A stretch of DNA of 64,000 nt, from assembly GCA_004022145.1 (NCBI GenBank), contig RCNU01000002.1. The stretch is one strand, 5' to 3'. Positions 1 to 64,000 of this stretch are shown piece by piece. Under the pieces are notes generated by a model. That model searched no databases and had not been told where the DNA came from. It saw only the letters and a list, made by a program, of their open reading frames with translations. Every line of letters begins with the position of its first letter. Position 1 is the stretch's first letter. A program made the translations under genes and the position numbers. This DNA is from Paecilomyces variotii. Lineage: Eukaryota.

Positions 1-1970
1 CCGTGGCCTCATCGGCAGACCAGGGAGCGGGATACTGCAAATGAACGGCCAGCCAACAGCACAGAATAACCGCGAGGCCGGCTGCGATGGGGAATTTCCA
101 GGCTTCAGGAATTTTCAGAATCCGAATCATATCAAGGAAATTGCCGACGTGTGGAATATAGACCCTCTACGAGTTCCGCACTGGGCGGAGCCGACCCATA
201 TAGAGAATATGCTGACGTACATTGACGAAGGGTCAATCGAGATGTTCTGGGTATCAGGAACGAATCCTCTCGTCAGCTTGCCAAATCTTACCATGGCACG
301 AAAATGCCTTACAAAGCCGGATCTGTTTGTAATCTGCCAGGATATTTATCTCACTGAAACTGCTCAGATCGCAGATGTGGTCCTACCTGCAGCGCAATGG
401 GGTGAGAAAACTGGCTGCTTTACGAACGCTGACCGGACAGTACATCTGTCGCACAAGGCTGTCAATCCTCCAGGAGAGGCGAGGGCTGACTTGGATATCT
501 TTCTCGATTTTGGGAGGAGAATGGACTTCAAAGATAAGGATGGCAATGACCTGCTACCTTTCAGTACACCAGAGGAGGTCTTCTGTGCCTGGAAGAAGCT
601 GTCTAAAGGTCGCCCATGCGACTACAGTGGTCTGTCATATGAAAAGCTGACAGGAGGCTCTGGCATCCAGTGGCCCTGCAACGACACCTACCCTTACGGA
701 AAAGAAAGATTATTTGACGACGCCGTCTTCTTCACTGACATTGACTATTGTGAAAGCTTTGGTCACGACCTCGAGACAGGTGCGCCGCTTTCCAAAGAAG
801 ACTACCAATCGATAAATCCAGGCGGTAGAGCGATTCTCAAATCAGCAAATTACTTTCCTGACCCAGAAGAGCCCAATGAGAACTATCCAATTCGATTGTC
901 GACGGGACGCAATGTCTACCATTTTCATACGAGAACCAAAACGGGGAGATCGAAACCGCTGCAGGAAGCTTGTCCCGAACCTACTATCCGTATTTCCAAA
1001 GACGATGCTGTCAAGTTCAATGTTCAAGATGGAGATGAGGTGGTGGTCAGATCGAGGAGGGGAGCGGTTGAGATGAGAGCCTCAGTTGGGGATATCGCTC
1101 CAGGACAAGCTTTCATTCCCTTTCACTTTGGATATTTTGATTCTACAGACGGAAAATCCAGGGCAGCGAATGAGTTGACAATAGGTCAGTTTTCCACACC
1201 AATATGATTGAGTCCTACGAAAGTCTAACATCAACGCTCCAGAACGATGGGACCCAATATCGAAGCAACCAACCTTCAAGTCGGGGGCAGTTCGCATCGA
1301 AAAGATCGAGCCAGGACAGGTTAAGATTCATGCCCGAGAGCAACACTCTGCATCTGTTCGGAAAGTCCAGACGGAAAAACCAACGGTACAATTGGTAAAG
1401 CATAAAGTGGAGAGGACACGCAGGCTTGAGCTGTGGCTCGGGACAATTTTCGAAGCCATCCAGATCCTGAAGGAGATCTGTTCTCAGCTGATACCCACGC
1501 TCATCCATGACATGGAAATCCCTGGCGGGATGAAAGTCATGGAACGCATAGCTGAGTCTATACAGGAACGGCTCGCCCCAGTCATCGATACATACAAGGA
1601 ACAAAAAGTCTTCGGTGAATCCGTATCACGCAGAGTTCGCGACAACCTGTTTCCAGCACTAGATCGCAACAGTGACCACGAGCCGTACGAAGCCCTGACT
1701 GCTCTGCAAGCTTTCTATATGTATCTCTGCCATATCGATGGCCACCTCGTTGCACTGCACCCCGCGAGCCAAGCGATGTGGGACGAGAACTTCTTCGAGG
1801 CAGTCAAATTCTCTCAACAACAAATCACGAGGATGAAGAGTTGGACTACGCAGCAAATGAAGACTAAGTCCCCGCAGAGACTGCTCGTGCCAATGGACCC
1901 TATCGACGAGACTGTCGGAAGCGTCTTTGAAGAAGATGCGCGCAAACTAGCAGACTCTTTGCGTGCGTAG
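1..1970 (+). CDS. Mo-bisPGD (DMSO reductase family) oxidoreductase, NasA/NarB/NapA-like; 5' part lies outside the window; one intron 1185-1242; C-terminal helical extension
   Basis: Frame is open from base 2 (RGLIGRPGSGILQMNGQPTAQNNRE). Motifs: GTNP, QDIYLTETAQIADVVLPAAQWGEKTGCFTNADR, GIQWP, LSTGR..HFHTRTKTGR, FIPFHFG, AANELT. Removing GTCAGT...CTAAC...CAG (1185-1242) gives the family tail WDPISKQPTFKSGAVRIEK in frame with ORF 1392-1970. Confidence 0.88.
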
Positions 1971-2856
1971 GATCATACACTAGATCCCATGCTACTTGAG
2001 TCAAAACTTGATTTTAATACACGAGGTATCAAGCTTGGACTGTGAGTTTTGATGTCCGAGCTCGAAAGAATAACCATATGGCGATGGTCTACGCCAATGA
2101 TATCCACTTTTCCCCTCCCAGGGATAATATCAGGAGAGTTCGGATGACATCCCATAGTTTTAATTACATTAGAATACCATATACCCATAAGCACGAAACC
2201 ACATCCTTGGAATGCACGTCACTAATCCTGGAAATAAAGAACATCTTCATTGGAGCTGTCGTGATCCGTGCGAGTTGCTGGCTCTTCTATCTCCGCGGAG
2301 AGAGCAGAGTTGAAACGCCCAACATCGGACGAAGGCCGCGAACCTGATACTAGAAGTAATAATTCATTTCCATAGAGAATAGGTAGGATTTGACACGAGC
2401 CGAACAGCATTGGCTATCTGGCGGGGTTAAGCTTTTGAATGCCCCAGGCGCTTCCCCACGGAACCAGATATCCGGAACCTGGGATGAGGCATAGCTTACT
2501 CAACGTCATATATTACCTCGGTGGAAATGCTAGCTAGTCATGTATATGCAGTACCACTTAGCCGTTGACGGGAGTCTAAACTTTACTATATCCAAGATTT
2601 ATGTCCGTTACGGATAAGTAGATTGTGTGCGAAACGTACGTCACCATGATTGAAGACGTGCCTCGAAATGAAAGTTGGCGATCGCATTTCGGAATTTGCA
2701 GACGTGATGAGGAAGGGGGGAGGGGGTTCTCCTGTGGGAAAGTCGAGTCCAGCTGTGCTTGGTCGAAGATGAATTTACACTCATGCTAAGATACTATCAG
2801 AAAGAATAGATTGTTTCCTAGGTCTGTCCGTTTGAGCACATTATTCTATTGATACA

Positions 2857-4296
2857 ATGATAGGTAAATCTGAAGGAGCTTCGTTGTCGTATTCCGAGGC
2901 CTTAAAAATCATTGAGGCAGAAGCATCTAAGTTATCATCTTCATCTACCAATATCGAGGAGCTCGTCCCTTTGCCATTGTCGCTCAATCGTATCTCAAGT
3001 CGCAATTATGTTAGTCCCGAGTCAACACCTAAATTCGACACATCGGCAATGGATGGATATGCACTAAACTCGGAGGTTGCAGCAACTGCGTCGCCTGAGG
3101 AGCCAGTGAGATTCTGTGTCATGGGAACGTCGGCGGCCGGTGATTCCCCTGTTGAAGTTCGCGGCGAGCCTGACGGGGATATATATCCGTGTGTGGAGAT
3201 CATGACAGGAGCTAGGTTCCCGACCTGTGTGGATCGAAGAGAATTTGACTGTTGCGTGAAAGTGGAGGATACGAGGATGGAACCTGGAGGGAAGATTATC
3301 CAAGTGCTGAAACCTGCTAGGAAAGGCATGAATCGAAGATTTGCGGGAACCGATTTCCAGCAAGGGGATAACATTATAGATGCTGGAGACTGTGTCAAGA
3401 TCAATCATCTGATGGCACTCGCGTCTATCGGCGTTGAGAAGATTGCAGTACGCAGGAAGCCACGAATAGCCGTGTTTTCAACAGGGAAGGAATTGCTCCA
3501 GAACGATGGTGCTCAGAGTGATGCACAGCGGATAATGGATATCAACGGGCCCTGTATCACCGCTAGTTTGACGGACTGGGGATGCGATGTGGAGTTCCTA
3601 GGCGTCATTGACGACAATGCCTCTGCTGTGTCTGGAAGGATCATGCAACAACTTCAGCTTCGAGAATATGATATCCTCATGACAACCGGAGGAGTATCTG
3701 CTGGCAAATTCGATTTCGTTAGGAAGGCAGTCGAAAGTATCGGTGCTAAGGTGTTGTTCCATGGAGCTGCAATTCGACCAGGACACCCTGTGTTATTTGC
3801 GACTCTACCCTCTGGACGATATGACAGTACAGGAGGCAGAGATTATCCATTGAATAAACAGACAAGCACGGCATTATTTGGATTACCGGGTAATCCTGTA
3901 GCTAGCGCTGCTTGTCTCCGTTTTCTCGTGGTCCCTTTACTTCGGCAGTTACTCTCAGAGCAACCAGAGAGACCCATGAAAGCGACTATCAGGGATGGAA
4001 ACTTACCATGGAAAGGAGAAAAGACGTGTAATATAGGAGTCGCAAGTGATATCATTACGCGACTCCCTCCTAACACAGACGTATTTCGCGCAGGACGCTT
4101 CACACTTCAGCAGAGTGATAAGTTTGAAGTTGAGATCATCCACGACCACAGCCCCGGGAAAATAAAGCCTTTTCTTGGTGCGGATTGCTGGATCCATATA
4201 CCAAGAGGACATACTGAGTTGAAAGATGGTGATGCCTTGGATGTATATCCCATCTGCAAGCAGGAACATGGCCTCGCTGCTTTACTCAGGAGTTGA
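2857..4296 (+). CDS. moeA: Molybdopterin molybdotransferase, stand-alone MoeA / gephyrin E-domain type, intronless
   Basis: 479-aa ORF with SAMDGYA, IMTGA, STGKEL, TTGGVSAGKFDFV, IRPGHP and FGLPGNPVAS motifs; no MogA/G-domain. Confidence 0.92.
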   Translation: MIGKSEGASLSYSEALKIIEAEASKLSSSSTNIEELVPLPLSLNRISSRNYVSPESTPKFDTSAMDGYALNSEVAATASPEEPVRFCVMGTSAAGDSPVEVRGEPDGDIYPCVEIMTGARFPTCVDRREFDCCVKVEDTRMEPGGKIIQVLKPARKGMNRRFAGTDFQQGDNIIDAGDCVKINHLMALASIGVEKIAVRRKPRIAVFSTGKELLQNDGAQSDAQRIMDINGPCITASLTDWGCDVEFLGVIDDNASAVSGRIMQQLQLREYDILMTTGGVSAGKFDFVRKAVESIGAKVLFHGAAIRPGHPVLFATLPSGRYDSTGGRDYPLNKQTSTALFGLPGNPVASAACLRFLVVPLLRQLLSEQPERPMKATIRDGNLPWKGEKTCNIGVASDIITRLPPNTDVFRAGRFTLQQSDKFEVEIIHDHSPGKIKPFLGADCWIHIPRGHTELKDGDALDVYPICKQEHGLAALLRS

Positions 4297-4983
4297 CATT
4301 GTCAAGCGGGCATAAGTTTCGAAGCTCTTCCATTCCTCCTTATTGTTGGCATTAAATAGCCATACCTCATGGTCGGGTCGAAGCATCTTCCCTTTCAACT
4401 CTTTCACAACGAAACTTGGCCCGCATTTTCCTTGGAGCACGTTCTGCTGCAATCTCTGAAGCGCACCAGGGCTCCAGACAGCCAACAGCGGCTCACAATA
4501 ACCAGCCGAATTCCGGAAACAAGTCACTGGCTCTTCGAACTCGTGCAGTAATTGCTGCAGAGGAGAAATAGTGAGTAATGGATAGTCGCAGGCCACTATT
4601 AGCCAGGAGCTCTCGAGGTCATGGTGATGAGCAGCCAGCAGCCCTGCAGCTGGGCCAATATCGACTAATTTATGAGTCACAGCTCCATCTTGGGAACCAG
4701 AATCTTCGTCATATAGCACCCTAACGGTGTATTGGGTCTTTCCAGGAAGCAATAATGTATCGCTAGAAATTAATTCGGCATATGGATCCTCCCGAAGTAA
4801 TTGCTCTAGGGCCGCCTTGTCCTTCAATGACATGTAGAGAACATCTTGTTCAGATGAAGCTTCACCGAGAAGGCTGAGAAGACGCCTATACAAAAGTTCT
4901 CCGTCCGGAAGACGCAGTAGATGCTTTGGAAACCCCATTCGTGATGAGTTCCCCCCAGCCAGGAGAAGGGGCCTCGCTCTCAT
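4282..4983 (-). CDS. mobA: Molybdenum cofactor guanylyltransferase MobA-like, intronless
   Basis: LLLAGGNSSRMGFPK nucleotidyltransferase signature, GPAAGL, ACDYPLL, EPLLAVWS, FNAN. ATG at 4983 chosen because it sits just before the motif (ORF extends to 5046). Confidence 0.88.
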   Translation of the reverse strand: MRARPLLLAGGNSSRMGFPKHLLRLPDGELLYRRLLSLLGEASSEQDVLYMSLKDKAALEQLLREDPYAELISSDTLLLPGKTQYTVRVLYDEDSGSQDGAVTHKLVDIGPAAGLLAAHHHDLESSWLIVACDYPLLTISPLQQLLHEFEEPVTCFRNSAGYCEPLLAVWSPGALQRLQQNVLQGKCGPSFVVKELKGKMLRPDHEVWLFNANNKEEWKSFETYARLTMSTPE

Positions 4984-5143
4984 TTTCGGGTCTGGAATGT
5001 TGTAATTAAGCAGTAGGATAGGATGTCCGGTGATGCAGGATAGCATATAGTGGCATGGATGGTATGTAGTGAAGTTTAGAAGACGAAAATAAACCTAGGG
5101 ATATTCCTTATGAAAGAGAGAATCAAGTCCATGCCAGAAGTTC

Positions 5144-5157
5144 AAATGACGTCATTT
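5144..5157. promoter_or_regulatory. ATF/CREB (CRE) palindrome AAATGACGTCATTT upstream of mobA
   Basis: Perfect 14-bp palindrome containing TGACGTCA, about 160 bp upstream of the mobA ATG. Confidence 0.45.
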
Positions 5158-5370
5158 AGTAGATAGAACTAGCCATGTAGCTGGAGAGGGCTCACGGTCG
5201 ATATGGAGTGCAAGATGTCGATACCTTTTGACTACTTAATGCATTATGCGACGAACGATGGTAATATTTCATAAACACAGCATGAACCAATTCTATATCC
5301 ACATAAAGAAGCCTCCAGAAACACCAAGGATATCATTTTTCCTTTACAAGAGTAACTTTTGGTTGCCTTC

Positions 5371-7545
5371 CTACGCCTTTGCCGCGGCCTTCTCGATCTT
5401 CCTTCTCTTGCTACGCAGCTTCTGAGCCTCCGCGTCCTTCTTCTTGTTGGAGTAGAGCATCTTATCCAGAAGCTTGCGCTTCTTCCGGCTCATCATCATC
5501 TTCTGTCTCTCCAGCTCCTCCTCTTCCTTGCGCTTCTTGGCTGCATGCTTCTTTGACTGGGCAGATTGCTTCTTGCCCTTATCCGCACCGCTGCCTGCGG
5601 TGTAAGGAAGACCAGCAGCCTCGGCCTCAAGTTCCTTCTGGTGCTGGGTACGAGCGGCCTCTTCCTCATCTTCCGACTCAGACGCGGCCTCCTCCTCGAA
5701 TCCGTCGAATTCTTCATCTTCCTCATCACTCTCACTGTCACTCTCATCTTCGTCCGAATTTGCGAGTTCGATATCCATGCCGCCATCGACGGACTCATCG
5801 TCCTCGTCATCTTCTTCAGACTCCTCCACGGCTTTGGAAGATTGTTTCTTCTTCTCCTTGGGGGCATCCTCCATTTCCTCGTCGCTCTTGTCTTCCTCCT
5901 CATCCTCTTCCTCGGCAGACATCTCGGCTTCGTCTTCTTCCTCCTGCTCAGCAAGGCTGGCACGAGGATCGTAGGCACCCTTGCTCGGCTTCACCCAGGG
6001 GCTTAGGTGGGGTGGAAGAGTAGCACCAGGTGCGTAGAGATCAGGACGAAGCAGTTTTTCTTCGTTGATACAGTCCCAAACCCACTGGGGCTGGATGTAC
6101 GTCCTTCCTGGGACACGCATTCCAGGTCTGATCTTCTGAACAGCTCCATCCTTCTTATCGTCAGGGATAGAAGGGAGAGATGACTCAGGAAGAGGCGGCC
6201 GGTCGACGATCTGGTGAGTGATCCTCGGGTCGGACTCGTCCGTCGTGAAGGCACCGTCACCTAGGACTGGATCCCATCCGATACGCTTGCAGCCGAACGC
6301 ACGCAGGATGAACTCAAGTGGGCCTCGAGGAGCCTCTCTAGAGATGAAAAAAGTGAAAGGCGCGAAAAGGGAACCAGCTTCGTTGCCACTTAGCCCTGGT
6401 TGAGGAAGCGTGTCGGCTTCCGGTGCTGCGGGCTCGAACTTATCGATCGCGTCTTCGTTCGCTTCCTCCGCCTCGACCACCTGCTCCTCGGGTTCCTCGT
6501 CCAGCGCAGCAGTCTTGATCATACTGTCCACCTTCTCCTGGATCTCACGCGAGACTTCCTTGTCTGCATGGCCATTGGCCTGGGAGCCTTTGGCTTCAAT
6601 CGCCTTGAGAGCACTGACCTGCTTGCCCTCCAGGGAGAATGCCGCCAGCTCTGCACCATTTTCATCACTGCGAGTGTCGAACTTCGGCGGATACACAAGA
6701 CCAATTGATGAGTAGAGTCTGAAGTTGACAAAGCCGAGTAGAGTGGTGTAGAACTGAACGAAGGTGGCCATTATCCGGTAGTCGACATCTCCGCTGACTT
6801 TCTGGACAAAGCGGTAGGGGACAAGCCACATGATATCCTGGCCCTGGATAGTCGCTTGGTAGTAGATACCCTTGATGGACAGGAACGACTTTCGAAGCGA
6901 ATTGGTGGTGATAAGGTAGTGCTGGAACTCATGGCACAAGCGCTGACACAGTGCGATCGTCTTTGGGGGCACATTGGCGTCAGACGGAAGGTTCGCGAAA
7001 AGGAACAGAAGCGAAAGAGCATCATCGAGATCTCTTAGCGCATCGATGAAGGTCGGGTATCGCTCCTTGATGATGTGGTCGAGAGTGAGCTTGGGGGCGT
7101 TGTTCTTTTCCAAACGAGCGGCATCGCCAACTTCTCCTCGACCCAGGGACCGTGCGATCTTCTTGGAGAGCGCCTTCTGATCGCGAAACTTTCTGAGCAG
7201 TGGCTCATGAAGAAGATACTGGATATCTTTCGTGTAGTAGAAAGTAGTATTCGGAGTCGCGGTCTTGGACGCCTTCTTCTTGTTACGAGGCTCACGGGGA
7301 TAGATACCTGAAGATCTCGATATGTGAGCATTCTATTTATCCGCAGGTATGGCGAGGAAAAATTTGCATACCCTTGAAGATGCATAGCCTTCGGAAATCA
7401 GGCAGGGAAATCTGAAGCTTGCGCACTGCCTGCGTTCTGGTGATGTAGTTTTTCGCCTGACCAGACGTGCCTGTGAAAAATTAGCAATTACCCTCATGGA
7501 GCGCATGATGGCCTGGAACGCACCCTTCTTCTTGATCTTCGCCAT
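5371..7545 (-). CDS. nop7: Pescadillo / Nop7 ribosome biogenesis protein (introns ~7523-7471 and ~7371-7308)
   Basis: Spliced N-terminus [66 protein letters not shown] region ([26 protein letters not shown]); acidic tract and basic C-terminus. Confidence 0.96.
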
Positions 7546-7774
7546 CTTTTCGTAGTTGTGGTTACCAGGAGTCGATGGTTGCGGCGACCGATAACGAAAA
7601 AAAGTTATCTGAGACTTTTCTGGTGCGGGAGCCGGAGAAAAGCTGGCGGTGGTCCGTGCAGGGCGGAGTCTGGGCGTTCACATCTCAGGACAGCTGGAGA
7701 GAAACATGAGCTCCTCGAGCGCCGCGCCCACGTCTATTGCTCTCGACTACGGGCATGGGACTCTCTGAGCGGCG

Positions 7775-9254
7775 ATGGTGACAATGTTTGTCGACAGGAG
7801 GAAGGCTGCGGTGTTCGCCGCCGCAGTCGCCCTCCGAGTCCTGTTGTTTTGTGGTTTCCCCTCGCTCCCCGATCTGTTGACGGGCAGAGTGGAGGTCTCG
7901 ACGCCAGTCAGCAGCTTCAAACGATGTGAGTTGGATAATAAGTGGTCCTGTTCATGTTACTGACTGTTGTTGAAGTGCAGGAAGGTCTGTTTCTTTATAC
8001 GCGGAACGTCTCTCCGTACGATGGAGGTGTTTACCACCAGGTAAAACTCCCGGACCCATGTCCTTGAGCTGGAGATTGACAGTGACAAGGCGCCGCTTCT
8101 GCTTCCTATCTTCGCGTTGCTTCCCAGTTCGAGCGTATACCCATTGGTCACAGGGATCTTCTACTCCTTCGTTGATCTCTTAATCGCGAACGCCCTGATC
8201 ACCATCTCCGATTCAGGGGAGTCGGTGGAAAGCCGGCTCTACTCTACTCCTCGAAAGAACATCAAATGGGACGGAGTGATTATCGCAGCAGCGTATGTAT
8301 GAGTGATTGGTGGTTTCCCTGGCAGGAGAACTAAGGACGAACTAGTTATTTATTCAATCCCTTCACAATTGCGACATGTCTCGGCCGGTCTACCACCGTC
8401 TTCACCAACACGGCTATACTGTATGCCATCTCCAGCGCTGTCTCTGGGAATGGTTTCAACTCGATGTTATCGTTAGCCGTCGCATCTTACCTATCGCTCT
8501 ATCCAGCCCTGCTCTTCCTTCCTCTCGTTCTTCTATGCTACGATCGTCAGGCGCGACGGCAGCAAGCTCCTCCAAATAGCGTGCTTTTTGGACTGAAACA
8601 TTTTGCGATACTGGCTGGTAGCATTGCCCTTCTTTTGGTCGCTTCGTACGTCATCAGTGGGAACTCGTGGGAATTTATTCCTGCGACATATGGAGTCCAG
8701 TTGCTCGTGCCTGATCTAACCCCTAATGTGGGTCTGTGGTGGTACTTTTTCATCGAGATCTTTGACTCCTTCCGAGAATTCTTCCTAGGTGTATTCTGGC
8801 TACACCTTACTGGTTACGTTGGAGGGTTGACAGTGCGCATACGGCGACAGCCACTGTTCGTAATTACTTCTCTCTTGGGCATTTTCGCCATTTTCAAGCC
8901 GTATCCGAGCATCGCAGACGTCTCTCCGTATCTAGCGTTGCTGGCTCTGTACCGACATCTATTCCCTCGTACGTATACCAAATCCTTGCTACCTGCCTCT
9001 TCTAACCGCCAATAGTGATGCGATACACGTTCTTCGCTGTTTCCGCTCTCCTCTATGCGACTCTTCTAGGACCGGTATTCCACCACCTGTGGATCTACGC
9101 GGGTTCTGGAAATGCAAATTTCTTCTACGCCATCACCTTGGTATGGAGTCTGGGGCTCTCAATCCTAGTCGCAGATTCCATCTTTGCTGCCCTGCGTGAT
9201 GAATGGGAACATGAAAACCCACACATGAAGGGCAAGCCTGTGAGACAAATTTGA
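7775..9254 (+). CDS. GAB1: GPI transamidase subunit PIG-U / Gab1 (about 4 introns)
   Basis: RVEVSTPVSSFKR, EG.FLY..NVSPYDGGVYHQ, YLFNPFTI, DLTPNVGLWWYFFIEIFDSF, FKPYPSIAD, WIYAGSGNANFFYAITL. Head-to-head with nop7, ~230 bp apart. Confidence 0.93.
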
Positions 9255-9311
9255 GCTCTCATTTATCTCCAAAGGTTCATGTATTACTACACACGTCATT
9301 ATTCATGCGGA

Positions 9312-10111
9312 CTATTTTGCGTCCGACTTCGTCTCTTGTTCAGCCACCTTTAGCGATTTAGACAAAATCACATAATCAGGCTCCTTGATGGTCCCATTCC
9401 GCAGCTTTCTCGGCTGCGGCGAATACTCGTCCACCTCGTAGCCCAACCTCTCATAAAATTTCCTCGCCACAGCATTGGCCTTGAAAACCGTCAGCATCGC
9501 CTTCTCAAGCCCAACCCTCCGTCCGATCTCCTCGTACAGATCCATCATGCGTTTTCCTATCCCCTTCCCCTGCATCGCAGGCGCTAGATGGATCTCGTAA
9601 CAATAAACCACCTCCTTCCCATCTTCATACGTAACCATGAAAGAAAGAAACCCGAGCGCTATATCTCTTCCTTCATGCAATGCACCACCATTCCCTTTCA
9701 CAGACTCTTCAACTTCACTCTTCATCTCCCGCTCTTGTTTCTCCTGCTTCTTCAACACCATATACCGCATATCAGGCAACTTCATCTCCTTCCTCTTCTT
9801 CGACGGAGACCATCCAATGCTAGAATTTTCATAGTCATTAGATGAAGTCAATTCAACGAGATTGAAACAGGCTTCGAAATCAGCCGAGGGAATCGATGCA
9901 GCGCTATGGATATCTAGCGTGTATGTTTCAGAAGTCGTGCTAGGTTCCTTTTCGGTAATAGTCGTGGCGGCACTATCTTTGATAGAGCTTTGGGGGGCTG
10001 GGAGTGTGAATTTGAGATATGAACGAGGTACATATGTCTCGATGAAATCTGCGATCGGGAGTGTGTTGGTCCGTTCTACTCTCGGTAGAGGTTTGGGTGT
10101 TCGTGATGAGT
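9312..10111 (-). CDS. NAT4: GNAT N-alpha-acetyltransferase Nat4/NAA40-like (first exon not resolved)
   Basis: YENSSIGW..KKRKEM, FLSFMVT.E...VVYCYEIHL, QGKGIG acetyl-CoA loop, KAMLTVFKAN..ARKFYERLGY..DEYSP. Frame stays open upstream to a CTAAC...CAG acceptor at ~10112. Confidence 0.8.
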
Positions 10112-11032
10112 CTGTGGCGCGTTAGAAAAGTACTGTTCTGGGTGTTGTGTTGGGACTTCTGGGAGGGGATTCCAGTAATTATTGTGTTTATGATGATACT
10201 TTATAGTGTTATTGTGGATACATTCATAAGTAAATATAAGGCACAGTATCAATTTGTATGGAGAACATAACGCGACTTGACGCGCAGCATGTAGCAGGGA
10301 GGAGCATTCTCAGTCAATACAGGAAATCACCCTTAACAAACCACATCGAGTATTCGGAGAGATGAGCAAAAAGGGTATATACTGCACATCACGCAAATCC
10401 AATCGCATCAATGCTGGAAACATTCCTCTACTTACCATCGCCATTTTCCCTACCGCGTTTTCGCTTGCCAAGGCGCCCGGAGGTAGAAGTTGTCGATTGT
10501 ACTGGCGACTTCGATTCAGGTTCAGAGACCTTATCCTCATGCACTGATGAGACCATTTTCCAATGGTAGATCTCGTGATCGATGATTGGAGTTTCTGATT
10601 ATGCTGTATGGTTGCAGTAGTTAAGTAGGTACTTTGATGAGTCGTCGGAAACTGTCGGCTTTGCCTGGATAGGTCAGCACTGGTGTGGCTCGGGCGCGTT
10701 GTCGCGGCGCGCATCAAGGAATAAATACTATGCATCACCGTCATCATATCAGCAAGATCCTCAACTGATGGATATGGAATTCCAGTTGAAATCATGTAAG
10801 TGTGACATTTTAGTAAATTATGTCTAGTACGATGTCTTTCAGATTAGACCATATTTACAGTGACAACTGTTGAATCTCGCATACTGCTATCGTATAAATA
10901 TAGTTCGGGAGGTCATACAGTACTTAACTAAACGTATTTACCGGATAATCATTTCTATCCTACTCATAGAACTGACATATACATTATTGTATTCGTCTAG
11001 AATGTAACACTTAACTATGGCAAAGCAGACAT

Positions 11033-12355
11033 TTATGCCTTTGCTCTTTGCTCCGCAGCAAACTCTTCTGCGCGCCTCTCCGCTTCTGCGTCTCCAATTT
11101 CTCCAAAAATATCCTTACCCCAGCGGAAGGGGAAGTTGTACCGTTGACCACGGTCAAGCTTGTTAAGAGCCTCGAAGTCTTCATCGGGAATGACGAAATC
11201 TGTCCAGAAATATGCATTAGTTTCCTACCAAGGCCAGTTTGGTAAATTATTGTGTCAAATGTATAGATCTCACCTTGGAAGTTGCTCTGAATTCTAGCGG
11301 GAGTGACACTCTTCGGCAAGACGGCCGTACCGCGCTGGATTGCCCACGAGATAAGCAGTTGTGCAGGATCCTTTCCAAGCTTCTTGGCGATTTCCTGGAT
11401 GGCAGGGTCATCGACGACGCTGGGTTCGTTAATATGCCAGGTCGTTACTGTTTAGGAGATGTTACATACCGAGGCAGGTTGTAAATGTTGTTTCCGAGAG
11501 GACTGTAGGCGACAACGAGGATGTTCTGTGTGTGCATTTTGGTCAGATACTTGTTCGAGATAAGTCTATTGATTCTGGCGAACCTTCTCCTTGTGCCACT
11601 TCAATAGCTCAGGCTGTTGCAGGTAAGGATGCGCTTCGATTTGGTTCACGGCCGGGGGAATGGTAGCGGTCTTGAGCAGCTTTTCCGTCTCCGTAATAGT
11701 GAAGTTGCTGATTCCAATGCTGCGGATCTTTCCAGCCTTGACAAGCTTCTCGAGGGCAGCCCAGGTATCAGAAACGGGAATGTCTGCCAGACGGAAGCGC
11801 TTGGTGACTGGGTCAATAGGGAAGAGTGTCTCGTCACTGTGCTCAAAAGCAATTGGCCAATGGATCTGTCATATGCGTATTAGAAATGTGCCATGGCAAT
11901 GGGTCCAGGTGACACCTACAAGGTAGAGGTCAAGATAATCAGTCTGTAGGTCTTTCAAGGTCTTGTTAAGCCCTTCCTCGACGTGGTCCGGGTGGTGGTG
12001 ACTGTTCCACAGTTTGCTGGTGATCTGAAATGTATCAAGTCAGATATAATTGCCGTCGCAACCAGACGATTATTCACAACTAACGAATATTTGCTCTCTT
12101 GGCACTCCCGACTTCTTCCAGCCTCTGCCTACTTCCGCCTCGTTTTGGTAAACAGCGGCTGCGTCGATGTGTCGGTATCCAGCTCGAAGCGCGACTTCAA
12201 CGGCATCCTCGACTTCATTTGGTTTAGACAACTTGGCTTCGATTAGCGGGCTATCTCAACTATTGGACAATTTGGATGGTGATTACCCAGGTTCCAAGAC
12301 CGACAGCTGGAATCTCATGCCCGGAATTGAGCTTGAACTTTCTACCCAGCGACAT
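11033..12355 (-). CDS. Aldo-keto reductase (Gcy1/Ypr1-like), multi-exon
   Basis: [93 protein letters not shown] across GT-AG introns. Confidence 0.92.
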
Positions 12356-13340
12356 TGTGAATAGACTTATTTGCGTTCAGGCAGCAGATATAATAAGAAG
12401 CAAGTATCAATAACGCAGAGCACACAAACAAGAACCAGGCACAAGTAACTTTCCCAGCATCCAAATTCGCGGGCGTCTAGTCTCTTATACTTAACCCCTC
12501 TTCCCACAGCGTTTCATCTCCTGATAAGCGTCTGCTACCACGCAAGCTACATAGCGATCGCGGGGTAAGTCAAGGTGAAGCATAAACAACCCAAGTGCTC
12601 ATTGGCAGCTGCTTCGACAAGACATTGTATGTCGGGAATTCCTAGCAAATAATCGGCTGGTTCTATTGCGCGTCTTCTCCACAGGCCCCTCTTCTCATAC
12701 GGCCTAGAGAGAGGTTTCCCCAGCACGCCATTGGACTTCTAAATGATTTTCCCCTGAGATAAAGATTTTCTGTGTATGTTACTGTCGGGGATGAGCGCTT
12801 TGTTCTGTGAAGTTCACAATGGAAATATATCCGTACAATCGTCTCTTTTTCCGGGTATTCGACCGTGGGTATGTATCCTCGGAGTTAGTCCGTGTAGAGT
12901 TGTAGCTCAGGATGGGAACATTGAACGGGCCGAATAATGTAGATCAAGAGGAAAGTTTGAAGAGTATCGTCGTGCTTAACTATGAAGGACAATTCAAAAG
13001 TACGATTTTTCGTAACAATGAAGAGGTTAGAGAACTATGATTAGTTAATAGCAGAACGCGCTTCCAGACTTGAAAGAAAGCACCAGCTAGGTGGTAAGAT
13101 TACATTGGCTTCGAAAGTTTATCAGTACACGATATAAACACAGACACAAGGAGTGGACATAAGCTTTCTTCCATAAAAAAGAAAAAGGAAAAGAAAAAAA
13201 TACATAAAGCAACGAGGCTGAAATCGTAAGAGAAAACGTAGCTAGGTATCTGAGAAAGGAGCGGTGCGCATCAAATCATAACATCACGAGGATATCGTAT
13301 AAGCATTAAACGACATTTTCATGGCCTGGGTACATCCCAG

Positions 13341-13887
13341 TCAGCCTATTCCTGTATTAGATCTGGAAGTTTGCGCAACTTACGACCAAGAGGCTTGGCT
13401 CTCTTAGAAATGGACCTCGCTTGGTCCTGCTTGATCTTGGCAAGACGAGCCCTATAGAAAGATTCCATTAGCATCAGTTCTCGCATTTACTGAAGCAAAA
13501 CTCAAGCCACGCGAGAGTATAGAACGATAGGGCTTACTCTTCGGCTGCCTCTTGCTCAAGACGCTTGACATGTTCCCTGGCATCCCTTACTGCCTGTCGC
13601 GCTGCAGCCAAAGCCTTGTCCGCATCTCGCTCTGCAGCCTCAGCGCTCGCGACTCGCTCACGAGCAGCTACAATAGAAGGGTCTTCATGGTTCTGGTTCC
13701 GGTGTAGAAGACTGCGCCCGTTGTTGCTGTTGTTGGTACTGTTTGACGCAGTCGCTGGTGACTGAGATGAGGAACCCGAGTTACGATGGCTGAAGATGGA
13801 ACCGTGGCGCTGTTCCTGTCTCTGGTGTTGCTCGGTCGTCTGAGGAGATACATCCCTCTCAGTCGAGTGTCGACCAAAGAGACCCAT
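13341..13887 (-). CDS. Small hydrophilic helical protein, unknown function (2 introns)
   Basis: Exon 1 MGLFGRH...EDPSIVAARERVASAEAAERDADKAL...EQEAAEE; exon 2 ARLAKIKQDQARSISKRAKPLG; short exon 3 ending in TGA at 13341-13343; canonical splice sites. Confidence 0.75.
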
Positions 13888-14073
13888 TTTGAAGAAATAG
13901 AGTACCTGCTGGGCAGAAATATGTCAATCAAAGAATCTAGGATAAAAAGTGATGCGGGATCCGATAATTAATCATAAATATTAAGTTATCCCATTTCTTT
14001 CTCTTCTTCTACCAGAGAGATGGGGATGATATAGTTGTGGGAGATAAGTATGCCAAGGTCTGGATACATAGCC

Positions 14074-14310
14074 TGACGTCAAAGCGCTGATCAGAATTCA
14101 GCCACTGTCATAATCCCTGCCAACGTACGTCGCGGGAGCATCCAGTGTCCTGGATGGCGTACTAGGTAGAAAGTAGATTGGATCATTTAAACCGTTGACG
14201 TGACATACCGCAGCATACTACGTGGCACGCACGGGCTGTCTTTGACGTCGAATCTAGCGATGATGTTGTGCCATTTCCTTTTTAGGCTGGGATTCTACTG
14301 CGCCACGTGA
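14074..14310. promoter_or_regulatory. Cluster of ACGT-core bZIP/bHLH-type sites upstream of the small helical protein gene
   Basis: TGACGTCA at 14074-14081, plus ACGT cores at 14123, 14127, 14198, 14220, 14245 and 14305 (CACGTG). Confidence 0.5.
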
Positions 14311-15352
14311 TGCCTACCGGAGAATTTTTATCTAGATTCTACAGTAAGTTATTATGATGTCCAATATTCCTATTTTAAGAAGACTTAGATGATCCAATGA
14401 TGTTATTCAATGCCGATAATATTTGCTCAAAATGCCATTGTAGCATCCTGGCATGGATTCAGCCAACTATGATCCTTTCAAGTAAAGCACTCCTCCTTTT
14501 TGGCCCGCGGGTTATAGAACAATGTCAACCTTAACTCCTTGCAGTTTATTAGGTACAGTGGCAATGCGGGTGGTGATGCTATCTTTCCATGGTAACCAGG
14601 AACCTTGCTTTATTCCGTTGATGTTGGCAAGGCAAAACCAAATGTCATCTTGGAGCTGATGAAGATGCTTGATTGAGCAACTATCTAGGGACTCGATCGA
14701 GCCCCTAGGGGCACCGAAATGTCAAAACCTATAATCGTCCTACTTGCCTCGGGTACGGCAGGGTAGCTTTTGATCTGCTTTATATGATTTGCAGTAGCAA
14801 AATGTCAACACCAAAACAAATTACAATCGTTTTGTATGATAATCTGAACCACTTTAATCGACCTTCTCCTACTTCCCTCTTGGATTGAAGCGAATCTATA
14901 TTATCGCGTTTATTGAAGAAAGCTCCGTGGAGATCAGGAAGAACACAAAAGGCTATTAACCATTCCGCTTAGGGGAAGGTTCAACGTTTTTAAGTGCCAC
15001 AGAGGACGCAGAATTAGCACTTGCTGGATCTCGTCATGTTCCGCAGAAGTAACCAGACGTCGTCTGTGTCGGATGGCTGAGCGAAAAAGCGGGAATTTCT
15101 TATTTCTGGATGCAGACTTGCCATAACATTCCCGTCGTGTGAGCTGTAAGAGATTCTGCTACCCTATCTATAGACGTGTGTGCATGTGAAACAAACGCGA
15201 AGAGAAACTTGGAGTTCTCTAAATGAGGCCGACATGTATTCAATCTTGTATATGAATACAACCAAGAAATATGAGCGGAGAAGATCAGGATGTGCAACCG
15301 TCTGACACCCTTTTATCCCAGGGACAGACCTAAACTATGAAGTCCAACAGCT

Positions 15353-16128
15353 CTAGCCATCGTGACAAGCCCCATCTTGCCAACCAGGTGAATGGCCCGC
15401 ATATCGACCCAGTACAAGCTCGCTCACGATTATTCCGCTAATGACTGCGGAAAACACGCCGATATTAAACGTCATGACGGCTAACATTCTAGGTAGGTGA
15501 TCATTAGCTAGGAACGATCGACGTTAGCGGAGGGAGAAGCTCACAGTAGATACCCAATCGAAGCCCGTACCCCTTCGAGAAATGAACATATGCCATCATG
15601 TTTCCAGCTCCATGGTCGAGTCAAAGTCCATGCACTGCACAGTCTGCGAAAAGATCTTGTGATAAACGACTGCGATTGATCGGCTCCGTTTGAGTCCAAT
15701 CTTCTACCATGCTCCCTCTGCCCCTGGGGCCGTAAAAAAGGAGTTGACGGGAATTGCGAACTATTCTCATCATCGTTCTTGTCAATCTCCATGTATAGCG
15801 GCAAAGGGCTCATGTGCTCCTTGATATTTCGCGGACGTCGCGCGGCTGCAGATGCTAATACAGGCGCACTGGGAATATGATGTACGGAATGGGCCCTGGA
15901 TTCTAGTTGGAGCTTCAAGATCCCAAGGAAGCGGTTAAACCAGGCCAATAAGAAGAGGAAGAACAATGTGAGGACATATGATGAATAGGAAGCGGTCGTC
16001 CAATCCTTGAAAAAAAGCGTAACGTGCATCCCGGTCGTGAAAATGGCGGGCATTGCCATTCCATGACTCTGGACGGACTCGGTACCATTTGTAGGATTAT
16101 CGTGTCCCATTCCCATTGTCATATTCAT
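15353..16128 (-). CDS. Ctr-family high-affinity copper transporter (1 intron ~15544-15490)
   Basis: Met-rich N-terminus (MNMTMGM...HGMAM), TLFFKDW, TM segment, spliced GYLLMLAVMTFN with the MxxxM motif, C-terminal ACHDG. Confidence 0.9.
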
Positions 16129-16325
16129 GGTCGGTTTATGCCTCTTGCTTGGAAACAGAGTTGTAGCTTATGGTGAATAGAAGAATGGTGGACGAAGAGA
16201 TGGACTGGAGCAGGCTATTATACCAGATCTACAATTTCATGTTTCTAATTCTTTAGCCTGATCAATAACTGACAATTACAAGATAGTGGTTACAGCTGGC
16301 AGCTGAGTATGAATCAACTGTGTGT

Positions 16326-16548
16326 TGAGCGCAGTCACGTAAATATCGGTCTGATTGCTTGTAACCTTCGTGAAGCTGTGGTTGTTATAGAAATCTGCTT
16401 AATCTTGCTCATATGGCATCGAGATATGTAAGAGATTGGGCTGAAATTGAGCTGCAAGATCCTCGCGATCGGGGACGCTAGATCTTCGCCATCAATAGTG
16501 TCTCGGCAACGCGATCAGCTCAACGTGATATTCGCGCAAATATGCTCA
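16326..16548. promoter_or_regulatory. Putative copper-response elements (Mac1-type GCTCA cores) upstream of the Ctr gene
   Basis: TGCGCTCA (minus strand, 16326-16333), CTTGCTCA 16404-16411, GCTCA (minus strand, 16448-16452), GCTCA 16518-16522, TATGCTCA 16541-16548. Confidence 0.55.
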
Positions 16549-17797
16549 CCATGACAAACCACCTCAGGAATTTCACTCCAGCAACAGCCATAGTTCCAAC
16601 TAATATATAGGCCTTATGACTAGACTTGGCTACCGAAAAGCAGAGTCAGTGCTGTCTACCTGGTCTCTTCATCTGAATGTCTAATGATATCATCCTTCTT
16701 TAGCAGCCCGCTGTATCTACTAGAACATAATGAGAACGACAATGTATCGCTGCGGAGTGATCAACTTTCTGTCCAATATCCACATACTCGGCCTTTCAGA
16801 GCGATCACTGACTCGGCCGTGGCACTGGCTATGGGCCGAGAACGGAAAGTCAGTCAGGTATGAAGTCGAGATATCAGAAGACGTTCAGTAGTGAATATTC
16901 GATTAACCAGGTTGTTACAATCTAGCGTTCTCTATTTCAACTCTAATTACAAATAAAGGTATTCCGCACCCACGCTATATAACCATTGCAGCTCGACATC
17001 TCACGATACGTCCTGAGGACTCCGTTGGTAACGGGCTCATCTGACAACTCATGTTTAGACTTCCTCTTCCTCAGCGACATTCAGCCCTCGGCGATTTGCT
17101 TTTCTCAATCTGGCTTACGAGGATGGCCTTTTATTTTTGAGTGATAATAAATACCGGTCACATTTTTATTCAAGAGCATGGAGTATGGAGATTATCAGAG
17201 GCACATCCGTCTCGGAGAAGGAATATTGTTCGCTTCATGGTCCATCGCGTCACAAAATGCTAGCCAAGAATGATAGATGTAGGAAACGAGAAAAGAACGT
17301 TCGCATAAACATTGTAGACCGTATTTCAGAAGCGTACTGAAGAGTGAGTCTCATAACTAGTTATATAACTTGTATGACAAAGCTGAGCTGGCGAGTGCTA
17401 TCCAAACTGGGAATAGTCGGTTCAACCCTATTGATATGATGGATGCAACACATGAATAAAAAGAGGCAGTGCGACTGGAAAGCTAAGCGCTGATGGCTTT
17501 TTCGAGATTGCTCTATCGTCTCAGGCAGACATGATATGATTGGTCCTGAGAAGACGTAGCAAGGACTGTGCAATCAATATGAGGATACCGTTTTCTGCAT
17601 TAAGTGTGGTTATGTAGACATAGTCACTATGAACGCATGAGGGTAGTAGGAAATAGCGAGGTTATAGAATTCTTGTTATGCAATGGGTTCCATTTACATG
17701 AATTTGCTGCTGGGAAGAGGTCCAATCCGAATAGATGCATTTTACCTTCTGCTATTATCAAGACATTATGTACAGATGAGTTAAATATGTATATCCA

Positions 17798-18847
17798 CTA
17801 AAGAGCCCCAAATTTCTGCAATTCCGCCTCAGTCCACTCCCACAATCGTTTCCCCATGTCCTTGTTCACTGCATAATAATTCTTGGCTTTCAGTATCCCA
17901 ACTGGGACATAGTATGCACCGTTCATCAAGTTCTCCTTTTTGGCCCCCGCAGCGGCCCAGAGTTGATTATAGGCGCCCTTAGACAATGGAGTAGCGAAGA
18001 CCCCCATGACCCTCGAAGAGACAGTCGTAAAAATAGAATTTTTCCACATGGAGTCATAAAGGTCAGTCAGGATAATACCAGGGTGGACAGACACCGATGT
18101 GAGTGAAGGGTAGCGACGAGCTAGCTCTGCTGCGAACAAGATATTGGCGGCTTTAGATGCACCGTATCGGACCATGCTCTGACTAGTCTTTTTCAACTTC
18201 TTCTGGTCCAAGATACTCTCGAACGACGGGGCCATGTTATGTCCTATAGACGAAAGAGAGATAACTCGGACATCGGAGTTCGGCTCTTCTGCGGTTTTAA
18301 GCAGAGTGGGCATAAGCAGCTTTGTTAGAAAGAAGTGACCGGTGTGATTCGTGCCAAGCTGGATTTCATGACCCATCTCTGTTTCACCTGGCGGCAGAGC
18401 CATGACTCCAGCATTGAGCATCAGAATATCCAGTCTCGAGGCCTGTGATTTGAATGTCTCTGCAGCATTCTTGATAGAAGTTGTAGACGTCAAGTCCAAA
18501 GGGAGCCAGGTGATGTTCACGTCCTTGCCAAGGCTGTTCTTGATGGAGTCAATTGCATCCTTTGCTTTGGACTCTGAGCGAGCAGCAAGGAAGATATGCT
18601 GCGGGTTGTGTTTGGCAAGTTGGAAGACGGACTCCTTGCCCAATCCCGCGTTTCCTGTATAGTTGCTTCAGTTGAGGATGTTCATCTCCATCAATGATCG
18701 CTTTGGCGATCGCACTTATTGACTGCACATACCACCAGTTACCAGAATAACCTTTCCTGTAAGATCTCCAATGTCCCTATCCGGTTCGAAATTAACTGAA
18801 CCCATGTAACTACATGGATTCACAAAATCTGCGACCAACGATGCCAT
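17798..18847 (-). CDS. Short-chain dehydrogenase/reductase (retinol dehydrogenase/WWOX-like), 1 intron
   Basis: DLTGKVILVTG|GNAGLG Rossmann motif across the intron, LDILMLNAGVM, TNHTGHF, catalytic YGASK, SVHPG. Start is 18847 or 18805. Confidence 0.9.
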
Positions 18848-19666
18848 TTTCAAGGGTAAATTGAACACGTTGGGCCAATACTCTGGGACGTCAATGTTGG
18901 CAGACTCAATATGCCGGACAGTTGAAGTGACTGCTATTCATTCCCCAGGGTTATTGCTGCCCTAAAACCACGCCAGTTATTTAATCATGACTGTGAACTG
19001 TATCCATCGAGGTCGACCCCATGGCGTAGCGATCAGGTCTCTACTTTGTGGAGAATCGGCGAGACTCAAACGCCCGAGTTATTCAAGCATCCTGGAAGAA
19101 GTATCCACTAAAGGGGATTCCATACCAGAGAGCCCCCAATGAAAAGTGGTCTGGGATCAATTAGTCTCGACGGAAAGGTATGTCCAAACGGTTTAGGTTT
19201 GGATACATTTGCCTCAGCTACAAATGCCTCGGTACAACGTGCCTGTCGGGCAGTCGGAGGTTAACATTCCGCCGGTCAGTGAACTGTTGGCATTAACTGT
19301 TTCATCTTGACTCTAACAGTAACAATATGACTCTTTGTGTTTTCATCTATCTTAAATTATATTCAGCCATAAAGTGTGCAAAACAAAGTTTCCCTTCCAC
19401 CTAGCTGTAGCGGGTTATATATTCAGCCTAGAATAGGCGGTGTGTGAGTAGTTATCCGGGATGGTGATCAGATCGTGGCGAGAAACTTCAATTTATAAAC
19501 TGTAAAAAAGGGAATAGGAAAAGAAAAGAGCAATAACAACCCGACAAGGAACTATCTGGTATTTTTTATTTTCAATTTTTTGACACTGTCCACGCATTTT
19601 ACAAGAAAAAGATGGTACGAACAGCCTCCGCTCATATAGCCTCAAACGGAAAGTTACTGCAAATCG

Positions 19667-19791
19667 GGTGCTGTGGTCTAGTGAGTTTACCTTTAACCAA
19701 CCACATCACCAACTTAAAACTAACCCCCCAATTGGTGGTAGGACGTCACGTTGTGGCCGTGCCAGCCTGGGTTCGATTCCCAGCAGCGCCA
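19667..19791 (+). tRNA. tRNA-His(GUG), copy 1, with a 54-nt D-loop intron (19681-19734)
   Basis: Joined exons give 71 nt: acceptor GGTGCTG/CAGCGCC, D-stem GTCT/GGAC with loop AGTGGTA, anticodon loop TTGTGGC (GTG 19753-19755), T-arm CTGGG-TTCGATT-CCCAG, discriminator A, downstream T6 Pol III terminator. Confidence 0.88.
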
Positions 19792-20959
19792 AAATTAAAT
19801 ATCTTTTTTGGTCCCTTTCTATATCATAGCGCGGGTTACACTCGAGATAGCCGGGACTGGCTTTTTTCTTTTTTTCTTTCTCTCTTTCACTTTCCTTTAA
19901 ATCAGTTTTGCAAGACCCGTTGTGTATACCAGGAATGGAAACAATCTTATTTGAAGGAGGTTTGAGAATTCTAGAAAAATGCATGTAAGATAGAGGCCAT
20001 GTCCGTCCACGGGTAAAAGCCGACGTTTGTTCTCTAGGACATGATTCTTTGTGTGTTCTAAAATGTTAAATCTAATCTCGAGCAGAAATAGTCATAGTAC
20101 ATCTATTCTGCTTTGTCGCGATGTAGTAATCGCCTGGATGCGTTCGAACACAGCTTGCCTTGAAGATCAAAAAAGGTGGTGCAACTTCTCAGTTCGCAGT
20201 GATACACACAATGTTTGTCGAAACTCACCGATATTCTATCCAGTTGTCCCAGCAGGATCGCGCGAGATAGTATGTTATGGCACATTCTGGTTTTCTTTTT
20301 TTCAATCTCAAGGCGTGTCTTATTGAAATTGTTGCAATCGCTGAATATAAAGCTTGAGATGACGGAAGTAAGTACTGAAAGGACATTGTATTCTCTGTTT
20401 CAAGGGAATTTGTCTCCATTGCAGGTTCTATTATCAACATGGAATTAATATGGTATGTGAGAATCATTCTCATAATCAAAGTCGTATCTCTCATTGTTGG
20501 ATATGCTCACATATGATAATTTGGTTCTCAATCTCTTAGTTACGCCAAGTCAAGTCAGTGTTGAGGTAAACAGCTATCCGCTGATATTGGTGGATATCTG
20601 AGTAGTTAGAATTCTCTGAATCCGTCGCATTAACAGCGCTTTTACGTTTAATACTGGCTTCAGCCACCACTCGTTTTGCTAGCCTTTGACTCCTTCATGT
20701 CTAGCCTTAGATGAAATCCTCCCTCACCTGCTTGAAACCAGATTATGGCCGGACATAGTTGTCAAATGATTAAAGCACGTAATTGCATATCGAGGTTAGT
20801 GTTCCCGACTTAGATGGCTCCGTCTCGACTGTCAGTCCAGACGGTGATCTTCTTTACGAGAACGGGTAATTGTTCCGCGCACCGACGTAGCAATTTGGAA
20901 AAAGTATATTGAGAAGCACTATAGACATGCTCAGGTTACGGCGAAGTATATGAATATGA

Positions 20960-21560
20960 TCTTCTCTGCGTTGTGGTTGAATATGGTATCATAGACGTTC
21001 TTCGCATGCTGCTTGATCATCATTTAGAGTACCAAATTCCGCTTGTATATACGCCACCTGGAAACGATTCAATTCCTGCTCGATAAGAATGGGCTCAAAC
21101 TACTATTACCCACAGCGAAAGCCTGATTTGCATGCTCCTCACAAGGGGGCTTTGGTTCGCAATGCTGATTCTATCCGACAGCCAGGACAGCAGCGTGAAC
21201 AACACAGTTCGAAACCGTGCTTGGATGGGCTGCCTCCAGGGCTAGCTATAATTTAGTGTCCCCTCTTATTGCCAACGGGGCGAATGTCCATGCTCGGCAG
21301 ATGGGTCCTGCAGGTTCTCGGCTTGGTATCCAGCAGGTCACTGCGCTGCATGTGCGAGCTCTTGCTGGAATTATAGAAGCCATGCAGGTACTACTGAATC
21401 ATTGCGGTCGCGATATCGAGCTTTCAGAGATGGTATCTCGGCGTGGTAGCAAGAGATGTCTCCCACCGCACTGGGTGGCCGCGGGCAACACTCAGTGATG
21501 AAGACCTGCTCCCCAACGATGAGTCTACTCACCAGACCATAGAGACCTTCAGGCTGATAT
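20960..21560 (+). pseudogene. Degenerate ankyrin-repeat gene remnant
   Basis: Fragments LCVVVEYGIIDVLRMLLDH, VLGWAASRASYNLVSPLIANGANVHA and VTALHV..., broken by stops and frameshifts. Confidence 0.55.
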
Positions 21561-22608
21561 TAACGGGCAACGCTCCTCTCGATGAAGGTGTGGGGGTTGG
21601 GGCAAGCTCCTGGCCAGGTAGTCAAGGAATAGACCACTTGAGAGGACACATGAGGGCCGCATTTGAGCGCAAGATGGGATGGGTCGGGAATTTCAAGAAG
21701 CCGAAGGCTTAATGGATAAACCGAATAATGCGAGAAATGTACCATCACAGCGATCGGAAGAAGTGATGCCAAATGGGATAGTGAGGAAGAGTGGGGAGAA
21801 GACGATTTGCCTGAAGGGGTAACCTCCCCATACGTCTATAAGATGAGTTCTACTGCAGCAGGCATGAATAAAACTCTTTTCTCTCTCCAGTTTTCTGCAC
21901 TGCACGAATGCTACTTGATTCCATACAAGTTTCTCTATCGAACTACTCTTGCTGTTTGTCCCATCTTTTCAAATGGCCTGCTCTCGTTGTCCCGGATGCG
22001 CTTGCTTCTGCGATATAGTACGTCGATCGTCGCTCTTCAAGCCGTGCCTTCAAAAGCGGCAAATCTGTGACTTGAGCAAAATGTGGCCACAAGAGACCCT
22101 GTCTAGTCAGGTGGATTGAATCTCAGCATTCACATTGAACGCTGCCCAGAAGCACATCGATTTGTTCCCACAATGTTGGGTTGCCATCCGCTTGAAAACG
22201 ATAATACGCGAAGTCGATGTCCAACACATATCCACCAGGTCTCCCGGTCTCGATTCCAAACGAGGCAACTCAATTGATTTGTATGTGACCGAGGTTAGCG
22301 TAAAGTCCCAAAAAGAGTCCCTTGCCTCTTTTGCGTGTATAGCAGAACCCTGTTTCGTACCATTCTTCAAAGGCGGGAAATCGGTGACGAGAAGTGGGCG
22401 TAAGTAAGCTAGTCAGGATACAAAGACAGATTTATGACTTCTTAACTTATTTTCACGCGATAGAGTAAGGACAGTAACCCTTGGCTTTTTATTCATAACT
22501 AATGCGCGGTCTTAGGATACTGTACAGTGTATGCTATCATTGGCTCGCATCTATCTCTGGTTCACTAGCTTCATAAGTTTCCACGGGTCTGATTAGATCA
22601 TCAAATCG

Positions 22609-22732
22609 GGTGCTGTGGTCTAGTGAGTTTTGCCTTTCATCCAGCATCAACCAACTTTAACTAACCCCCCCATTGGTGGTAGGACGTCACGTTGTGGCCG
22701 TGCCAGCCTGGGTTCGATTCCCAGCAGCGCCA
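22609..22732 (+). tRNA. tRNA-His(GUG), copy 2, with a 53-nt D-loop intron (22623-22675)
   Basis: Exons identical to copy 1; intron diverged internally but keeps GTGAGTTT...ACTAACCCCCC.ATTG; T-runs follow 3'. Confidence 0.88.
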
Positions 22733-24497
22733 ATCTTGTATATCTTTTTGCATTTTTTCTCTTCATTTTTTTCTTCGGCAAGATGATGGTCTACTGACAA
22801 ATCGGCACGACATAAGGGCATCGAGGTCTAGATCACTTGGCTTCCACGGGCCTCCTTCAATTTGTGGGAAGGGAATATATGAGTAGGTAGGTAGGTGTAC
22901 TTGATTGGGTTTATGATCTGTCTGATATTTGAAGCGACGTTATCCTCCAGCCTGCAACAACTGTGGACAAATTCTTTTTCTAGTTTTATGTATATTTTTG
23001 GTGTGGGCTGTATAAGTACTTGATGGACTGGATTTTATTCCTAAAAGTTCTAACGTAAACACACCACAATTGACCTTTACGCTCCTTGACTATGGAATCT
23101 TTCCAGGTCTATAGGAGAGAAAGCTGAAGCTGTTATCAAATATACCAAGCGTCTGCCTTTCTCCACGTAATATGGAATCTAATCTCACCGACCATCTTGG
23201 AAAGATGAGGCTGCCAGCCATTGTATCGTTCCGTAGCACAGTCACGGTATATCTGAAGACTCTTTGTCGGAGTCCAACTCTGGTATGCCGCTTTCAAGCA
23301 TCCAAAGCCATTGATACGCATATGGATGGTTCATATCCTCTGGTATTCGGCAGAACTTGACAAAGCTGAAGATCTTTGGTGGAACCTGGAACCTTTTCCT
23401 TTAGAGCCGTTGGGAATATGATGTCACTAGGGAATCGCAATCTTCAAGTTTGCTCAGAACCACAAGAAGTATGACTGACCTTGTTGAAAAGACATAAGAT
23501 GTTTAATCAAGTTCTTCTGTCTATTGGATGATATTTCGTATTTTTCGAACTATATCAGCTTGCATTCTCAAGGTAGCCGAAGACATTCGTTGAATAAAGA
23601 TTCTCTGGTTCTCGATCTATTATAGCAGCCTTTCTCGCTTTCTCTATGCTGGAAATAAAAGTAAATCCAATCCCAGGTTGGGGTTTCCTTTCTACATATA
23701 TCAGTATTTTCATGCGAAACTCCCTACGCAAGGGCATTCAACAGTGTTTTCAGCATTTGTGCATGCTATTGATTGTGCAGGGGTGGACGAAGAAAACGAA
23801 ATGCATACTGATATAGAAGAAGTGTAGTTTGATAGGCGATCGAGCACCATATTGGTATTTTGGCTAGGAGACTCAAGGGAATGTGGATGAATACGTCGCT
23901 CTCATCAGGTCCAGAACAACGAGTGATTAGTTGAAATGTACTACTTGAGGGCCAAATATAACTTGATACCATTCGAATGGCCATGGGGACCGGCCAGTCT
24001 AGAGCAGCATCCTGTCTGGCAGAACCTTCAGGCTAGCTTCTCAGTTCTCATTTTCTTCAAGACAGGAGTCCGCACATATTTCGTACAAATATTACGCAGA
24101 TATTATCGCGAAGAGACTGTTTGTCGGCAAGCTCCTGGAGTATCTCGCGCTGGCTAGGTTTACCTATTGTTCGAGACGGTTCACCGTTCCACAGAGGTGA
24201 GATCAGTGGAGTTGGCCCTTCTGCATAACACCCTCGGCAGCGCGCAAGCCATAGTCAGGTTCTCACAATATATTTTCTCTCAATATAAACATCTAACCCA
24301 GAATATAATAAGGCGTCGAGAAGTTATCTAAATCTTGACCGCAACATCCCCTTAGCCCATTGCGAAATAAGGACCTCATGTGCTGTCTATGAGTAGTTTG
24401 TCAAGACACAAATGTAGCAATGCTCGCTTTCACCTCGAATAGACATTCATTTTGCTGAGGGGATAAAAAAACAAAACGCAAAAAGATATTTAAATGT

Positions 24498-24622
24498 TGG
24501 CGCTGCTGGGAATCGAACCCAGGCTGGCACGGCCACAACGTGACGTCCTACCACCAATGGGGGGGTTAGTTTTGAGTTGGTGATGTGGTTGGTTAAAGGT
24601 AAACTCACTAGACCACAGCACC
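24498..24622 (-). tRNA. tRNA-His(GUG), copy 3, with a 54-nt D-loop intron (24608-24555)
   Basis: Exons identical to copies 1 and 2 on the minus strand; intron differs from copy 1 at 2 positions; T-run terminator follows. Confidence 0.88.
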
Positions 24623-25446
24623 GATTTTTATTTGCCAGCGACAATTTAAAGATCTATCAATGCATATGGACGTGCCTGCAACTTTGTCCTGTTCAGGATT
24701 AGCATAGCATATTAGGAGGTGATAGTTACAGAGTGAAAACCATCTCTTTATTATTCTTAACGTCTACTATAATATTAGCTCTATTATACTAGTAGGAAAT
24801 ATTTCTAATAGCCAAAAGGTCTTAATATCGTGATTAGTATAAGGATATCTGTTATTTATTATTTGCATTCTGCGAGGAAGTCCACAAGCCACGCAGCGGA
24901 AAATAACTACCATAACCACTCTGTCTGGGAATACCAATATTATCGAGGGCCACTACTACTAACTGGTATCGGATACGGTCCATCCTCGATCCGATCAGGG
25001 TCTGCACTAGTTGAGAGTCTGTGCAACCCCGCCGTTTCGGATCGTGAACAAGAACAAGTCATGCTCTTCCCCGTGGGACAATTAGTGTACCCCGCGTCGA
25101 GTGGAGATCCGAGGCATTCCCGACTAGCTGACAGGTCGATGCCGAAATATAGTACCGTTGACGATTCTGTCTACCAAGTCATCGGGTAGGCTATTAAGAA
25201 ACCGGGCTTAGCTCTGTACGACAAGCCAGAGACCATATCCCGAATGATCGCTGCGCATCCAGCACGGACCTCAGCATCGGATGCTGCTGTCCGTATTCCG
25301 ATCAATTGAGACTAAAGCGTGGAATGTAGTTGCGACCAGGATAGGATATCATCCAGTACCCCGCGCAGATAACGTAAGTAGGTGATATTTATTACACGCA
25401 AGGAGCAAACCCTGGACTATAACAACCACCCTGGCCCGGGAATTAG

Positions 25447-28047
<2,601 letters not shown>

Positions 28048-28269
28048 TCGCTTGGGCACCGCTAGTTGGATGTGATTTTTTTCTTTTCGAACAGTGGCTT
28101 ATTGATACATATAAATAGATATTCTTTCAATACTATTAAGTTCCTTTTGCCTCAAAGCCAAAACTTAGACTTGAGACGTCAACCCTCTTACTTTATTCTG
28201 TTCAAGTGAGATTTCCTAATGGCTATGCTAAGTACAGCTCACGGCCTCGAATTAAATACCGAGTCTAAT

Positions 28270-30630
28270 TTACTGCTTCTCCAGGAATACTACCGTGCTA
28301 CCATAGTCACCATCCAACGGGAACTGTAAGCCCATATTCATTAGCGTTGCACCAGAGTAAGTTCCAACCCCGTCAACACTATACGTTGCCTGAGCGTCCA
28401 GTCCCTGCAATCTCACCCAAGGCGTAGCGCGATTTATATTAGCTCTGACCTGGAAGTAGAATAGCACTGCTTGAGACCCATCTTCAGAGATGAACAACAC
28501 AGCGGGCCAGTTGGAATCCTCAGGGAGACTCAACCGCCACATATCTCCGGTAAGCACAATTGGGCTAATCTTCTCTGCCAAATTGATAAGTCCCGGGAGA
28601 GCGGCTTTGTCATTCTCATCCAGTTCCTCCGGATTTAGTTCAAGACCGAACCCACCGCCCATCATAGCGACGTGCCCACGGAACTCGATGGGGGTAGTCC
28701 GTCCGGTTTGTTGGTTGGGCACCGCCGAAATATGCGCACCCATTGCGCTGGGTGGATACACGAGAGAAGTGCCAAGCTGGATGGAAATACGCTCCAGGCC
28801 GTCAGTGTCATCAGATGTCCATATCTGAGGGAAATATTGCAATACACCGGGGTCGAAGCGTCCGCCTCCTGAGGCACATCCCTCCCACAAGACGTAAGGA
28901 AAACGGGATGTGAGGGTCTCGAACACGCGGTACATGCCAAGCATGTATTCATGGTCTGCACTAGGGGAGGGCAACTCATGAACACCTCGGTTGTGGTCCC
29001 ACTTGATATAGGTGATGTTGGCACTTTTAAGGAGGTTTGAGACGAAATCGATAATAAAGTCCTGCACCTCCGGCAAGGCGAGGTTCAGCACGAGCTGGTT
29101 CCGCCGCAACGTCCTTGGGTACGGGCCTGCGTGGAGTGCCCAGTCAGGGTGCTCGTGGTACAGGGTTGAGTTGGGGTCAACCATTTCTGGCTCGATCCAG
29201 ATACCGAATCGGAGGTTGGTAGAGGTGTTTGCCGCCTTTAATTCAGTCACATTGTTCACCAGAGGGTCGAGACCATCGGGGAACTTTTGTCGGTTCGGTT
29301 GCCAGTCACCGAGACCAGCATAATCGTCGTCACGAGGGTATTTGTTTCCGAACCAGCCATCATCCATTACGAAGAGCTTTGCTCCCAATGCAGCCGACTC
29401 CTCGGCCAGTTGGTACATGCTGCTCTCATTGAAGTCAAAACCAAGTCCTTCCCAGCTGTTGAGGAGAGGGGGTCGGTTGCTGGTAGCGTATCGGCTCTTT
29501 ATTAAATGCTTGCGATAGAGACGATGGAACGAGCGAGACATGCCACCAATTCCGTCTTTCGAGTAGACAGAAACACATTCGGGAGATATGAGGGACTCGT
29601 TAGGGCCTAGATTCCAAGATAACTGTTCAGGATTAAAACCAAGCATAGCACGGGTAAAGCCCTGGGAGCCTTTCTCAACATTGACGGCAAATGACCCAGT
29701 ATAGACCAACGAGAACCCCCACGTCTCGCCCTGAGACTCTGTTGTAGAGGGTGATACTAGCGTGAGGAAGGGATTGTGAAGATGTGACGAGAACCCAGTG
29801 GTACTTCCGAAGCTGTTGCAAGTTAGCACAGTACTGCAGCTTTCTATTCTGCCCCAATGCCAAATAAATACCCTTGGATACCGTATTCCACTCTTCTTCT
29901 CTCGCGTCGCCTTTCTCTAGCCCAGTCTCCATTAAGACTGATCATATCAAGGTCCTCAAAGGGCAAATCCACGCTCAGACTGGCCAATGCCTCGATCGTG
30001 ATGTTCCCCTCCCCTCCGTTGGTTACATTGACGCTCCGAACAATCGCATCGTACTTGGGGAAAATTGAGTACGATAAATCTGCTGCTACTGAGCTGTAGT
30101 TGTCGTATAGATGCACAATCAGAGTCGTCACATCGCCCTCGCTACCTGTGGTCGCAGGCAGCCCCGGAAGACCAGGCTTGCCTTGCACAATTGTGTGTGA
30201 TTGGTACTGCAGGTCTGACACGGTATAACCGGCAGTTTGGCGTATGCGCACGGCAGGAATACGGAAATCCCCGCGTCCTTGGTCGGGGAATTCACGGCGC
30301 ACACGACCTGGCATGCCAACCCAGCCGTTCACTTGCGGCACTGCTGCCGTTGGGATAGATCCAGTCAAACTGCCACCGAAGTGGTCCGACAACAGATCTC
30401 CAGTGCTGTTGTCGACATGGAATCTATAAGACACATTGTCTCCGTTGAGGGCAAAGCTCGTTCCATTGACAACGACCGCTGTGGACAACTGTTACCCAAG
30501 TTGAAGCGAAATGTGTAAGACGCGTCTTACCGTTTCCGAAAGAAGACTCAGCCTTGACAATCCGAGGGCCTCCAGAGACTACAAGAGCAGTTGCAGCGGC
30601 AACGACAGCCCTTTGTGAAAGCCCAACCAT
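28270..30630 (-). CDS. aglC: Secreted GH36 alpha-galactosidase (AglC type), 2 introns
   Basis: Signal peptide [18 protein letters not shown]..., [47 protein letters not shown] (nucleophile), [18 protein letters not shown]. Confidence 0.95.
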
Positions 30631-31805
30631 TCTGGCTAGTCGAAATCTCCAGGATTCTCCGCTGCAGACAAAGGTAAGACCACGGGAGTCAAGCCCTCCT
30701 CTTAATACCTCTCCCCATGGTAAAGTTATAGTGCACCTCAATCCACTTAGACTAGCATATTCTTAGTATGTCTTGAGGGGTCATACGTTAGATGCCGTCG
30801 AGAGTTCAATAGTGTATGCCTAATCCCGGGGGATTTTGCCGGCTAATATGCGAATCAATCAAAGCAAGCTCTTTGGTGAAGCCGGAGTACCTTTTTGGAT
30901 CTGGCAGGGACGATCAACTTGTACTTACCACTAACTCTGATTCCGTGATTAGTATAGTTAGTAGACCGCGAATTGCGGGGTGGTCCTTGAGCACAGAAAG
31001 GGAAGCATGTAGGGGCAATACTTATCGGTGAAATGCTGCCTGTTCGTTCTCTTAGGGCATTAAGTACACGTACTCTTCGCGATACATTCCACACGCTGTC
31101 TTCACGTCCTATCCTCAACAGCACGTGAATCTCATTCTTGCTACGAGCTGCAGCATCATGGAAGACACATCAGTGCTTGGACTCGGCTCGTGGATATAAC
31201 CAGCATAACTCTTTGACCTTCCAGCCAAGACTCCCCCGCGCCTTGGCTACTTAGCATAGCGTCGGAAGCTGGCATCCCTTCATCGGAACTAGATACGCCG
31301 AGAAGTCCTCCGGCCCCCAAATTTGCAAGTAGCGGCGCTGGAGTTAGGCTAGATGTTCATTATTGAAGAAAGGACATGGAATGGTGCGCCAGAGCTTCTA
31401 GAGGGTCGCATTTCTCGCTGATCGGGCACTATTACTTGAAAGTGTTGGACGAAAATACCTGGAGTCCTGCAAATCTCTTGCAATACCACACAAGAAATTG
31501 ACTACTGTACGTATTGAGCAGACCGCACGGCCACTTTCATTCCACCTGCTCTTAGAAGAAGTCAGAAGAGTTTCGAGCATCCAGACCATGGATCCTCGAG
31601 CTTTATGGCACATCTTCTAGAAGATCTTCAAGACACTCAGTACCCCATATATAGCATACGGGTCACCCTTTCGAGTCAATCCCTTCTATGTTAAGTATAT
31701 CTGACGGATATCTTCAGTAATGTTTGCTGAAACTTCACAGGATGACTCAGATTAAGTCTCTCTATGCTCTGTTTAAGGGAAAATACAAGTTCATGTAAAT
31801 GCTGA

Positions 31806-32890
31806 TTATATCTTCGTATCCTCATCATCATAGACAGTTTCTGTTTTATGCTTCATCTGGTCACCTTCCTTAGAAGGCCACACAGCACAATCCATGTCGT
31901 CAGCCCAAAGTGGCCTTCGTTTCACTCGGAAGTCGAAAACCTCCGGTCGCCTGTAATGGCCGCTCAAGTCTATGAACACTTTAACCTGAGCCAAGTCTGC
32001 TAAATTTAGTTCAGCGCTCACAAGCTTCTCGACAGCTCCCTCATGAGGTCCAGCAAGAAAACTGCAGAAGGGGTGAATCTTATGGGGTTGTTAGTAGCAG
32101 GCAAACTAAGTATTGCTTCTCGGACACTTACGATAGCGGACCAACCTCCCCCAGCTTTAACGCTGTCCTGCTCACCAAGATTCTCCTTCATCCAATTCAA
32201 GCATGAATCGTCCACATAATTAGAGGAGCAAATAACAAAAGTCTGGCCCGTTAGGGCATGACTTTTCATCAGGGCCTCAATTTGCGCGTTGGCAGAACTC
32301 TCGAAGCCTGCCATTGTGTTCAAAGCGGGCCACGCGCCAACATGGATTTCTTCGCCATCGAGTGTGAGTGCTTGTCGCGCAAGGGGCATCGTATTTTCCC
32401 AGCAGCATAAGCCGCCGATCTTGAAGTCGCCAAGCGAATCATAAGTTCGCAAAGTGTGTCCTCCGCCTTGGGCCCAGACCATGCGCTCCACGTATGTCGG
32501 TTGTAATTTGCGATGTACTCCCTTGATATCGCCTTTAGCATCGATGTATACTTGGCTGTTGAAAAGCGTGTATCCATTAGGAACGCGCTCAGAGATGCCC
32601 AGACAGATAGATATCTCCGCTTCACGGCAAGCTGCCTGCACCTCGTGGAGGTCGTCTTTCACAACCACACTCTGCTCTCCATAGGCAACGAGCGCACCAA
32701 CCTGTTTTATCGGCGGATAGCACTCGATAAAGTAAGGGTAGCCTGGGACGAATGTCTCTGGAAACGCGAGAAGTTTGATATCTTGCGCTTTGGCGTACTT
32801 TATGAGCTGAACTACCTTGGTGAGGGTAGCAGCCTTATCCATAAACACCGGAGCGGCGTGGACAGCTGCAGCTTGGACTTTGCGTGCCAT
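31806..32890 (-). CDS. Nitrilase (CN-hydrolase), 1 intron near 32130-32080
   Basis: Catalytic triad motifs FPETFVPGYP, HRKLQPTYVER and GLCCWEN; C-terminal D..GHYRRPEVF. Confidence 0.92.
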
Positions 32891-33676
32891 GTTCACTGCG
32901 CAGCTGAGAAACGAAGAGAGTTATTCAATTAAGTAGCTACCTAGTTTTGGATCTTGTTAGAAAGAACGTGGAAAATGTGGGAATCAAATAGGGAAGGGTA
33001 CTTGAACCCCCACTTTCACTGAAGCACCTAATAGGTATAACCCGCCGGCACAGCTTGTCGTACAAATGTATATTTTTGGCACTAGGGGCCTAGTAGAGTG
33101 CGATCTCGAGCTGCTGAAGATGCTTGATTGAAGGAGACTTAACTAGGAGCTGGAGCTGGAGGCTTCGGCGAGCTACCTACCTAGGTAATCCATGTGTAAC
33201 TGGCTAACCCAATGCGGAAGATGAAGGGAACCCCCGGGGCCGTCCCGACGTTACTTATTAATCGCGATTTGACAGCATCTAGCTAACTAATATTGAAACA
33301 GGAAGCTCCATTTAAGATCTACATTCATCACGACGCCGTAGAAAGGAATCTTGACCAATGCCTGAGGAAACATCCATATGGGAAAAAATGCATAGCGGCA
33401 GAGGAAAGGGTAATGATGCAGAGATCTTTTTGGCATCTAGCTTCATTCTACGGAAGTGTCGTCTAGGATGATGGATGAAGTATGGATACTGCTGTCTTGG
33501 AAGGGCGGACTATTTTTGGAGTCGGAGATAGGAAAGATACTCTATCATTACCAAACCATCTGGCCCGCTCTCTTTGCCACCCTTTGCAAAGCTCGAAAGC
33601 GTTCTGAGTCGCGGCCATGTGAAAGCAGACAAGATACGGACTTTCAAGTTTTACTACTGTATAGCCATCACTCAAT

Positions 33677-35514
33677 TCATTTCCTTCCCATAGCACGCTC
33701 AATCTCCGTTAATGCAGCGATCACCTTTTCGTCATAGTGTCTTCGCCCAATGATTTGCAGACTGACTGGCGCATCCTTGTACTTTTCGGGCGTGTACATA
33801 TCGTAAACGAATTGATCTTCTGCGTTTTTCGGTTTGTAATCCAAGTCCTTCTTGTCTTTCTCAGGATCGACCGTTGTGACAGGGAATACGGCGCCGGGAT
33901 AATCCAATAGATTCCAGTTGGAGGTGTATCCCCAATAACGCGATTGTTCATGCGGGGTTGCTGCGCCAAACGAAGGTGGACATAGGATCACGTCGACCTC
34001 CTTTCCATCTGCCTTGCCGGTGTTAGTCCAGTGTTTGGCATATGCTTCTCGATAAGCATCTCTCTCAGCGCAGAGCTATGTAGTCCTCGATTAGCTTACT
34101 GCGTTTATGCACAGGGGATGTATCATGACGTACCTTCCATAGCCCGTGTTGATCCAGCTTCTTCACCGATGGTTGTTCATGAATGATGAATTTCGTGAGC
34201 GGAAGGATTGGTTCACCACCCTCCTCTAGAAGACCCAAGACTTCCTCTCCACCGTCGGGCCAGTACAGCGCTGCTGTAATCTCCCAGCCCCTTCGATGAT
34301 TCAATGATTCGCAGTCCCAGTCAACTACCTCCATTCCTGCAGCCTTGCATGCCTCCGAGACCTCCTTGAGGGCTCGGATCATAGGAGGGTGAGGCATCAC
34401 GACACCATCCCACCATTGTACTGCGATCTTAAGCGGTCTGGTGAATTTATATGGCGTCCACTCCTTGGCTGTCAAAGACGGGTCCAGACGCCAGGGCTTC
34501 ACAGACAGAGCGACTTTCATAAACAGCTCGAGTGCCTCGCGGTCTGTTGTCATGGGTCCCAGCGTCGAGAAAATTGTCTCTTTTCCGATCATGTGGGTTC
34601 GTTGACCACCAGACGGTACACGCTTAACGGTTGGCCAACGGGACTATTAGCATTATGCATAAATCATCTCCTTCAGATTAACATACTTGAACCCATAGAT
34701 ACCAGTATGCGCAGCTGGACAGCGAATACTCCCCCCGATATCTCCGCCAACGCCCTATAATATTCAGCCACAGCTCGGTAGAAAGATAGTATTATACATA
34801 CTAAGACACTTCCACGCATCCCAATCAAAGCCGCCTCGCCTCCACTGCTTCCACCGCACGTCAAATCTCGGTTATAAGGGTTAACCGTCCGCCCGTATAT
34901 ATTGCTGCTGGTCTCTAAGTGCATGATCGTCTGTGGCTGAGTGGTGCGAGCAAAGAAGACACAACCAGCATCCCAGAGGGTATCATAGAGTAATATGGAA
35001 CCTTGTGGCTTGCCGATCCACGCAACATAAGAGGCATTAGCGGTTCCATTTGGTGACTTGGTGCCGTGATGTTCTTTCGTAGAGATGGGTAATCCATGGA
35101 GTGGCCCGACAGGCTCTGGCAAGGAGTCAAGATAGCGAGCTCGTTCGATCGCCTCGTCCCAAAGCAACTCTGTAAGGCAGTTCGTCTAGGGAAGTCAGAA
35201 AACCAAGCCCTCGAATTCTCGCAGTCATAAGAAATACTTACAGCGAAGTGTGCCAGTGCTGCCCGCCGCAGGAAAGCTCTCGTGACCTCCTCAGCGGAAA
35301 GTTCTCTACTATGCAGTTTGGCTAGAAGTTCCGTGACCGAATACTTTTCTGTGATCTCTATCTCTTTGGAAGTTAGGATTGCTTTTGGTAGCTCCTGGGA
35401 GTTGAGAGGCAAGGTGTCCGGTAAGCCCTGAAGAGGGGGCTCGACTCGAGCCACCGACTCATCCCGTTTCGTCCTCGCGATAGAGGCTTTCGCTTCCCAG
35501 GGTTGGATTGTCAT
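33677..35514 (-). CDS. Amidase-signature family amidase (AmdS/acetamidase-like), about 4 introns
   Basis: GPLHGLPISTKE (catalytic Lys), GGSSGGEAAL, GGDIGGSIRCPAA, GFKPT, YTSNWNLLDYPGAVFP. Confidence 0.93.
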
Positions 35515-37519
35515 TTCTATCAAAGCAATTCGAGCTTTCTCTCTGTGTCCTGATTCTGCAAAAGTACTGTTGGGAGAGTCACGCAGCTATTCGTCTTTTC
35601 GCCTACACCAAACCATCTTCCAGAGAGGACAGAAAGAACGCCTAATATATCCCCCGCAGATATCCTTACTCCTGGCACTAAGTTGGTGTTATCGCGTGGA
35701 AAGCTTATCGGTCATACCGACAAGCGGGGTAATCAGCTGGTGTTCCGATAGGAATGTAAGAGAGACTCTGGAGTCTGATCACCGGACAGCAGCGTAACTG
35801 CTCAAACGCGAATTCCTGACCAAGATTTAATGTATCTACTATGCAAGTGACAGCTCACGAAGGAACTATTAAAAGCTTCAACCTCTACACTGAAGAACTA
35901 AACGTATTATGGATTCTGTCTTGCTATGGCGAACTGACTAGACTGAGATTCCTTATAGTCAATTAATCCAGCTAACAGGAAACAAAAATAGATACAGATA
36001 AAAGCCAAGATCACCATATTCTCTCTGACTGGGCAGGAAGCATCACTTCAGCATATATCCAGTTATTCAGCTCTCCTCCTACCTAGTCCATCGCCTTCCA
36101 GTCCAGGAAGTCTGGTGTCTTCATTATCTGCTCTATCAGCGCGCACGGCATGCCTTCTGGTTCTCCTCTTCCTCCTCCTCTAAGTCCTCCTATATCTTTA
36201 CTCACTCTATACCTTTTATTTTAATTAGTATTTCTCTTTTATTAAAGGGTTTCTTCGAAATCTTATCCGGAGTCGTCAGCTTAATAATCTCCAGAATCAA
36301 CTAGGTCATGTTGTCCATGAAGAAATACCGTCGAAGGAAGGAAATGAAGATAGACGCCAGAGAACCTCAGTTAACTCGCTGAAGAGAATGAGCAACGGAC
36401 CCAAGCAGGACCTTAGAGGCATTTTAGGAACGGGCTTCCGCCCAGGATGAACGAAACACTGTGCGACTGTCGAGAACTCTTTCGAGTTCGACTTCCAGAC
36501 CAACAAGGAGTTGAAGCTAGGAATATGAATATTGAGGGGAGATATGATTGCAACAACCCCGGGTCGATGAACAACCTTTGGAAGGCGATGAGACTAAGTA
36601 TGTCACGAGTACGTTAATGAGCGGCAGTACAACAACGGTAGCTAAGTATACAGATTCACAACGCAAACACTTCGTTCGAAGGCCATTGTGGAATCTTCAG
36701 CATTGAAGTTCTTTGTTTCATTTATACTTGTTTTTATTCATTTATCCTGAGCGTCAACCATAACTAGAATCTTGCGAAGCTTACATAAGAGCCGCCTATC
36801 CGAGAGGGGATTTTGGAACACTTTGCGGGGGCCAGCTCAGAAAGCCGGAGTTTGCCGGAGTAGCTTGGTAACTCGAAGATTTATAATGACGATTGCTTCT
36901 ATTAGGAATCCTAACGCTGCACAGGTGATTTGTGATGATGATCAGCCTTCTGGGTGGGCATTTGGTCGGTTTGTCATGGAATCTTTGGTCGACGGGGGAA
37001 TAATTCACCCGCAGCAAAGATCTTCGATCAGATTGTTTTCGCTTTTGAAACGTTCGACATTACCAGCTGTCTGTCACGCTACCAGTGCTGGGGTCATAAC
37101 GTCAAGACATCAGCCTGGGGGGAGTCAAATAGTAAGAGATTGCGATGCGCCCTTTTATTATTGCTAATGTGCATTATTCTCGAAGCTTCATCATCTGAAA
37201 CTCTCCGAAAGCAAATGTCCGCACGGAGGAACTTTGTGGTAAATGGAAGAGCTCGGGCACATTTATCAGCAAAGCCCCGCGAGCCAAATTAGTGTCCGTT
37301 GAGCTAGATTGCATGTTGTTACTTTATTTTGCGGTGCGGGATGCTCCCCAAGGTGATGATATGACGCCGGATTGGTAACGCTGCCGTCACTACAGTCCCA
37401 CCATGTGCCCCGCGCACGCATATAAAGCCCTTCGATGCCGACAGGGCCCATTTCAACTGGAAAAAAGTGAATTGATTCTGTTGAAATTATTATACTGTCA
37501 GTGAGCAGATACTACTACA

Positions 37520-38772
37520 ATGGCACCAACAACACAGAAAGTCTGGACCGTTGCCGGCAAGACCAAGGGTTTTGCTGAGCTCAGCCTCAAGGAGGCAGAG
37601 GTCCCCAAGGTCGGCGACTACGAGGTTCTGGTGAAGCTGGAGGGTGCTTCCCTGAACTACAGAGATCTCATCATCCCCCAGGTAAGCCGTCGGATTGTTT
37701 GCCCTCTTTTTTTCTTTTTACCCCGTGCCGTTTCAACCAGTATTGACCACTATATCTATTGTAGGGAAAATACCCCTTCCCGCTTGACCTCCCTGTTGTT
37801 CCTGGCTCCGACGGTGCAGGCACAGTTGTCGAGGTCGGTTCCAAGGTCACACGATTCCAGAAGGGCGACAAGGTCGTCACTCTATTCAACCAGGGACACC
37901 TCTACGGCCCTATTGACACCCATGGCTCCAAGACCGGTCTGGGAGGTGTCTACGATGGAACCCTGCGCCAGTACGGTGCCTTCAACGAGCAGGGTCTTTC
38001 TCTCGCTCCTAAGAACCTCAACGCTGTTGAGTCAGCCACTCTGACTTGCGCTGGTCTCACTGCCTGGAACGCCCTGTACGGTCTGAAGCCACTGAAGCCC
38101 GGCCAGACTGTCCTGGTGCAGGGAACTGGTGGTGTGAGCATGTTCGGTCTCCAGGTATGACATGGAACCTTAATCACTGTGCCTGTGAACTACATACTAA
38201 CAATTGCTTTCCTCCATAGTTCGCCAAGGCTGCTGGTGCCACCGTTATTGCTACCACCTCCTCCCCTGAAAAGGAAGCGTTCCTGAAGAAGCTTGGAGCC
38301 GACCATGTCCTCAACTACAAGAAGGACCCCAAGTGGGGTGAGACGGCCCGCAAGCTGACCCCTCACGGAGAGGGTGTCGATCACGTTCTGGAAGTCGGTG
38401 GACCCGGCACTCTGGAGCAGAGTATCAAGGCCATCAAGTTCGAGGGCATTATCAGTATCATCGGCTTCCTCGGTGCCGGTGACCCCAAGGGCCAGCCCCA
38501 GATTCTGGATGCCCTGAGCAACATCTGCACCATCCGTGGAGTGTACGTCGGTGGCCGTGACCTGTTCGAGGATATGATCCGCGCTATTGAGATCAACAAC
38601 ATCCACCCCATTGTCGACAAGGAGATCTTCTCTCTGGAGAAGGCCAAGGAGGCATACGAGTACCAGGTAAGAATATTATGACTTCCATATCGATCAGGTG
38701 GTGGCGTACTGACATCTTCTGCTACAGTGGGCCCAGAAGCACCTCGGAAAGGTTGGCATCAAGATCGAGTAA
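37520..38772 (+). CDS. MDR-superfamily (Zn-type ADH-like / quinone reductase-like) oxidoreductase, 3 introns
   Basis: ASLNYRD, GSDGAG, TLTCAGLTAWNAL, VLVQGTGGVS, GVDHVLEVGG, final exon WAQKHLGKVGIKIE. Confidence 0.92.
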
Positions 38773-39420
38773 GGGACGAATCGGTTAGGTTTCAGTGTTA
38801 CTCGACACCGACGGCTCTTACGCGGTGGCTATAATGATGATGGAATTTAATGAAAACGTACATCCAAGAGCCCAATAGCTATGAATGAATTCAATGTCAA
38901 GCACGATCTTGCCGGAACACGTTTTACGTTTCAATGTGGGATCTGTTATCCCGCAGTTCTCGATACGTAGTCAACAAAAAGAAAAGTACAATATCCTGGA
39001 GCTATTTATTGCTGGTATCTCCAACCTTATCTGGTCTATTGATAGCTCTCCCTGAAGGTCGTCGCCATCCGCAGACAAGCTGTGGCCACAGGCGCCAATC
39101 ACCCACTTCCCCGCTCATGTCACCGCCGAGCCGCTCCACCACAGCAACAACAGCTCATCTTGCATCATGGGTGGCGGTAGTATTTTATCCTCTACACACA
39201 TCGCATGCAGAAAAGCTGTGTACATTCAGTCAATCAACACAATAAGTGCCTTGGTAGTGTAATTCCGAACCTTTCCTTGCTTCTCTGCTTGAGACCATCT
39301 ATTGGTCCAAGCCCTTCAGACATGTCTGCTGTACCGACCAGACCTGCTCCTGCGCTATCGACCTCTGGAGCTCGAAAGCCGCAGAAAGCCTCGCAGGTTA
39401 GATTCGTGCGGCCAGCCCAA

Positions 39421-42369
39421 ATGAGCTTGTTCGCGCAAGTGACTTCGTACCCTCCGCTGGGCCAGGTGACCTGTGTACCGCGGCTACAGAAGACATTAAA
39501 GTCTGAAGATGATGACAAGGTGAGAGTTTCCAGGACCTGGTGAGGGGTAATGTCCTCCGTTAGAGAAGATCGGTAGATATTCACTTGATTTGTATCATCT
39601 GATTACGTTGAGTCTGTATATCAGACTCTACATATTGAACTCTTACCTCTAATCTTCATACCTTACTTTATCCCTTCCTGGTTCCTAACCTGTTCAGTGG
39701 ACGAGATCTATGCATTAGACAGAATTCTTACTAACTTCACACAGCTTCAATTCACTGTGATCTTGGAATCCAGCAAGACATTCCCTGAACAGTCGTGGGA
39801 AGCTCAGATTTGGCACAACATCACGGACCCGAATTGGACTGCGCTTCCGTTGAAGAGATCCTTCGATCATTCTATCCCTTTGATGACAGGTAACGCGGAA
39901 GAAACATATTATCGATACACTTTCTCGGAATCGATCAGTCTTCACGAAAATGGAGGATATGCCAAATTTACAGTGCGATACAGAACCGGTCCTGACGCGC
40001 AGTGGCAGTGGGCCAATCAAAGGTATCCTGTAAACGATGGGGAGATAGTGTTTCCTCCTAGGAAGTCCAAATATGACGGTCCATCTACGTCTGAGATATC
40101 GCCGATGGAGGCCAAGCAAGAGCTCAGTCAGTACATCGATGGCCTCGCGAGCGAACTAGAGATCGAGTCACGCAAAAGCGAGGCTCCCGGCTCGGCCCTC
40201 TGGGATATTTCCGGAAAAACTGACGCGGCAAAGGAGAATGAGTCTGGGATTACGAAGATCGTTCTAGGGAAACCCTCTGCACTTTTGCGAAACTTCTCGC
40301 TGGTGCGTGTCTGGAGCCCGTGGCTAGCTCCTCGACATGGCAAGAAGGAATTCCGACTAACCGAGGATGCGATACTCTGCTCGTTCCTGCGGAGTGATGG
40401 ATTGCATCTAGTATTTCTCGCGATTTCTGGCACTAATGATGTCTTAACGGTATTCCAGTCCAGTGACAAGGGGGAGGTGGTCATCCAGGCTCGAAATGAT
40501 AACCGGGAGCCGGCGAAATTCCAAGTTCTCGCCTCGGTCGCTGAGAATTTCGAGGTAGCAATGAGTGCAGTTATATATGAAGCACGAAAAATTGTCAGGT
40601 CTCCAGGTTCAAACTCTACCTCATCGCCACCCCCGTCACGACATTCCCATCCTGATTCACCCCTTGGGTCCGACATCGTGATGGTCGAAAAAGATCCGAA
40701 GGCGCAGTGGCTATCCAATTGGTACGACGGCCTCACCTACTGCACGTGGAACGCTCTGGGTCAGGACCTGACGGAGGAGAAGATCGTCAATGCTCTGAAC
40801 ACCCTTAAGAGTCGTGGTATCAACATTTCCAACCTCATCATAGATGACAATTGGCAAGCGTTGGATAATGAAGGCCAGAGCCAATTCAAACGTGGCTGGA
40901 AAAACTTCGATGCGAACCCCAAAGGCTTCCCCAATGGCTTGAGACATGCTGTCGAAGCTATCAAACGCAATCACCCGAGCATTGAACACATTGCTGTCTG
41001 GCACGCCCTTCTAGGATACTGGGGCGGAATATCACCTGATGGGGAGCTTGCAAAGGAGTACAAGACCAAGGAAGTTAAAATAAAAGACCCAGTAGCTGGT
41101 GGGACTATACTCGCCATCGATCCAGATGATGTATCGCGGTTCTATGGAGAATTTTATTCATATCTCGAGTCTGTCGGGATCAACTCCGTCAAGGCAGATG
41201 CACAGTTCTTCCTTGATCTCCTTGAAGATCCAGATGACAGAAAGCGATTCATTACCGCCTATCAAGATGCATGGTCCATCGCTTCGCTGAGATATTTCAG
41301 CAGTAGAGCCATCTCGTGCATGTCAATGACTCCTCAGCTAATCTTCCATTCTCAGATGCCAACCAACAAGCCCAGCATCCTTCTGCGGAACTCAGATGAT
41401 TTCTTCCCTGACGTCCCAGCATCTCACCCCTGGCATGTTTTCTGCAATGCGCACAATACGCTTCTGACTCGACACTTGAACGTGGTCCCCGATTGGGATA
41501 TGTTCCAAACCAGCCACCCTTATGCTTCTTTCCATGCGGCTTCTCGATGTGTTTCAGGTGGTCCTATCTATATTACCGATGAGCCAGGAAAACATGATGT
41601 CGAGCTTATAAAGCAGATAAGCGCGCCCACTATACGTGGTAATACCGTCATCCTTCGCCCTAGTCTTGTTGGACGCACGTTAGACGCATACCACGATTAT
41701 AACGAGGGAAATGTTCTCAGAATCGGAACCTATACAGGTTGGGCCATGACAGGCAGCGGGATACTGGGTCTTTTCAATATCAGTCCCTCTGATGCATCGA
41801 CTATTGTTCCGCTCATTGACTTCCCAGGAATCCACGCTGATTCGCGTGGAAAGTACATCGTTCGCGCCCATACGACTGGGAGAGTCACAGACATGATGCA
41901 GCCCTTGGCACAAGATTCTCTGGTCGCTGTTACCCTAGAGCAAAAAGGCTGGGAAATACTCACAGCATATCCAACTCGCTCTTTTACCTTGAGTGGAAGT
42001 CGAGGCTGTGACTCTGTGAGTGACGGTGTAACGCATGTGGCTATTCTGGGCCTGCTAGACAAGATGACTGGTGTTGCTGCCATAGTCAGCTCGGATATCT
42101 TCATCGTTGAGAACGGTCGACTCCGCTTTGACATCAATCTGAAAGCCCTCGGTACACTGGGTATTTATATAAGTGACCTGCCAAACCGAAACGTAGACAA
42201 GAACTTCATGGTGCTCGTGTTTGGTCAGGCTGTCCCCAGAAAGACGGTCTGGAAAGACAGTGGAGATGGCTCCACTGTTCTTGCAATTGACGTCCTATCT
42301 GCGTGGAAGTCCATGGGCTTGGACCCTGGCTGGAGTAACGAGATCGTCGTTCAGATCTATGTTAGCTAA
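39421..42369 (+). CDS. Raffinose synthase / Sip1-type alkaline alpha-galactosidase (GH36), intron from ~39520
   Basis: Exon 1 MSLFAQVTSYPPLG; YCTWNALG, LIIDDNWQ, VWHALLGYWGG, VKADAQ, CMS, RNSDDFFP, PDWDMFQT, SGGPIYITD. Confidence 0.92.
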
Positions 42370-43053
42370 GTAGATGTTAGAGATCCAGGCAGACCAACAA
42401 GGAGTTCTCCTTTTTGGTCGACTGGCAGAAAGCCATCAGTAGACTTTAGGTAACTACGCTCATCATTAGCAGTATACATGAAAATGACATAATGACTTCA
42501 ATGCTAGCAATTTCGGTACCAGTTAGAGTAGGAATAATCTGATACCAGGATGCTACGCTGGACCAAAGCCGGTCTAAGTACATTATGCTGTTGGATCGCG
42601 ACTGCATATTTAATCGTAGACCCTTGCTTGCGAACCATATACTCGACATTCATGGATTCGCACAAGGAGATTTGTTAATAGAAAGTGAGTTGTTTCAAGT
42701 AGAAAGTGATTATGACCGTAAGGCATTGACGCACGACATAAAATACTAAATCAAGATAGAATTGCAAAAAAGGTCGACATCTAGTTCTCTCTAGACTATG
42801 GTAAAGGTTGTCTGGGACGTTACAGTGGTAACTATCTTATCGGGGCACTCGATGCACGGACCAACAAGTCTCACTCCATCCGCATTATCGATATTCCGTC
42901 CAGAAAAAGTATCCAAACTCCGAGGCTTCCCCGGTATATTTATTGTATCGAACAGGTTGAGACTAAAGCTTTCTTTACGGTTTTACTCATCATTTGGTTT
43001 CCTAATCACCTCAAGTACCTACCTCAGTCGCAGCCTTCCTTCAATTTGGCCCA

Positions 43054-45256
43054 ATGTGGCCACCACGTTCGACTCTCGCGCGCGCGACTCGTCTCCGCAA
43101 CCTCCCAACCGCAACAGCTCTCACACCGCGACTATGTCGTCGATCTAAGTACACATTTGCCGCAGACGCCATGCGGCTGCGATCTTTGAACTCTTCATCA
43201 CATCGACCTACATCAGACCAATCCTGGCGACAATGTGCGCGCGCAGTGCAGACACGATGGATCACCGAGGCGTATATCCAGAGACAGAAGGATATGGAGA
43301 AACAATGGGCGGAGTATGCGGAGGAGATCCGGGCAGGAAAGAGGAAAAGTTTTGTGGATGTGTTGGAGGAGAGAGAGCTGTTACATGATGTTGTTGGGTG
43401 AGTGGGTTCGCAAGGAAAAATGTTGCTTCCTCGCGGGTGTTTTGCGGCTTGAGAAGACTGGTTGGTTTCGTTGCTGGAATGGAAGAGCTAATTGGTTCTT
43501 GTTTTACGGTGTTATAGTGAACGCGATGTTCTGAAGAAGCTTTTCATTGAGAAGAGAGTTGGATTGTATGCTGGTGTCGACCCTACGGCGCCTTCGTTGC
43601 ATGTTGGTCATATGTTGCCTTTCATGGTGTTGGCTTGGGCATACGTACATGGTTTGCCGGTTCATTTTCTGGTAAGTACTACAGGAATTGTCTGAGTGCA
43701 TTAATTATCCGCTTGTCGAAGGGACCTGTCTGACAATTTACAGCTCGGTGGCGCAACGTCGAGAATCGGCGACCCGACAGGAAGATTACAAGGCCGCGAG
43801 GCCCAGCAAAATTCTGTCCGCAAGGCCAATATGGCCAATATGCACATGCAGCTGAAGAAGCTTGGTGCTAGCATCGAGAAGTATGGTATCCGGCATGGAC
43901 ATGAAAAGCAGCAGTACGTGTGGAAACGGGCATTGGTTAACAACAATACTTGGTGGCACAAAATATCCTTCTATGAAGTCCTACGAGATCTGGGTCAGCA
44001 TATAAGGTTGGGTCCCATGTTGGGACGGGATACGGTGAAGACGCGTTTGACAAAGGGCGACGGAATGTCCTTTGCTGAGTTCAGTTACCCGCTAATGCAG
44101 GCGTGGGACTGGTGGACGCTATTCAAGAAGGGAGTCCAAGTCCAGGTCGGCGGTGCTGATCAATATGGGAATATCTTGTTCGGTATGGATGCCGTCAAGG
44201 CGATCAGTAAAAACACGGCTATTGAGATCGAACGGAAATCGCTGGACGATGATATGGAGAAGCCTATCGGTCTGACCACGCCACTGTTAACCACATCCTC
44301 TGGCGCGAAATTCGGAAAGTCTGCAGGCAATGCAATTTGGCTTGATAAGGACATGACGACGACCTTTGAGCTCTACCAGGTTCGTGGCACCGGACTAATT
44401 TTTATTGGCCAATGCTAACATATTCTAGTTCTTCGTGAGAACTGCTGATGCCGATGTTGAACGTTACCTGAAGATGTTTACCTTTGTACCGATCCCCGAA
44501 ATCCAGAAGATCATGGAAGAGCACGTCAAAGAACCATCCAGACGTGTGGCCCAACATAGACTCGCCCGCGAATTCGTCGAACTCATCCACGGTGAAGAAG
44601 ATGCGGACGCCACAGTTCAACAGCATCGTCAACTCTTTGGATCACAGTCCTCTCCTCCAGGGCCTGTTACCGAACCCGCTTTGAAAATCGACCCATCCGT
44701 TCTTGAAACAGGGGCAACTCGTTCCCCATCGGCCGGATTTGACAACATGCAATCTGGAAATAAACATGCCCCTCAAACACATTTCGGCAACATGCCCGCA
44801 CCCCGTATCACCCTCCCCCGCTCTCTCGTGTACAACCAACCCTTAAATAGAGTCCTCTGGTCTGCAGGCCTGGTCTCATCGAAGAGTGAAGGCCAGCGCA
44901 TTATCGCCAACAAGGGTGCCTATGTGGGCAGCCGCGCTGGCGACACCGGTGAAATGTCCGACGACCTTTCCTTCACACCCATCAAGACTTGGCCAGCAGA
45001 GAAAACGCAGGAGTTCATTATCGGCGGCGATCTGCTGATCCTGAAGCTAGGCAAGTGGAAATTCAAGATGGTCCAGATCATCAGTGATGAAGAATTCCGC
45101 GAACGCGGCTTCACCGCACGAGGCTGGCAGGAAGTGGAGCAAGAAGCGCAGGATCAAGCGAAGAAGGAGGAAAGAGAGGCGCGAAAAGAGGCTCGCGCAG
45201 GAAAGCCAGAGACTATCATTGAGTCTTCTGGCGCTGAAGTGTCTGAAACTAAATGA
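43054..45256 (+). CDS. MSY1: Mitochondrial tyrosyl-tRNA synthetase (CYT-18/MSY1 type), 3 introns
   Basis: Arg-rich presequence, YAGVDPTAPSLHVGH (HIGH), IGDPTGR, EFSYPLMQAWDW, QVGGADQYGNI, KFGKSAGNA (KMSKS), S4-like C-terminus (SKSEGQR...LKLGK). Confidence 0.95.
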
Positions 45257-45643
45257 ACAATAGAGGTCGGTTTCTCCTCTCTGGCAATTGGGACGGTGAT
45301 GTATTATAAGATGTAATCTTCAGCGTGTGATGTATGTATATATTGTACCATATAGATTTATGAAATGAGCGGAATTATTATGCTGTCCCACGTCCTCTTT
45401 TCCTCTACCCAAACACTGTTAAATAGAGTTGAGTGGGCCTGGATGCAGAAGACTCTTTAGCAGCCTTTTAGCAAAGTTCAATTCCCAAACTACTTTTAAG
45501 CCGACGAGCGCCACTCCAGTACCTAGCGCCTTAGTAGAACGACTAGTTCCGATCCTAGGAGTTGATCCCTCGTTGTACATTTCTTTCTTTCTTTCTTTCT
45601 CCATTATCAGATCTGGGATTGCAACGTTGCTCCATGGCACAGA

Positions 45644-47082
45644 ATGAGTGCTAGAGTTGGCCCCTACACTGCCAAGGCCTCGCGACGATCTCATCACAAG
45701 TCCCGTCTTGGGTGCCAGAACTGCAAAAGACGCAGGATCAAGGTTAGATGCTTGCGTTGTCGATGATGGAAATACCGTACTCACTTCAAATATAGTGTGA
45801 TGAAGCGAAGCCCAATTGCGGTAACTGCCTGCGTCACTCCATCGAATGTGATTACAACTCAAGTTCAGAGAGCTCTTCCACCGTCTCACCCACAAATGAG
45901 ACGACCTCCCTTGCAGAGGCTCCCAAACCGTATGACGATTACACCTTTATCTCTTCATCTCAAGCCAACTTTACTCCTCCAAAGAGAGCGCATAGTTCAC
46001 GACCACCGTTATCACAACAACATGATGAGCAAAGCTCTCACTTACATCAAGCTGTGGCCAACAAGCAGTTCCAGTTCACAGCCACTGACATGGTGCTCTT
46101 TCACCATTTCATAACCTCGAAGGACTTGGGCGGCTCGCGGCCCCATGTGCAGAACCAGCTTTCTCAGCTGGGATTTTCGTTCCATTACGTTCTGCGCCTT
46201 CTTCTCGCCTTTTCCGGCTTTCACTTGGCACGCTATTCGACGAATGATTCATCACCAGGCTCGAGCGCTGACTTCTACGCTGCAGCTGAACGGCACTATG
46301 AGACTGCCGTGCGCGAGGTCGCGGCCGCAATTCCACTTCTAGACGCGACCAACAGTCCCGCACTTTATACATCGTCAATATTCGTATTTATTTGCTCTCT
46401 TGCAAAGGGGCCTCGCCCTGGGGAATACCTAGCCTACTGTGACGATGGCAACCCAGGATGTTTGTCACTATTCATGGGTCTGCGGTCAATTTTGGAAAGA
46501 TGCAAATCGACCCTCTCAGTCGATTTCTCTTCCATCCACGGCGCTAATGAACAAGATGAGACGCTCCAGCCAGAGGGACCTCCTTTCCATCCTGAAGAAC
46601 CGGTCTCGCATGCATATAGAGACAGTCTGGCTGAACTTCGACATCTTATATCCGCCACTTTCCCAGACAACAGTCTCGAGTACACTGACTACTCCCAGGT
46701 CCTGGATATGCTTTGTTACACCTACGAATTCGTATTTGGTGATGATCCCCGACCGACGGAGCCGCAACTGTGGCCCCAAATTTTTGGCTGGTTGTATACA
46801 CTACCGGATCTCTTTGTGATGGATGCGCAAAATCGGAGGCCGGCTGCTTTGGTAATGTTTGCCTTTTTTGCCGTGTTGCTAAAACAACTGGATCCAGCCT
46901 GGTTCATCCGTCAATGGCCTGAACATATCATGAGTGGCATTTTTCGTGACCTTGATGAATTTCATCAAGAATATGTTCGGTGGCCTATGGAACAACTCGG
47001 ACGACTGTCTAACAATCTACATCTATCGGAGACTGATAGCCCTGGATGTAAGGCTATTTCGTCATCATTATTGAGGAATTAG
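45644..47082 (+). CDS. Zn(II)2Cys6 transcription factor (Upc2-like architecture), 1 intron
   Basis: RRSHHKSRLGCQNCKRRRIK|CDEAKPNCGNCLRHSIEC spliced across ~45743-45795, in frame with ORF 46054-47082 (LFHHF, LLAFSGFHL, W..WP). Confidence 0.9.
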
Positions 47083-47291
47083 TGTTCTTTCGCTATTATT
47101 TATTACAAATCTGTCCTATATAATACACTGTAATAACAAAAAAACTGTGACAATTTTGTTCGAGTGGTTTGATCAACAAAGCGGAAGTCCGGTCCGGGGC
47201 CGAGATAGACGCTGGTTTGGTGCATGAAACAATATTATGCACACCCATTCGTTGCAGGAGATTTACCTCGATGATCACCCCAAACCAGGCT

Positions 47292-48871
47292 CTAATGGAC
47301 ACACTGCCAAGTTCCGTTGTGCGAGCCATTTCCACCTCGGCTAGTTGCCTTGGCTGGATACGGGCACAGAATTCGGTCTTGCTCTACTCCACCAGTCCCG
47401 TTGACCTGCACTGGGAGAAACTCGGGTGCAGTACCGTTTTCTACCCATGTCCTCAACGCATCAAACAGAGTTGTCGGTTGTCCACCTCTGCCACCAGAAC
47501 AATGGGCCAAGCCCGGAGACGGGAAGTATCGATAGAAGTCTTGTACTTCAGGTATTATTTTTGAGACCTCTCGATAATAATGCTCCGTGCCCTTTGTTGG
47601 AATACTGGGATCGGCCTTTTGGGCCCGTCAGCGAAGGAATCAGATGAGAAAAGCTTGTGTCCGTGACTTACCAGGCCATGGTATGTAAGGAGCTTTCCTC
47701 CAGCGTTCTTGAATTCGGTGAGATCAGGGTCATTGGCGGCTATCACGTCAGTGTATTCCTGGACCGCAAGATGGAAAAGCCAGTCATATTCCTCATGACT
47801 CGAATTGATGATGTCGAAGCTTTGATTCTTGGCCACAAACAAGTTGAACCATTCGTCCTGGCTACTCGTGCTGTTTTGACCTGGTGCAACACCAAACGCA
47901 CTGATGTCCGCCCCTGGGTTTACTCCATACCATAGGAACTCTCCTGAAATAGTCCGCGGCCCTGACCAAGCAGCTTTTGCGGTGATCGCTGCCGCTCTGC
48001 TGAGTCGCATGGTACTTCCAGTAGCGCTGCAAGAGAACGTCTTATTCACAGCAGTAAACGGGTCGAAGTCACACTTGTCCACGTCTGAGATAATACCATC
48101 CACAATGCCATCTAAGGGGTCACAGCGTTTCACAGCCTCGGCAGTAAGGAAATCCAGCTCACACGATAGCGGAGATGCTTCACCAGCCCAGGCAAGAGCA
48201 AGAAAAGGATAGTAGACCGCAGAAACGAACTCGGGCCACGATTGCCCTGGTGCTGATGCTGCAATTCCGTCGTACGCCTGCGGATATCGCTGTGCAAGCA
48301 TGAGGCCTTGACGTCCACCCTGAGAGCAACCGCTCCAGTAGGAGTACAAGGGAGGGATGCCGTAAAAGCTTCGCACCAGATCCTTGGCGATAATAGCCTG
48401 GTCGTTCAGGGATCTATAGCCCAGGTTGTGAAGTGCCTCCAAGTTGACATTTCCGGGACTCTTCAAAGCCCATTCAGCTGGCTCTGATGCACTACCTAAA
48501 CCTGCGTCGGTTGAGGTGGTCGCATATCCCTCTCCAATAGCTCCAGCCATGAAGAACTCTGACAGGACAAAGCGACCTGCCTGCCAGCCTCCTCCGCCTG
48601 TCGCTTGGAGGCGTTTGTTCCAGTTCCGTGGCAGCCATGTCTCCACTGTGATATGGTCATCATAACCAGGGTGGGTATAAGTGACAGTGACATTGCAAAA
48701 GTCCACATTTTGCACGGATTGATCCCCGTGGTTGTAGTTATAGGTGGCAGGCACATAGAGTGTGAAGTTGTTGACCCAAGAAGCGGAGAGGGAGAGGATT
48801 TCAGCGCCAAAGAGTGCCGGCGTGGCAATCGCAGATGGCGAACACGCAGCGGTAGGGGTAGTGTAAATCAT
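47292..48871 (-). CDS. Tannase / feruloyl esterase family protein, 1 intron
   Basis: FCNVTVTYTHPG, WLP..WN.R..ATGGGG, STDAG, SYWSGCSQGGRQG nucleophile, DPDLTEFKNAGGKLLTYHGL|AD, PGLAHCSGG, RILCPYP. Confidence 0.9.
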
Positions 48872-49468
48872 AGTTCTCTAAAGGAGACAGCCAAAATGAA
48901 AAGATGATATTACAACAGGTGCTTGTTCTTTCGAGTTGCAGCATCGTTCGGCCACGCATATCGGAGTACTTATACTCCTGGCGGGACCTGCAATATTCAC
49001 TTAGCATCTAGGGAGTCAGGGGCCAATCTAAACTAGCAGTAAAGAGTATGACTTCACGTACGAATGCGAATTGCCATGTTGATTCAAATGGATTATAGCG
49101 ATGCCACTCATGGTTGTTTTAATCATGAAGGATCCACTAAAACAACCTTATTATTGGAAACGATCCACTGCTCTAACTCCACATCGGGTAAGCTACTTTC
49201 TACACGAACACGAACTTCCATTTTGGGTAAAGAAAATCCCGAAGACGGTGATCAGATGTATAGTCTGAAAATTTGTCTTCTCCATCGCATTCTTGTTTAG
49301 GATATGGGTCATCACTGAGAGATGACTATATAAGGACGGTCCCAATGGACCACACAATTGCACGCATACCTTCTTCAAATCTCCCCTTGCCAACCACCGA
49401 GTGTATACTGTCGATTCTACCACTTGCCGCGCCCCAAACTTGACAACGTTGCCTTGGATTGATCCAAA

Positions 49469-50065
49469 ATGAGTGCAAATGAAAAGGTCTACCGTGCATA
49501 CCCGAGCGGGCCACCAACGTATCAACAAGCCAATTCGGAAGAGTCGCGACAGATCACCCAGAATCCGGATTGGAATTATTCACTTTTGGAATGCTGCTCG
49601 CCATGTTCACTCTGTGAGTGCCTATATGCATCCTTCTTCTGCTTCTAGATCTCGCTAACTCGCTTAATTAAAGGCTTTATGAGTTCCTGTCTTCCTTGTC
49701 TTACCTTTGGCAAAACTCAGGCCAGGCTTCAGGATCCGACTCTACAGAACTATAGTAGCATTAACGCGGATGTAGGTTCCCTTGGAATGACACCATTTCA
49801 TCTTCTCTTCTGCTGACGCTCAATGATCTTATAGTGCATGATTTTCGGTGCCCTATCCCTCGGATACCTCCAATGGATCATCCAGACAATTCGACGTGGC
49901 GAGATGCGAGAGAGGCTTGGAGTCAAGGGCTCCTGCTGCGGAGACTGCTGTGCCACATTCTGGTGCGGATGCTGTGCATTGGTACAGGAGGAGAAGGAGG
50001 TCGAGTTACGAACAAGGCCTGAGCTTACTGGTTACCAGCCTGCACCGCAGATGGCATACCCTTAG
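49469..50065 (+). CDS. PLAC8 / DUF614 cysteine-rich protein, 2 introns
   Basis: MSANEKV...DWNYSLLECCSPCSL|CFMSSCLPCLTFGKT, RRGEMRERLGVKGSCCGDCCATFWCGCCALVQEEKEV. Confidence 0.88.
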
Positions 50066-50135
50066 TATCTGGAGGAACGGTTGGTTATGGGGGAAGTAAG
50101 TATTAGGTCTCAGCATGGTCGGATAGTACACATTG

Positions 50136-50342
50136 TACTGCCTGTTATGTTTCTTTTCTGCCCGGTCACTTTTCAGATGCACTATGTCGATTTTCCTTTG
50201 TTAATGTCTATCTTTTCTATTTTCCTTTTTGTTTTCTATTCTTTCTTTCTCTTTCTTCTTTTTTCTCTGAATACTCAAGTGTACAGTTTCAGGATATACT
50301 CCCATGTATATAAGTGCCTTAGCAAATTATAGAGCCTCTTAC
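50136..50342 (+). repeat. Diverged direct repeat, copy A (partner at ~52627-52867)
   Basis: Shared blocks TACTG.CTGTTAT.TTTCTTTTC.GCC.GGTCACTTTTCAGA.GCA.TATGTCGATT, TCTATCTTTTCTATTTTCCTTT and AAGTGTA..GTTTCAG.ATATACTCC. Confidence 0.8.
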
Positions 50343-50629
50343 TTATTATTCCAGTAAGATCTAGGTTTTATTATTTAGATCTGAAGGAAGAGGTGAGAAG
50401 CTTGCTTAATTACTAACTAGAGGGGGGGCGAATCTTATAGGTGCTCTCCTAGTGCTACACGACTAGACAAATTCTTACGCGAAAAAGAAGTAAAGTTCGT
50501 TGGTGAAGTCGAGGATTCGTCACACATCAAACATAACGATTCATTTCTTTCTGTTTATCCGCTTTATCTCAGCTACAGAAAATCCCAATTCCCCAATTGA
50601 CCGTTTCCCCCGAAATCGGTGCATTTTCT

Positions 50630-52381
50630 CTATGGGAGAGGTGGCCAGACGGGGAACTTCACTGTAGATTTAATAGTACCGTAGCTTCGTCCTCTATCAT
50701 CGACTTCCATATCCTCAAGACGAAACTTCCAGGCGCTGGCGACCTGCTGATTTGGTTCATATGAAGACTCCGACAGCCACCTAGCAGTAAAGGTCCCGGT
50801 AGATCGCTCACAGAAGAAGTCAAACGCGTTTTCAAAGGCAAAATCACCAAAAACTCTGATCCGGGATAGACGAGGCATCCGCTGCACTGCATAGCCTATT
50901 GAGACGAATAATCGGTGAAAGGCATCGAGATCCATCAACTGCCGTGTTAGCCAGCCATTTTCTGGATGACAGATTTCCATATCCCAATCATCAATTTCGT
51001 CGATCTCGGCCTGGCGTTCTGGGGTGTACTGGAAGAGCCATTTCCCTGTTTTATGGATTGACTTATTAGTAATTATCTGATTTAGCAGATGAATGTCTTC
51101 ACATACCTGATGGCGTGACCCTCGGAACCAGCTCAAAGATCATAGTTTCAAGACGTGGCCAAATACAAGACGATATATCGGAAATTGGCTCCAAAGAACT
51201 GTTCAAGGGGCATAAAAAGTCAAGTGAGAGGGCAGTCTGTTCTATTCTCAGTTCCCGAAGACGGAAACTGAGGTCATGGAGATTGATAGACAAATGATCT
51301 ATCCCAGAAGGCGGAAGGAGATTTAAAGCGGGCATCGTCTCTTTCCAATTCATCTCGGTCCCGTTCTTATAGTTAAATACTCGCAAGGAATGTGGCACCT
51401 TTTTGAGCCCCTCTGCTACAGCTGGAGTCGGGAAGCATGTCAGCTGGAAAAGAACAGGTAGTATTCGACTCAGAATTTCATACCTTGTCGTCTTTGCATC
51501 ATAAAACCTTCATGGTCCGGTCGGACATATTCGTTCAGATCCAATTCCAATTTTGTGACTGTAGGGCAAGATGCAACGATCTGAAATGCCGTACCAGCCC
51601 AGATGCGGTGGTTTCTGTTGACACCATTCCTAAACGACTCGTTAAGAAACAGGAGCCGATCGATACATGTAATCTTTGGCAATATTGATGCATCATCATT
51701 CAGAGGAAAGCGGGCCCGGTACGGCCGCACAGAAACAGTACGGCCATTAGTGAAGTCCCAGTCGTAATCTCCAGCATCAGGATGCCCGTCAGTGCATGGT
51801 TCTTTACCCAACTCTCGTCCAAACAGACCGAGTTCCAACGCAACACGGTGGCTCCCGCTCCAAGAACTCAGCACCTCGAACAGGCCAATAATGCCCGACT
51901 TAAATGCTTCGTCATTGGCGTCTCGAATAGAGTTCTTATAGCTGTAATTTCCAGCTTTGATTATTGTCTTCCAGTCCTCAATAAGATATGGAACAACAAT
52001 TCGGTATTTGATGTAACGGACCCAGCCCCGTCGCACGGTACCAGTGCCCGAAATCAGATGCGCGAACCGAGAAAGCGAGAGAGGCTTTTTTGTTTTCTTC
52101 TTCATAGTCCGACTGGCACTGCTGTACCAGTCGGGCATGGGCGGATAATAGAATTCCGTCCCCCAAAGTTCTCCTAATTCTTTGTGTACCTCTCGTACGT
52201 CGCTATGGGCTTCGCCATCTTCAACTTCCTCGCTGTAGACTGTCAGGTTCGAATAAATAAACGACTCAAATGCTGCCTGCCATTGACGGCATACAACAGT
52301 GTACTGAGCAAGTGGACAGTCATCAGAATGGAGACATTCTGCAATGAGAGATATGACTTCCAATGGCAGATTCCTAGTCAT
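50630..52381 (-). CDS. Hypothetical protein with an F-box-like N-terminus (about 2 introns)
   Basis: N-terminal LPLEVISLIAECL...LAQYTVVCRQWQAAFE; three consecutive minus-strand ORF segments joined by plausible GT-AG introns; C-terminal A.GYAVQRMPRL. Confidence 0.65.
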
Positions 52382-52626
52382 AGTGATTAGGAAGTAGCGA
52401 GCTCGTCACGAGCCTGAGCAGTGCACTGCGGAGAGAAAAGGGCTGGATCTTGGGGGGCCGGTTGCCGATGTCCAACATTATTATTATTATCTTGTCTATC
52501 TCGAGCAAGCACAGGCCCCTACTTAAGAACTTAGGCGGCGGGTCCTCGAAGCGAAGGTTTGTGCTGTGGGTCAAGTAATAATTCAGGAGAATGCAGTTAT
52601 TTACCGAGTACTACATACCATGTTCA

Positions 52627-52867
52627 TACTGTCTGTTATATTTCTTTTCAGCCTGGTCACTTTTCAGAAGCAATATGTCGATTCTCTTTATTGATATCTA
52701 TCTTTTCTATTTTCCTTTCTATTTTTTTTTTTATTTTCCTTTCTATTTTCTATTCTTTCCTTTTCTTTCTTCTTTCTTTCTTCTTTCTTCTCTAAATATT
52801 TAAGTGTATGGTTTCAGTATATACTCCTGTATATATGAGCGCCTTTATAAATAATATAGTATCTTAT
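52627..52867 (+). repeat. Diverged direct repeat, copy B (partner at ~50136-50342), more AT-rich
   Basis: Same blocks as copy A, with several C>T and G>A differences and an expanded (T/C)n tract. Confidence 0.8.
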
Positions 52868-53573
52868 TCTTTAGTCTGATTAAATTAAAGCTATATTATT
52901 TATCTCATCAGAACTCGCTACTAGATAGTCTATATATTCCTGCTAATCGATTTTGCATCCAGAGGAAGTAAGTAAATATCAATATATAACTAAAGCTAGT
53001 GAAAAAGAGAATATCATAATAATATTATCAGCCTTCTTTAGTTATTATGATAATATCCCTGGTAATAAGGATGCTAATTAGACAACCTCCTGGCCGCAAT
53101 ATAGGCGCTAGCATAATATCTGCCGTCATTTCTGGTTTCGCATAGCTGAGGAATTCTGCAAGCCAGACTCCCCTTGAATTATAACCTGGAAACTTTATTT
53201 TCTCGATAGGATCCTTATTATTCATGGATATAGGTCATAACTGGCATATATCGCTATCTGATCTTCCCTTGAGGCATTTTTGGTCCCGGATTGCAGCGTC
53301 TATCGTGATGAGTTGAGGTGGATGGCCAGGTGAATAGTTTTTAAGATTGCTTTTGGTGAAATGATCTAGACCTTTGGGACAAACAGATTGTGGTCTCTTA
53401 CCCATATAATTTGTCATGCCCCAACACTCATGGATTTCTTAATCAAAGCGCGTTGTATTGATTAGGAAAAAAAAAAGACTACCTTTCCAATTGTTTACCT
53501 CCAACTACATTCAGCCATCGTAAATCACAGATGTCAGGGATGAGTTCTTACTGCTGTCGCCAATGGCTCTGCT

Positions 53574-56500
53574 TTACAGCAACATTTTGATACCCTTTTC
53601 GTTGCCGACCTCCTTCGCTGCAAGTAAAGCTGTTCCAAGCTTTCCGCCCTCCGCATCGATATCCGCGCCCCATTCCAGCAGAACATTTGTACAACACGTA
53701 TAGCATGACCAGGGGCAAAGATTAAATTTTCCTATCGACGCTAGACAGAGTTCTGCCCAATTCTGCGCCATGACTACCATAAGCGGTGTGCCAACGCACT
53801 CATTCATAGCATTGACATTCGCACCGCATGATAGAAGGGACTCTGCCGCCATCGCATAGCCACGGAAAGCGGCTGCGTGAAGTGCTGTTCCATATTCACC
53901 TCCCTCAAGGTCGACATCTGCGCCCCAAGAGACAAGTCTCTTAACCCCTTCATCGTCATCGCTCTCTGCGGCGATATACAATAGCGTTTTCCCATTTTTG
54001 GGGTCCCTTGTGTCGGGGGACACACCTTGACCAAGGAAATAGGTGACCATGTCCTCAGATCTGGAAGGAAAACAATGTGGACTTAGACGGGAGCCAAGGG
54101 CAAGGCGGTCTGCGGGCTCCCACTTTTGTGAGTCAAGGATTAGCCGTACGCACGAAACCTGTCTGCGTCGGATGGCTCGTCCCAGTGCATACTCGAGGAC
54201 ATCAGAACTATGTCCAGCATGTAGTAGTAGCAAATTGACAATTTCCTCGTATCCTTTCTCGGAAGCAATAGCTAAAGGTTGTTTGTCGTCAACATTGTCG
54301 AAGAAAAGTGGAACATTGAAGCTCAGCAGTTCTTTGATCGTGGGTATTGAAACTTCATGGTGTCCCATAGCAGCAAGTATGGACTCTTTGATGTCTTCTT
54401 CAGTAGGTATGTACTTTGTACCCACATAATGAACCCTATCGACGTCAAGACTCCGCGAGGCCGATATTAATGCTGTGGAATAGTGTGAAGGATTTTTAAA
54501 CAGATTGTATCCATGATGCTCAAGTTTCTTGAAAAGATCAGTAGTACCTCTTCGCGCAATGTACGGAAAGATATCCTCGATCTCGCCGTACAGATCATTA
54601 CCGACTCCAGTATCAAGCAGGATCCTCAATACCTCCATCCAACTGTGAGAATCAGAGATGCCCTGAAATTTCTTGATTTTACTAATGACCACTCTCAAAA
54701 GATCATTTCCATCGTGATCGCGAACATTCACGTCGGCTCCATTCCGTAGCAAAGCCTCGATAACGGAATTCCTTCCGTTCTCAACAGCCAGTAGGAGGCT
54801 CTTCGGCCAGTTCTCAACAGTGAAGTACTTTAGGATATGCGCAACAAAACCTTGATGTCCTTCTGAACAGGCGAAGGTGAATGCACCGTCAAAATGCTCG
54901 GGGTTGAAGCCAGCGCGAATCCCTTCTTGGACCAGCATTGTTGTAATCTCTGTTGTATTGCGAGTGAGGCTTGTCTTCAACACGGCGGTAGACGTGCCCT
55001 GTATATATCCCCATGGACCATGCTGGAATAGCCGTCTTGCAATAGATACATGCCCCTGGAGACAAGCTGCAAACAGTGGGATGATATGATCACTGGGGAA
55101 GCCATAATAAACCATGCCGCGTAATTGACCTTTGAGGTAGACGTTTGCCCCGTTATCAAGAAGGATAGAAACGATAGATTCTTGTCCGTGAAAGGCCGCG
55201 AGATGTAGAGGGGTTGAAATAAAGGTTGTTTTAACAAAATATGAACTGTCTTTTGAATATGACTTCTCAAGGTTGTCATCAATTGGAATATCGCAGTTGC
55301 CGTCCACGTTGGCTCCTTGTCGCAACATAAAGGTCACCAGGTGTTGGTGACCGTTACCTGCGGCAAGACTCAGCGCAGTTCCAGTCCCCTTATCTACATC
55401 ATCGACCCCTATCCCGTGACGGAGAAGCAGCTTGACTATGTCGATATAACCTTTTGCAGAGGCAGCTTGCAGCGCATTTCCGACCCCTTTCCCAGGCGCT
55501 CTCACATTGGCACCCTTATCAAGCAAGAACTGAACGATGTCAATATTTCCCGCATCGCAGGCAACTTGAAGGGCATTGCCGTTTTCGCCGCCTGTGTCTT
55601 CGATGTTTGCATTGCGGTCAATTAGGAACCTCACGGTTTCAAGGTGTCCTCGCTCAGAGAAAACCTGAAGGCATGACCCATAGTGAGACCCATAAATACC
55701 TGTCCAGTGCTTATCGATTTGAGCGCCTCGAGATAGTAGCACTTCTGCCACATCGAAGTGACCCCCCTCCAAGGCTGCTTGCAGTGGAGTCCCGAGTATC
55801 GCACGTTTAGCATTGACGTCGGCTCCATGGTCTAAGAGACTTTCCACTACAGCGCGGTGTCCCCAGAAAGCAGCAATCTGCAAGGCGGTATATGCGCCCC
55901 AGGCATCTATACGTGCCCCTTTTGCCAATAATTTATTTACCAAGGTAACGTTGCCTCGTCGTGCGGCGACCTCTAGCGGACCTAGGTCTGTCGGAATGTC
56001 GAGGTGTCCACTCCCAGCCCTTGATCCAGGGAGCGCCTTTTTCTTGGGCCGACAAGCCTTGCTCGGGAGGTCACTAATATTATCACGCCGCATGGAATAC
56101 GACAGATATTTGAAACGATTTGAATCTTTATGTGGGTTCAGCTTGGCTCCGGCCGCGAGGAGCAGATCGACGATTTCCTGGTGGCCGGCATACACGGCAG
56201 CTTGCAGTGCATCCTGATAACGCCCGGACACACCACCCCGCTCACTGTGCAATGAAGCACCATGCTCGATCAACAGACGAACAGCCTGCTCATGTCCGTT
56301 AAAAGAAGCAGCTTGGAGCGTGTTACCAAAATGGCCACCAAAGCCGTCAACAGATGCGTTGTGAGCCAGCAGCAAGAGCATGATGTCCACATTCCCCAAA
56401 GAGGCAGCCGCCTGGAGTGCGTCGCCCAGCTCCTTATCCTTGACGTTGGGATCCAGACCCTTTTCGAGTAGGTATTTTGTGATATCGACATTGTTGGCTA

Positions 56501-59500
56501 TAGCAGCAGCCCGCAAAGGAAAGCCGAATCGTCCACGACTGTCAAGGTTGGCGCCGGCATCGACGACAGCTTGGAGGAGGGTGAGTTTGCCACTGGCAAT
56601 AGCTGCGGCCACGGCATTCCCAAAATACCCTTTCTCTTCGTTGATATCGCCGCAGACTTGTAGTAATCGCTTCACTTGTCTCGCCCTGCCACCAAAGAGA
56701 GCAACTTGGAAAGGGTCGGGCCGGATGTTTGGTTCGAAACTGGAGGCTTGATCACACAAAAGGTGCTCCACCATCTCAACGTTCCCTTTAAAACTGGCAA
56801 TCTCTAGCGCATCATTAAACTGTTCTCGTGTGACGGGCTTGAATCCAGCATCAATCAAAATTTGAGCGACATGGTTATGACCGTTTGCTAGAGCGGCTTG
56901 GAGAGGACTTGAGTATTCACCCTTGTCGCCGGGAGAAAAGGACGCGCCGGAATCGAGCAAGACTTTCACAACTTCTGCATGGCCAGCAAAAGAAGCCGCT
57001 TGGAGTGCATTTCCATATTGTGATCCCAATGCATTTACAGCAGCCCCCAGACCTATCAGTTTCCGAACGACGTCTGCGTGGCCCCAGCGAGCAGCTAGGT
57101 AAAGACCGGAAGTGTTATGTTTATTTCTTTGGTTCACGTCAAGTGTCTCAATGACGCTAGAACAGTGAAGAACCTCAATTATACCAAAGCAACATGCTGT
57201 GAATAGGGCAGACGGCGGGGAGCTGAAGCATGCTTCCAACTTTCTCTCGAGCGACTTACTCCATCTGGGACCCTCTTCAATTGGTCGTTCGTCGAGAATC
57301 TCCAGCCAATCTTCGAAATGTTCCTCTTTGGTAAAAAACCTGGTGAGTGATGTCTTGATTGCTGCTCTTTGTGGTGAACCACTGAGCTGCTCCACATGAG
57401 CGGGCCAGTTCTGAGTAGCGTAGTTCAGAAAGTCATCATCCTCCCATCCGCCAGCGAGGTATGTGCCTAAGCATCTCTCAACCATCATTGCATTGGCATC
57501 TTGAATGGAGTAGCAATCCAAATTCTCAAGGAATCTGCACAGACCGGTCAGCTCTACCTGTCGTGTCTCCAGCTCATTGAAAGGACATACTCTCGGACAG
57601 TCAAGTGTACCAAGCGGAAAGTGTCTGCTTCGTTGTCTATTACAACTAGGTTGCAGCAGTAGTCAACGATTGATCTCGGTGATACTCTGGATGATGACTT
57701 AGATGGCCAGCTGACGGCAGCCACCAGTTCACAAATCGAGAGCTTTCTTCCTGCATATAGTAACCATTGGAGACATTGCACCGCCACCTGCCGGGAACTT
57801 TCGCTCATGGACTGGATTCGTCTGTGGATGGCTTCGTATGACGTGCTCAGGGCCGAAGGAAGAGAACCCAGAGCTTGACGAATACTGTCAATGTCCTTGA
57901 TGCGGTCGGTATCCCCGATGTTTTCGATCTGGAGAGCAACCCAGAGAAACCTACAGTCATTAACATAAAACATTCATAAGATATGATGTTTCTCTCCCTG
58001 AAACTCACATTCCTTGTGCGCCTGTCACGAGTACATTGGTTATATCCTTCTCAAGCTGCTGCAGTGCCGCGGTCGTCTCGTCGTGCATAGTAGACCACCT
58101 CCTCATGAAGTTCTCAACCTGCCTCTTAACAAACCGCTTCAGATCTTTCTCATTCACTTGAGAAGTGACTTCTAAAACTTCCCCTTTACGGAAGTAGACA
58201 GCAAGATCTTCTTCATGCCGACTCGACACGAAAATTTTGACAACATCACGACACCTTTGTCGGATGTCCTCAAGGGCATTGAGAATGACTCCCCGCTGCT
58301 GGGAGCCACACTCATCCAATGCATCAATGATGATTGTGAATGGAGTTAGCCTGCCATGTTCACAAATGAGATCGACGCTTTCTTCCACCGTTAGCGGGGC
58401 CGGCCTTTCTCCGACATGGCTTGCTTCTTCTTGTCGCTTTTGATACATTTCCACGGATGGACGTCGTAAACTGGTTCCCTTTCTGCATAGAGATATCTGT
58501 TTGACTAGTGATCGGAGTATATCTCGGGGGTCGGTGCGCTCGGGCTCTGCAGGGTTCCGAGAACAAAAGAAGTGAGCTATCGGCGCTGGTTGGGATGTAG
58601 TATCGCCGCTTTCCCGATTGAGGCTTTGTATCACGATCGCGCTTTATCCAGTTAACCATAAAGATAATCACAGTAGAACTTTTTGGTATAGCAAACTAAC
58701 GCAAGTTTTGTCTTTCCGCAGCCCGCTACACATATTGTTAGCTCAGAATGACCTGGTCTGTATCTATCGGCTTTAAGTAATACTTACGAATCCCGTTCAA
58801 CCAAAATGTTTCGGAACTACTAGAATCTCTCCAACTCTTGAAGCATGGGCTTTCTAGCAGCCACTCACCCGAGTCAGGCAATAACGATGTACATGCCTCT
58901 CTGTAGTGTTGCTGCACGGGGACCGTGGAAAGCCACCGTAGAATCTCGTCTCTCTCATTCTCTAGTTTAATTTAGTAACGGTAGCCCAGTCCTGCTAGAG
59001 AAAGTACCTTTGAGAGCATCACGAAGCTCAGATACCTGATCAGACATCCTAAGTAGAGGCTGTTCAAGATCCAGTAGTGCACCCTTCAGTCGTGGCTGGA
59101 TATTGTCAATGCCATCAGTGGCCGTGCTCACTGCCAGAAGCATTGTCGAAACCTTGCCCTGAATATCATCCATGTCTAACACAGATTCAGCGAATTGAGC
59201 CAGATTTGTTCCCGGATTGATATTCTTACTCTCGCTATCCACAAGCCCCTTCAGATTGAACACCTTCTGCTCCGCAGCCTGCATTTCCCTAACCGATTCT
59301 TGAAGGGACTGCGTTGATATCAAGTTGAGTACACGCTCTAATCACACATCGTTAACACCCCCTGTGAACTCATCAGTTTTCTGAGTTAACCTACTCATGC
59401 GCGACCCATCATGATGCTTCTTAGCCTTGCAAAGAAACCCCAGAATAATCGAATACAGCTTGACCATCTCCTTTTCCAAGACCATCCTGGCATCAGTCGC

Positions 59501-59953
59501 TCCACCACGCCGGAGAAACAGGGCCTCAACAATGCTGCAGCGGGCTATCAATTCCGTTGCCTTCTCTAACCCCTCAACAATAGCGCCAAAGGCCTCAAAA
59601 GCCGAAAAGCTCAATCGCAGCAAGAAACGCACCCCTGCCCACGGAAGCGCGGCGTGAACAGGGTCATATTGGACAGCGACATCAATAACTTCCATGAACT
59701 TTTTGACATACGAGGCGATCTTGGTACATAGGTCGCGGATGACGAGCTGTTTCCCGCCAACACTAATGGTTGTCCAAGTATCCCGCTTGCAGCGGTCGCG
59801 CTGCCTTTCCAGTGCTGACAGGATATCCTGGAGGATTCCTTTTGCATCTGGAGTGGAAGTGGATGATATCTTGAAGATCTGCTGGTCTCTTGGGGGGAGT
59901 GACGATAGGGCGCGAGACCAGAGTGATGGCGTTGGAGTTAAGGAGGTTGCCAT
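53574..59953 (-). CDS. Fungal NLR-like STAND protein: N-terminal helical domain, NACHT NTPase and long ankyrin array (about 7 introns)
   Basis: N-terminus LWSRAL...DVAVQYDPVHAALPWAGVRFLL; Walker A WLNGIPGCGKT split by introns; Walker B IIIDALDEC; KIFVSSR; AQGM|FLWVALQ; many GxYGNALQAASxxGHxxxVxxLLxxGA ankyrin repeats in a 1315-aa exon. Confidence 0.9.
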
Positions 59954-61243
59954 AATGGGAGGCCGCGTTCTTCGATCGAAATCTGTAGCTTGTCCAGCTT
60001 CGTGATATATACTCTCGACTCATGTTATTGTGAAAAATGCCAACGGATGTCACTCCAGTCAATATAAGCTGACAGGAGCGGGGCAGATCGTCGCCGCAGC
60101 CTGATGTCTCTTTGCGCCAGTACCTAAGAGTGAGATTCTTATTCGCTCAGGTCAGTGCCCCTGCAACAAACGAGGCTGAGACGGCCATCAAATGTGTTAG
60201 CGGTTATCGAGGACCAATTTGTCCACAATAGAAAAGTACCAAGACAACCGCGTCCAACGCTCGAAGCCTTTTTGGTGTGTTGTGATCCCCCTCATGGAGA
60301 GAAATAGGCTGCTTGAACCATGTAACGCACAACAGATCGTTCCCAGTTCTACAAATCCTATTACACCTACTTCCCAGCATTCTCCTTGAGGACAATAACT
60401 TCTTCTGCTGAAACCGCGGCAGCATTGGAGAAGCAGATTGTAATCGACCGCGAACTAATTCAGGGCATACCAACTGTCTCAGCACTTTCCCTGGTCCGCT
60501 ATATTGCTGCAGGACTCTGTTCGGGTACGCAACACACTTTTCGCTGGAAGAAAAGCATCTGACAAGGTTGAACCAGCGTACTGCCAGCATAAGCGCACCG
60601 AGTTGCTTCGTTAAGGACATTGCGATACCTTTCTGGCACCTTACCCAGGGCCAACACGACTTATCAAGGAGCTCCTATACCGTCTGAAGATACCTCATCT
60701 GATTACTGAGGACGATGGAGACAGAAATGGGACTGTTTGTCGGCGCGAGCAATACTGTGGCGCGATTTACCAAAATACTGTTTTTGTCATTCATCATCTC
60801 ACGGCTGTTCAAAGTAACCATCACTCAACAGAAAAGGTTATCTCTATCGGCATAACGAACTATTTATCTCCCTTTGAGTTGGCTATCACGCTTTGGGATT
60901 GCCTTCGATCATTGGAAGTTCCAGAAACTGTCCCATAAGGTCCACCATAAGTGATATCGTCCTAGGACGACGCTCTGAAATAACGTCGTTTCGGCGCAAC
61001 TTTTTGTTATTCGCCTCAACCCACCTTTCCATTTTAGAAGGGACGCTGAAGTGCTAAGGCCGCATTTACAAGCTGCAGTTCTGATGAGCAAGTCGAGCAC
61101 TTCGTGCGTACAGGATTTCTGGGGATTCCAGACTTGGCTTCGAGCATGACCTGGAGCGATAAGACGAGAAGAGCCATCATGGCATTCACCAGTGACTCGG
61201 CTTGGATCACTTCGATAAATATCATTTCCAAATTTACTATGTT

Positions 61244-63603
61244 CTAACTCGTCTTCAGTTTGATGTCTTTGGCAATACCTCTCAAACCTCTAGCAATAAC
61301 ATGTCTACCATCCCAGACAGGATATATGACAACCGCAATCAAGGCAAAAAATTGCCATATGAGAGATACAGTCACCCAACCGGAGAAAAATGACTTTGTG
61401 AAGATGTAATCCCTGTGCAATGGCATAGGCCAGAGCAGGATCGTAACCGTCCAGTTTACTATCATGAAAACAGTAGCTATCTTCAGCCACTTCTTCACGT
61501 GGCGCATGGTCTCCTGGTCAAAGGGATGGACTACCTGGTCCAATGGAAGTTTGTTGAGTTCAGGGCGCACTGTTTGATTCGGGATTGGAGGCTGTACAGA
61601 GCCGATTTCAACCTCAGGATTCTTGTTTTTATCCTCGGTCGTGAGATGCTCTTCGTTGACCCCCACGGAGCTATCCTGGGGGGACGGTGCCGTCGTGCTT
61701 GGCTTCGACTTATCCTCGATGAGGTCGATTCTGAGAAACTCGCGCCAATCGAATCGTTGTGGCCAAGCGAGTGAGATGATAATAGAGAGGACTAGGGGCC
61801 CGAATAAAGATACGAGTGAGCCCCAAAGAGAAGGCATTTGTTGACCAGTGGTAGCGATCGTAATGGCACCGTACCAACGTTTCGAAAGACCAAGCCAGGT
61901 ACCAAGTCCACCCGCTAGACCAAGGACTGGCGATACGATGGCGGCAAGCTTCGTTTGCCGTGACCAGATCAGGGTCAGGAGGAGCGGACAGATTCCCGGA
62001 CATGTAACAACGGGCAAAAAGTAGGTACTCCAGTTTCCTGTTTACATGTCAGTAAAGTGTCACTCAGACTAGCAGCCCAGCCACAGCACGATATACTCAC
62101 CATTTGCTCCACTGTAGTTCATCATCAGTGTCCAACCAGCGATAAGAAGTCCATAGGCAACTACGCCCAAGTGACTGACTGTAAGGATCTGTCTATCCGA
62201 AGCGTTCGGCTTGAAGTATGTCTTGAAGAAGTCTAACGAGACGATACTACTGACTGCAATCATGGACGAAGAGACCGTACTGGTAACGGCCATGAAAGCA
62301 AGTACTAAGAAAGCCCTTGTAGCACCGTCGCCAAGTAATGACTTTAAGACGTACGGTAAGACAAGCCCATTCGCGACGTCGGTTTCGCTGAGGATATTGG
62401 GATAGGATACGAATACTGGAGTGTGCTCGATTGCCCGACAAGCCAGCCCAACCACCGTGCCAATAGTCCATGGTACAGCGATGATCGCAATGGAAGCAAG
62501 GTTGTAACCCGGTACCGTCGCAGAGACTTCGGACGCGAAGCTCTTCTGCCAGAACGCAGTATCCTGAACCAGGAAGGTCAGCCAGAATCATGGTGATACC
62601 CGGGAAGATTGGTGCCGCACCATAACTACCAACGCAAGATTTCCGATTCGCAAAACAACACCCCAGATAATTGCGTTATGGGACTTGAAGCTCAGAAGTG
62701 AGCCCTTGTAGTTCCCATCAATGTGGACATCGAGTGCTTTCACTTTGTCGTAAAGACCTCCGATGCCCCCAATATGCTCGTTTGTGAGAATCGATAACGT
62801 GAAAAAGATCAAGAGGACGAGAGCAATGGTCGTGTGGCAAAAGTCCGTCAAGAACGTAGCTTTCAGACCACCTACAGCGGTGTACAGCATGACTTGTTGG
62901 AGGTCAGCGAAGGAGATCAAGCTATGCGAATACTTGCCGACTTACCTCCCAACGGGATCAGGAATGCTGCGGCTACAGGATGCATGCCCCTATTCCCAGA
63001 CACAGTCAGTATCGAGAATTTCGGGAGTGCCAGCTCTGAAAGATACTTACGTTATTCCCTGGAAGAGTAGCATACCCGTCAAAATCATAGATGAGCATCC
63101 GAAGAAATTATTTATCAGGTTGAGAACAATAAAAACCCCATGGCCCATGTTTCCGTAACGTTTCCGTATGAACTCCATTGATGTATGGGCATACGGCACC
63201 CTCAGCTTGGCGATAATACCCATAAAGGCCATTAGGGCAATCTGGCAGCTGAGCGCGCTTGCATACCATACGGGAGCTGCAATCCCCCACCAATAGGCAT
63301 ATGTACAAGCATACACAGTCTCATCGATCCACATCCAACTTGAGAACACGGCAGACGCTGTCAGACCTATACCAACTGATCGGTTGGCAACCATGAACCT
63401 AGAATAACCCCAAACGTCAGATTACACGTCTAGACAGTACGTCCTGGATTCCATACGAACATTTCTGAACGGTTTGTCTCCTCCTCCAAGTAGCGTCTCT
63501 GGATGCGTACTGCGGCGAGAATAATGAGGGCAAAGGCAATGGCAAGCCCGATAAGGAGGCCGTAGCCAGTCCCCTGGTTGAGGAGAATGTCGGTTGCAGC
63601 CAT
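61244..63603 (-). CDS. Sodium:solute symporter, DUR3-like urea/polyamine transporter (about 5 introns)
   Basis: LNQGTGYG, EM|FMVANRSVGIGLTASAVFSSWMW, AHT..E.IR.RYG, YTAVGGLKATFLTD, AFWQKSFA, FMAVTSTVSS.MIAVSSI, C-terminal LWPMPL...FTKSFFSGWV. Confidence 0.9.
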
Positions 63604-64000
63604 GGCAGATACCGAGATTCAATTTTGCCTTGTCTTCGCATATGGCAGGTAATCAACGACTTCGAGGAACAGGCGAATTTCTATATCTACATAATGTTTT
63701 GCCTGTGGAGACAATGCTCATGACGCGACGTCGGTGAAGAATCTCCTCATCAGTTGGAAAGCTTTTACATCTCCGCTATTATCAGGCTTCGACCAAGCAG
63801 AAGATATAATGACTCGTCAAATCTAAACTCGCAAGCCATGTGGAAATGTCATAATGTGCCGAGGACAACGTGGGTTCACCTCGACATTACCCACTAGACT
63901 GACTTTGTGGGCTTAGAGCGTATGAGTGCTCACTGCTGCTAACATAATGCTGGCGAAGAAACTAATGAGATTTGTGCACTGCGTAAATATAGAGCATACA

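Follow-up and report, generated by a model that had tools for sequence, protein, structure and literature searches.

Bacterial ancestry of a gene cluster conserved among ascomycetes: a bis-MGD-family oxidoreductase linked to stand-alone moeA and mobA in Paecilomyces variotii

The window, a stretch of 64,000 nucleotides of Paecilomyces variotii (contig RCNU01000002.1), opens within a cluster of three genes. According to Pfam domains and open reading frames, positions 1-4983 comprise an oxidoreductase of the bis-MGD family, of which the 3' two-thirds are present, a moeA that stands alone and a mobA convergent with it. The features of the cluster and the next gene are:

1..1184, + strand: oxidoreductase, upstream-exon part (penultimate exon), about residues 352-746 of 987; from Pfam
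1185..1242, + strand: oxidoreductase intron, spliceosomal, 58 nt, GTCAGT...CTAAC...AG; from sequence and RNA contigs
1243..1970, + strand: oxidoreductase last exon, end of Molydop_binding followed by the C-terminal extension; translation matches P0001
1383..1967, + strand: YciF/ferritin-like helical-bundle domain (fused 'partner' protein); from profile, model, fold and weak Pfam matches
1968-1970, + strand: oxidoreductase stop codon TAG; from frame and translation
1971..2198, + strand: oxidoreductase 3' UTR, ending at the polyadenylation site, where the X11 contig continues as A10
2857..4296, + strand: stand-alone MoeA (molybdopterin molybdotransferase), 479 aa, intronless; from Pfam, NCBIfam, PDB, tree and RNA
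4282..4983, - strand: MobA-type molybdenum cofactor guanylyltransferase, 233 aa, intronless; from Pfam, fold, motifs and RNA
5371-7332, - strand: next gene, a homologue of the eukaryotic Pescadillo (2.8e-75)

The oxidoreductase frame (2-1184 joined to 1243-1970, + strand) matches the Molybdopterin (PF00384, 2.4e-23) and Molydop_binding (PF01568, 9.4e-23) domains, with the exon part 1..1184 spanning the end of the former and most of the latter. The window opens mid-gene, at about residue 352 of 987, and the N-terminal Fe-S motif, encoded upstream of it, was read only in homologues and in P0001, the full-length cluster representative (100% identity over a 395-aa window query). Spliced RNA contigs from two studies (runs X7 and X11) join 1184 to 1243, and one of them (X11) stops at 2198 and runs on into a poly(A) tail; these contigs report the presence of a transcript, not its level or condition. 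The gene is transcribed, and the spliceosomal intron proposed by the sequence-only reading is real.

That reading had also placed an intronless moeA and an intronless mobA in a cluster with the oxidoreductase, which the Pfam domains and single open reading frames bear out. Its wording that moeA follows directly holds for adjacency, but a spacer of 886 nt separates the oxidoreductase stop (1970) from the moeA start, and mobA converges from the opposite strand, the two coding regions overlapping by 15 nt (4282-4296). The moeA frame carries MoeA_N (1.5e-30), MoCF_biosynth (2.3e-27) and MoeA_C (1.2e-06), and its product matches a 479-aa P. variotii protein end to end at 97%; among solved structures it matches those from Pyrococcus and E. 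coli and that of Cnx1E, with E values between 1e-36 and 2e-32. The mobA frame, on the minus strand with its ATG at 4983 and stop at 4282-4284, carries NTP_transf_3 (3.7e-19), and its product matches a 233-aa P. variotii protein at 97%. A PDB sequence search returned one weak match only for MobA; on the other hand, the nine best PDB matches of its AlphaFold model (pLDDT 88.8) are all solved MobA structures, with E 2e-10 and TM 0.79-0.81 by target, except for Aquifex 2e8b (3.7e-08, 0.71). The segments LAGGxSSRMG, CDYP and FNxN(T/N)xxEW are kept in the MobA alignment, and the catalytic motifs are invariant among 27 fungal MobAs. RNA contigs overlie both genes (presence only), and the NCBIfam scores of both products lie below the model cut-offs.

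Judged from its sequence, the oxidoreductase is a member of an uncharacterised cytoplasmic family that falls, within the DMSO-reductase superfamily, in the Nap/Nas/Fdh branch. The protein comprises (i) an N-terminal Fe-S domain with three cysteines only (CxLCSNGC...NxGRL-G-PKG), (ii) an MGD-binding core, (iii) a nitrate-reductase-type Arg, and (iv) a C-terminal YciF/ferritin-like four-helix domain. Among the fungal and bacterial rows matched by the motif patterns, the Fe-S Cys motif is found in 20/21 and 41/46, respectively, and is wholly absent from 5/46 bacterial rows, all actinobacteria; the fourth Cys site is occupied by Gly in 21/21 fungal and 39/46 bacterial rows, and the Mo-ligand motif NTRLCT is kept in 20/21 and 46/46. 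The Mo ligand is Cys171, followed by Thr. The Mo-ligand Cys is missing in more distant relatives, and this, together with the rows devoid of the Cys motif, means that parts of the family may not be redox enzymes. In an alignment to D. desulfuricans NapA and FdhF, R375 aligns with the NapA active-site Arg, this nitrate-reductase-type residue sitting in 'GQPTAQNNREAG' within the 1..1184 part, and the catalytic His and Arg of Fdh are absent. No Tat signal was found in the oxidoreductase, and no NCBIfam model reaches its cut-off for P0001, the best scores being those of Fdh-alpha (501 bits; cut-off 666), NasC (422; far under its 1100) and NapA (340; cut-off 904).

The sequence-only reading had likened the enzyme to NasA/NapA, an identity rejected given the missing Tat signal, Gly at the fourth Fe-S Cys, Cys-Thr in place of Cys-Met and the NCBIfam scores below cut-off. 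As to the Fe-S and Mo ligands, the Mo-ligand Cys is present, and Gly takes the place of the fourth Fe-S Cys.

The C-terminal extension of about 200 residues is a ferritin-like partner domain fused to the enzyme, which had escaped that reading. Many bacteria encode the domain in a small gene of its own immediately 3' of the enzyme gene, and a profile built from the fungal extensions matches 29/29 bacterial long-form extensions and 32/38 small downstream ORFs. Its predicted model (pLDDT 81.8; helices starting at residue 47 of the exon-2 fragment) has YciF 2gs4 as the best PDB fold (TM 0.83 by target, E 5e-3), with weak Pfam matches to DUF2383 and DUF892. The 'LLRDLHDL' motif, conserved in bacterial partners, is lost from the fungal domain.

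Several characterized systems can be compared with the cluster. NapA (D. desulfuricans, PDB 2NAP/2JIM) shares the bis-MGD fold (aligned residues 36-766, 3.6e-110), the Cys that ligates Mo and, in a 'GQP...R..G' segment, the active-site Arg, whereas the fungal family is cytoplasmic, replaces the fourth [4Fe-4S] Cys by Gly and Met by Thr, and adds the ferritin-like domain. NasA/NasC/NarB are likewise cytoplasmic, have a single catalytic subunit whose core is of similar length, and share the Arg motif; nevertheless, the fungal family displays a different, 3-Cys motif and a conserved small helical partner, and in 79 bacterial loci no gene for a nitrite reductase or nitrate transporter adjoins that of the enzyme. 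The best PDB match is FdhF of the HDCR (7qv7, 8.5e-115), but Cys-Thr and 'MNGQPT' stand where Fdh has the catalytic His next to its (Se)Cys and the 'LRGQNNVQG' Arg. In arsenite oxidase (AioA), which acts together with a Rieske subunit and is not known to have a Mo ligand from the protein, three Cys bind a [3Fe-4S] cluster. Within the DMSO-reductase family AioA offers the closest precedent for the CxxCxxxC...Gly motif, although only a distant relative (7e-19), and a 3Fe-4S cluster in the fungal family is putative. ForCE-type formate dehydrogenases (YjgC/YrhE) have a small helical subunit encoded next door, and 8rqz 'YjgC' is among the PDB matches of the oxidoreductase; both systems comprise a cytoplasmic FdhF-like Mo enzyme and a small all-helical protein encoded directly downstream. 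However, no sequence or fold match was found between the two partners, the present one being YciF/ferritin-like and fused to the enzyme in fungi and many bacteria. The cluster MobA resembles that of E. coli in fold (TM 0.81 by target), G-loop (LAGGxxxRMG), CD.P and the C-terminal N.N motif, and the cluster MoeA has all three MoeA Pfam domains, but here a eukaryote encodes both next to the enzyme that they presumably serve, and the fungal MobA is too divergent for any NCBIfam cut-off. The usual fungal Mo insertase is a fused G+E protein.

A scan of genome contigs disclosed 503 bacterial relatives of the oxidoreductase, spread among aerobic soil bacteria. In the best 80 of the 503, the core shares 53-64% identity with that of the fungal protein, and the fungal clade lies inside the bacterial family, in agreement with a prokaryote-type enzyme. 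A moeA gene occurs within 10 kb in 2/80 of these loci and a mobA-like ORF in 4/80. Locus L050 comprises genes for MoeB-like, MobA-like, MoaE, MoeA, a MOT1-type transporter, MoaA, the oxidoreductase and an HPP-family protein, and locus L077 has consecutive genes for the oxidoreductase, the partner, MoeA and MobA. The commonest bacterial neighbour after the partner is the HPP-family membrane protein, directly 3' in 15 of the 72 loci with enough sequence; members of the HPP family have been described as nitrite transporters in a secondary account (PMC7438415, citing Maeda 2014). TDT/TehA-type transporters lie near the enzyme in five bacterial loci and ClC channels in four. These neighbours are a hint of an oxyanion. 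Genes for an electron donor, a nitrite reductase or a NarK-type transporter are neither found in the fungal window nor conserved next to the enzyme gene in 79 bacterial loci, and nitrogen-assimilation genes are absent nearby from the bacterial loci examined.

In trees comprising the best matches from three phyla only, with eukaryotic gephyrin and the CnxE E-domain left out, the fungal sequences of each of the three proteins form a single clade, placed next to or within bacterial ones. The oxidoreductases are monophyletic (support 100) and group (99) with the bacterial long-form proteins of L070, L039, L050 and L053; the MoeAs, also monophyletic (100), nest within those of the phylum of L050 (99), where the window protein scores best (214 bits, versus 151.5 for the sample of Pseudomonadota and 142.9 for that of Actinomycetota); and the MobAs form one clade (95) whose sister is a group of bacterial MobAs (92). 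All three cluster genes are of bacterial ancestry. The horizontal acquisition suggested from the sequence alone stands in that respect; the proposal of one self-contained module fares worse, given the rarity of moeA and mobA-like genes beside the bacterial enzyme and the finding that those mobA-like genes are not the nearest relatives of fungal mobA. En-bloc transfer of the three genes is possible.

Locus tags and shared short contigs confirm that the cluster is conserved, with all three genes linked across the Eurotiomycetes and two of the three in Sordariomycetes and Dothideomycetes. Helicocarpus carries consecutive tags (AJ79_03241, 03242, 03243), five further taxa have adjacent or near-adjacent tags, a Monosporascus gene model fuses oxidoreductase and MoeA, and two of the three genes co-occur on ten contigs of 2.4-13 kb. 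A literature search found no paper on a fungal mobA/moeA cluster. The 'fungal napA' that Higgins et al. 2018 describe in 75/712 fungal genomes, with a role called 'intriguing' in the text (PMC6161760), is probably the same gene family; it serves there as a periplasmic nitrate reductase marker, and the words mobA, moeA, molybd- and cofactor do not occur in the main text of that article.

The high identity to bacterial proteins might point to bacterial contamination or mis-assembly, an explanation effectively refuted by the spliced, poly(A)-tailed RNA contigs. In addition, continuous sequence joins the cluster to Pescadillo, PIG-U and other fungal genes, and the adjoining eukaryotic Pescadillo homologue makes the setting fungal; the locus GC of 0.47-0.50 is similar to that of the remaining window; and the same linkage recurs in many named ascomycete assemblies. 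It is also improbable that the genes are evolutionary leftovers or moonlighting proteins in a fungus making no bis-MGD. The strong divergence of MobA from bacterial MobAs, the incomplete Fe-S site and the loss of conserved motifs from the partner domain would fit such decay; against it stand intact reading frames, linkage across fungal classes between which the oxidoreductase remains 63-77% identical, the invariant MobA motifs and a spliced, polyadenylated transcript.

A genuine NasA/NapA-type nitrate reductase, whose three genes arrived together as one bacterial operon, would account for the nitrate-reductase-type Arg and Cys ligand, the place of D. desulfuricans NapA among the best solved relatives, the two loci with all three genes, one of which (L050) is among the four nearest bacterial relatives, and the nesting of fungal MoeA in the phylum of L050. 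This explanation is nevertheless unlikely, since the Tat, Cys and Thr features speak against it, the Nap and Nas NCBIfam scores reach about one third of their cut-offs, and an operon fits poorly with the gene counts, with the relationships of the neighbouring mobA-like genes and with the presence of the enzyme in 1/201 sampled genomes of that phylum. Somewhat easier to entertain, yet still doubtful, is a functional bis-MGD enzyme with a substrate other than nitrate, in which the ferritin-like domain would be a redox or assembly partner; candidates include reduction of chlorate, selenate, tellurite or an N- or S-oxide, or an oxidation, e.g., of nitrite or arsenite. The distinctness from all curated families, the AioA-like 3-Cys motif, the anion transporters nearby, the missing nitrogen-assimilation genes and the spread in aerobic soil bacteria are consistent with it; on the other hand, the Arg motif is common to Nap and Nas enzymes and the leading neighbour is linked to nitrite transport. 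Formate dehydrogenase activity is unlikely because the Fdh His and Arg are missing.

The three genes are best explained as a cluster of bacterial descent, conserved among ascomycetes, that probably encodes a functional bis-MGD enzyme with its own cofactor-tailoring genes. Molybdopterin or Mo-MPT would be supplied by the fungal Cnx pathway, and the cluster MoeA and MobA would turn it into bis-MGD. The holo-enzyme may then reduce a small oxyanion in the cytosol, a nitrate-type reduction being our best guess and nitrate to nitrite the single most likely reaction, with nitrate as physiological substrate proposed only tentatively; electrons would enter via the Fe-S cluster from a donor encoded outside the cluster. 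Deleting two unassigned molybdopterin oxidoreductases of M. smegmatis, which may or may not belong to the present family, is described as leaving nitrate reduction unchanged (PMC7816997). The presence in an ascomycete of a bacterial-type Mo enzyme next to the two genes required for its special cofactor suggests that a Mo cofactor form usually regarded as restricted to prokaryotes is also made by some fungi.

The sequence-only reading had placed a molybdenum oxidoreductase, a moeA and a mobA side by side in the window, and open reading frames, domain matches and RNA contigs bear this arrangement out. The window start falls inside the oxidoreductase gene, and the features read as follows:

2-1184, + strand, oxidoreductase frame comprising the end of the Molybdopterin domain and the Molydop_binding domain (Pfam, 2.4e-23 and 9.4e-23)
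1185-1242, + strand, oxidoreductase intron of 58 nt, GTCAGT...CTAAC...AG
1243 to the TAG at 1968-1970, + strand, last oxidoreductase exon, in which reading resumes after the intron
2857-4296, + strand, moeA, a 479-aa ORF with all three MoeA domains (Pfam)
ATG at 4983 to the stop at 4282, - strand, mobA, a 233-aa ORF with a MobA-like NTP-transferase domain (Pfam)

Exact joins of 1184 to 1243 occur in contigs of two RNA libraries from two studies, X7 (a transcriptome) and X11 (a food metatranscriptome), and the X11 contig extends to 2198, where a stretch of A follows; this confirms the 58-nt intron and shows that the oxidoreductase mRNA is spliced and polyadenylated, in keeping with the earlier view of a gene partly domesticated, as judged by its spliceosomal intron. 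The moeA and mobA products are each matched over their full length, at 97%, by an equally long Paecilomyces variotii protein, and the two genes converge with a coding overlap of 15 nt at 4282-4296, stop codons included. The gene after mobA encodes Pescadillo, the remainder of the window holds ordinary fungal genes, and the GC content of the cluster is the same as that of its surroundings. The moeA/mobA overlap is reached by RNA contigs from both sides. In addition, a 19-kb unspliced contig of the food-fermentation metatranscriptome X8 spans window positions 1-5100, with many indels in the spacer, and has the appearance of related-strain DNA that ended up in the RNA library; no contig of the RNA runs X7, X9 or X11 covers the spacer at 2211-2766, and neither the X8 contig nor this empty spacer was counted as evidence. 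Elsewhere in the window, the large NLR-like gene at 53574-60019 (- strand) comprises NACHT_N and NPHP3_N-type N-terminal parts and a long ankyrin-repeat array, and looks like a typical fungal NLR, and a nitrilase-family (CN_hydrolase) ORF near a split amidase ORF at 32018-35586 (- strand) has the look of ordinary nitrogen-scavenging genes, with no link to the cluster seen.

Linkage in other fungi was judged from locus tags and from equal 'longest contig' lengths in the homologue tables. Helicocarpus griseus displays consecutive tags for MoeA (AJ79_03241), MobA (03242) and the oxidoreductase (03243), and tags adjacent or one apart are found in Onygenales sp. PD_40, Talaromyces atroroseus, Penicillium ucsense, Paecilomyces lecythidis and Dothideomycetidae sp. 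11243, together with a fused oxidoreductase-MoeA gene model in Monosporascus (P0086). Equal longest contigs link the oxidoreductase with MoeA in 17 cases, the oxidoreductase with MobA in 6 and MoeA with MobA in 16, ten such contigs being just 2.4-13 kb long. The tags, the fused model and the shared contigs thus indicate linkage of all three genes in Eurotiomycetes and of gene pairs in Sordariomycetes and Dothideomycetes, as expected if the clustering is conserved; a counter-example is provided by Penicillium sp. IBT 35674x, with two tags 290 apart on one chromosome. A metagenome contig scan with MobA returned 3 loci only (one of 1982 nt and two distant) and is uninformative on fungal linkage.

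The N-terminal part of the oxidoreductase lying outside the window is supplied by P0001, a full-length representative of 987 aa that is 100% identical across the 395-aa window query and to which the residue numbers refer. The window fragment contains the DMSO-reductase superfamily domains PF00384 and PF01568, with PF04879 also present in P0001 and its homologues, and the full core of P0001 can be aligned with solved members of the superfamily. Among homologues that are about as long as P0001 or longer, the best 120 are ascomycete wherever named, at 63-77% identity, including one from the taphrinomycete Saitoella, and many are annotated 'periplasmic nitrate reductase'. A scan of one genome per prokaryotic species yielded 503 bacterial relatives; the best 80 of these share 53-64% core identity with the fungal protein and are distributed over Bacteroidota, Pseudomonadota, Actinomycetota, Cyanobacteriota, Acidobacteriota, Chloroflexota, Nitrospirota and others. 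Among the cluster representatives, an exhaustive search also retrieved more distant bacterial relatives, comprising (i) a Staphylococcus protein with Gly at the site of the fourth Fe-S Cys and (ii) Tat-signal proteins with the canonical Cys and a Cys-Met pair.

The NasA/NapA name proposed from the sequence alone does not survive comparison with these relatives. The NapA/Nas/Fdh branch is defined by a four-Cys [4Fe-4S] motif, CxxCxxxC...C, whereas the Fe-S region of P0001 reads CVLCSNGC followed by VNKGRLGPKG, with the first three Cys kept and Gly at the fourth site. This Gly is observed in 21/21 fungal rows, in 39/46 bacterial rows (the remaining 7 being unmatched by the pattern) and in the Staphylococcus relative, with Cys at the site in 5 of 6 Tat-type outgroups. 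The Mo-ligand motif NTRLC(171)T is conserved in 20/21 fungal and 46/46 bacterial rows, P0001 reading NTRLC(171)TAT, and R375 of P0001 aligns with an Arg of D. desulfuricans NapA in the comparison with solved structures. The Cys Mo ligand and the active-site Arg are therefore common to NapA/Nas and the fungal family, but the residue after the Cys is Thr instead of Met. The metal ligands, whose loss would have spoken against an active enzyme, are accordingly present in P0001 as the Mo-ligand Cys and three Fe-S Cys, but not as a complete set of four.

NapA carries a twin-arginine signal and resides in the periplasm, and the fungal family departs from it on both counts: neither an RR motif nor a twin-arginine signal is found at the P0001 N-terminus, where the alignment with bacterial relatives begins at residues 5-9; RR(A/G/D)F is seen in the more remote Tat-type relatives. 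P0001 and two bacterial members, which score similarly, stay below the cut-off of every NCBIfam model, the P0001 values in bits (cut-offs in brackets) being 501 (666) for Fdh-alpha, 422 (1100) for NasC, 368 (1000) for NasA, and 340 (904) and 322 (931) for the NapA models. Formate dehydrogenase does not fit either, as FdhF/FdhH enzymes display a (Se)Cys-His dyad and a catalytic Arg before GQNNVQG, where P0001 has instead Cys-Thr and Asn-GQPTAQ. The motifs, the sub-cut-off scores and the missing Fdh His and Arg place the oxidoreductase in an uncharacterised cytoplasmic family of the Nap/Nas/Fdh branch, distinct from NapA and NasA.

Two further Cys residues were considered as replacements for the fourth Fe-S ligand. 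Cys557, 94% conserved, was rejected as a relocated ligand, since Tat-type relatives with an intact canonical fourth Cys have it as well. Cys601 (window position about 748-750) is 96% conserved and is part of an insert, DYCESFGHD, that is specific to the family and missing from the Tat-type relatives, which makes it a candidate substitute Fe-S ligand or redox-active Cys. The N-terminal Fe-S Cys motif is wholly absent in five actinobacterial rows (L029, L036, L062, L063 and L079), and the distant relatives P0371, P0380 and P0378 also lack the Mo-ligand Cys, P0378 retaining a partner-like C-terminal extension of the kind described below; all eight may be non-catalytic paralogues. The M. smegmatis proteins MSMEG_2237 and MSMEG_6816 (PMC7816997) might be members of the family.

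The fungal oxidoreductase extends about 200 residues beyond the dinucleotide-binding domain, a stretch with no Pfam match, and bacterial oxidoreductase genes come in two lengths, a short form of about 765-830 aa and a long form of about 945-970 aa. A profile of the fungal extensions matches (i) 29/29 usable bacterial long-form extensions (E 2e-8 to 1.5e-29) and (ii) 32/38 small ORFs downstream of short-form genes (E 8e-7 to 4e-19), which are about 152 aa long and start a few bases from the short-form stop codon. Because the same profile matches both forms, the family constitutes a system of two parts, which fungi and some of the bacteria carry as a fusion. The AlphaFold model of the extension, built on a 58-row alignment (pLDDT 81.8, above 90 in the helices), is a bundle of helices; YciF-type ferritin-like proteins are its best PDB neighbours, led by 2gs4 (TM 0.83 by target, rmsd 2.6 Å, with a Foldseek E of only 5e-3). 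This fold is consistent with the weak Pfam matches of the bacterial partner, below the gathering cut-offs in brackets, to DUF2383 at 17.2 (30.8) and DUF892 at 14.9 (23.7). The fungal partner domain matches neither DUF892 nor DUF2383 in Pfam and lacks the bacterial LLRDLHDL motif; neither DUF1641 (ForE-like) nor any other Pfam family scores above threshold for the partner, and the 58-row alignment reveals no conserved His/Glu metal-ligand pattern. Candidate roles include a redox partner, an assembly factor or a membrane tether.

Neighbour clustering across 79 bacterial loci holding the oxidoreductase finds the partner gene at position +1 in 27 of them. The next commonest neighbour is an HPP-family membrane protein (PF04982), detected by profile in 22/79 loci; among the 72 loci with sufficient sequence, 15 have it as the immediate downstream gene on the same strand. 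An HPP protein has been shown to act in nitrite transport in cyanobacteria and chloroplasts, according to PMC7438415, which cites Maeda et al. 2014. Smaller groups include TDT/TehA-type transporters, aromatic-acid-type MFS transporters and Zn-dependent dehydrogenases (5 loci each) and ClC channels (4 loci), and the conserved neighbours across the 79 loci include no nitrite reductase, NarK-type transporter, ferredoxin or flavoprotein. The HPP proteins, transporters and channels give a loose hint that the substrate or product is a small inorganic anion. In Mesorhizobium composti (L033:8079-9948), a long-form oxidoreductase gene is immediately preceded by genes for a DyP-type peroxidase and an encapsulin (Linocin_M18) shell.

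Molybdenum-cofactor genes are rare in these bacterial neighbourhoods, with profiles of the fungal proteins detecting MoeA in 2/80 loci and a MobA-like ORF in 4/80; tblastn with single fungal proteins against the same 80 loci gave MoeA in 2/80 and MobA in 0/80, the latter a low-sensitivity artefact. An Acidobacteriota MAG (L077) displays the order oxidoreductase, partner, MoeA, MobA, and a groundwater MAG labelled Deltaproteobacteria (L050:3011-13350) holds a bacterial Moco island with genes for a MoeB-like/rhodanese protein, a MobA-like protein, MoaE, MoeA, a MOT1-type molybdate transporter (PF16983), MoaA, a long-form oxidoreductase and HPP. Members of PF16983 have been described chiefly in plants, algae and fungi. 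In a Pyrinomonadaceae MAG (L053:13-3594), the genes immediately upstream of the oxidoreductase encode a xanthine-dehydrogenase-family Mo subunit, XdhC and a MobA/MocA-like nucleotidyltransferase; this transferase may serve the XDH-type enzyme, by making the cytidine form, and not the neighbouring oxidoreductase.

Both cofactor proteins of the fungal cluster preserve the architecture of their families. The stand-alone moeA product unites MoeA_N, MoCF_biosynth and MoeA_C (Pfam) and matches the PRK10680 MoeA model over residues 14-465 and profile positions 5-400 of 401, at 232 bits against a cut-off of 440. It also matches solved MoeA, Cnx1E and gephyrin structures (PDB bits: Pyrococcus 130, E. 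coli 119, Cnx1E 116, gephyrin 97) and the MoeAs of the bacterial loci L050 (200 bits) and L077 (89 bits). The AlphaFold model of MobA (pLDDT 88.8) has MobA structures as all of its nine best PDB matches, and 27/27 aligned fungal MobAs keep the G-loop, the CD.P motif and the C-terminal N.N motif, with the RMG Met, Lys20, CDYP and N211/N213 columns invariant or nearly so. An N-terminal LAGG is said to mark the use of GTP as opposed to CTP. The best-scoring NCBIfam MobA models stay below cut-off, at 69.5 (354), 58.8 (164) and 39.9 (152), with MocA at 21.8.

Phylogenies agree with the earlier proposal of bacterial ancestry for all three proteins, the fungal clades standing beside or within bacterial sequences. 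In the mixture-model tree of full-length oxidoreductases (38 rows), fungi form one clade (support 100) with Saitoella first to branch, and join the bacterial long forms L070, L039, L050 and L053 in a clade of support 99. A quick LG+G4 tree grouped the window-like protein with Sordariomycetes and Dothideomycetes (96); as the mixture-model tree leaves its placement within Pezizomycotina unsettled, fungus-to-fungus transfer is not claimed. All trees come from quick searches, and those of MoeA and MobA comprise best matches from three phyla and leave aside eukaryotic gephyrin, Cnx1 and CnxE E-domains. Within that scope, fungal MoeAs form one clade (100) in a tree of 51 rows, nested among MoeAs of the L050 phylum (99), and the top scores of the window MoeA by phylum are 214 bits in the L050 phylum (201 genomes), 151.5 in Pseudomonadota (121) and 142.9 in Actinomycetota (121). 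Fungal MobAs likewise form one clade (95), sister (92) to a bacterial group that is often the C-terminal half of fusion proteins of 345-380 aa, and the fungal MobA profile scores up to 98 bits in the L050 phylum (19/201 genomes at E <= 1e-6) and up to 45.8 bits in Pseudomonadota (10/121 genomes).

Trees and scores together argue for bacterial descent of all three cluster genes, each of which seems to have entered fungi once. The further idea that they arrived as a single module stands in part: the bacterial origin applies to all three, but transfer en bloc is unproven, given the few bacterial loci with MoeA or MobA-like genes and the position of the MobA-like genes adjoining bacterial oxidoreductases elsewhere in the MobA tree than the fungal clade. 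Joint transfer of oxidoreductase and moeA from an L050-like organism is plausible; the oxidoreductase itself occurs in only 1/201 sampled genomes of that phylum. For mobA, we lean against the sampled bacterial oxidoreductase neighbours as donors.

Mo-MPT is made in fungi by the Cnx pathway, and MobA adds GMP to yield bis-MGD, as established for E. coli. In the proposed scheme, the Cnx pathway would supply Mo-MPT, to which the MobA of the cluster would add GMP to form bis-MGD, and the cluster would thus unite a Mo enzyme predicted to reduce an oxyanion in the cytosol with the tailoring of its cofactor. This reading is favoured because the fungal MobA keeps its motifs and the MobA fold, and the neighbouring enzyme is its only obvious client. 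Nitrate is the best single guess for the substrate, on account of the Arg motif and the HPP neighbours; the prediction is tentative, at about one in three, because the Met is missing, the Fe-S site has three Cys, nitrogen-assimilation neighbours are lacking and no curated family applies. The broader proposal, for and against which we see about equal chances, is that ascomycetes make bis-MGD, usually held to be prokaryote-only, by a dedicated MoeA/MobA pair of bacterial descent. The pair would serve a never-characterised family that is cytoplasmic, has a three-Cys Fe-S site, carries a ferritin-like subunit fused or encoded next door, occurs in soil bacteria of many phyla and catalyses a reaction possibly distinct from those of Nap, Nas and Fdh.

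The gene has probably been recorded before under another name, as 'napA' in 75 of 712 fungal genomes with a role called intriguing (Higgins et al. 2018, PMC6161760); mobA, moeA, molybd- and cofactor never occur in the main text of that paper. According to a 2025 survey of how MoeA evolved (PMC11733289), fungal MoeA is either retained as the fused form or lost, and the portion of Peng et al. 2018 (PMC6147048) consulted mentions no eukaryotic member of the DMSO-reductase family. Full-text searches of open-access papers, covering main texts, yielded no description of a fungal mobA/moeA cluster or of this oxidoreductase family.

The field generally regards bis-MGD and the DMSO-reductase family as prokaryotic and takes eukaryotic molybdoenzymes to work with plain Mo-MPT. 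A fungal cluster that is conserved and expressed, and that combines a bis-MGD-type enzyme with its own mobA and moeA, puts this prokaryote-only rule directly to the test, and a eukaryotic bis-MGD module would surprise molybdenum-cofactor specialists while being readily testable. The finding also corrects the 'fungal napA' annotation, reported in PMC6161760 and employed as a denitrification marker: as the gene is neither periplasmic nor a curated Nap/Nas, it should not be taken as evidence of fungal dissimilatory nitrate reduction. Lastly, it defines a bacterial enzyme that is widespread and consists of two parts, a Mo protein and a ferritin-like partner, often adjoining an HPP-family membrane protein, and the fungal fusion ties these two parts together functionally.

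Follow-up and report, generated by a model that had tools for sequence, protein, structure and literature searches.

Three tRNA-His(GTG) genes of an ascomycete are split in the D-loop by mRNA-type inserts that have to end in TG

Three tRNA-His(GTG) genes lie within the 64-kb window of Paecilomyces variotii DNA analysed here (the whole stretch under study), and each of them is interrupted in the D-loop by a short insert. A script run on all three copies (3/3) divided each gene into a 14-nt exon 1 ending in GGTCTA, an insert of 54, 53 and 54 nt, respectively, and a 57-nt exon 2 starting with GTGGTAGGAC; the exons are identical, with 0 of 71 positions differing in all three pairs. The insert breaks each gene after A14 and its border falls at 14–17/15–18 in the D-loop. 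Copy 1 occupies positions 19667–19791 on the plus strand, from G1 to A73, as delimited by reading, by script and by ARAGORN on the joined form. Its exon 1 (19667–19680) comprises tRNA positions 1–14, its insert (54 nt in the GT..TG register, with a rightward slide of up to 3 nt) spans 19681–19734, and its exon 2 (19735–19791, 57 nt) contains the D-loop GG, the GTG anticodon arm, the B box GGTTCGATTCC, the 3' strand of the acceptor stem and A73. The insert opens with the donor-type motif GTGAGT (19681–19686) and harbors the branch-site-type motif ACTAAC (19719–19724; branch A at 19723), which is followed by a C-run (19724–19729). The obligatory 3' end is TG at 19733–19734, with T at -3 and G at +1, and a canonical-looking TAG (19739–19741), corresponding to U20, A21 and G22 of the tRNA, is found 7 nt past this TG in exon 2. 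A T6 run (19804–19809) that resembles a Pol III terminator, and would act as one, lies 13 nt 3' of the gene.

Copy 2 is also on the plus strand (22609–22732; exon 1, 22609–22622; exon 2, 22676–22732) and contains a 53-nt insert (22623–22675) with a diverged middle and one TTTT, while copy 3 lies on the minus strand (24622–24498; exon 1, 24622–24609; exon 2, 24554–24498) with a 54-nt insert (24608–24555). These copies have T5 runs at 22745–22749 (plus strand) and 24484–24480 (minus strand), so that each of the three genes has a T5 or T6 run 12–13 nt downstream. The B box GGTTCGATTCC occurs at only these three loci in the 64 kb (3 matches vs 0.37 expected), and the 22-nt 3' end of the gene occurs 3 times vs 0 in 100 shuffles. 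Since the insert starts with GTGAG, exon 1 and the first insert bases together make a near-complete A box, as judged against the A-box consensus, and the split gene would thus keep this element. The features of a nuclear tRNA-His gene, namely the cloverleaf, the GTG anticodon, A73, the B box and a T-run after the gene, are all present. A fourth match to the pattern of exon 1 plus donor, at 21527–21540 with 2 mismatches, proved to be unrelated sequence.

The likeness among the copies is confined to a leader of ~8 nt (CAAATCG-like), the gene and a trailer of ~20 nt up to the T-run (19659–19809, 22601–22749 and 24630–24480); beyond the leader and the T-run the flanks of the three copies are unalignable. 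It seems from these alignments that only the presumed transcription unit was duplicated, or that it alone was held alike by selection or conversion.

Standard annotation misses these genes. Neither ARAGORN, run over the whole window, nor Rfam with its gathering thresholds called a tRNA at the three loci. At loose thresholds, Rfam returned sub-threshold matches of the tmRNA model, which belongs to the tRNA clan, spanning each split gene (19667–19794, 22609–22733 and 24495–24622) at 17–20.5 bits vs a cut-off of 47, and mascRNA matches were also obtained at the three loci. Inserts outside the anticodon loop place tRNA genes in a blind spot of annotation: neither ARAGORN nor the Rfam tRNA model at curated thresholds detects such genes, and fungal tRNA gene counts may therefore be incomplete.

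The ends of the inserts are closely alike in the three copies. All three (3/3) start with GTGAGT, contain ACTAAC with its branch A 11 nt before the last base, continue through the C-run and end in (A/C)ATTG. Because GTG stands at both insert ends, four registers yield an identical product, GT..TG, TG..GG, GA..GT and AG..TG, and GT..AG is never among them; a read-alignment tool independently found that 3 letters fit either side of the joint. There is no AG from the branch site to the insert end in any copy (past the opening GTGAG, copy 2 has one AG, upstream of the branch site), and the first AG after the branch A is that of the exon's TAG at 19739–19741, 18 nt from the branch A. ARAGORN recognized the script-joined TG-register product of copy 1 as a canonical 71-nt tRNA-His(gtg), whereas the AG-register product was a 64-nt form with a truncated D-arm that had lost 7 exon bases, including the D-loop GG, and the unspliced gene gave no ARAGORN call. 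The 3' terminal AG of U2-type GT-AG introns is absent and the terminal dinucleotide has to be TG. The original prediction had stated that an intact D-loop demands an ...ATTG end, that is a GT-TG intron, in all copies; that the canonical TAG 7 nt downstream is the first AG after the branch point; that use of this TAG would delete 7 nt with the D-loop GG and collapse the D-arm; and that the junction slides by up to 3 nt with no GT-AG register. Each of these statements agrees with what we read, and it is only the TG register that gives the canonical tRNA.

To place the inserts among the mRNA introns of this genome, 19 candidate coding introns were collected from the window, each defined by a GTRNGY donor, a CTRAY motif and an AG end, and flanked on either side by an open frame of 50 codons or more. 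These candidates are short and of the filamentous-ascomycete kind, with a median length of 61 nt (40–120) vs 53–54 nt for the tRNA inserts. GTAAGT, GTATGT and GTGAGT lead among their donors (GTGAGT in 3/19), and the tRNA inserts have GTGAGT; their branch motif is CTRAY, which is ACTAAC in 3/19 as it is in the tRNA inserts; and their branch A lies 10–35 nt (median 18) from the 3' end vs 11 nt in the tRNA inserts. As length, donor, branch motif and branch-to-end distance all match, the tRNA insert is an ordinary intron of this genome save for its last two letters, and, the terminal AG having been looked for and found absent, it falls short of full membership in the GT-AG class. The first 8 bases of the insert are identical among the copies and the last 18 differ at 1–2 places, while several substitutions and ~5 indels set the middle of the copy 2 insert apart from copies 1 and 3. 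This pattern points to selection on the exons and splice signals, and for the identical exons either selection or conversion may be named. By our own arithmetic a GTRAGT start together with a suitably placed CTRAC would arise in a random 54-mer about 3 times in 100,000, and a chance origin of the insert motifs is not plausible.

Two other intron assignments were rejected. U12-type introns have the donor consensus RTATCCTT and the branch site TCCTTAAC, and the GTGAGT donor and ACTAAC branch motif of the inserts rule out this type. Splicing of the same 54 nt from the minus strand would use the registers CA..AC, CC..CA, AC..TC and CA..CT, and was likewise discarded.

Evidence at the RNA level came from four public runs, of 21 found, that were aligned on 19300–25000. 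Three of these, X1–X3, are food-fermentation metatranscriptomes and the fourth, X4, bears the same species label as the DNA data sets that match best; the library type of X4 is given as 'RNA? (a guess)' and the contigs show neither strand nor abundance. All 8 of the 8 aligned X4 pieces are at least 99% alike to the window, with 0 other letters. The X4 depth is 354.5 upstream of copy 1, ~9 downstream, 0 over 20255–22355 and 975 at 24866–25000, a profile that is RNA-like and unlike DNA. One X4 contig of 1817 nt (record 21) matches 19300–19683, and its next 55 nt are those of exon 2, the joint being ambiguous by 3 letters; the aligner placed the exon 2 part on copy 3, whose exon 2 is identical. 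In this contig the 54-nt insert is gone in the D-loop-restoring (TG) register and the joint is attached to copy 1's own flank, which is present over at least 384 nt with 0 other letters. The contig extends upstream over a short-chain dehydrogenase gene at a mean depth of 354.5. By our arithmetic, the depth bins of X4 are fully explained by the listed pieces ((2 x 354.5 + 110 x 9.17) / 191 = 8.99; 55 x 354.5 / 191 = 102.1), which leaves no further listed X4 contig over the insert in either copy 1 or copy 3. The TG-register junction on the copy 1 flank is therefore present in RNA-like data, which supports the claim of the original prediction that productive removal requires the TG acceptor, and it is found in one contig from one of the four runs. 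Moreover, the long 5' flank on the spliced contig points to a long transcript, probably made by Pol II, rather than a Pol III precursor.

The short-chain dehydrogenase gene has two exons, lies upstream of copy 1 at 17798–18937 on the minus strand and matches Pfam adh_short with an E value of 3.6e-20. A further X4 joint, from 22737 to 22817, starts 5 nt behind the 3' end of copy 2 and skips 79 nt (22738–22816, plus strand) between GT and AG; the skipped stretch starts with GTATAT, has TACTGAC ~19 nt before the AG and contains the T-run terminator of copy 2. Spliced long transcripts thus pass through a tRNA gene.

The other three runs are less simple to read. X1–X3 cover 26–30 of the 30 bins of a 5.7-kb region that is mostly non-coding, may hold DNA, and contain unspliced copies (records 3, 5, 9, 14, 17 and 20). 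One X1 contig starts at 19735 and is preceded by 22 loose letters that consist of a different 8-letter leader and exon 1; this loose end may represent an intron-less gene, a spliced transcript of another locus, or another organism. Intron-less tRNA-His genes are probably present elsewhere, given this form with its other leader and the intron-less genes of A. niger, and the three split copies need not be essential. In A. niger, the tRNA-His genes in the available part of a published table are either 71 bp long and intron-free or 84 bp long with a 12-bp intron (PMC6108506, Table 1).

Taking the gene anatomy and the RNA data together, we consider it probable that all three are nuclear tRNA-His(GTG) genes, each with a U2-type, mRNA-type D-loop intron that ends in TG, in tandem with a TAG 7 nt downstream. 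We infer the role of the spliceosome from the motifs, that is from the donor and the branch site, and Pol III precursors, as well as longer read-through transcripts, would be spliced in this manner. A stronger reading, which we put forward tentatively and on balance doubt, is that this is a constitutive GT-TG intron of a Pol III-type tRNA-His family, in which the folded tRNA body hides the TAG and the spliceosome finishes at TG as the only productive site.

One competing explanation, which we consider unlikely, is that the copies are idle or decaying and are not productively spliced. The X4 junction would then stem from a paralogue or segmental duplicate that has no intron, from template switching at GTG, or from an assembly path through abundant words of the mature tRNA-His. 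The junction is non-canonical, comes from a single contig and is flanked by a direct repeat, and a short direct repeat at a junction, here the 3-nt GTG, is a hallmark of reverse-transcriptase template switching. This reading would also accommodate the unspliced contigs in X1–X3, the failure of standard tRNA finders and Rfam at the three genes, and the intron-less tRNA-His forms such as the X1 loose end at 19735 with its other leader. But the X4 contig follows the copy 1 flank over 384 nt with 0 other letters before it enters exon 2, and a random artefact would not rebuild a perfect tRNA. Contigs are presumably built from 31-letter words, in which case crossing the joint takes reads in which ~12 leader bases found in copy 1 alone accompany the joined D-loop, which speaks against an assembly path by way of an unrelated gene that has no intron. 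Decay likewise sits poorly with exons that differ at 0 of 71 positions while the copy 2 insert has diverged, which argues for selection or conversion, and with A-box-like and B-box sequences and T-runs that are intact.

The preferred reading, an mRNA-type intron, must also be weighed against removal by the tRNA splicing endonuclease and ligase acting on a relaxed fold resembling a bulge-helix-bulge (BHB), with GTGAGT and ACTAAC as relics or coincidence, an explanation that we likewise regard as unlikely. It has the merit that the endonuclease route knows no AG rule, and hence the TG end would need no explaining, and D-loop introns removed through a BHB are known from Cyanidioschyzon merolae and archaea, according to the accessible text of PMC3978253. 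Copies 1 and 3 allow, in register +3, a central helix of 4 weak pairs (UUUA/UAGG). Against this, no convincing BHB emerged: the best placement over the four registers has 2/4 outer pairs, 2/4 inner pairs and 4 weak central pairs, and it differs in copy 2. The insert position is not 37/38, and the donor, branch motif, branch-to-end distance and length match the mRNA introns of this genome, the signals being conserved where the middle of the insert is not. In addition, the transcript bearing the spliced form is long, with a 5' flank of at least 384 nt, and does not have the shape of a tRNA substrate.

A third alternative, also unlikely, is that the spliceosome mostly uses the TAG, giving a 64-nt dead-end product that is degraded, with the TG product minor or regulated in a productive/non-productive switch. 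In its favour, UAG|G has a perfect acceptor sequence and a normal spacing of 18 nt to the branch A, and in the accessible part of one survey (PMC2374985) every human TG acceptor is an alternative to an AG close by. But the sole joint seen is in the TG register and the X4 contig follows the TG path, while the AG-register joint (19680 to 19742) is absent among the 6 joints listed for the four runs, an absence that weighs little since contigs lose minor forms and unstable products. Of the other mechanisms in the original prediction, first-step-only cleavage followed by another ligation route has nothing in its favour here, and the regulated switch finds no support among the joints listed for the four runs.

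If the genes indeed contain mRNA-type introns with TG acceptors, splicing might proceed as follows. As with other short fungal introns, the donor and branch site would bring in the splicing machinery, and the nearby TAG may aid early recognition of the 3' end. In the second step, exon 1 would be joined to the G following UUG, 11 nt from the branch A; the TG site retains a G as its last base, with a pyrimidine at -3 and a purine at +1. The TAG lies at the edge of the D-stem, where G22 pairs with U13, and the folded tRNA body may shield it. The TG is also nearer to the branch A (11 vs 18 nt), which may contribute to TG winning over TAG. The outcome would be a normal 71-nt tRNA-His. Against this reading, a perfect UAG|G stands just 7 nt further on, at a normal 18-nt distance from the branch A, and a constitutive TG would exceed the human precedent as given in the accessible part of PMC2374985.

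We also considered whether RNA structure could guide the choice of acceptor. The original prediction proposed that ACCAA pairs with TTGGT in all copies, with ACTAAC in the loop, and that the non-canonical acceptor is chosen under guidance of this structure. Complementarity of ACCAA and UUGGU spanning the 3' junction is present in 3/3 copies. Folding of the pre-tRNA placed the helix of AUCACCAA with UUGGUGGU in the minimum-energy fold of copies 1 and 3, with pair probabilities of 0.4–0.7 and a local z of -1.98 (24/500 shuffles were equally stable). In copy 2 the helix was not predicted (pair probabilities at most 0.07, z -0.37); there, an extra A would have to bulge, which breaks the helix. Moreover, the helix would bury the TG and not the AG. 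Being absent from copy 2 and burying the TG, the helix is not taken as the acceptor guide, and as a general guide it was rejected on the predicted folds. Thus, the proposed complementarity holds in every copy and the helix itself is predicted in two of them, and, of the three mechanisms that had been offered, a non-canonical acceptor fits best, with the helix a weak candidate for its cause. The fold of the whole pre-tRNA had no extra stability over shuffled sequences (z -1.02, 30/200), and plain thermodynamic folding gave the D-stem a probability of ~0.001.

The TG-AG arrangement has a partial precedent in human genes. In human U2-type introns, TG acceptors were reported only where an AG lies in tandem no more than 28 nt away, the base at -3 being a pyrimidine and that at +1 a purine (Szafranski et al. 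2007, PMC2374985). The accessible text of that survey has no case of TG as the sole acceptor and describes AG>TG mutants as failing to splice at TG, and its authors suggest an early need for an AG, with TG open to choice at a later stage (PMC2374985). The tRNA-His inserts resemble these tandems, as far as that text describes them, in the GT donor, the TG acceptor, the nearby AG (7 nt here, with a limit of 28 there), the T at -3, the G at +1 and the conservation of the flanking intron. They differ in that the human TG, by the same partial account, is usually a minor site in protein-coding genes of vertebrates, whereas here only the TG product is seen and it is the sole one that gives a working RNA. 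Here, too, the competing AG sits inside the tRNA body of an ascomycete tRNA gene.

For mRNA-type introns in snRNA and rRNA genes, the primary papers are reportedly those of Tani and Ohshima and of Takahashi et al. Spliceosomal introns are described in U6 genes, which are transcribed by Pol III, and in U1, U2, U5 and rRNA genes, including those of fungi, and tRNA genes do not figure in this list in the accessible part of the source (PMC5855946). The tRNA-His inserts share with these cases, as presented there, a short spliceosomal-type intron with donor and branch consensus in a structured non-coding RNA gene with Pol III features in fungi, a likeness that rests here on promoter-like and terminator-like sequence, the spliced contig probably deriving from a longer transcript. 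Unlike those introns, as described in that source, the present ones lie in a tRNA D-loop and end in TG.

Ectopic tRNA introns in a D-, anticodon- or T-arm are removed via a BHB in Cyanidioschyzon merolae and in Crenarchaeota, according to the accessible text of PMC3978253. With these introns, the inserts share a position in the D-loop of a nuclear tRNA gene and a split A-box region; in contrast to them, as that text describes them (a BHB and no splice-site or branch consensus), the inserts have mRNA-intron motifs and no convincing BHB. In the parts available of a 2023 review (PMC10275265) and a 2025 paper (PMC12530127), tRNA introns are removed by endonuclease and spliceosomal introns are a feature of Pol II transcripts; the two classes are treated there as unrelated, with separate machines. 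Among open-access papers and bioRxiv preprints, full-text searches turned up none that describes a tRNA gene with a spliceosomal-type intron. Two pattern scans of metagenome contigs for relatives gave 0 matches and 1 match (L001, not a tRNA), and no orthologous intron was obtained by them.

If the proposed reading is correct, a family of tRNA genes would rely on mRNA-type splicing, which would cross this class line and extend the U6-type cases to tRNA, and there would be a class of tRNA substrates that the spliceosome processes via a non-AG acceptor. These genes would also provide a compact natural substrate of 125 nt with a yes/no readout, 71 vs 64 nt, that bears on 3' splice-site choice by the spliceosome between a competing non-AG and AG set 7 nt from each other.

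The surroundings of the tRNA genes have a few features of their own. Within 6832–28269, ~21 kb round the tRNA genes, there is no ATG-started ORF of at least 250 aa, vs 12 in the rest of the window, and the GC content is lower (0.445–0.476) between 8 and 24 kb. An adjoining 828-aa protein falls in clusters of the raffinose-synthase family, the members of which are mostly from Ascomycota, which, along with the kind of short introns, marks the host as an ascomycete. Finally, X1–X3 harbor a relative that is 90–99% alike and in which three intergenic segments beside the tRNA genes are replaced by other letters, 19572–19627 (54 by 66), 20528–20684 (155 by 150) and 20897–21021 (123 by 165), which looks like strain- or species-level indel polymorphism.

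Follow-up and report, generated by a model that had tools for sequence, protein, structure and literature searches.

Three interrupted tRNA-His(GUG) loci

The window, that is, the whole stretch of 64 kb that was analyzed, contains three loci at which a tRNA-His(GUG) gene is interrupted in the D-loop (19667-19791 and 22609-22732 on the plus strand, and 24498-24622 on the minus strand). A 14-nt exon 1 and a 57-nt exon 2, with the same letters in all three copies, flank an insert of 54, 53 and 54 nt in copies 1, 2 and 3, respectively. The insert lies between tRNA positions 14 and 19. The positions of the features are given in Table 1. When the exons were joined by a script, ARAGORN identified a 71-nt tRNA-His(gtg) in each of the three copies. 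The GUG anticodon is in a 7-nt loop, and the cloverleaf is obtained only once the insert is taken out. A U27-C43 mismatch in the anticodon stem of the joined tRNA is common to an uninterrupted gene, L007 (described below). Thus, the identical 14- and 57-nt exons, the 71-nt GUG cloverleaf with its B-box and oligo-T run, and the insert of 53-54 nt after A14 that a sequence-only reading had described were confirmed in all three copies.

The T-loop box GGTTCGATTCC is present in the three copies and was assigned by eye as the B box. An A-box-like TGGTCTAGTGA is retained because the insert begins with GTG; the spacing between the A and B boxes has grown by 53-54 nt. Runs of T5-T6 are found 12-13 nt past A73 in all copies, whereas the longest T run within any insert is T4 (copy 2), and no run of five or more occurs there. 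These box and T-run calls were made by eye against the Pol III consensus motifs. The three copies lie within a stretch of about 6.5 kb that has no ORF of more than 142 aa.

Table 1. Features of the three interrupted tRNA-His(GUG) loci.
Feature	Position	Strand	Basis
Copy 1 exon 1 (tRNA positions 1-14)	19667..19680	+	sequence, ARAGORN on joined exons
Copy 1 insert, 54 nt (register 0); GTGAGT start, ACTAAC 19719-19724, branch A 19723, ATTG end	19681..19734	+	
Copy 1 exon 2, 57 nt; D-loop remainder, GUG anticodon arm, T arm, acceptor 3′ strand, A73	19735..19791	+	
Copy 1 first AG past branch box, inside exon 2	19740-19741	+	
Copy 1 T6 run, Pol III terminator-like	19804..19809	+	
Copy 2 exon 1	22609..22622	+	
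Copy 2 insert, 53 nt; GTGAGT start, ACTAAC 22660-22665; middle unlike copies 1 and 3; one T4 run	22623..22675	+	
Copy 2 exon 2	22676..22732	+	
Copy 2 T5 run, then T6 run at 22753-22758	22745..22749	+	
Copy 3 exon 1	24609..24622	-	
Copy 3 insert, 54 nt; GTGAGT start, ACTAAC 24570-24565; 2 of 54 positions unlike copy 1	24555..24608	-	
Copy 3 exon 2	24498..24554	-	
Copy 3 T5 run	24480..24484	-	

With default settings, ARAGORN reported no tRNA gene in the 64-kb window, and Rfam gave no match there at the gathering score. At E ≤ 1, the only Rfam matches were tmRNA (17-20.5 bits) and mascRNA (24.2 bits). When introns were allowed, ARAGORN placed the three loci at their exact coordinates and miscalled them as Asn(att) or Lys(ctt). 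The suspicion that standard finders may miss such genes was therefore justified.

Splice signals of the insert and its 3′ junction

All three inserts start with GTGAGT, which fits the U2-type 5′ splice site GTRAGT, and contain ACTAAC, which fits the branch box RCTRAC; the branch A is 11 nt before the tRNA-restoring end, as had been read from the letters. For 200,000 random 54-mers with the base composition of the window, the combination of AGT following a GTG start and RCTRAC at 5-35 nt before the end had a frequency of 3.6e-4. Eleven other intron candidates, defined by pattern, were found in the window (37-143 nt, with 7-32 nt from the branch A to the end), and one of them, 26744-26803, is frame-continuous. 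The tRNA inserts are within or at the edge of the range of these eleven in both length and branch distance. An introner-like or repeated intron family would have related copies in other genes; in a blastn-short search of the 64-kb window, the three inserts matched only the three loci, the next matches being 15 nt or shorter.

The 3′ end is different. The insert end that restores the tRNA is ATTG (TTG/G) in all three copies, not YAG. Since GTG is repeated at both insert borders, cuts in any of four registers (14/15 to 18/19) lead to one and the same product; the equivalent registers end in TTG, TGG, GGT and GTG, and a YAG at a junction giving a functional product was found in no register of any copy. 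This TTG end had been overlooked in the earlier reading, and its statement that the insert is built like the mRNA introns of the window was not confirmed. The intron is not of the full mRNA type: the cloverleaf-restoring junction is UUG/G, not YAG/N. One T-to-A substitution would be enough for a perfect AG at the needed junction; it is seen in no copy, despite the diverged insert of copy 2.

The nearest YAG is a TAG/G located 7 nt inside exon 2 (D-loop/D-stem), 18 nt from the branch A. A scan for GT..RCTRAC..YAG stretched all three inserts to this exon-2 TAG (61, 60 and 61 nt). Judged from these positions, canonical GT-AG splicing would delete G15-G22 and leave a 64-nt RNA. The downstream AG would be the expected choice of a normal spliceosome, and its use would destroy the tRNA.

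Other intron classes were also compared. TSEN/BHB tRNA introns are located at position 37/38, whereas the insert is between positions 14 and 19. No bulge-helix-bulge beyond chance was found at the exon-insert borders, in agreement with the earlier reading; the only candidates were G-U-rich permissive ones with at most 5-6 Watson-Crick pairs of 10, and shuffled inserts did as well in 827, 1282 and 811 of 2000 cases. In Ire1/HAC1-type introns, each of the two cuts falls in a 7-nt loop that has C at -3 and G at both -1 and +3. By eye, no register fits this at the 5′ border, and the consensus is absent from both borders.

Conservation of the copies and their uninterrupted relatives

The exons are identical among the three copies at 71 of 71 positions, although the flanks can be aligned only to about -8 and +20-35. 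Between the inserts of copies 2 and 3, 15 of 55 aligned columns differ, and the first 5 and the last 17 columns are free of differences (P 8.7e-5 by the hypergeometric distribution, for a partition picked after viewing the data); copies 1 and 3 differ at 2 of 54 positions. The middle of the copy 2 insert has thus diverged while the exons and the signals were kept, as the earlier reading had it. Invariant exons and insert ends, as against the changed middle of copy 2, suggest selection, and this pattern supports the view that the three loci are real tRNA-His(GUG) gene copies under constraint.

The joined 71-mer was compared with uninterrupted fungal-type tRNA-His genes at metagenome loci. It matched L007 at 66/71 and L037 at 60/71 positions, and the next best among 43 loci reached 57/71. 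The D-loop AGTGGTA is common to the joined form, L007 and L037, and the anticodon and T arms are identical to those of L007. By this alignment, the joined product is shown to be orthologous to uninterrupted fungal tRNA-His. Table 1 of PMC6108506 lists tRNA-His of A. niger as 71 bp without an intron and as 84 bp with a 12-bp intron. The joined form resembles these canonical genes (A. niger, L007 and L037) in its 71-nt length, GTG anticodon, D-loop, A73 and T-run terminator; however, the canonical genes are uninterrupted or have a short intron, presumably at the canonical position.

In X15, a DNA run of the organism, all six records were the interrupted form or pieces of its flanks. Neither the 19680-to-19735 join nor any 90%-similar uninterrupted contig was found among these six records. 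A 75-nt unitig (19718-19792) leads from the insert into exon 2 without a branch at 19735 or elsewhere, and its depth of 111.9, compared with 41-45 in the flanks, corresponds to about 3 copies. For A. niger, PMC6108506 gives at least 8 tRNA-His genes, so that three is on the low side.

Runs X2-X4 are labelled as RNA. Since they yielded contigs of 29-176 kb, they contain DNA; in these DNA-laden runs, the exons of the window appeared only in the interrupted form. In one X4 contig, the upstream flank is about 5% diverged (262 nt with 13 substituted letters and 3 gaps); farther on, the same contig covers exon 1 and all of the insert, where 3 letters of 121 nt differ. Thus, the interrupted form persists in a diverged lineage. 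The same fermentation samples also yielded uninterrupted relatives, namely, record 10 of X2 (depth 4.6) and record 16 of X3 (depth 5.6). Over 56-58 nt, these contigs differ at 5 letters; their leader is not the same either, and their depth is one fifth to one quarter as high. They are therefore those of another organism.

Possible routes of removal

The best reading of these results, which we put forward tentatively, is that the genes are functional and that a spliceosome-derived intron is removed at a UG 3′ site. The three loci would form a small, selectively maintained nuclear tRNA-His(GUG) family, possibly the only one of the organism. The common ancestor of the copies would have gained a spliceosomal-type intron piece of about 54 nt in the D-loop, between A14 and G19. 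Pol III would transcribe the unit from the retained A-box-like TGGTCTAGTGA and the intact B box, with no T run of five or more in the insert and a T5-T6 terminator after the gene. U1 and U2 would recognize GUGAGU and ACUAAC, and a lariat of exactly 53-54 nt would be removed, with the non-canonical UG/G, 11 nt past the branch A, serving as the 3′ site in preference to the AG 7 nt downstream. Removal would restore the 71-nt cloverleaf. Of the spliceosomal interpretation proposed earlier, the constrained tRNA-His(GUG), the 5′ site, the branch box and the lack of a bulge-helix-bulge stand, and an intron of the full mRNA type does not.

Spliceosomal removal would face a specific difficulty, namely, the canonical TAG/G 7 nt downstream, within the local branch range. 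The insert has no relatives elsewhere in the 64-kb window, which also counts against this reading. The 14-nt 5′ exon sits in the D-stem and acceptor stem, a further point against removal by the spliceosome: these stems would need unfolding in the spliceosome's exon channel, and unfolding also exposes the downstream AG. The stronger claim, that every tRNA-His gene of the fungus has a D-loop intron removed by the spliceosome at GU...UG, making an essential cytosolic tRNA dependent on mRNA splicing, is doubtful.

Related cases are known. As reviewed in the relevant part of PMC5855946, introns in Pol III-made U6 snRNA are removed by the spliceosome in Schizosaccharomyces pombe and many other fungi, and mRNA-type introns also occur in U1, U2 and U5 snRNA and ascomycete rRNA genes. 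Like the U6 introns described there, the insert is short, carries a 5′ splice site and a branch box in a small structured non-coding Pol III RNA gene, is lineage-specific and was probably gained by insertion. In contrast, its host is a tRNA, which is absent from the list in that review (PMC5855946), and it has no AG at the RNA-restoring junction, whereas the U6 introns have canonical 5′, branch and 3′ sites. TG 3′ splice sites in U2-dependent introns were verified in 36 human genes according to the abstracted results of PMC2374985; such a GT...TG intron shares the rare, experimentally verified non-AG ending. However, the human TG sites are alternatives beside AG in mRNAs (PMC2374985), and the TG of tRNA-His would have to be productive against the AG 7 nt downstream. 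Non-canonical-position tRNA introns described in portions of PMC4090602 and PMC3728597 comprise archaeal BHB introns, ectopic introns of Cyanidioschyzon merolae and introns in the D and T arms of cryptophyte and chlorarachniophyte nucleomorphs. They share with the insert a location in the D region rather than at 37/38, and standard finders miss them; for the nucleomorph introns, the removal route is likewise unexplained (PMC4090602). However, they are BHB-dependent or 3-24 nt long (PMC4090602), whereas the insert is 53-54 nt, has no BHB beyond chance and carries spliceosomal 5′ and branch motifs; its host is a fungus-type nuclear genome.

The loci might instead be dead or not tRNA genes: an insertion would have inactivated an ancestral tRNA-His, local duplication would have followed, and working tRNA-His would come from genes elsewhere whose similarity is below 90% or which were removed by filtering. 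We consider this unlikely. The needed junction has no AG and canonical splicing would destroy the D-loop, the copies lie in the 6.5-kb stretch without a longer ORF, the window's exons occur only in interrupted form in the RNA-labelled, DNA-laden runs, tRNA-His genes are more numerous in typical aspergilli (as far as PMC6108506 tabulates them), and uninterrupted relatives occur in the same fermentation samples; all these fit dead loci. However, dead loci do not account for 0 differences at 71 exon positions in three copies with unalignable flanks, compared with 15 changed columns in the middle of the copy 2 insert. The insert ends are also invariant; an intact donor gene would lack them, so that their invariance cannot be put down to conversion from such genes. 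Furthermore, the six X15 records contain no joined or 90%-similar uninterrupted contig, the exon-2 unitig is unbranched at 19735, and the uninterrupted contigs of X2 and X3 belong to another organism.

Quite unlikely is the removal of the insert from functional genes by a protein-only or other route, e.g., TSEN-like cleavage and Trl1 ligation on a non-canonical structure, with the splice-like motifs being relics or having another role. In the accounts consulted, TSEN together with a ligase is responsible for the removal of every nuclear tRNA intron known (PMC10275265, PMC4090602), and D-arm introns with unexplained removal exist in nucleomorphs and Cyanidioschyzon (PMC4090602). For such a route, the absent AG poses no problem. 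In copies 1 and 3, the 3′ junction is in an 8-bp helix with the insert, and insert nt 8-11 can pair with G18-A21 by eye, an A-to-G change in copy 2 keeping the pair as G-U. However, the 8-bp helix is lost in copy 2, and BHB-like arrangements are no better than in the shuffled inserts. The ruler mechanism of eukaryotes measures the distance to position 37/38 rather than to the D-loop, and the loop consensus of Ire1 is, by eye, found at neither border. The exact invariance of GTGAGT and AACTAAC would also be left without a reason.

Very unlikely, in our view, is that the spliceosome removes the canonical GT-AG intron of 60-61 nt (19681-19741 and equivalents), leaving a D-loop-less 64-nt RNA that either has a role other than as a tRNA or is degraded, the locus then being self-limiting or regulatory. 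It is exactly this intron that the GT..RCTRAC..YAG scan selects in each of the three copies, and its 18-nt branch distance is typical of the window; however, the 7 nt that would be lost make up the ancestral D-loop and agree with L007-type genes in every letter, the leftover GTCTAGAC is unable, by eye, to form a D-arm, and the exon conservation would serve no purpose. It is extremely unlikely that the tRNA functions without splicing and accommodates the insert as a giant expansion of the D-loop: a cloverleaf can form around the looped-out insert at 1.5-1.9 kcal/mol above the free MFE, but the insert parts A14 from G15-G19, the builders of the elbow, the conserved splice-like motifs are left without a reason, and we know of no precedent.

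In the textbook division, as outlined in sections of PMC12530127 and PMC10275265, spliceosomal introns belong to Pol II transcripts and a few snRNAs, and TSEN introns to tRNA position 37/38. A conserved tRNA family whose D-loop holds a 5′ site and a branch box of the spliceosomal type would straddle this boundary; no report of a tRNA gene with such an mRNA-like D-loop intron was found in searches of the literature. Because ARAGORN in default mode and Rfam miss such genes, tRNA-His would be annotated as missing from genomes. If the insert stays in, the gene family is conserved for some other reason, and if another enzyme removes it, fungi have a new excision route. If the spliceosome removes it, the supply of a tRNA would be coupled to mRNA splicing, and the loci would be a natural test of 3′ site choice without AG. 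If this is true for every tRNA-His gene, tRNA-His would be the first known example of a tRNA that relies on the machinery of mRNA splicing, and it would provide a natural instance of a non-AG 3′ splice site whose use is obligatory.

Anatomy and detection of the genes

The sequence-only reading had proposed three tRNA-His(GUG) genes interrupted in the D-loop, and all three loci were borne out. A script cut each of them at GTGAGT and where the second tRNA part begins. Exon 1 (14 nt) and exon 2 (57 nt) were each identical in the three copies, and the inserts measured 54, 53, and 54 nt in copies 1, 2, and 3, respectively. When the exons were joined in the script, ARAGORN called a 71-nt tRNA-His(gtg) in every case. 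The joined tRNA possesses a 7-bp acceptor stem, a 4-bp D-stem, a 7-nt D-loop, the GUG anticodon, a 4-nt variable region, a normal T arm, and A73, and ARAGORN places a single U-C mismatch at the top of its anticodon stem. A T5-T6 run lies 12-13 nt past A73 in each of the three genes.

Coordinates of the genes, their inserts and neighbouring features
Feature	Position	Strand	Remark
Copy 1	19667-19791	+	
Copy 1 insert	19681-19734	+	exon 2 from 19735
Copy 2	22609-22732	+	
Copy 2 insert	22623-22675	+	
Copy 3	24498-24622	-	
Copy 3 insert	24555-24608	-	
Position -1, copy 1	19666		G (..TCG|GGTGCTG)
Position -1, copy 2	22608		G (..TCG|GGTGCTG)
Position -1, copy 3	24623		C (..ATC|GGTGCTG)
Palindrome at insert 3' border, copy 1	19727-19737		CCAATTGG; CCCATTGG there in copies 2 and 3
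T4 run in copy 2 insert	22628-22631		GAGTTTTGCC
First AG 3' of ACTAAC, copy 1	19739-19741		TAG within exon 2
Downstream flank, copy 2	22740-22766		
Downstream flank, copy 3	24463-24489		
Short-chain-dehydrogenase-like ORF	17798-18937	-	left neighbour of the gene-poor stretch
Gene-poor stretch with the tRNA cluster	about 19000-25500		no stop-to-stop ORF >142 aa
Split FAD-monooxygenase-like gene	about 26063-28047	+	right neighbour of the gene-poor stretch
Candidate intron	26744-26803		removal restores the open frame between two coding ORF pieces
Weak ARAGORN call (-ps90)	7544-7645		
Weak ARAGORN call (-ps90)	27851-28067		
Weak ARAGORN call (-ps90)	34539-34619		

The genomic base at position -1 differs among the copies, and AAATCG just 5' of the gene is common to all three. 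The G-1 of eukaryotic tRNA-His is normally added post-transcriptionally. With its T4 run, the copy 2 insert could weakly signal Pol III to stop; the other two inserts have at most T3.

Standard finders miss the genes, as had been anticipated: ARAGORN with default settings reported no gene in the window, and Rfam at gathering score gave no match. At E<=1, the only Rfam matches within 19400-24900 were tmRNA (17-20.5 bits) and mascRNA (24.2 bits). When introns were allowed, ARAGORN returned the three loci with exactly the boundaries of the sequence-only reading, miscalled as Asn(att) or Lys(ctt) and with misplaced introns. At a lowered threshold (-ps90), three further weak calls appeared, two of Arg(gcg), each with an intron, and one of Asp(gtc), 81 nt in length; Rfam at gathering score had nothing at those sites.

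Uninterrupted relatives, copy number and origin of the insert

A metagenome scan with the anticodon loop and T arm yielded 43 loci, of which 41 were, by eye, other tRNA-His types, mostly bacterial-looking. The remaining two, L007 and L037, are uninterrupted genes with the same D-arm region as the joined form, A73, and T runs downstream. They match the joined form at 66/71 and 60/71 positions, respectively, and the next best locus at 57/71. An uninterrupted gene was also found in X2 (record 10, depth 4.6) and X3 (record 16, depth 5.6), two runs from fermentation samples, where the identical 14-nt exon 1 is joined directly to position 19735. Its leader is different and its exon 2 (19735-19792) has five other letters; this gene comes from a different organism of lower abundance, probably a related fungus present in those fermentation samples. 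Thus, uninterrupted relatives indicate that the insert is derived in this lineage. An exon-only pattern with a 40-70-nt gap had no match in metagenome_contigs and genome_contigs, where fungal DNA is so scarce that the result is not informative.

Of the sampled words of 17700-27600, a fraction of 0.99 occurs in the DNA run X15, which is probably from the same organism. None of its six matching records joins the exons, all being flank or interrupted pieces. Nothing like the uninterrupted tRNA-His of X2 and X3 appeared among these six, in a comparison whose filter drops some records and which covers tRNA-His genes of at least 90% similarity. A 75-nt X15 unitig (19718-19792) spans the final 17 nt of the insert and exon 2 without branching, with a depth of 111.9 versus 41-45 in unique flanks. 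Since this unitig would be split at 19735, and be deeper, if an uninterrupted gene shared its exon 2, we infer from this one run that there are probably about three tRNA-His copies, all interrupted. A. niger is reported to have at least eight tRNA-His genes, which are either intronless and 71 bp long or interrupted by a 12-bp intron and 84 bp long (PMC6108506); next to these, three genes would be few.

The runs labelled RNA (X2, X3, and X4) were compared, like X15, over 19300-20150. Their longest contigs measure 176, 87, and 29 kb, and their depth over the intergenic flanks is 21-46. Long contigs and intergenic coverage mean that DNA is present, so these runs are uninformative on transcription or splicing. 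The X2 tRNA unitigs are somewhat deeper (63.8 and 160.3) than the flanks (28.5-46), a difference to which we give no weight.

The orientation of copies 2 and 3 is tail to tail, and the first 27 nt compared in their downstream flanks, past the gene, retain 81% complementarity, which suggests an inverted local duplication. Copy 1 has only the gene unit in common with the other two.

The direct repeat at the insert borders is 3 nt long, which fits filler DNA inserted during microhomology break repair. In Daphnia, such filler insertion has reportedly been proposed as a source of new introns. The filler here might have been an intron piece reaching from the 5' site to 11 nt past the branch point. 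No other copy of the insert as a repeated element was found within the 64-kb window.

Splice-like signals and the missing AG

GTG stands at both borders of the insert (..CTA|GTGAGT.. and ..ATTG|GTGG..). Thus, there are four possible cut registers, from tRNA positions 14/15 to 18/19, all giving one product. Depending on the register, the removed piece ends in TTG, TGG, GGT, or GTG, and in none of the four in AG. The first AG 3' of ACTAAC is the TAG within exon 2, 18 nt past the branch A. A window-wide scan with the pattern GTRAGT..RCTRAC..YAG gave 14 candidates, three of which are the tRNA inserts lengthened to this TAG (61, 60, and 61 nt); the other 11, among them the frame-restoring candidate at 26744-26803, span 37-143 nt, with branch-to-end distances of 7-32 nt. 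The best-looking intron for a canonical spliceosome is therefore the 60-61-nt one. Two-thirds of the earlier claim that the insert has the same architecture as the mRNA introns hold: the insert matches in its 5' site and branch box and fails to match in its 3' site.

Among 200,000 random 54-mers of window composition, given a GTG start, the frequency of AGT at insert positions 4-6 combined with RCTRAC 5-35 nt before the end was 3.6e-4. Thus, by either origin or selection, the insert resembles a spliceosomal intron. The observation is real and not a product of chance, and the interpretation in the sequence-only reading is partly supported, with one important flaw.

Routes of excision and their meaning

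We put first, tentatively, the reading in which the genes are functional and the spliceosome may cut at the UG. To our knowledge, the spliceosome is the only machine that accounts for the exact invariance of GTGAGT and AACTAAC. Passages of PMC5855946 describe the Pol III transcript U6 snRNA as acted on by the spliceosome in fission yeast and other fungi, and an excerpt of PMC2374985 lists TG as a non-AG 3' ending with experimental support in 36 human genes. Against a cut at the UG stand the better AG 7 nt downstream and the fact that none of the three copies has the T-to-A change that would make an AG at the right place. It also counts against such a cut that threading of the 14-nt 5' exon through the exon channel of the spliceosome should unfold the tRNA body and expose the AG. 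Speculatively, the two exons, paired in the acceptor and D stems, could present G15 beside A14 and hide the AG, the G of which occupies D-stem position 22.

That the loci are dead, or are not tRNA genes, is rather unlikely. Outside the genes, alignable sequence among the three copies ends after about 8 nt on the upstream side and 20-35 nt on the downstream side, yet none of the 71 exon positions varies. Between copies 1 and 3, the inserts differ at 2/54 positions. The reported divergence in the middle of the copy 2 insert was confirmed, with 15 of 55 aligned columns differing from copy 3, all between columns 6 and 38. The first five and the last 17 columns (AACTAAC, the C run, and ATTG) show no difference; the hypergeometric P for this pattern is 8.7e-5, with a partition picked after the data were seen. 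Conversion by intact genes does not explain the constancy of the insert ends, because intact genes carry no insert ends. An X4 contig whose upstream flank has 13 other letters and three gaps in 262 nt relative to the window has three other letters in 121 nt across exon 1 and the whole insert; the two that are listed, 19715 and 19730, lie outside the motifs. We read these patterns as probable purifying selection on the exons and both insert ends, and this forms the chief argument against pseudogenes.

Every X15 contig that covers 19730 has C instead of the window's A, and the copy-1/3-type contig has C at 19715. The copy 1 insert is apparently identical there to that of copy 3, by either strain variation or conversion between copies.

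Functional genes whose insert leaves by another route are unlikely. The absence of a bulge-helix-bulge motif held up: the strict form occurred in none of the four cut registers. When G-U pairs and bulges of 2-4 nt were permitted, the scan gave weak candidates in which at most 5-6 of the 10 pairs were Watson-Crick, and shuffled inserts did equally well in 827, 1282, and 811 of 2000 cases. The stability of the precursors was no different from that of shuffles (z-scores -1.02, -0.43, and -0.94 for copies 1-3). In folding, the cloverleaf around the insert costs a predicted 1.5-1.9 kcal/mol. In copies 1 and 3, the 3' junction is part of an 8-bp helix formed with the insert, a helix that is not kept in copy 2. 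Ire1-type loops were ruled out by eye against the consensus, and neither a known ribozyme nor another Rfam family was found in 19400-24900.

Canonical splicing at the AG into a non-tRNA product is very unlikely; removal of the 60-61-nt GT..AG intron would delete G15-G22, the entire D-loop and one D-stem pair. Function in the unspliced form is extremely unlikely.

Our search of the main texts of openly accessible papers turned up neither a spliceosomal-type intron within a tRNA gene nor an intron in the D-loop of a fungal tRNA-His. In passages of tRNA reviews (PMC10275265, PMC4090602, PMC12530127), eukaryotic tRNA introns are described as TSEN-removed, and non-canonical positions are given only for nucleomorphs and Cyanidioschyzon. 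Excerpts of PMC5855946 list spliceosomal introns for U1, U2, U5, and U6 snRNA and rRNA genes, and not for tRNA genes. If true, every reading except that of dead loci would be new biology for tRNAs.
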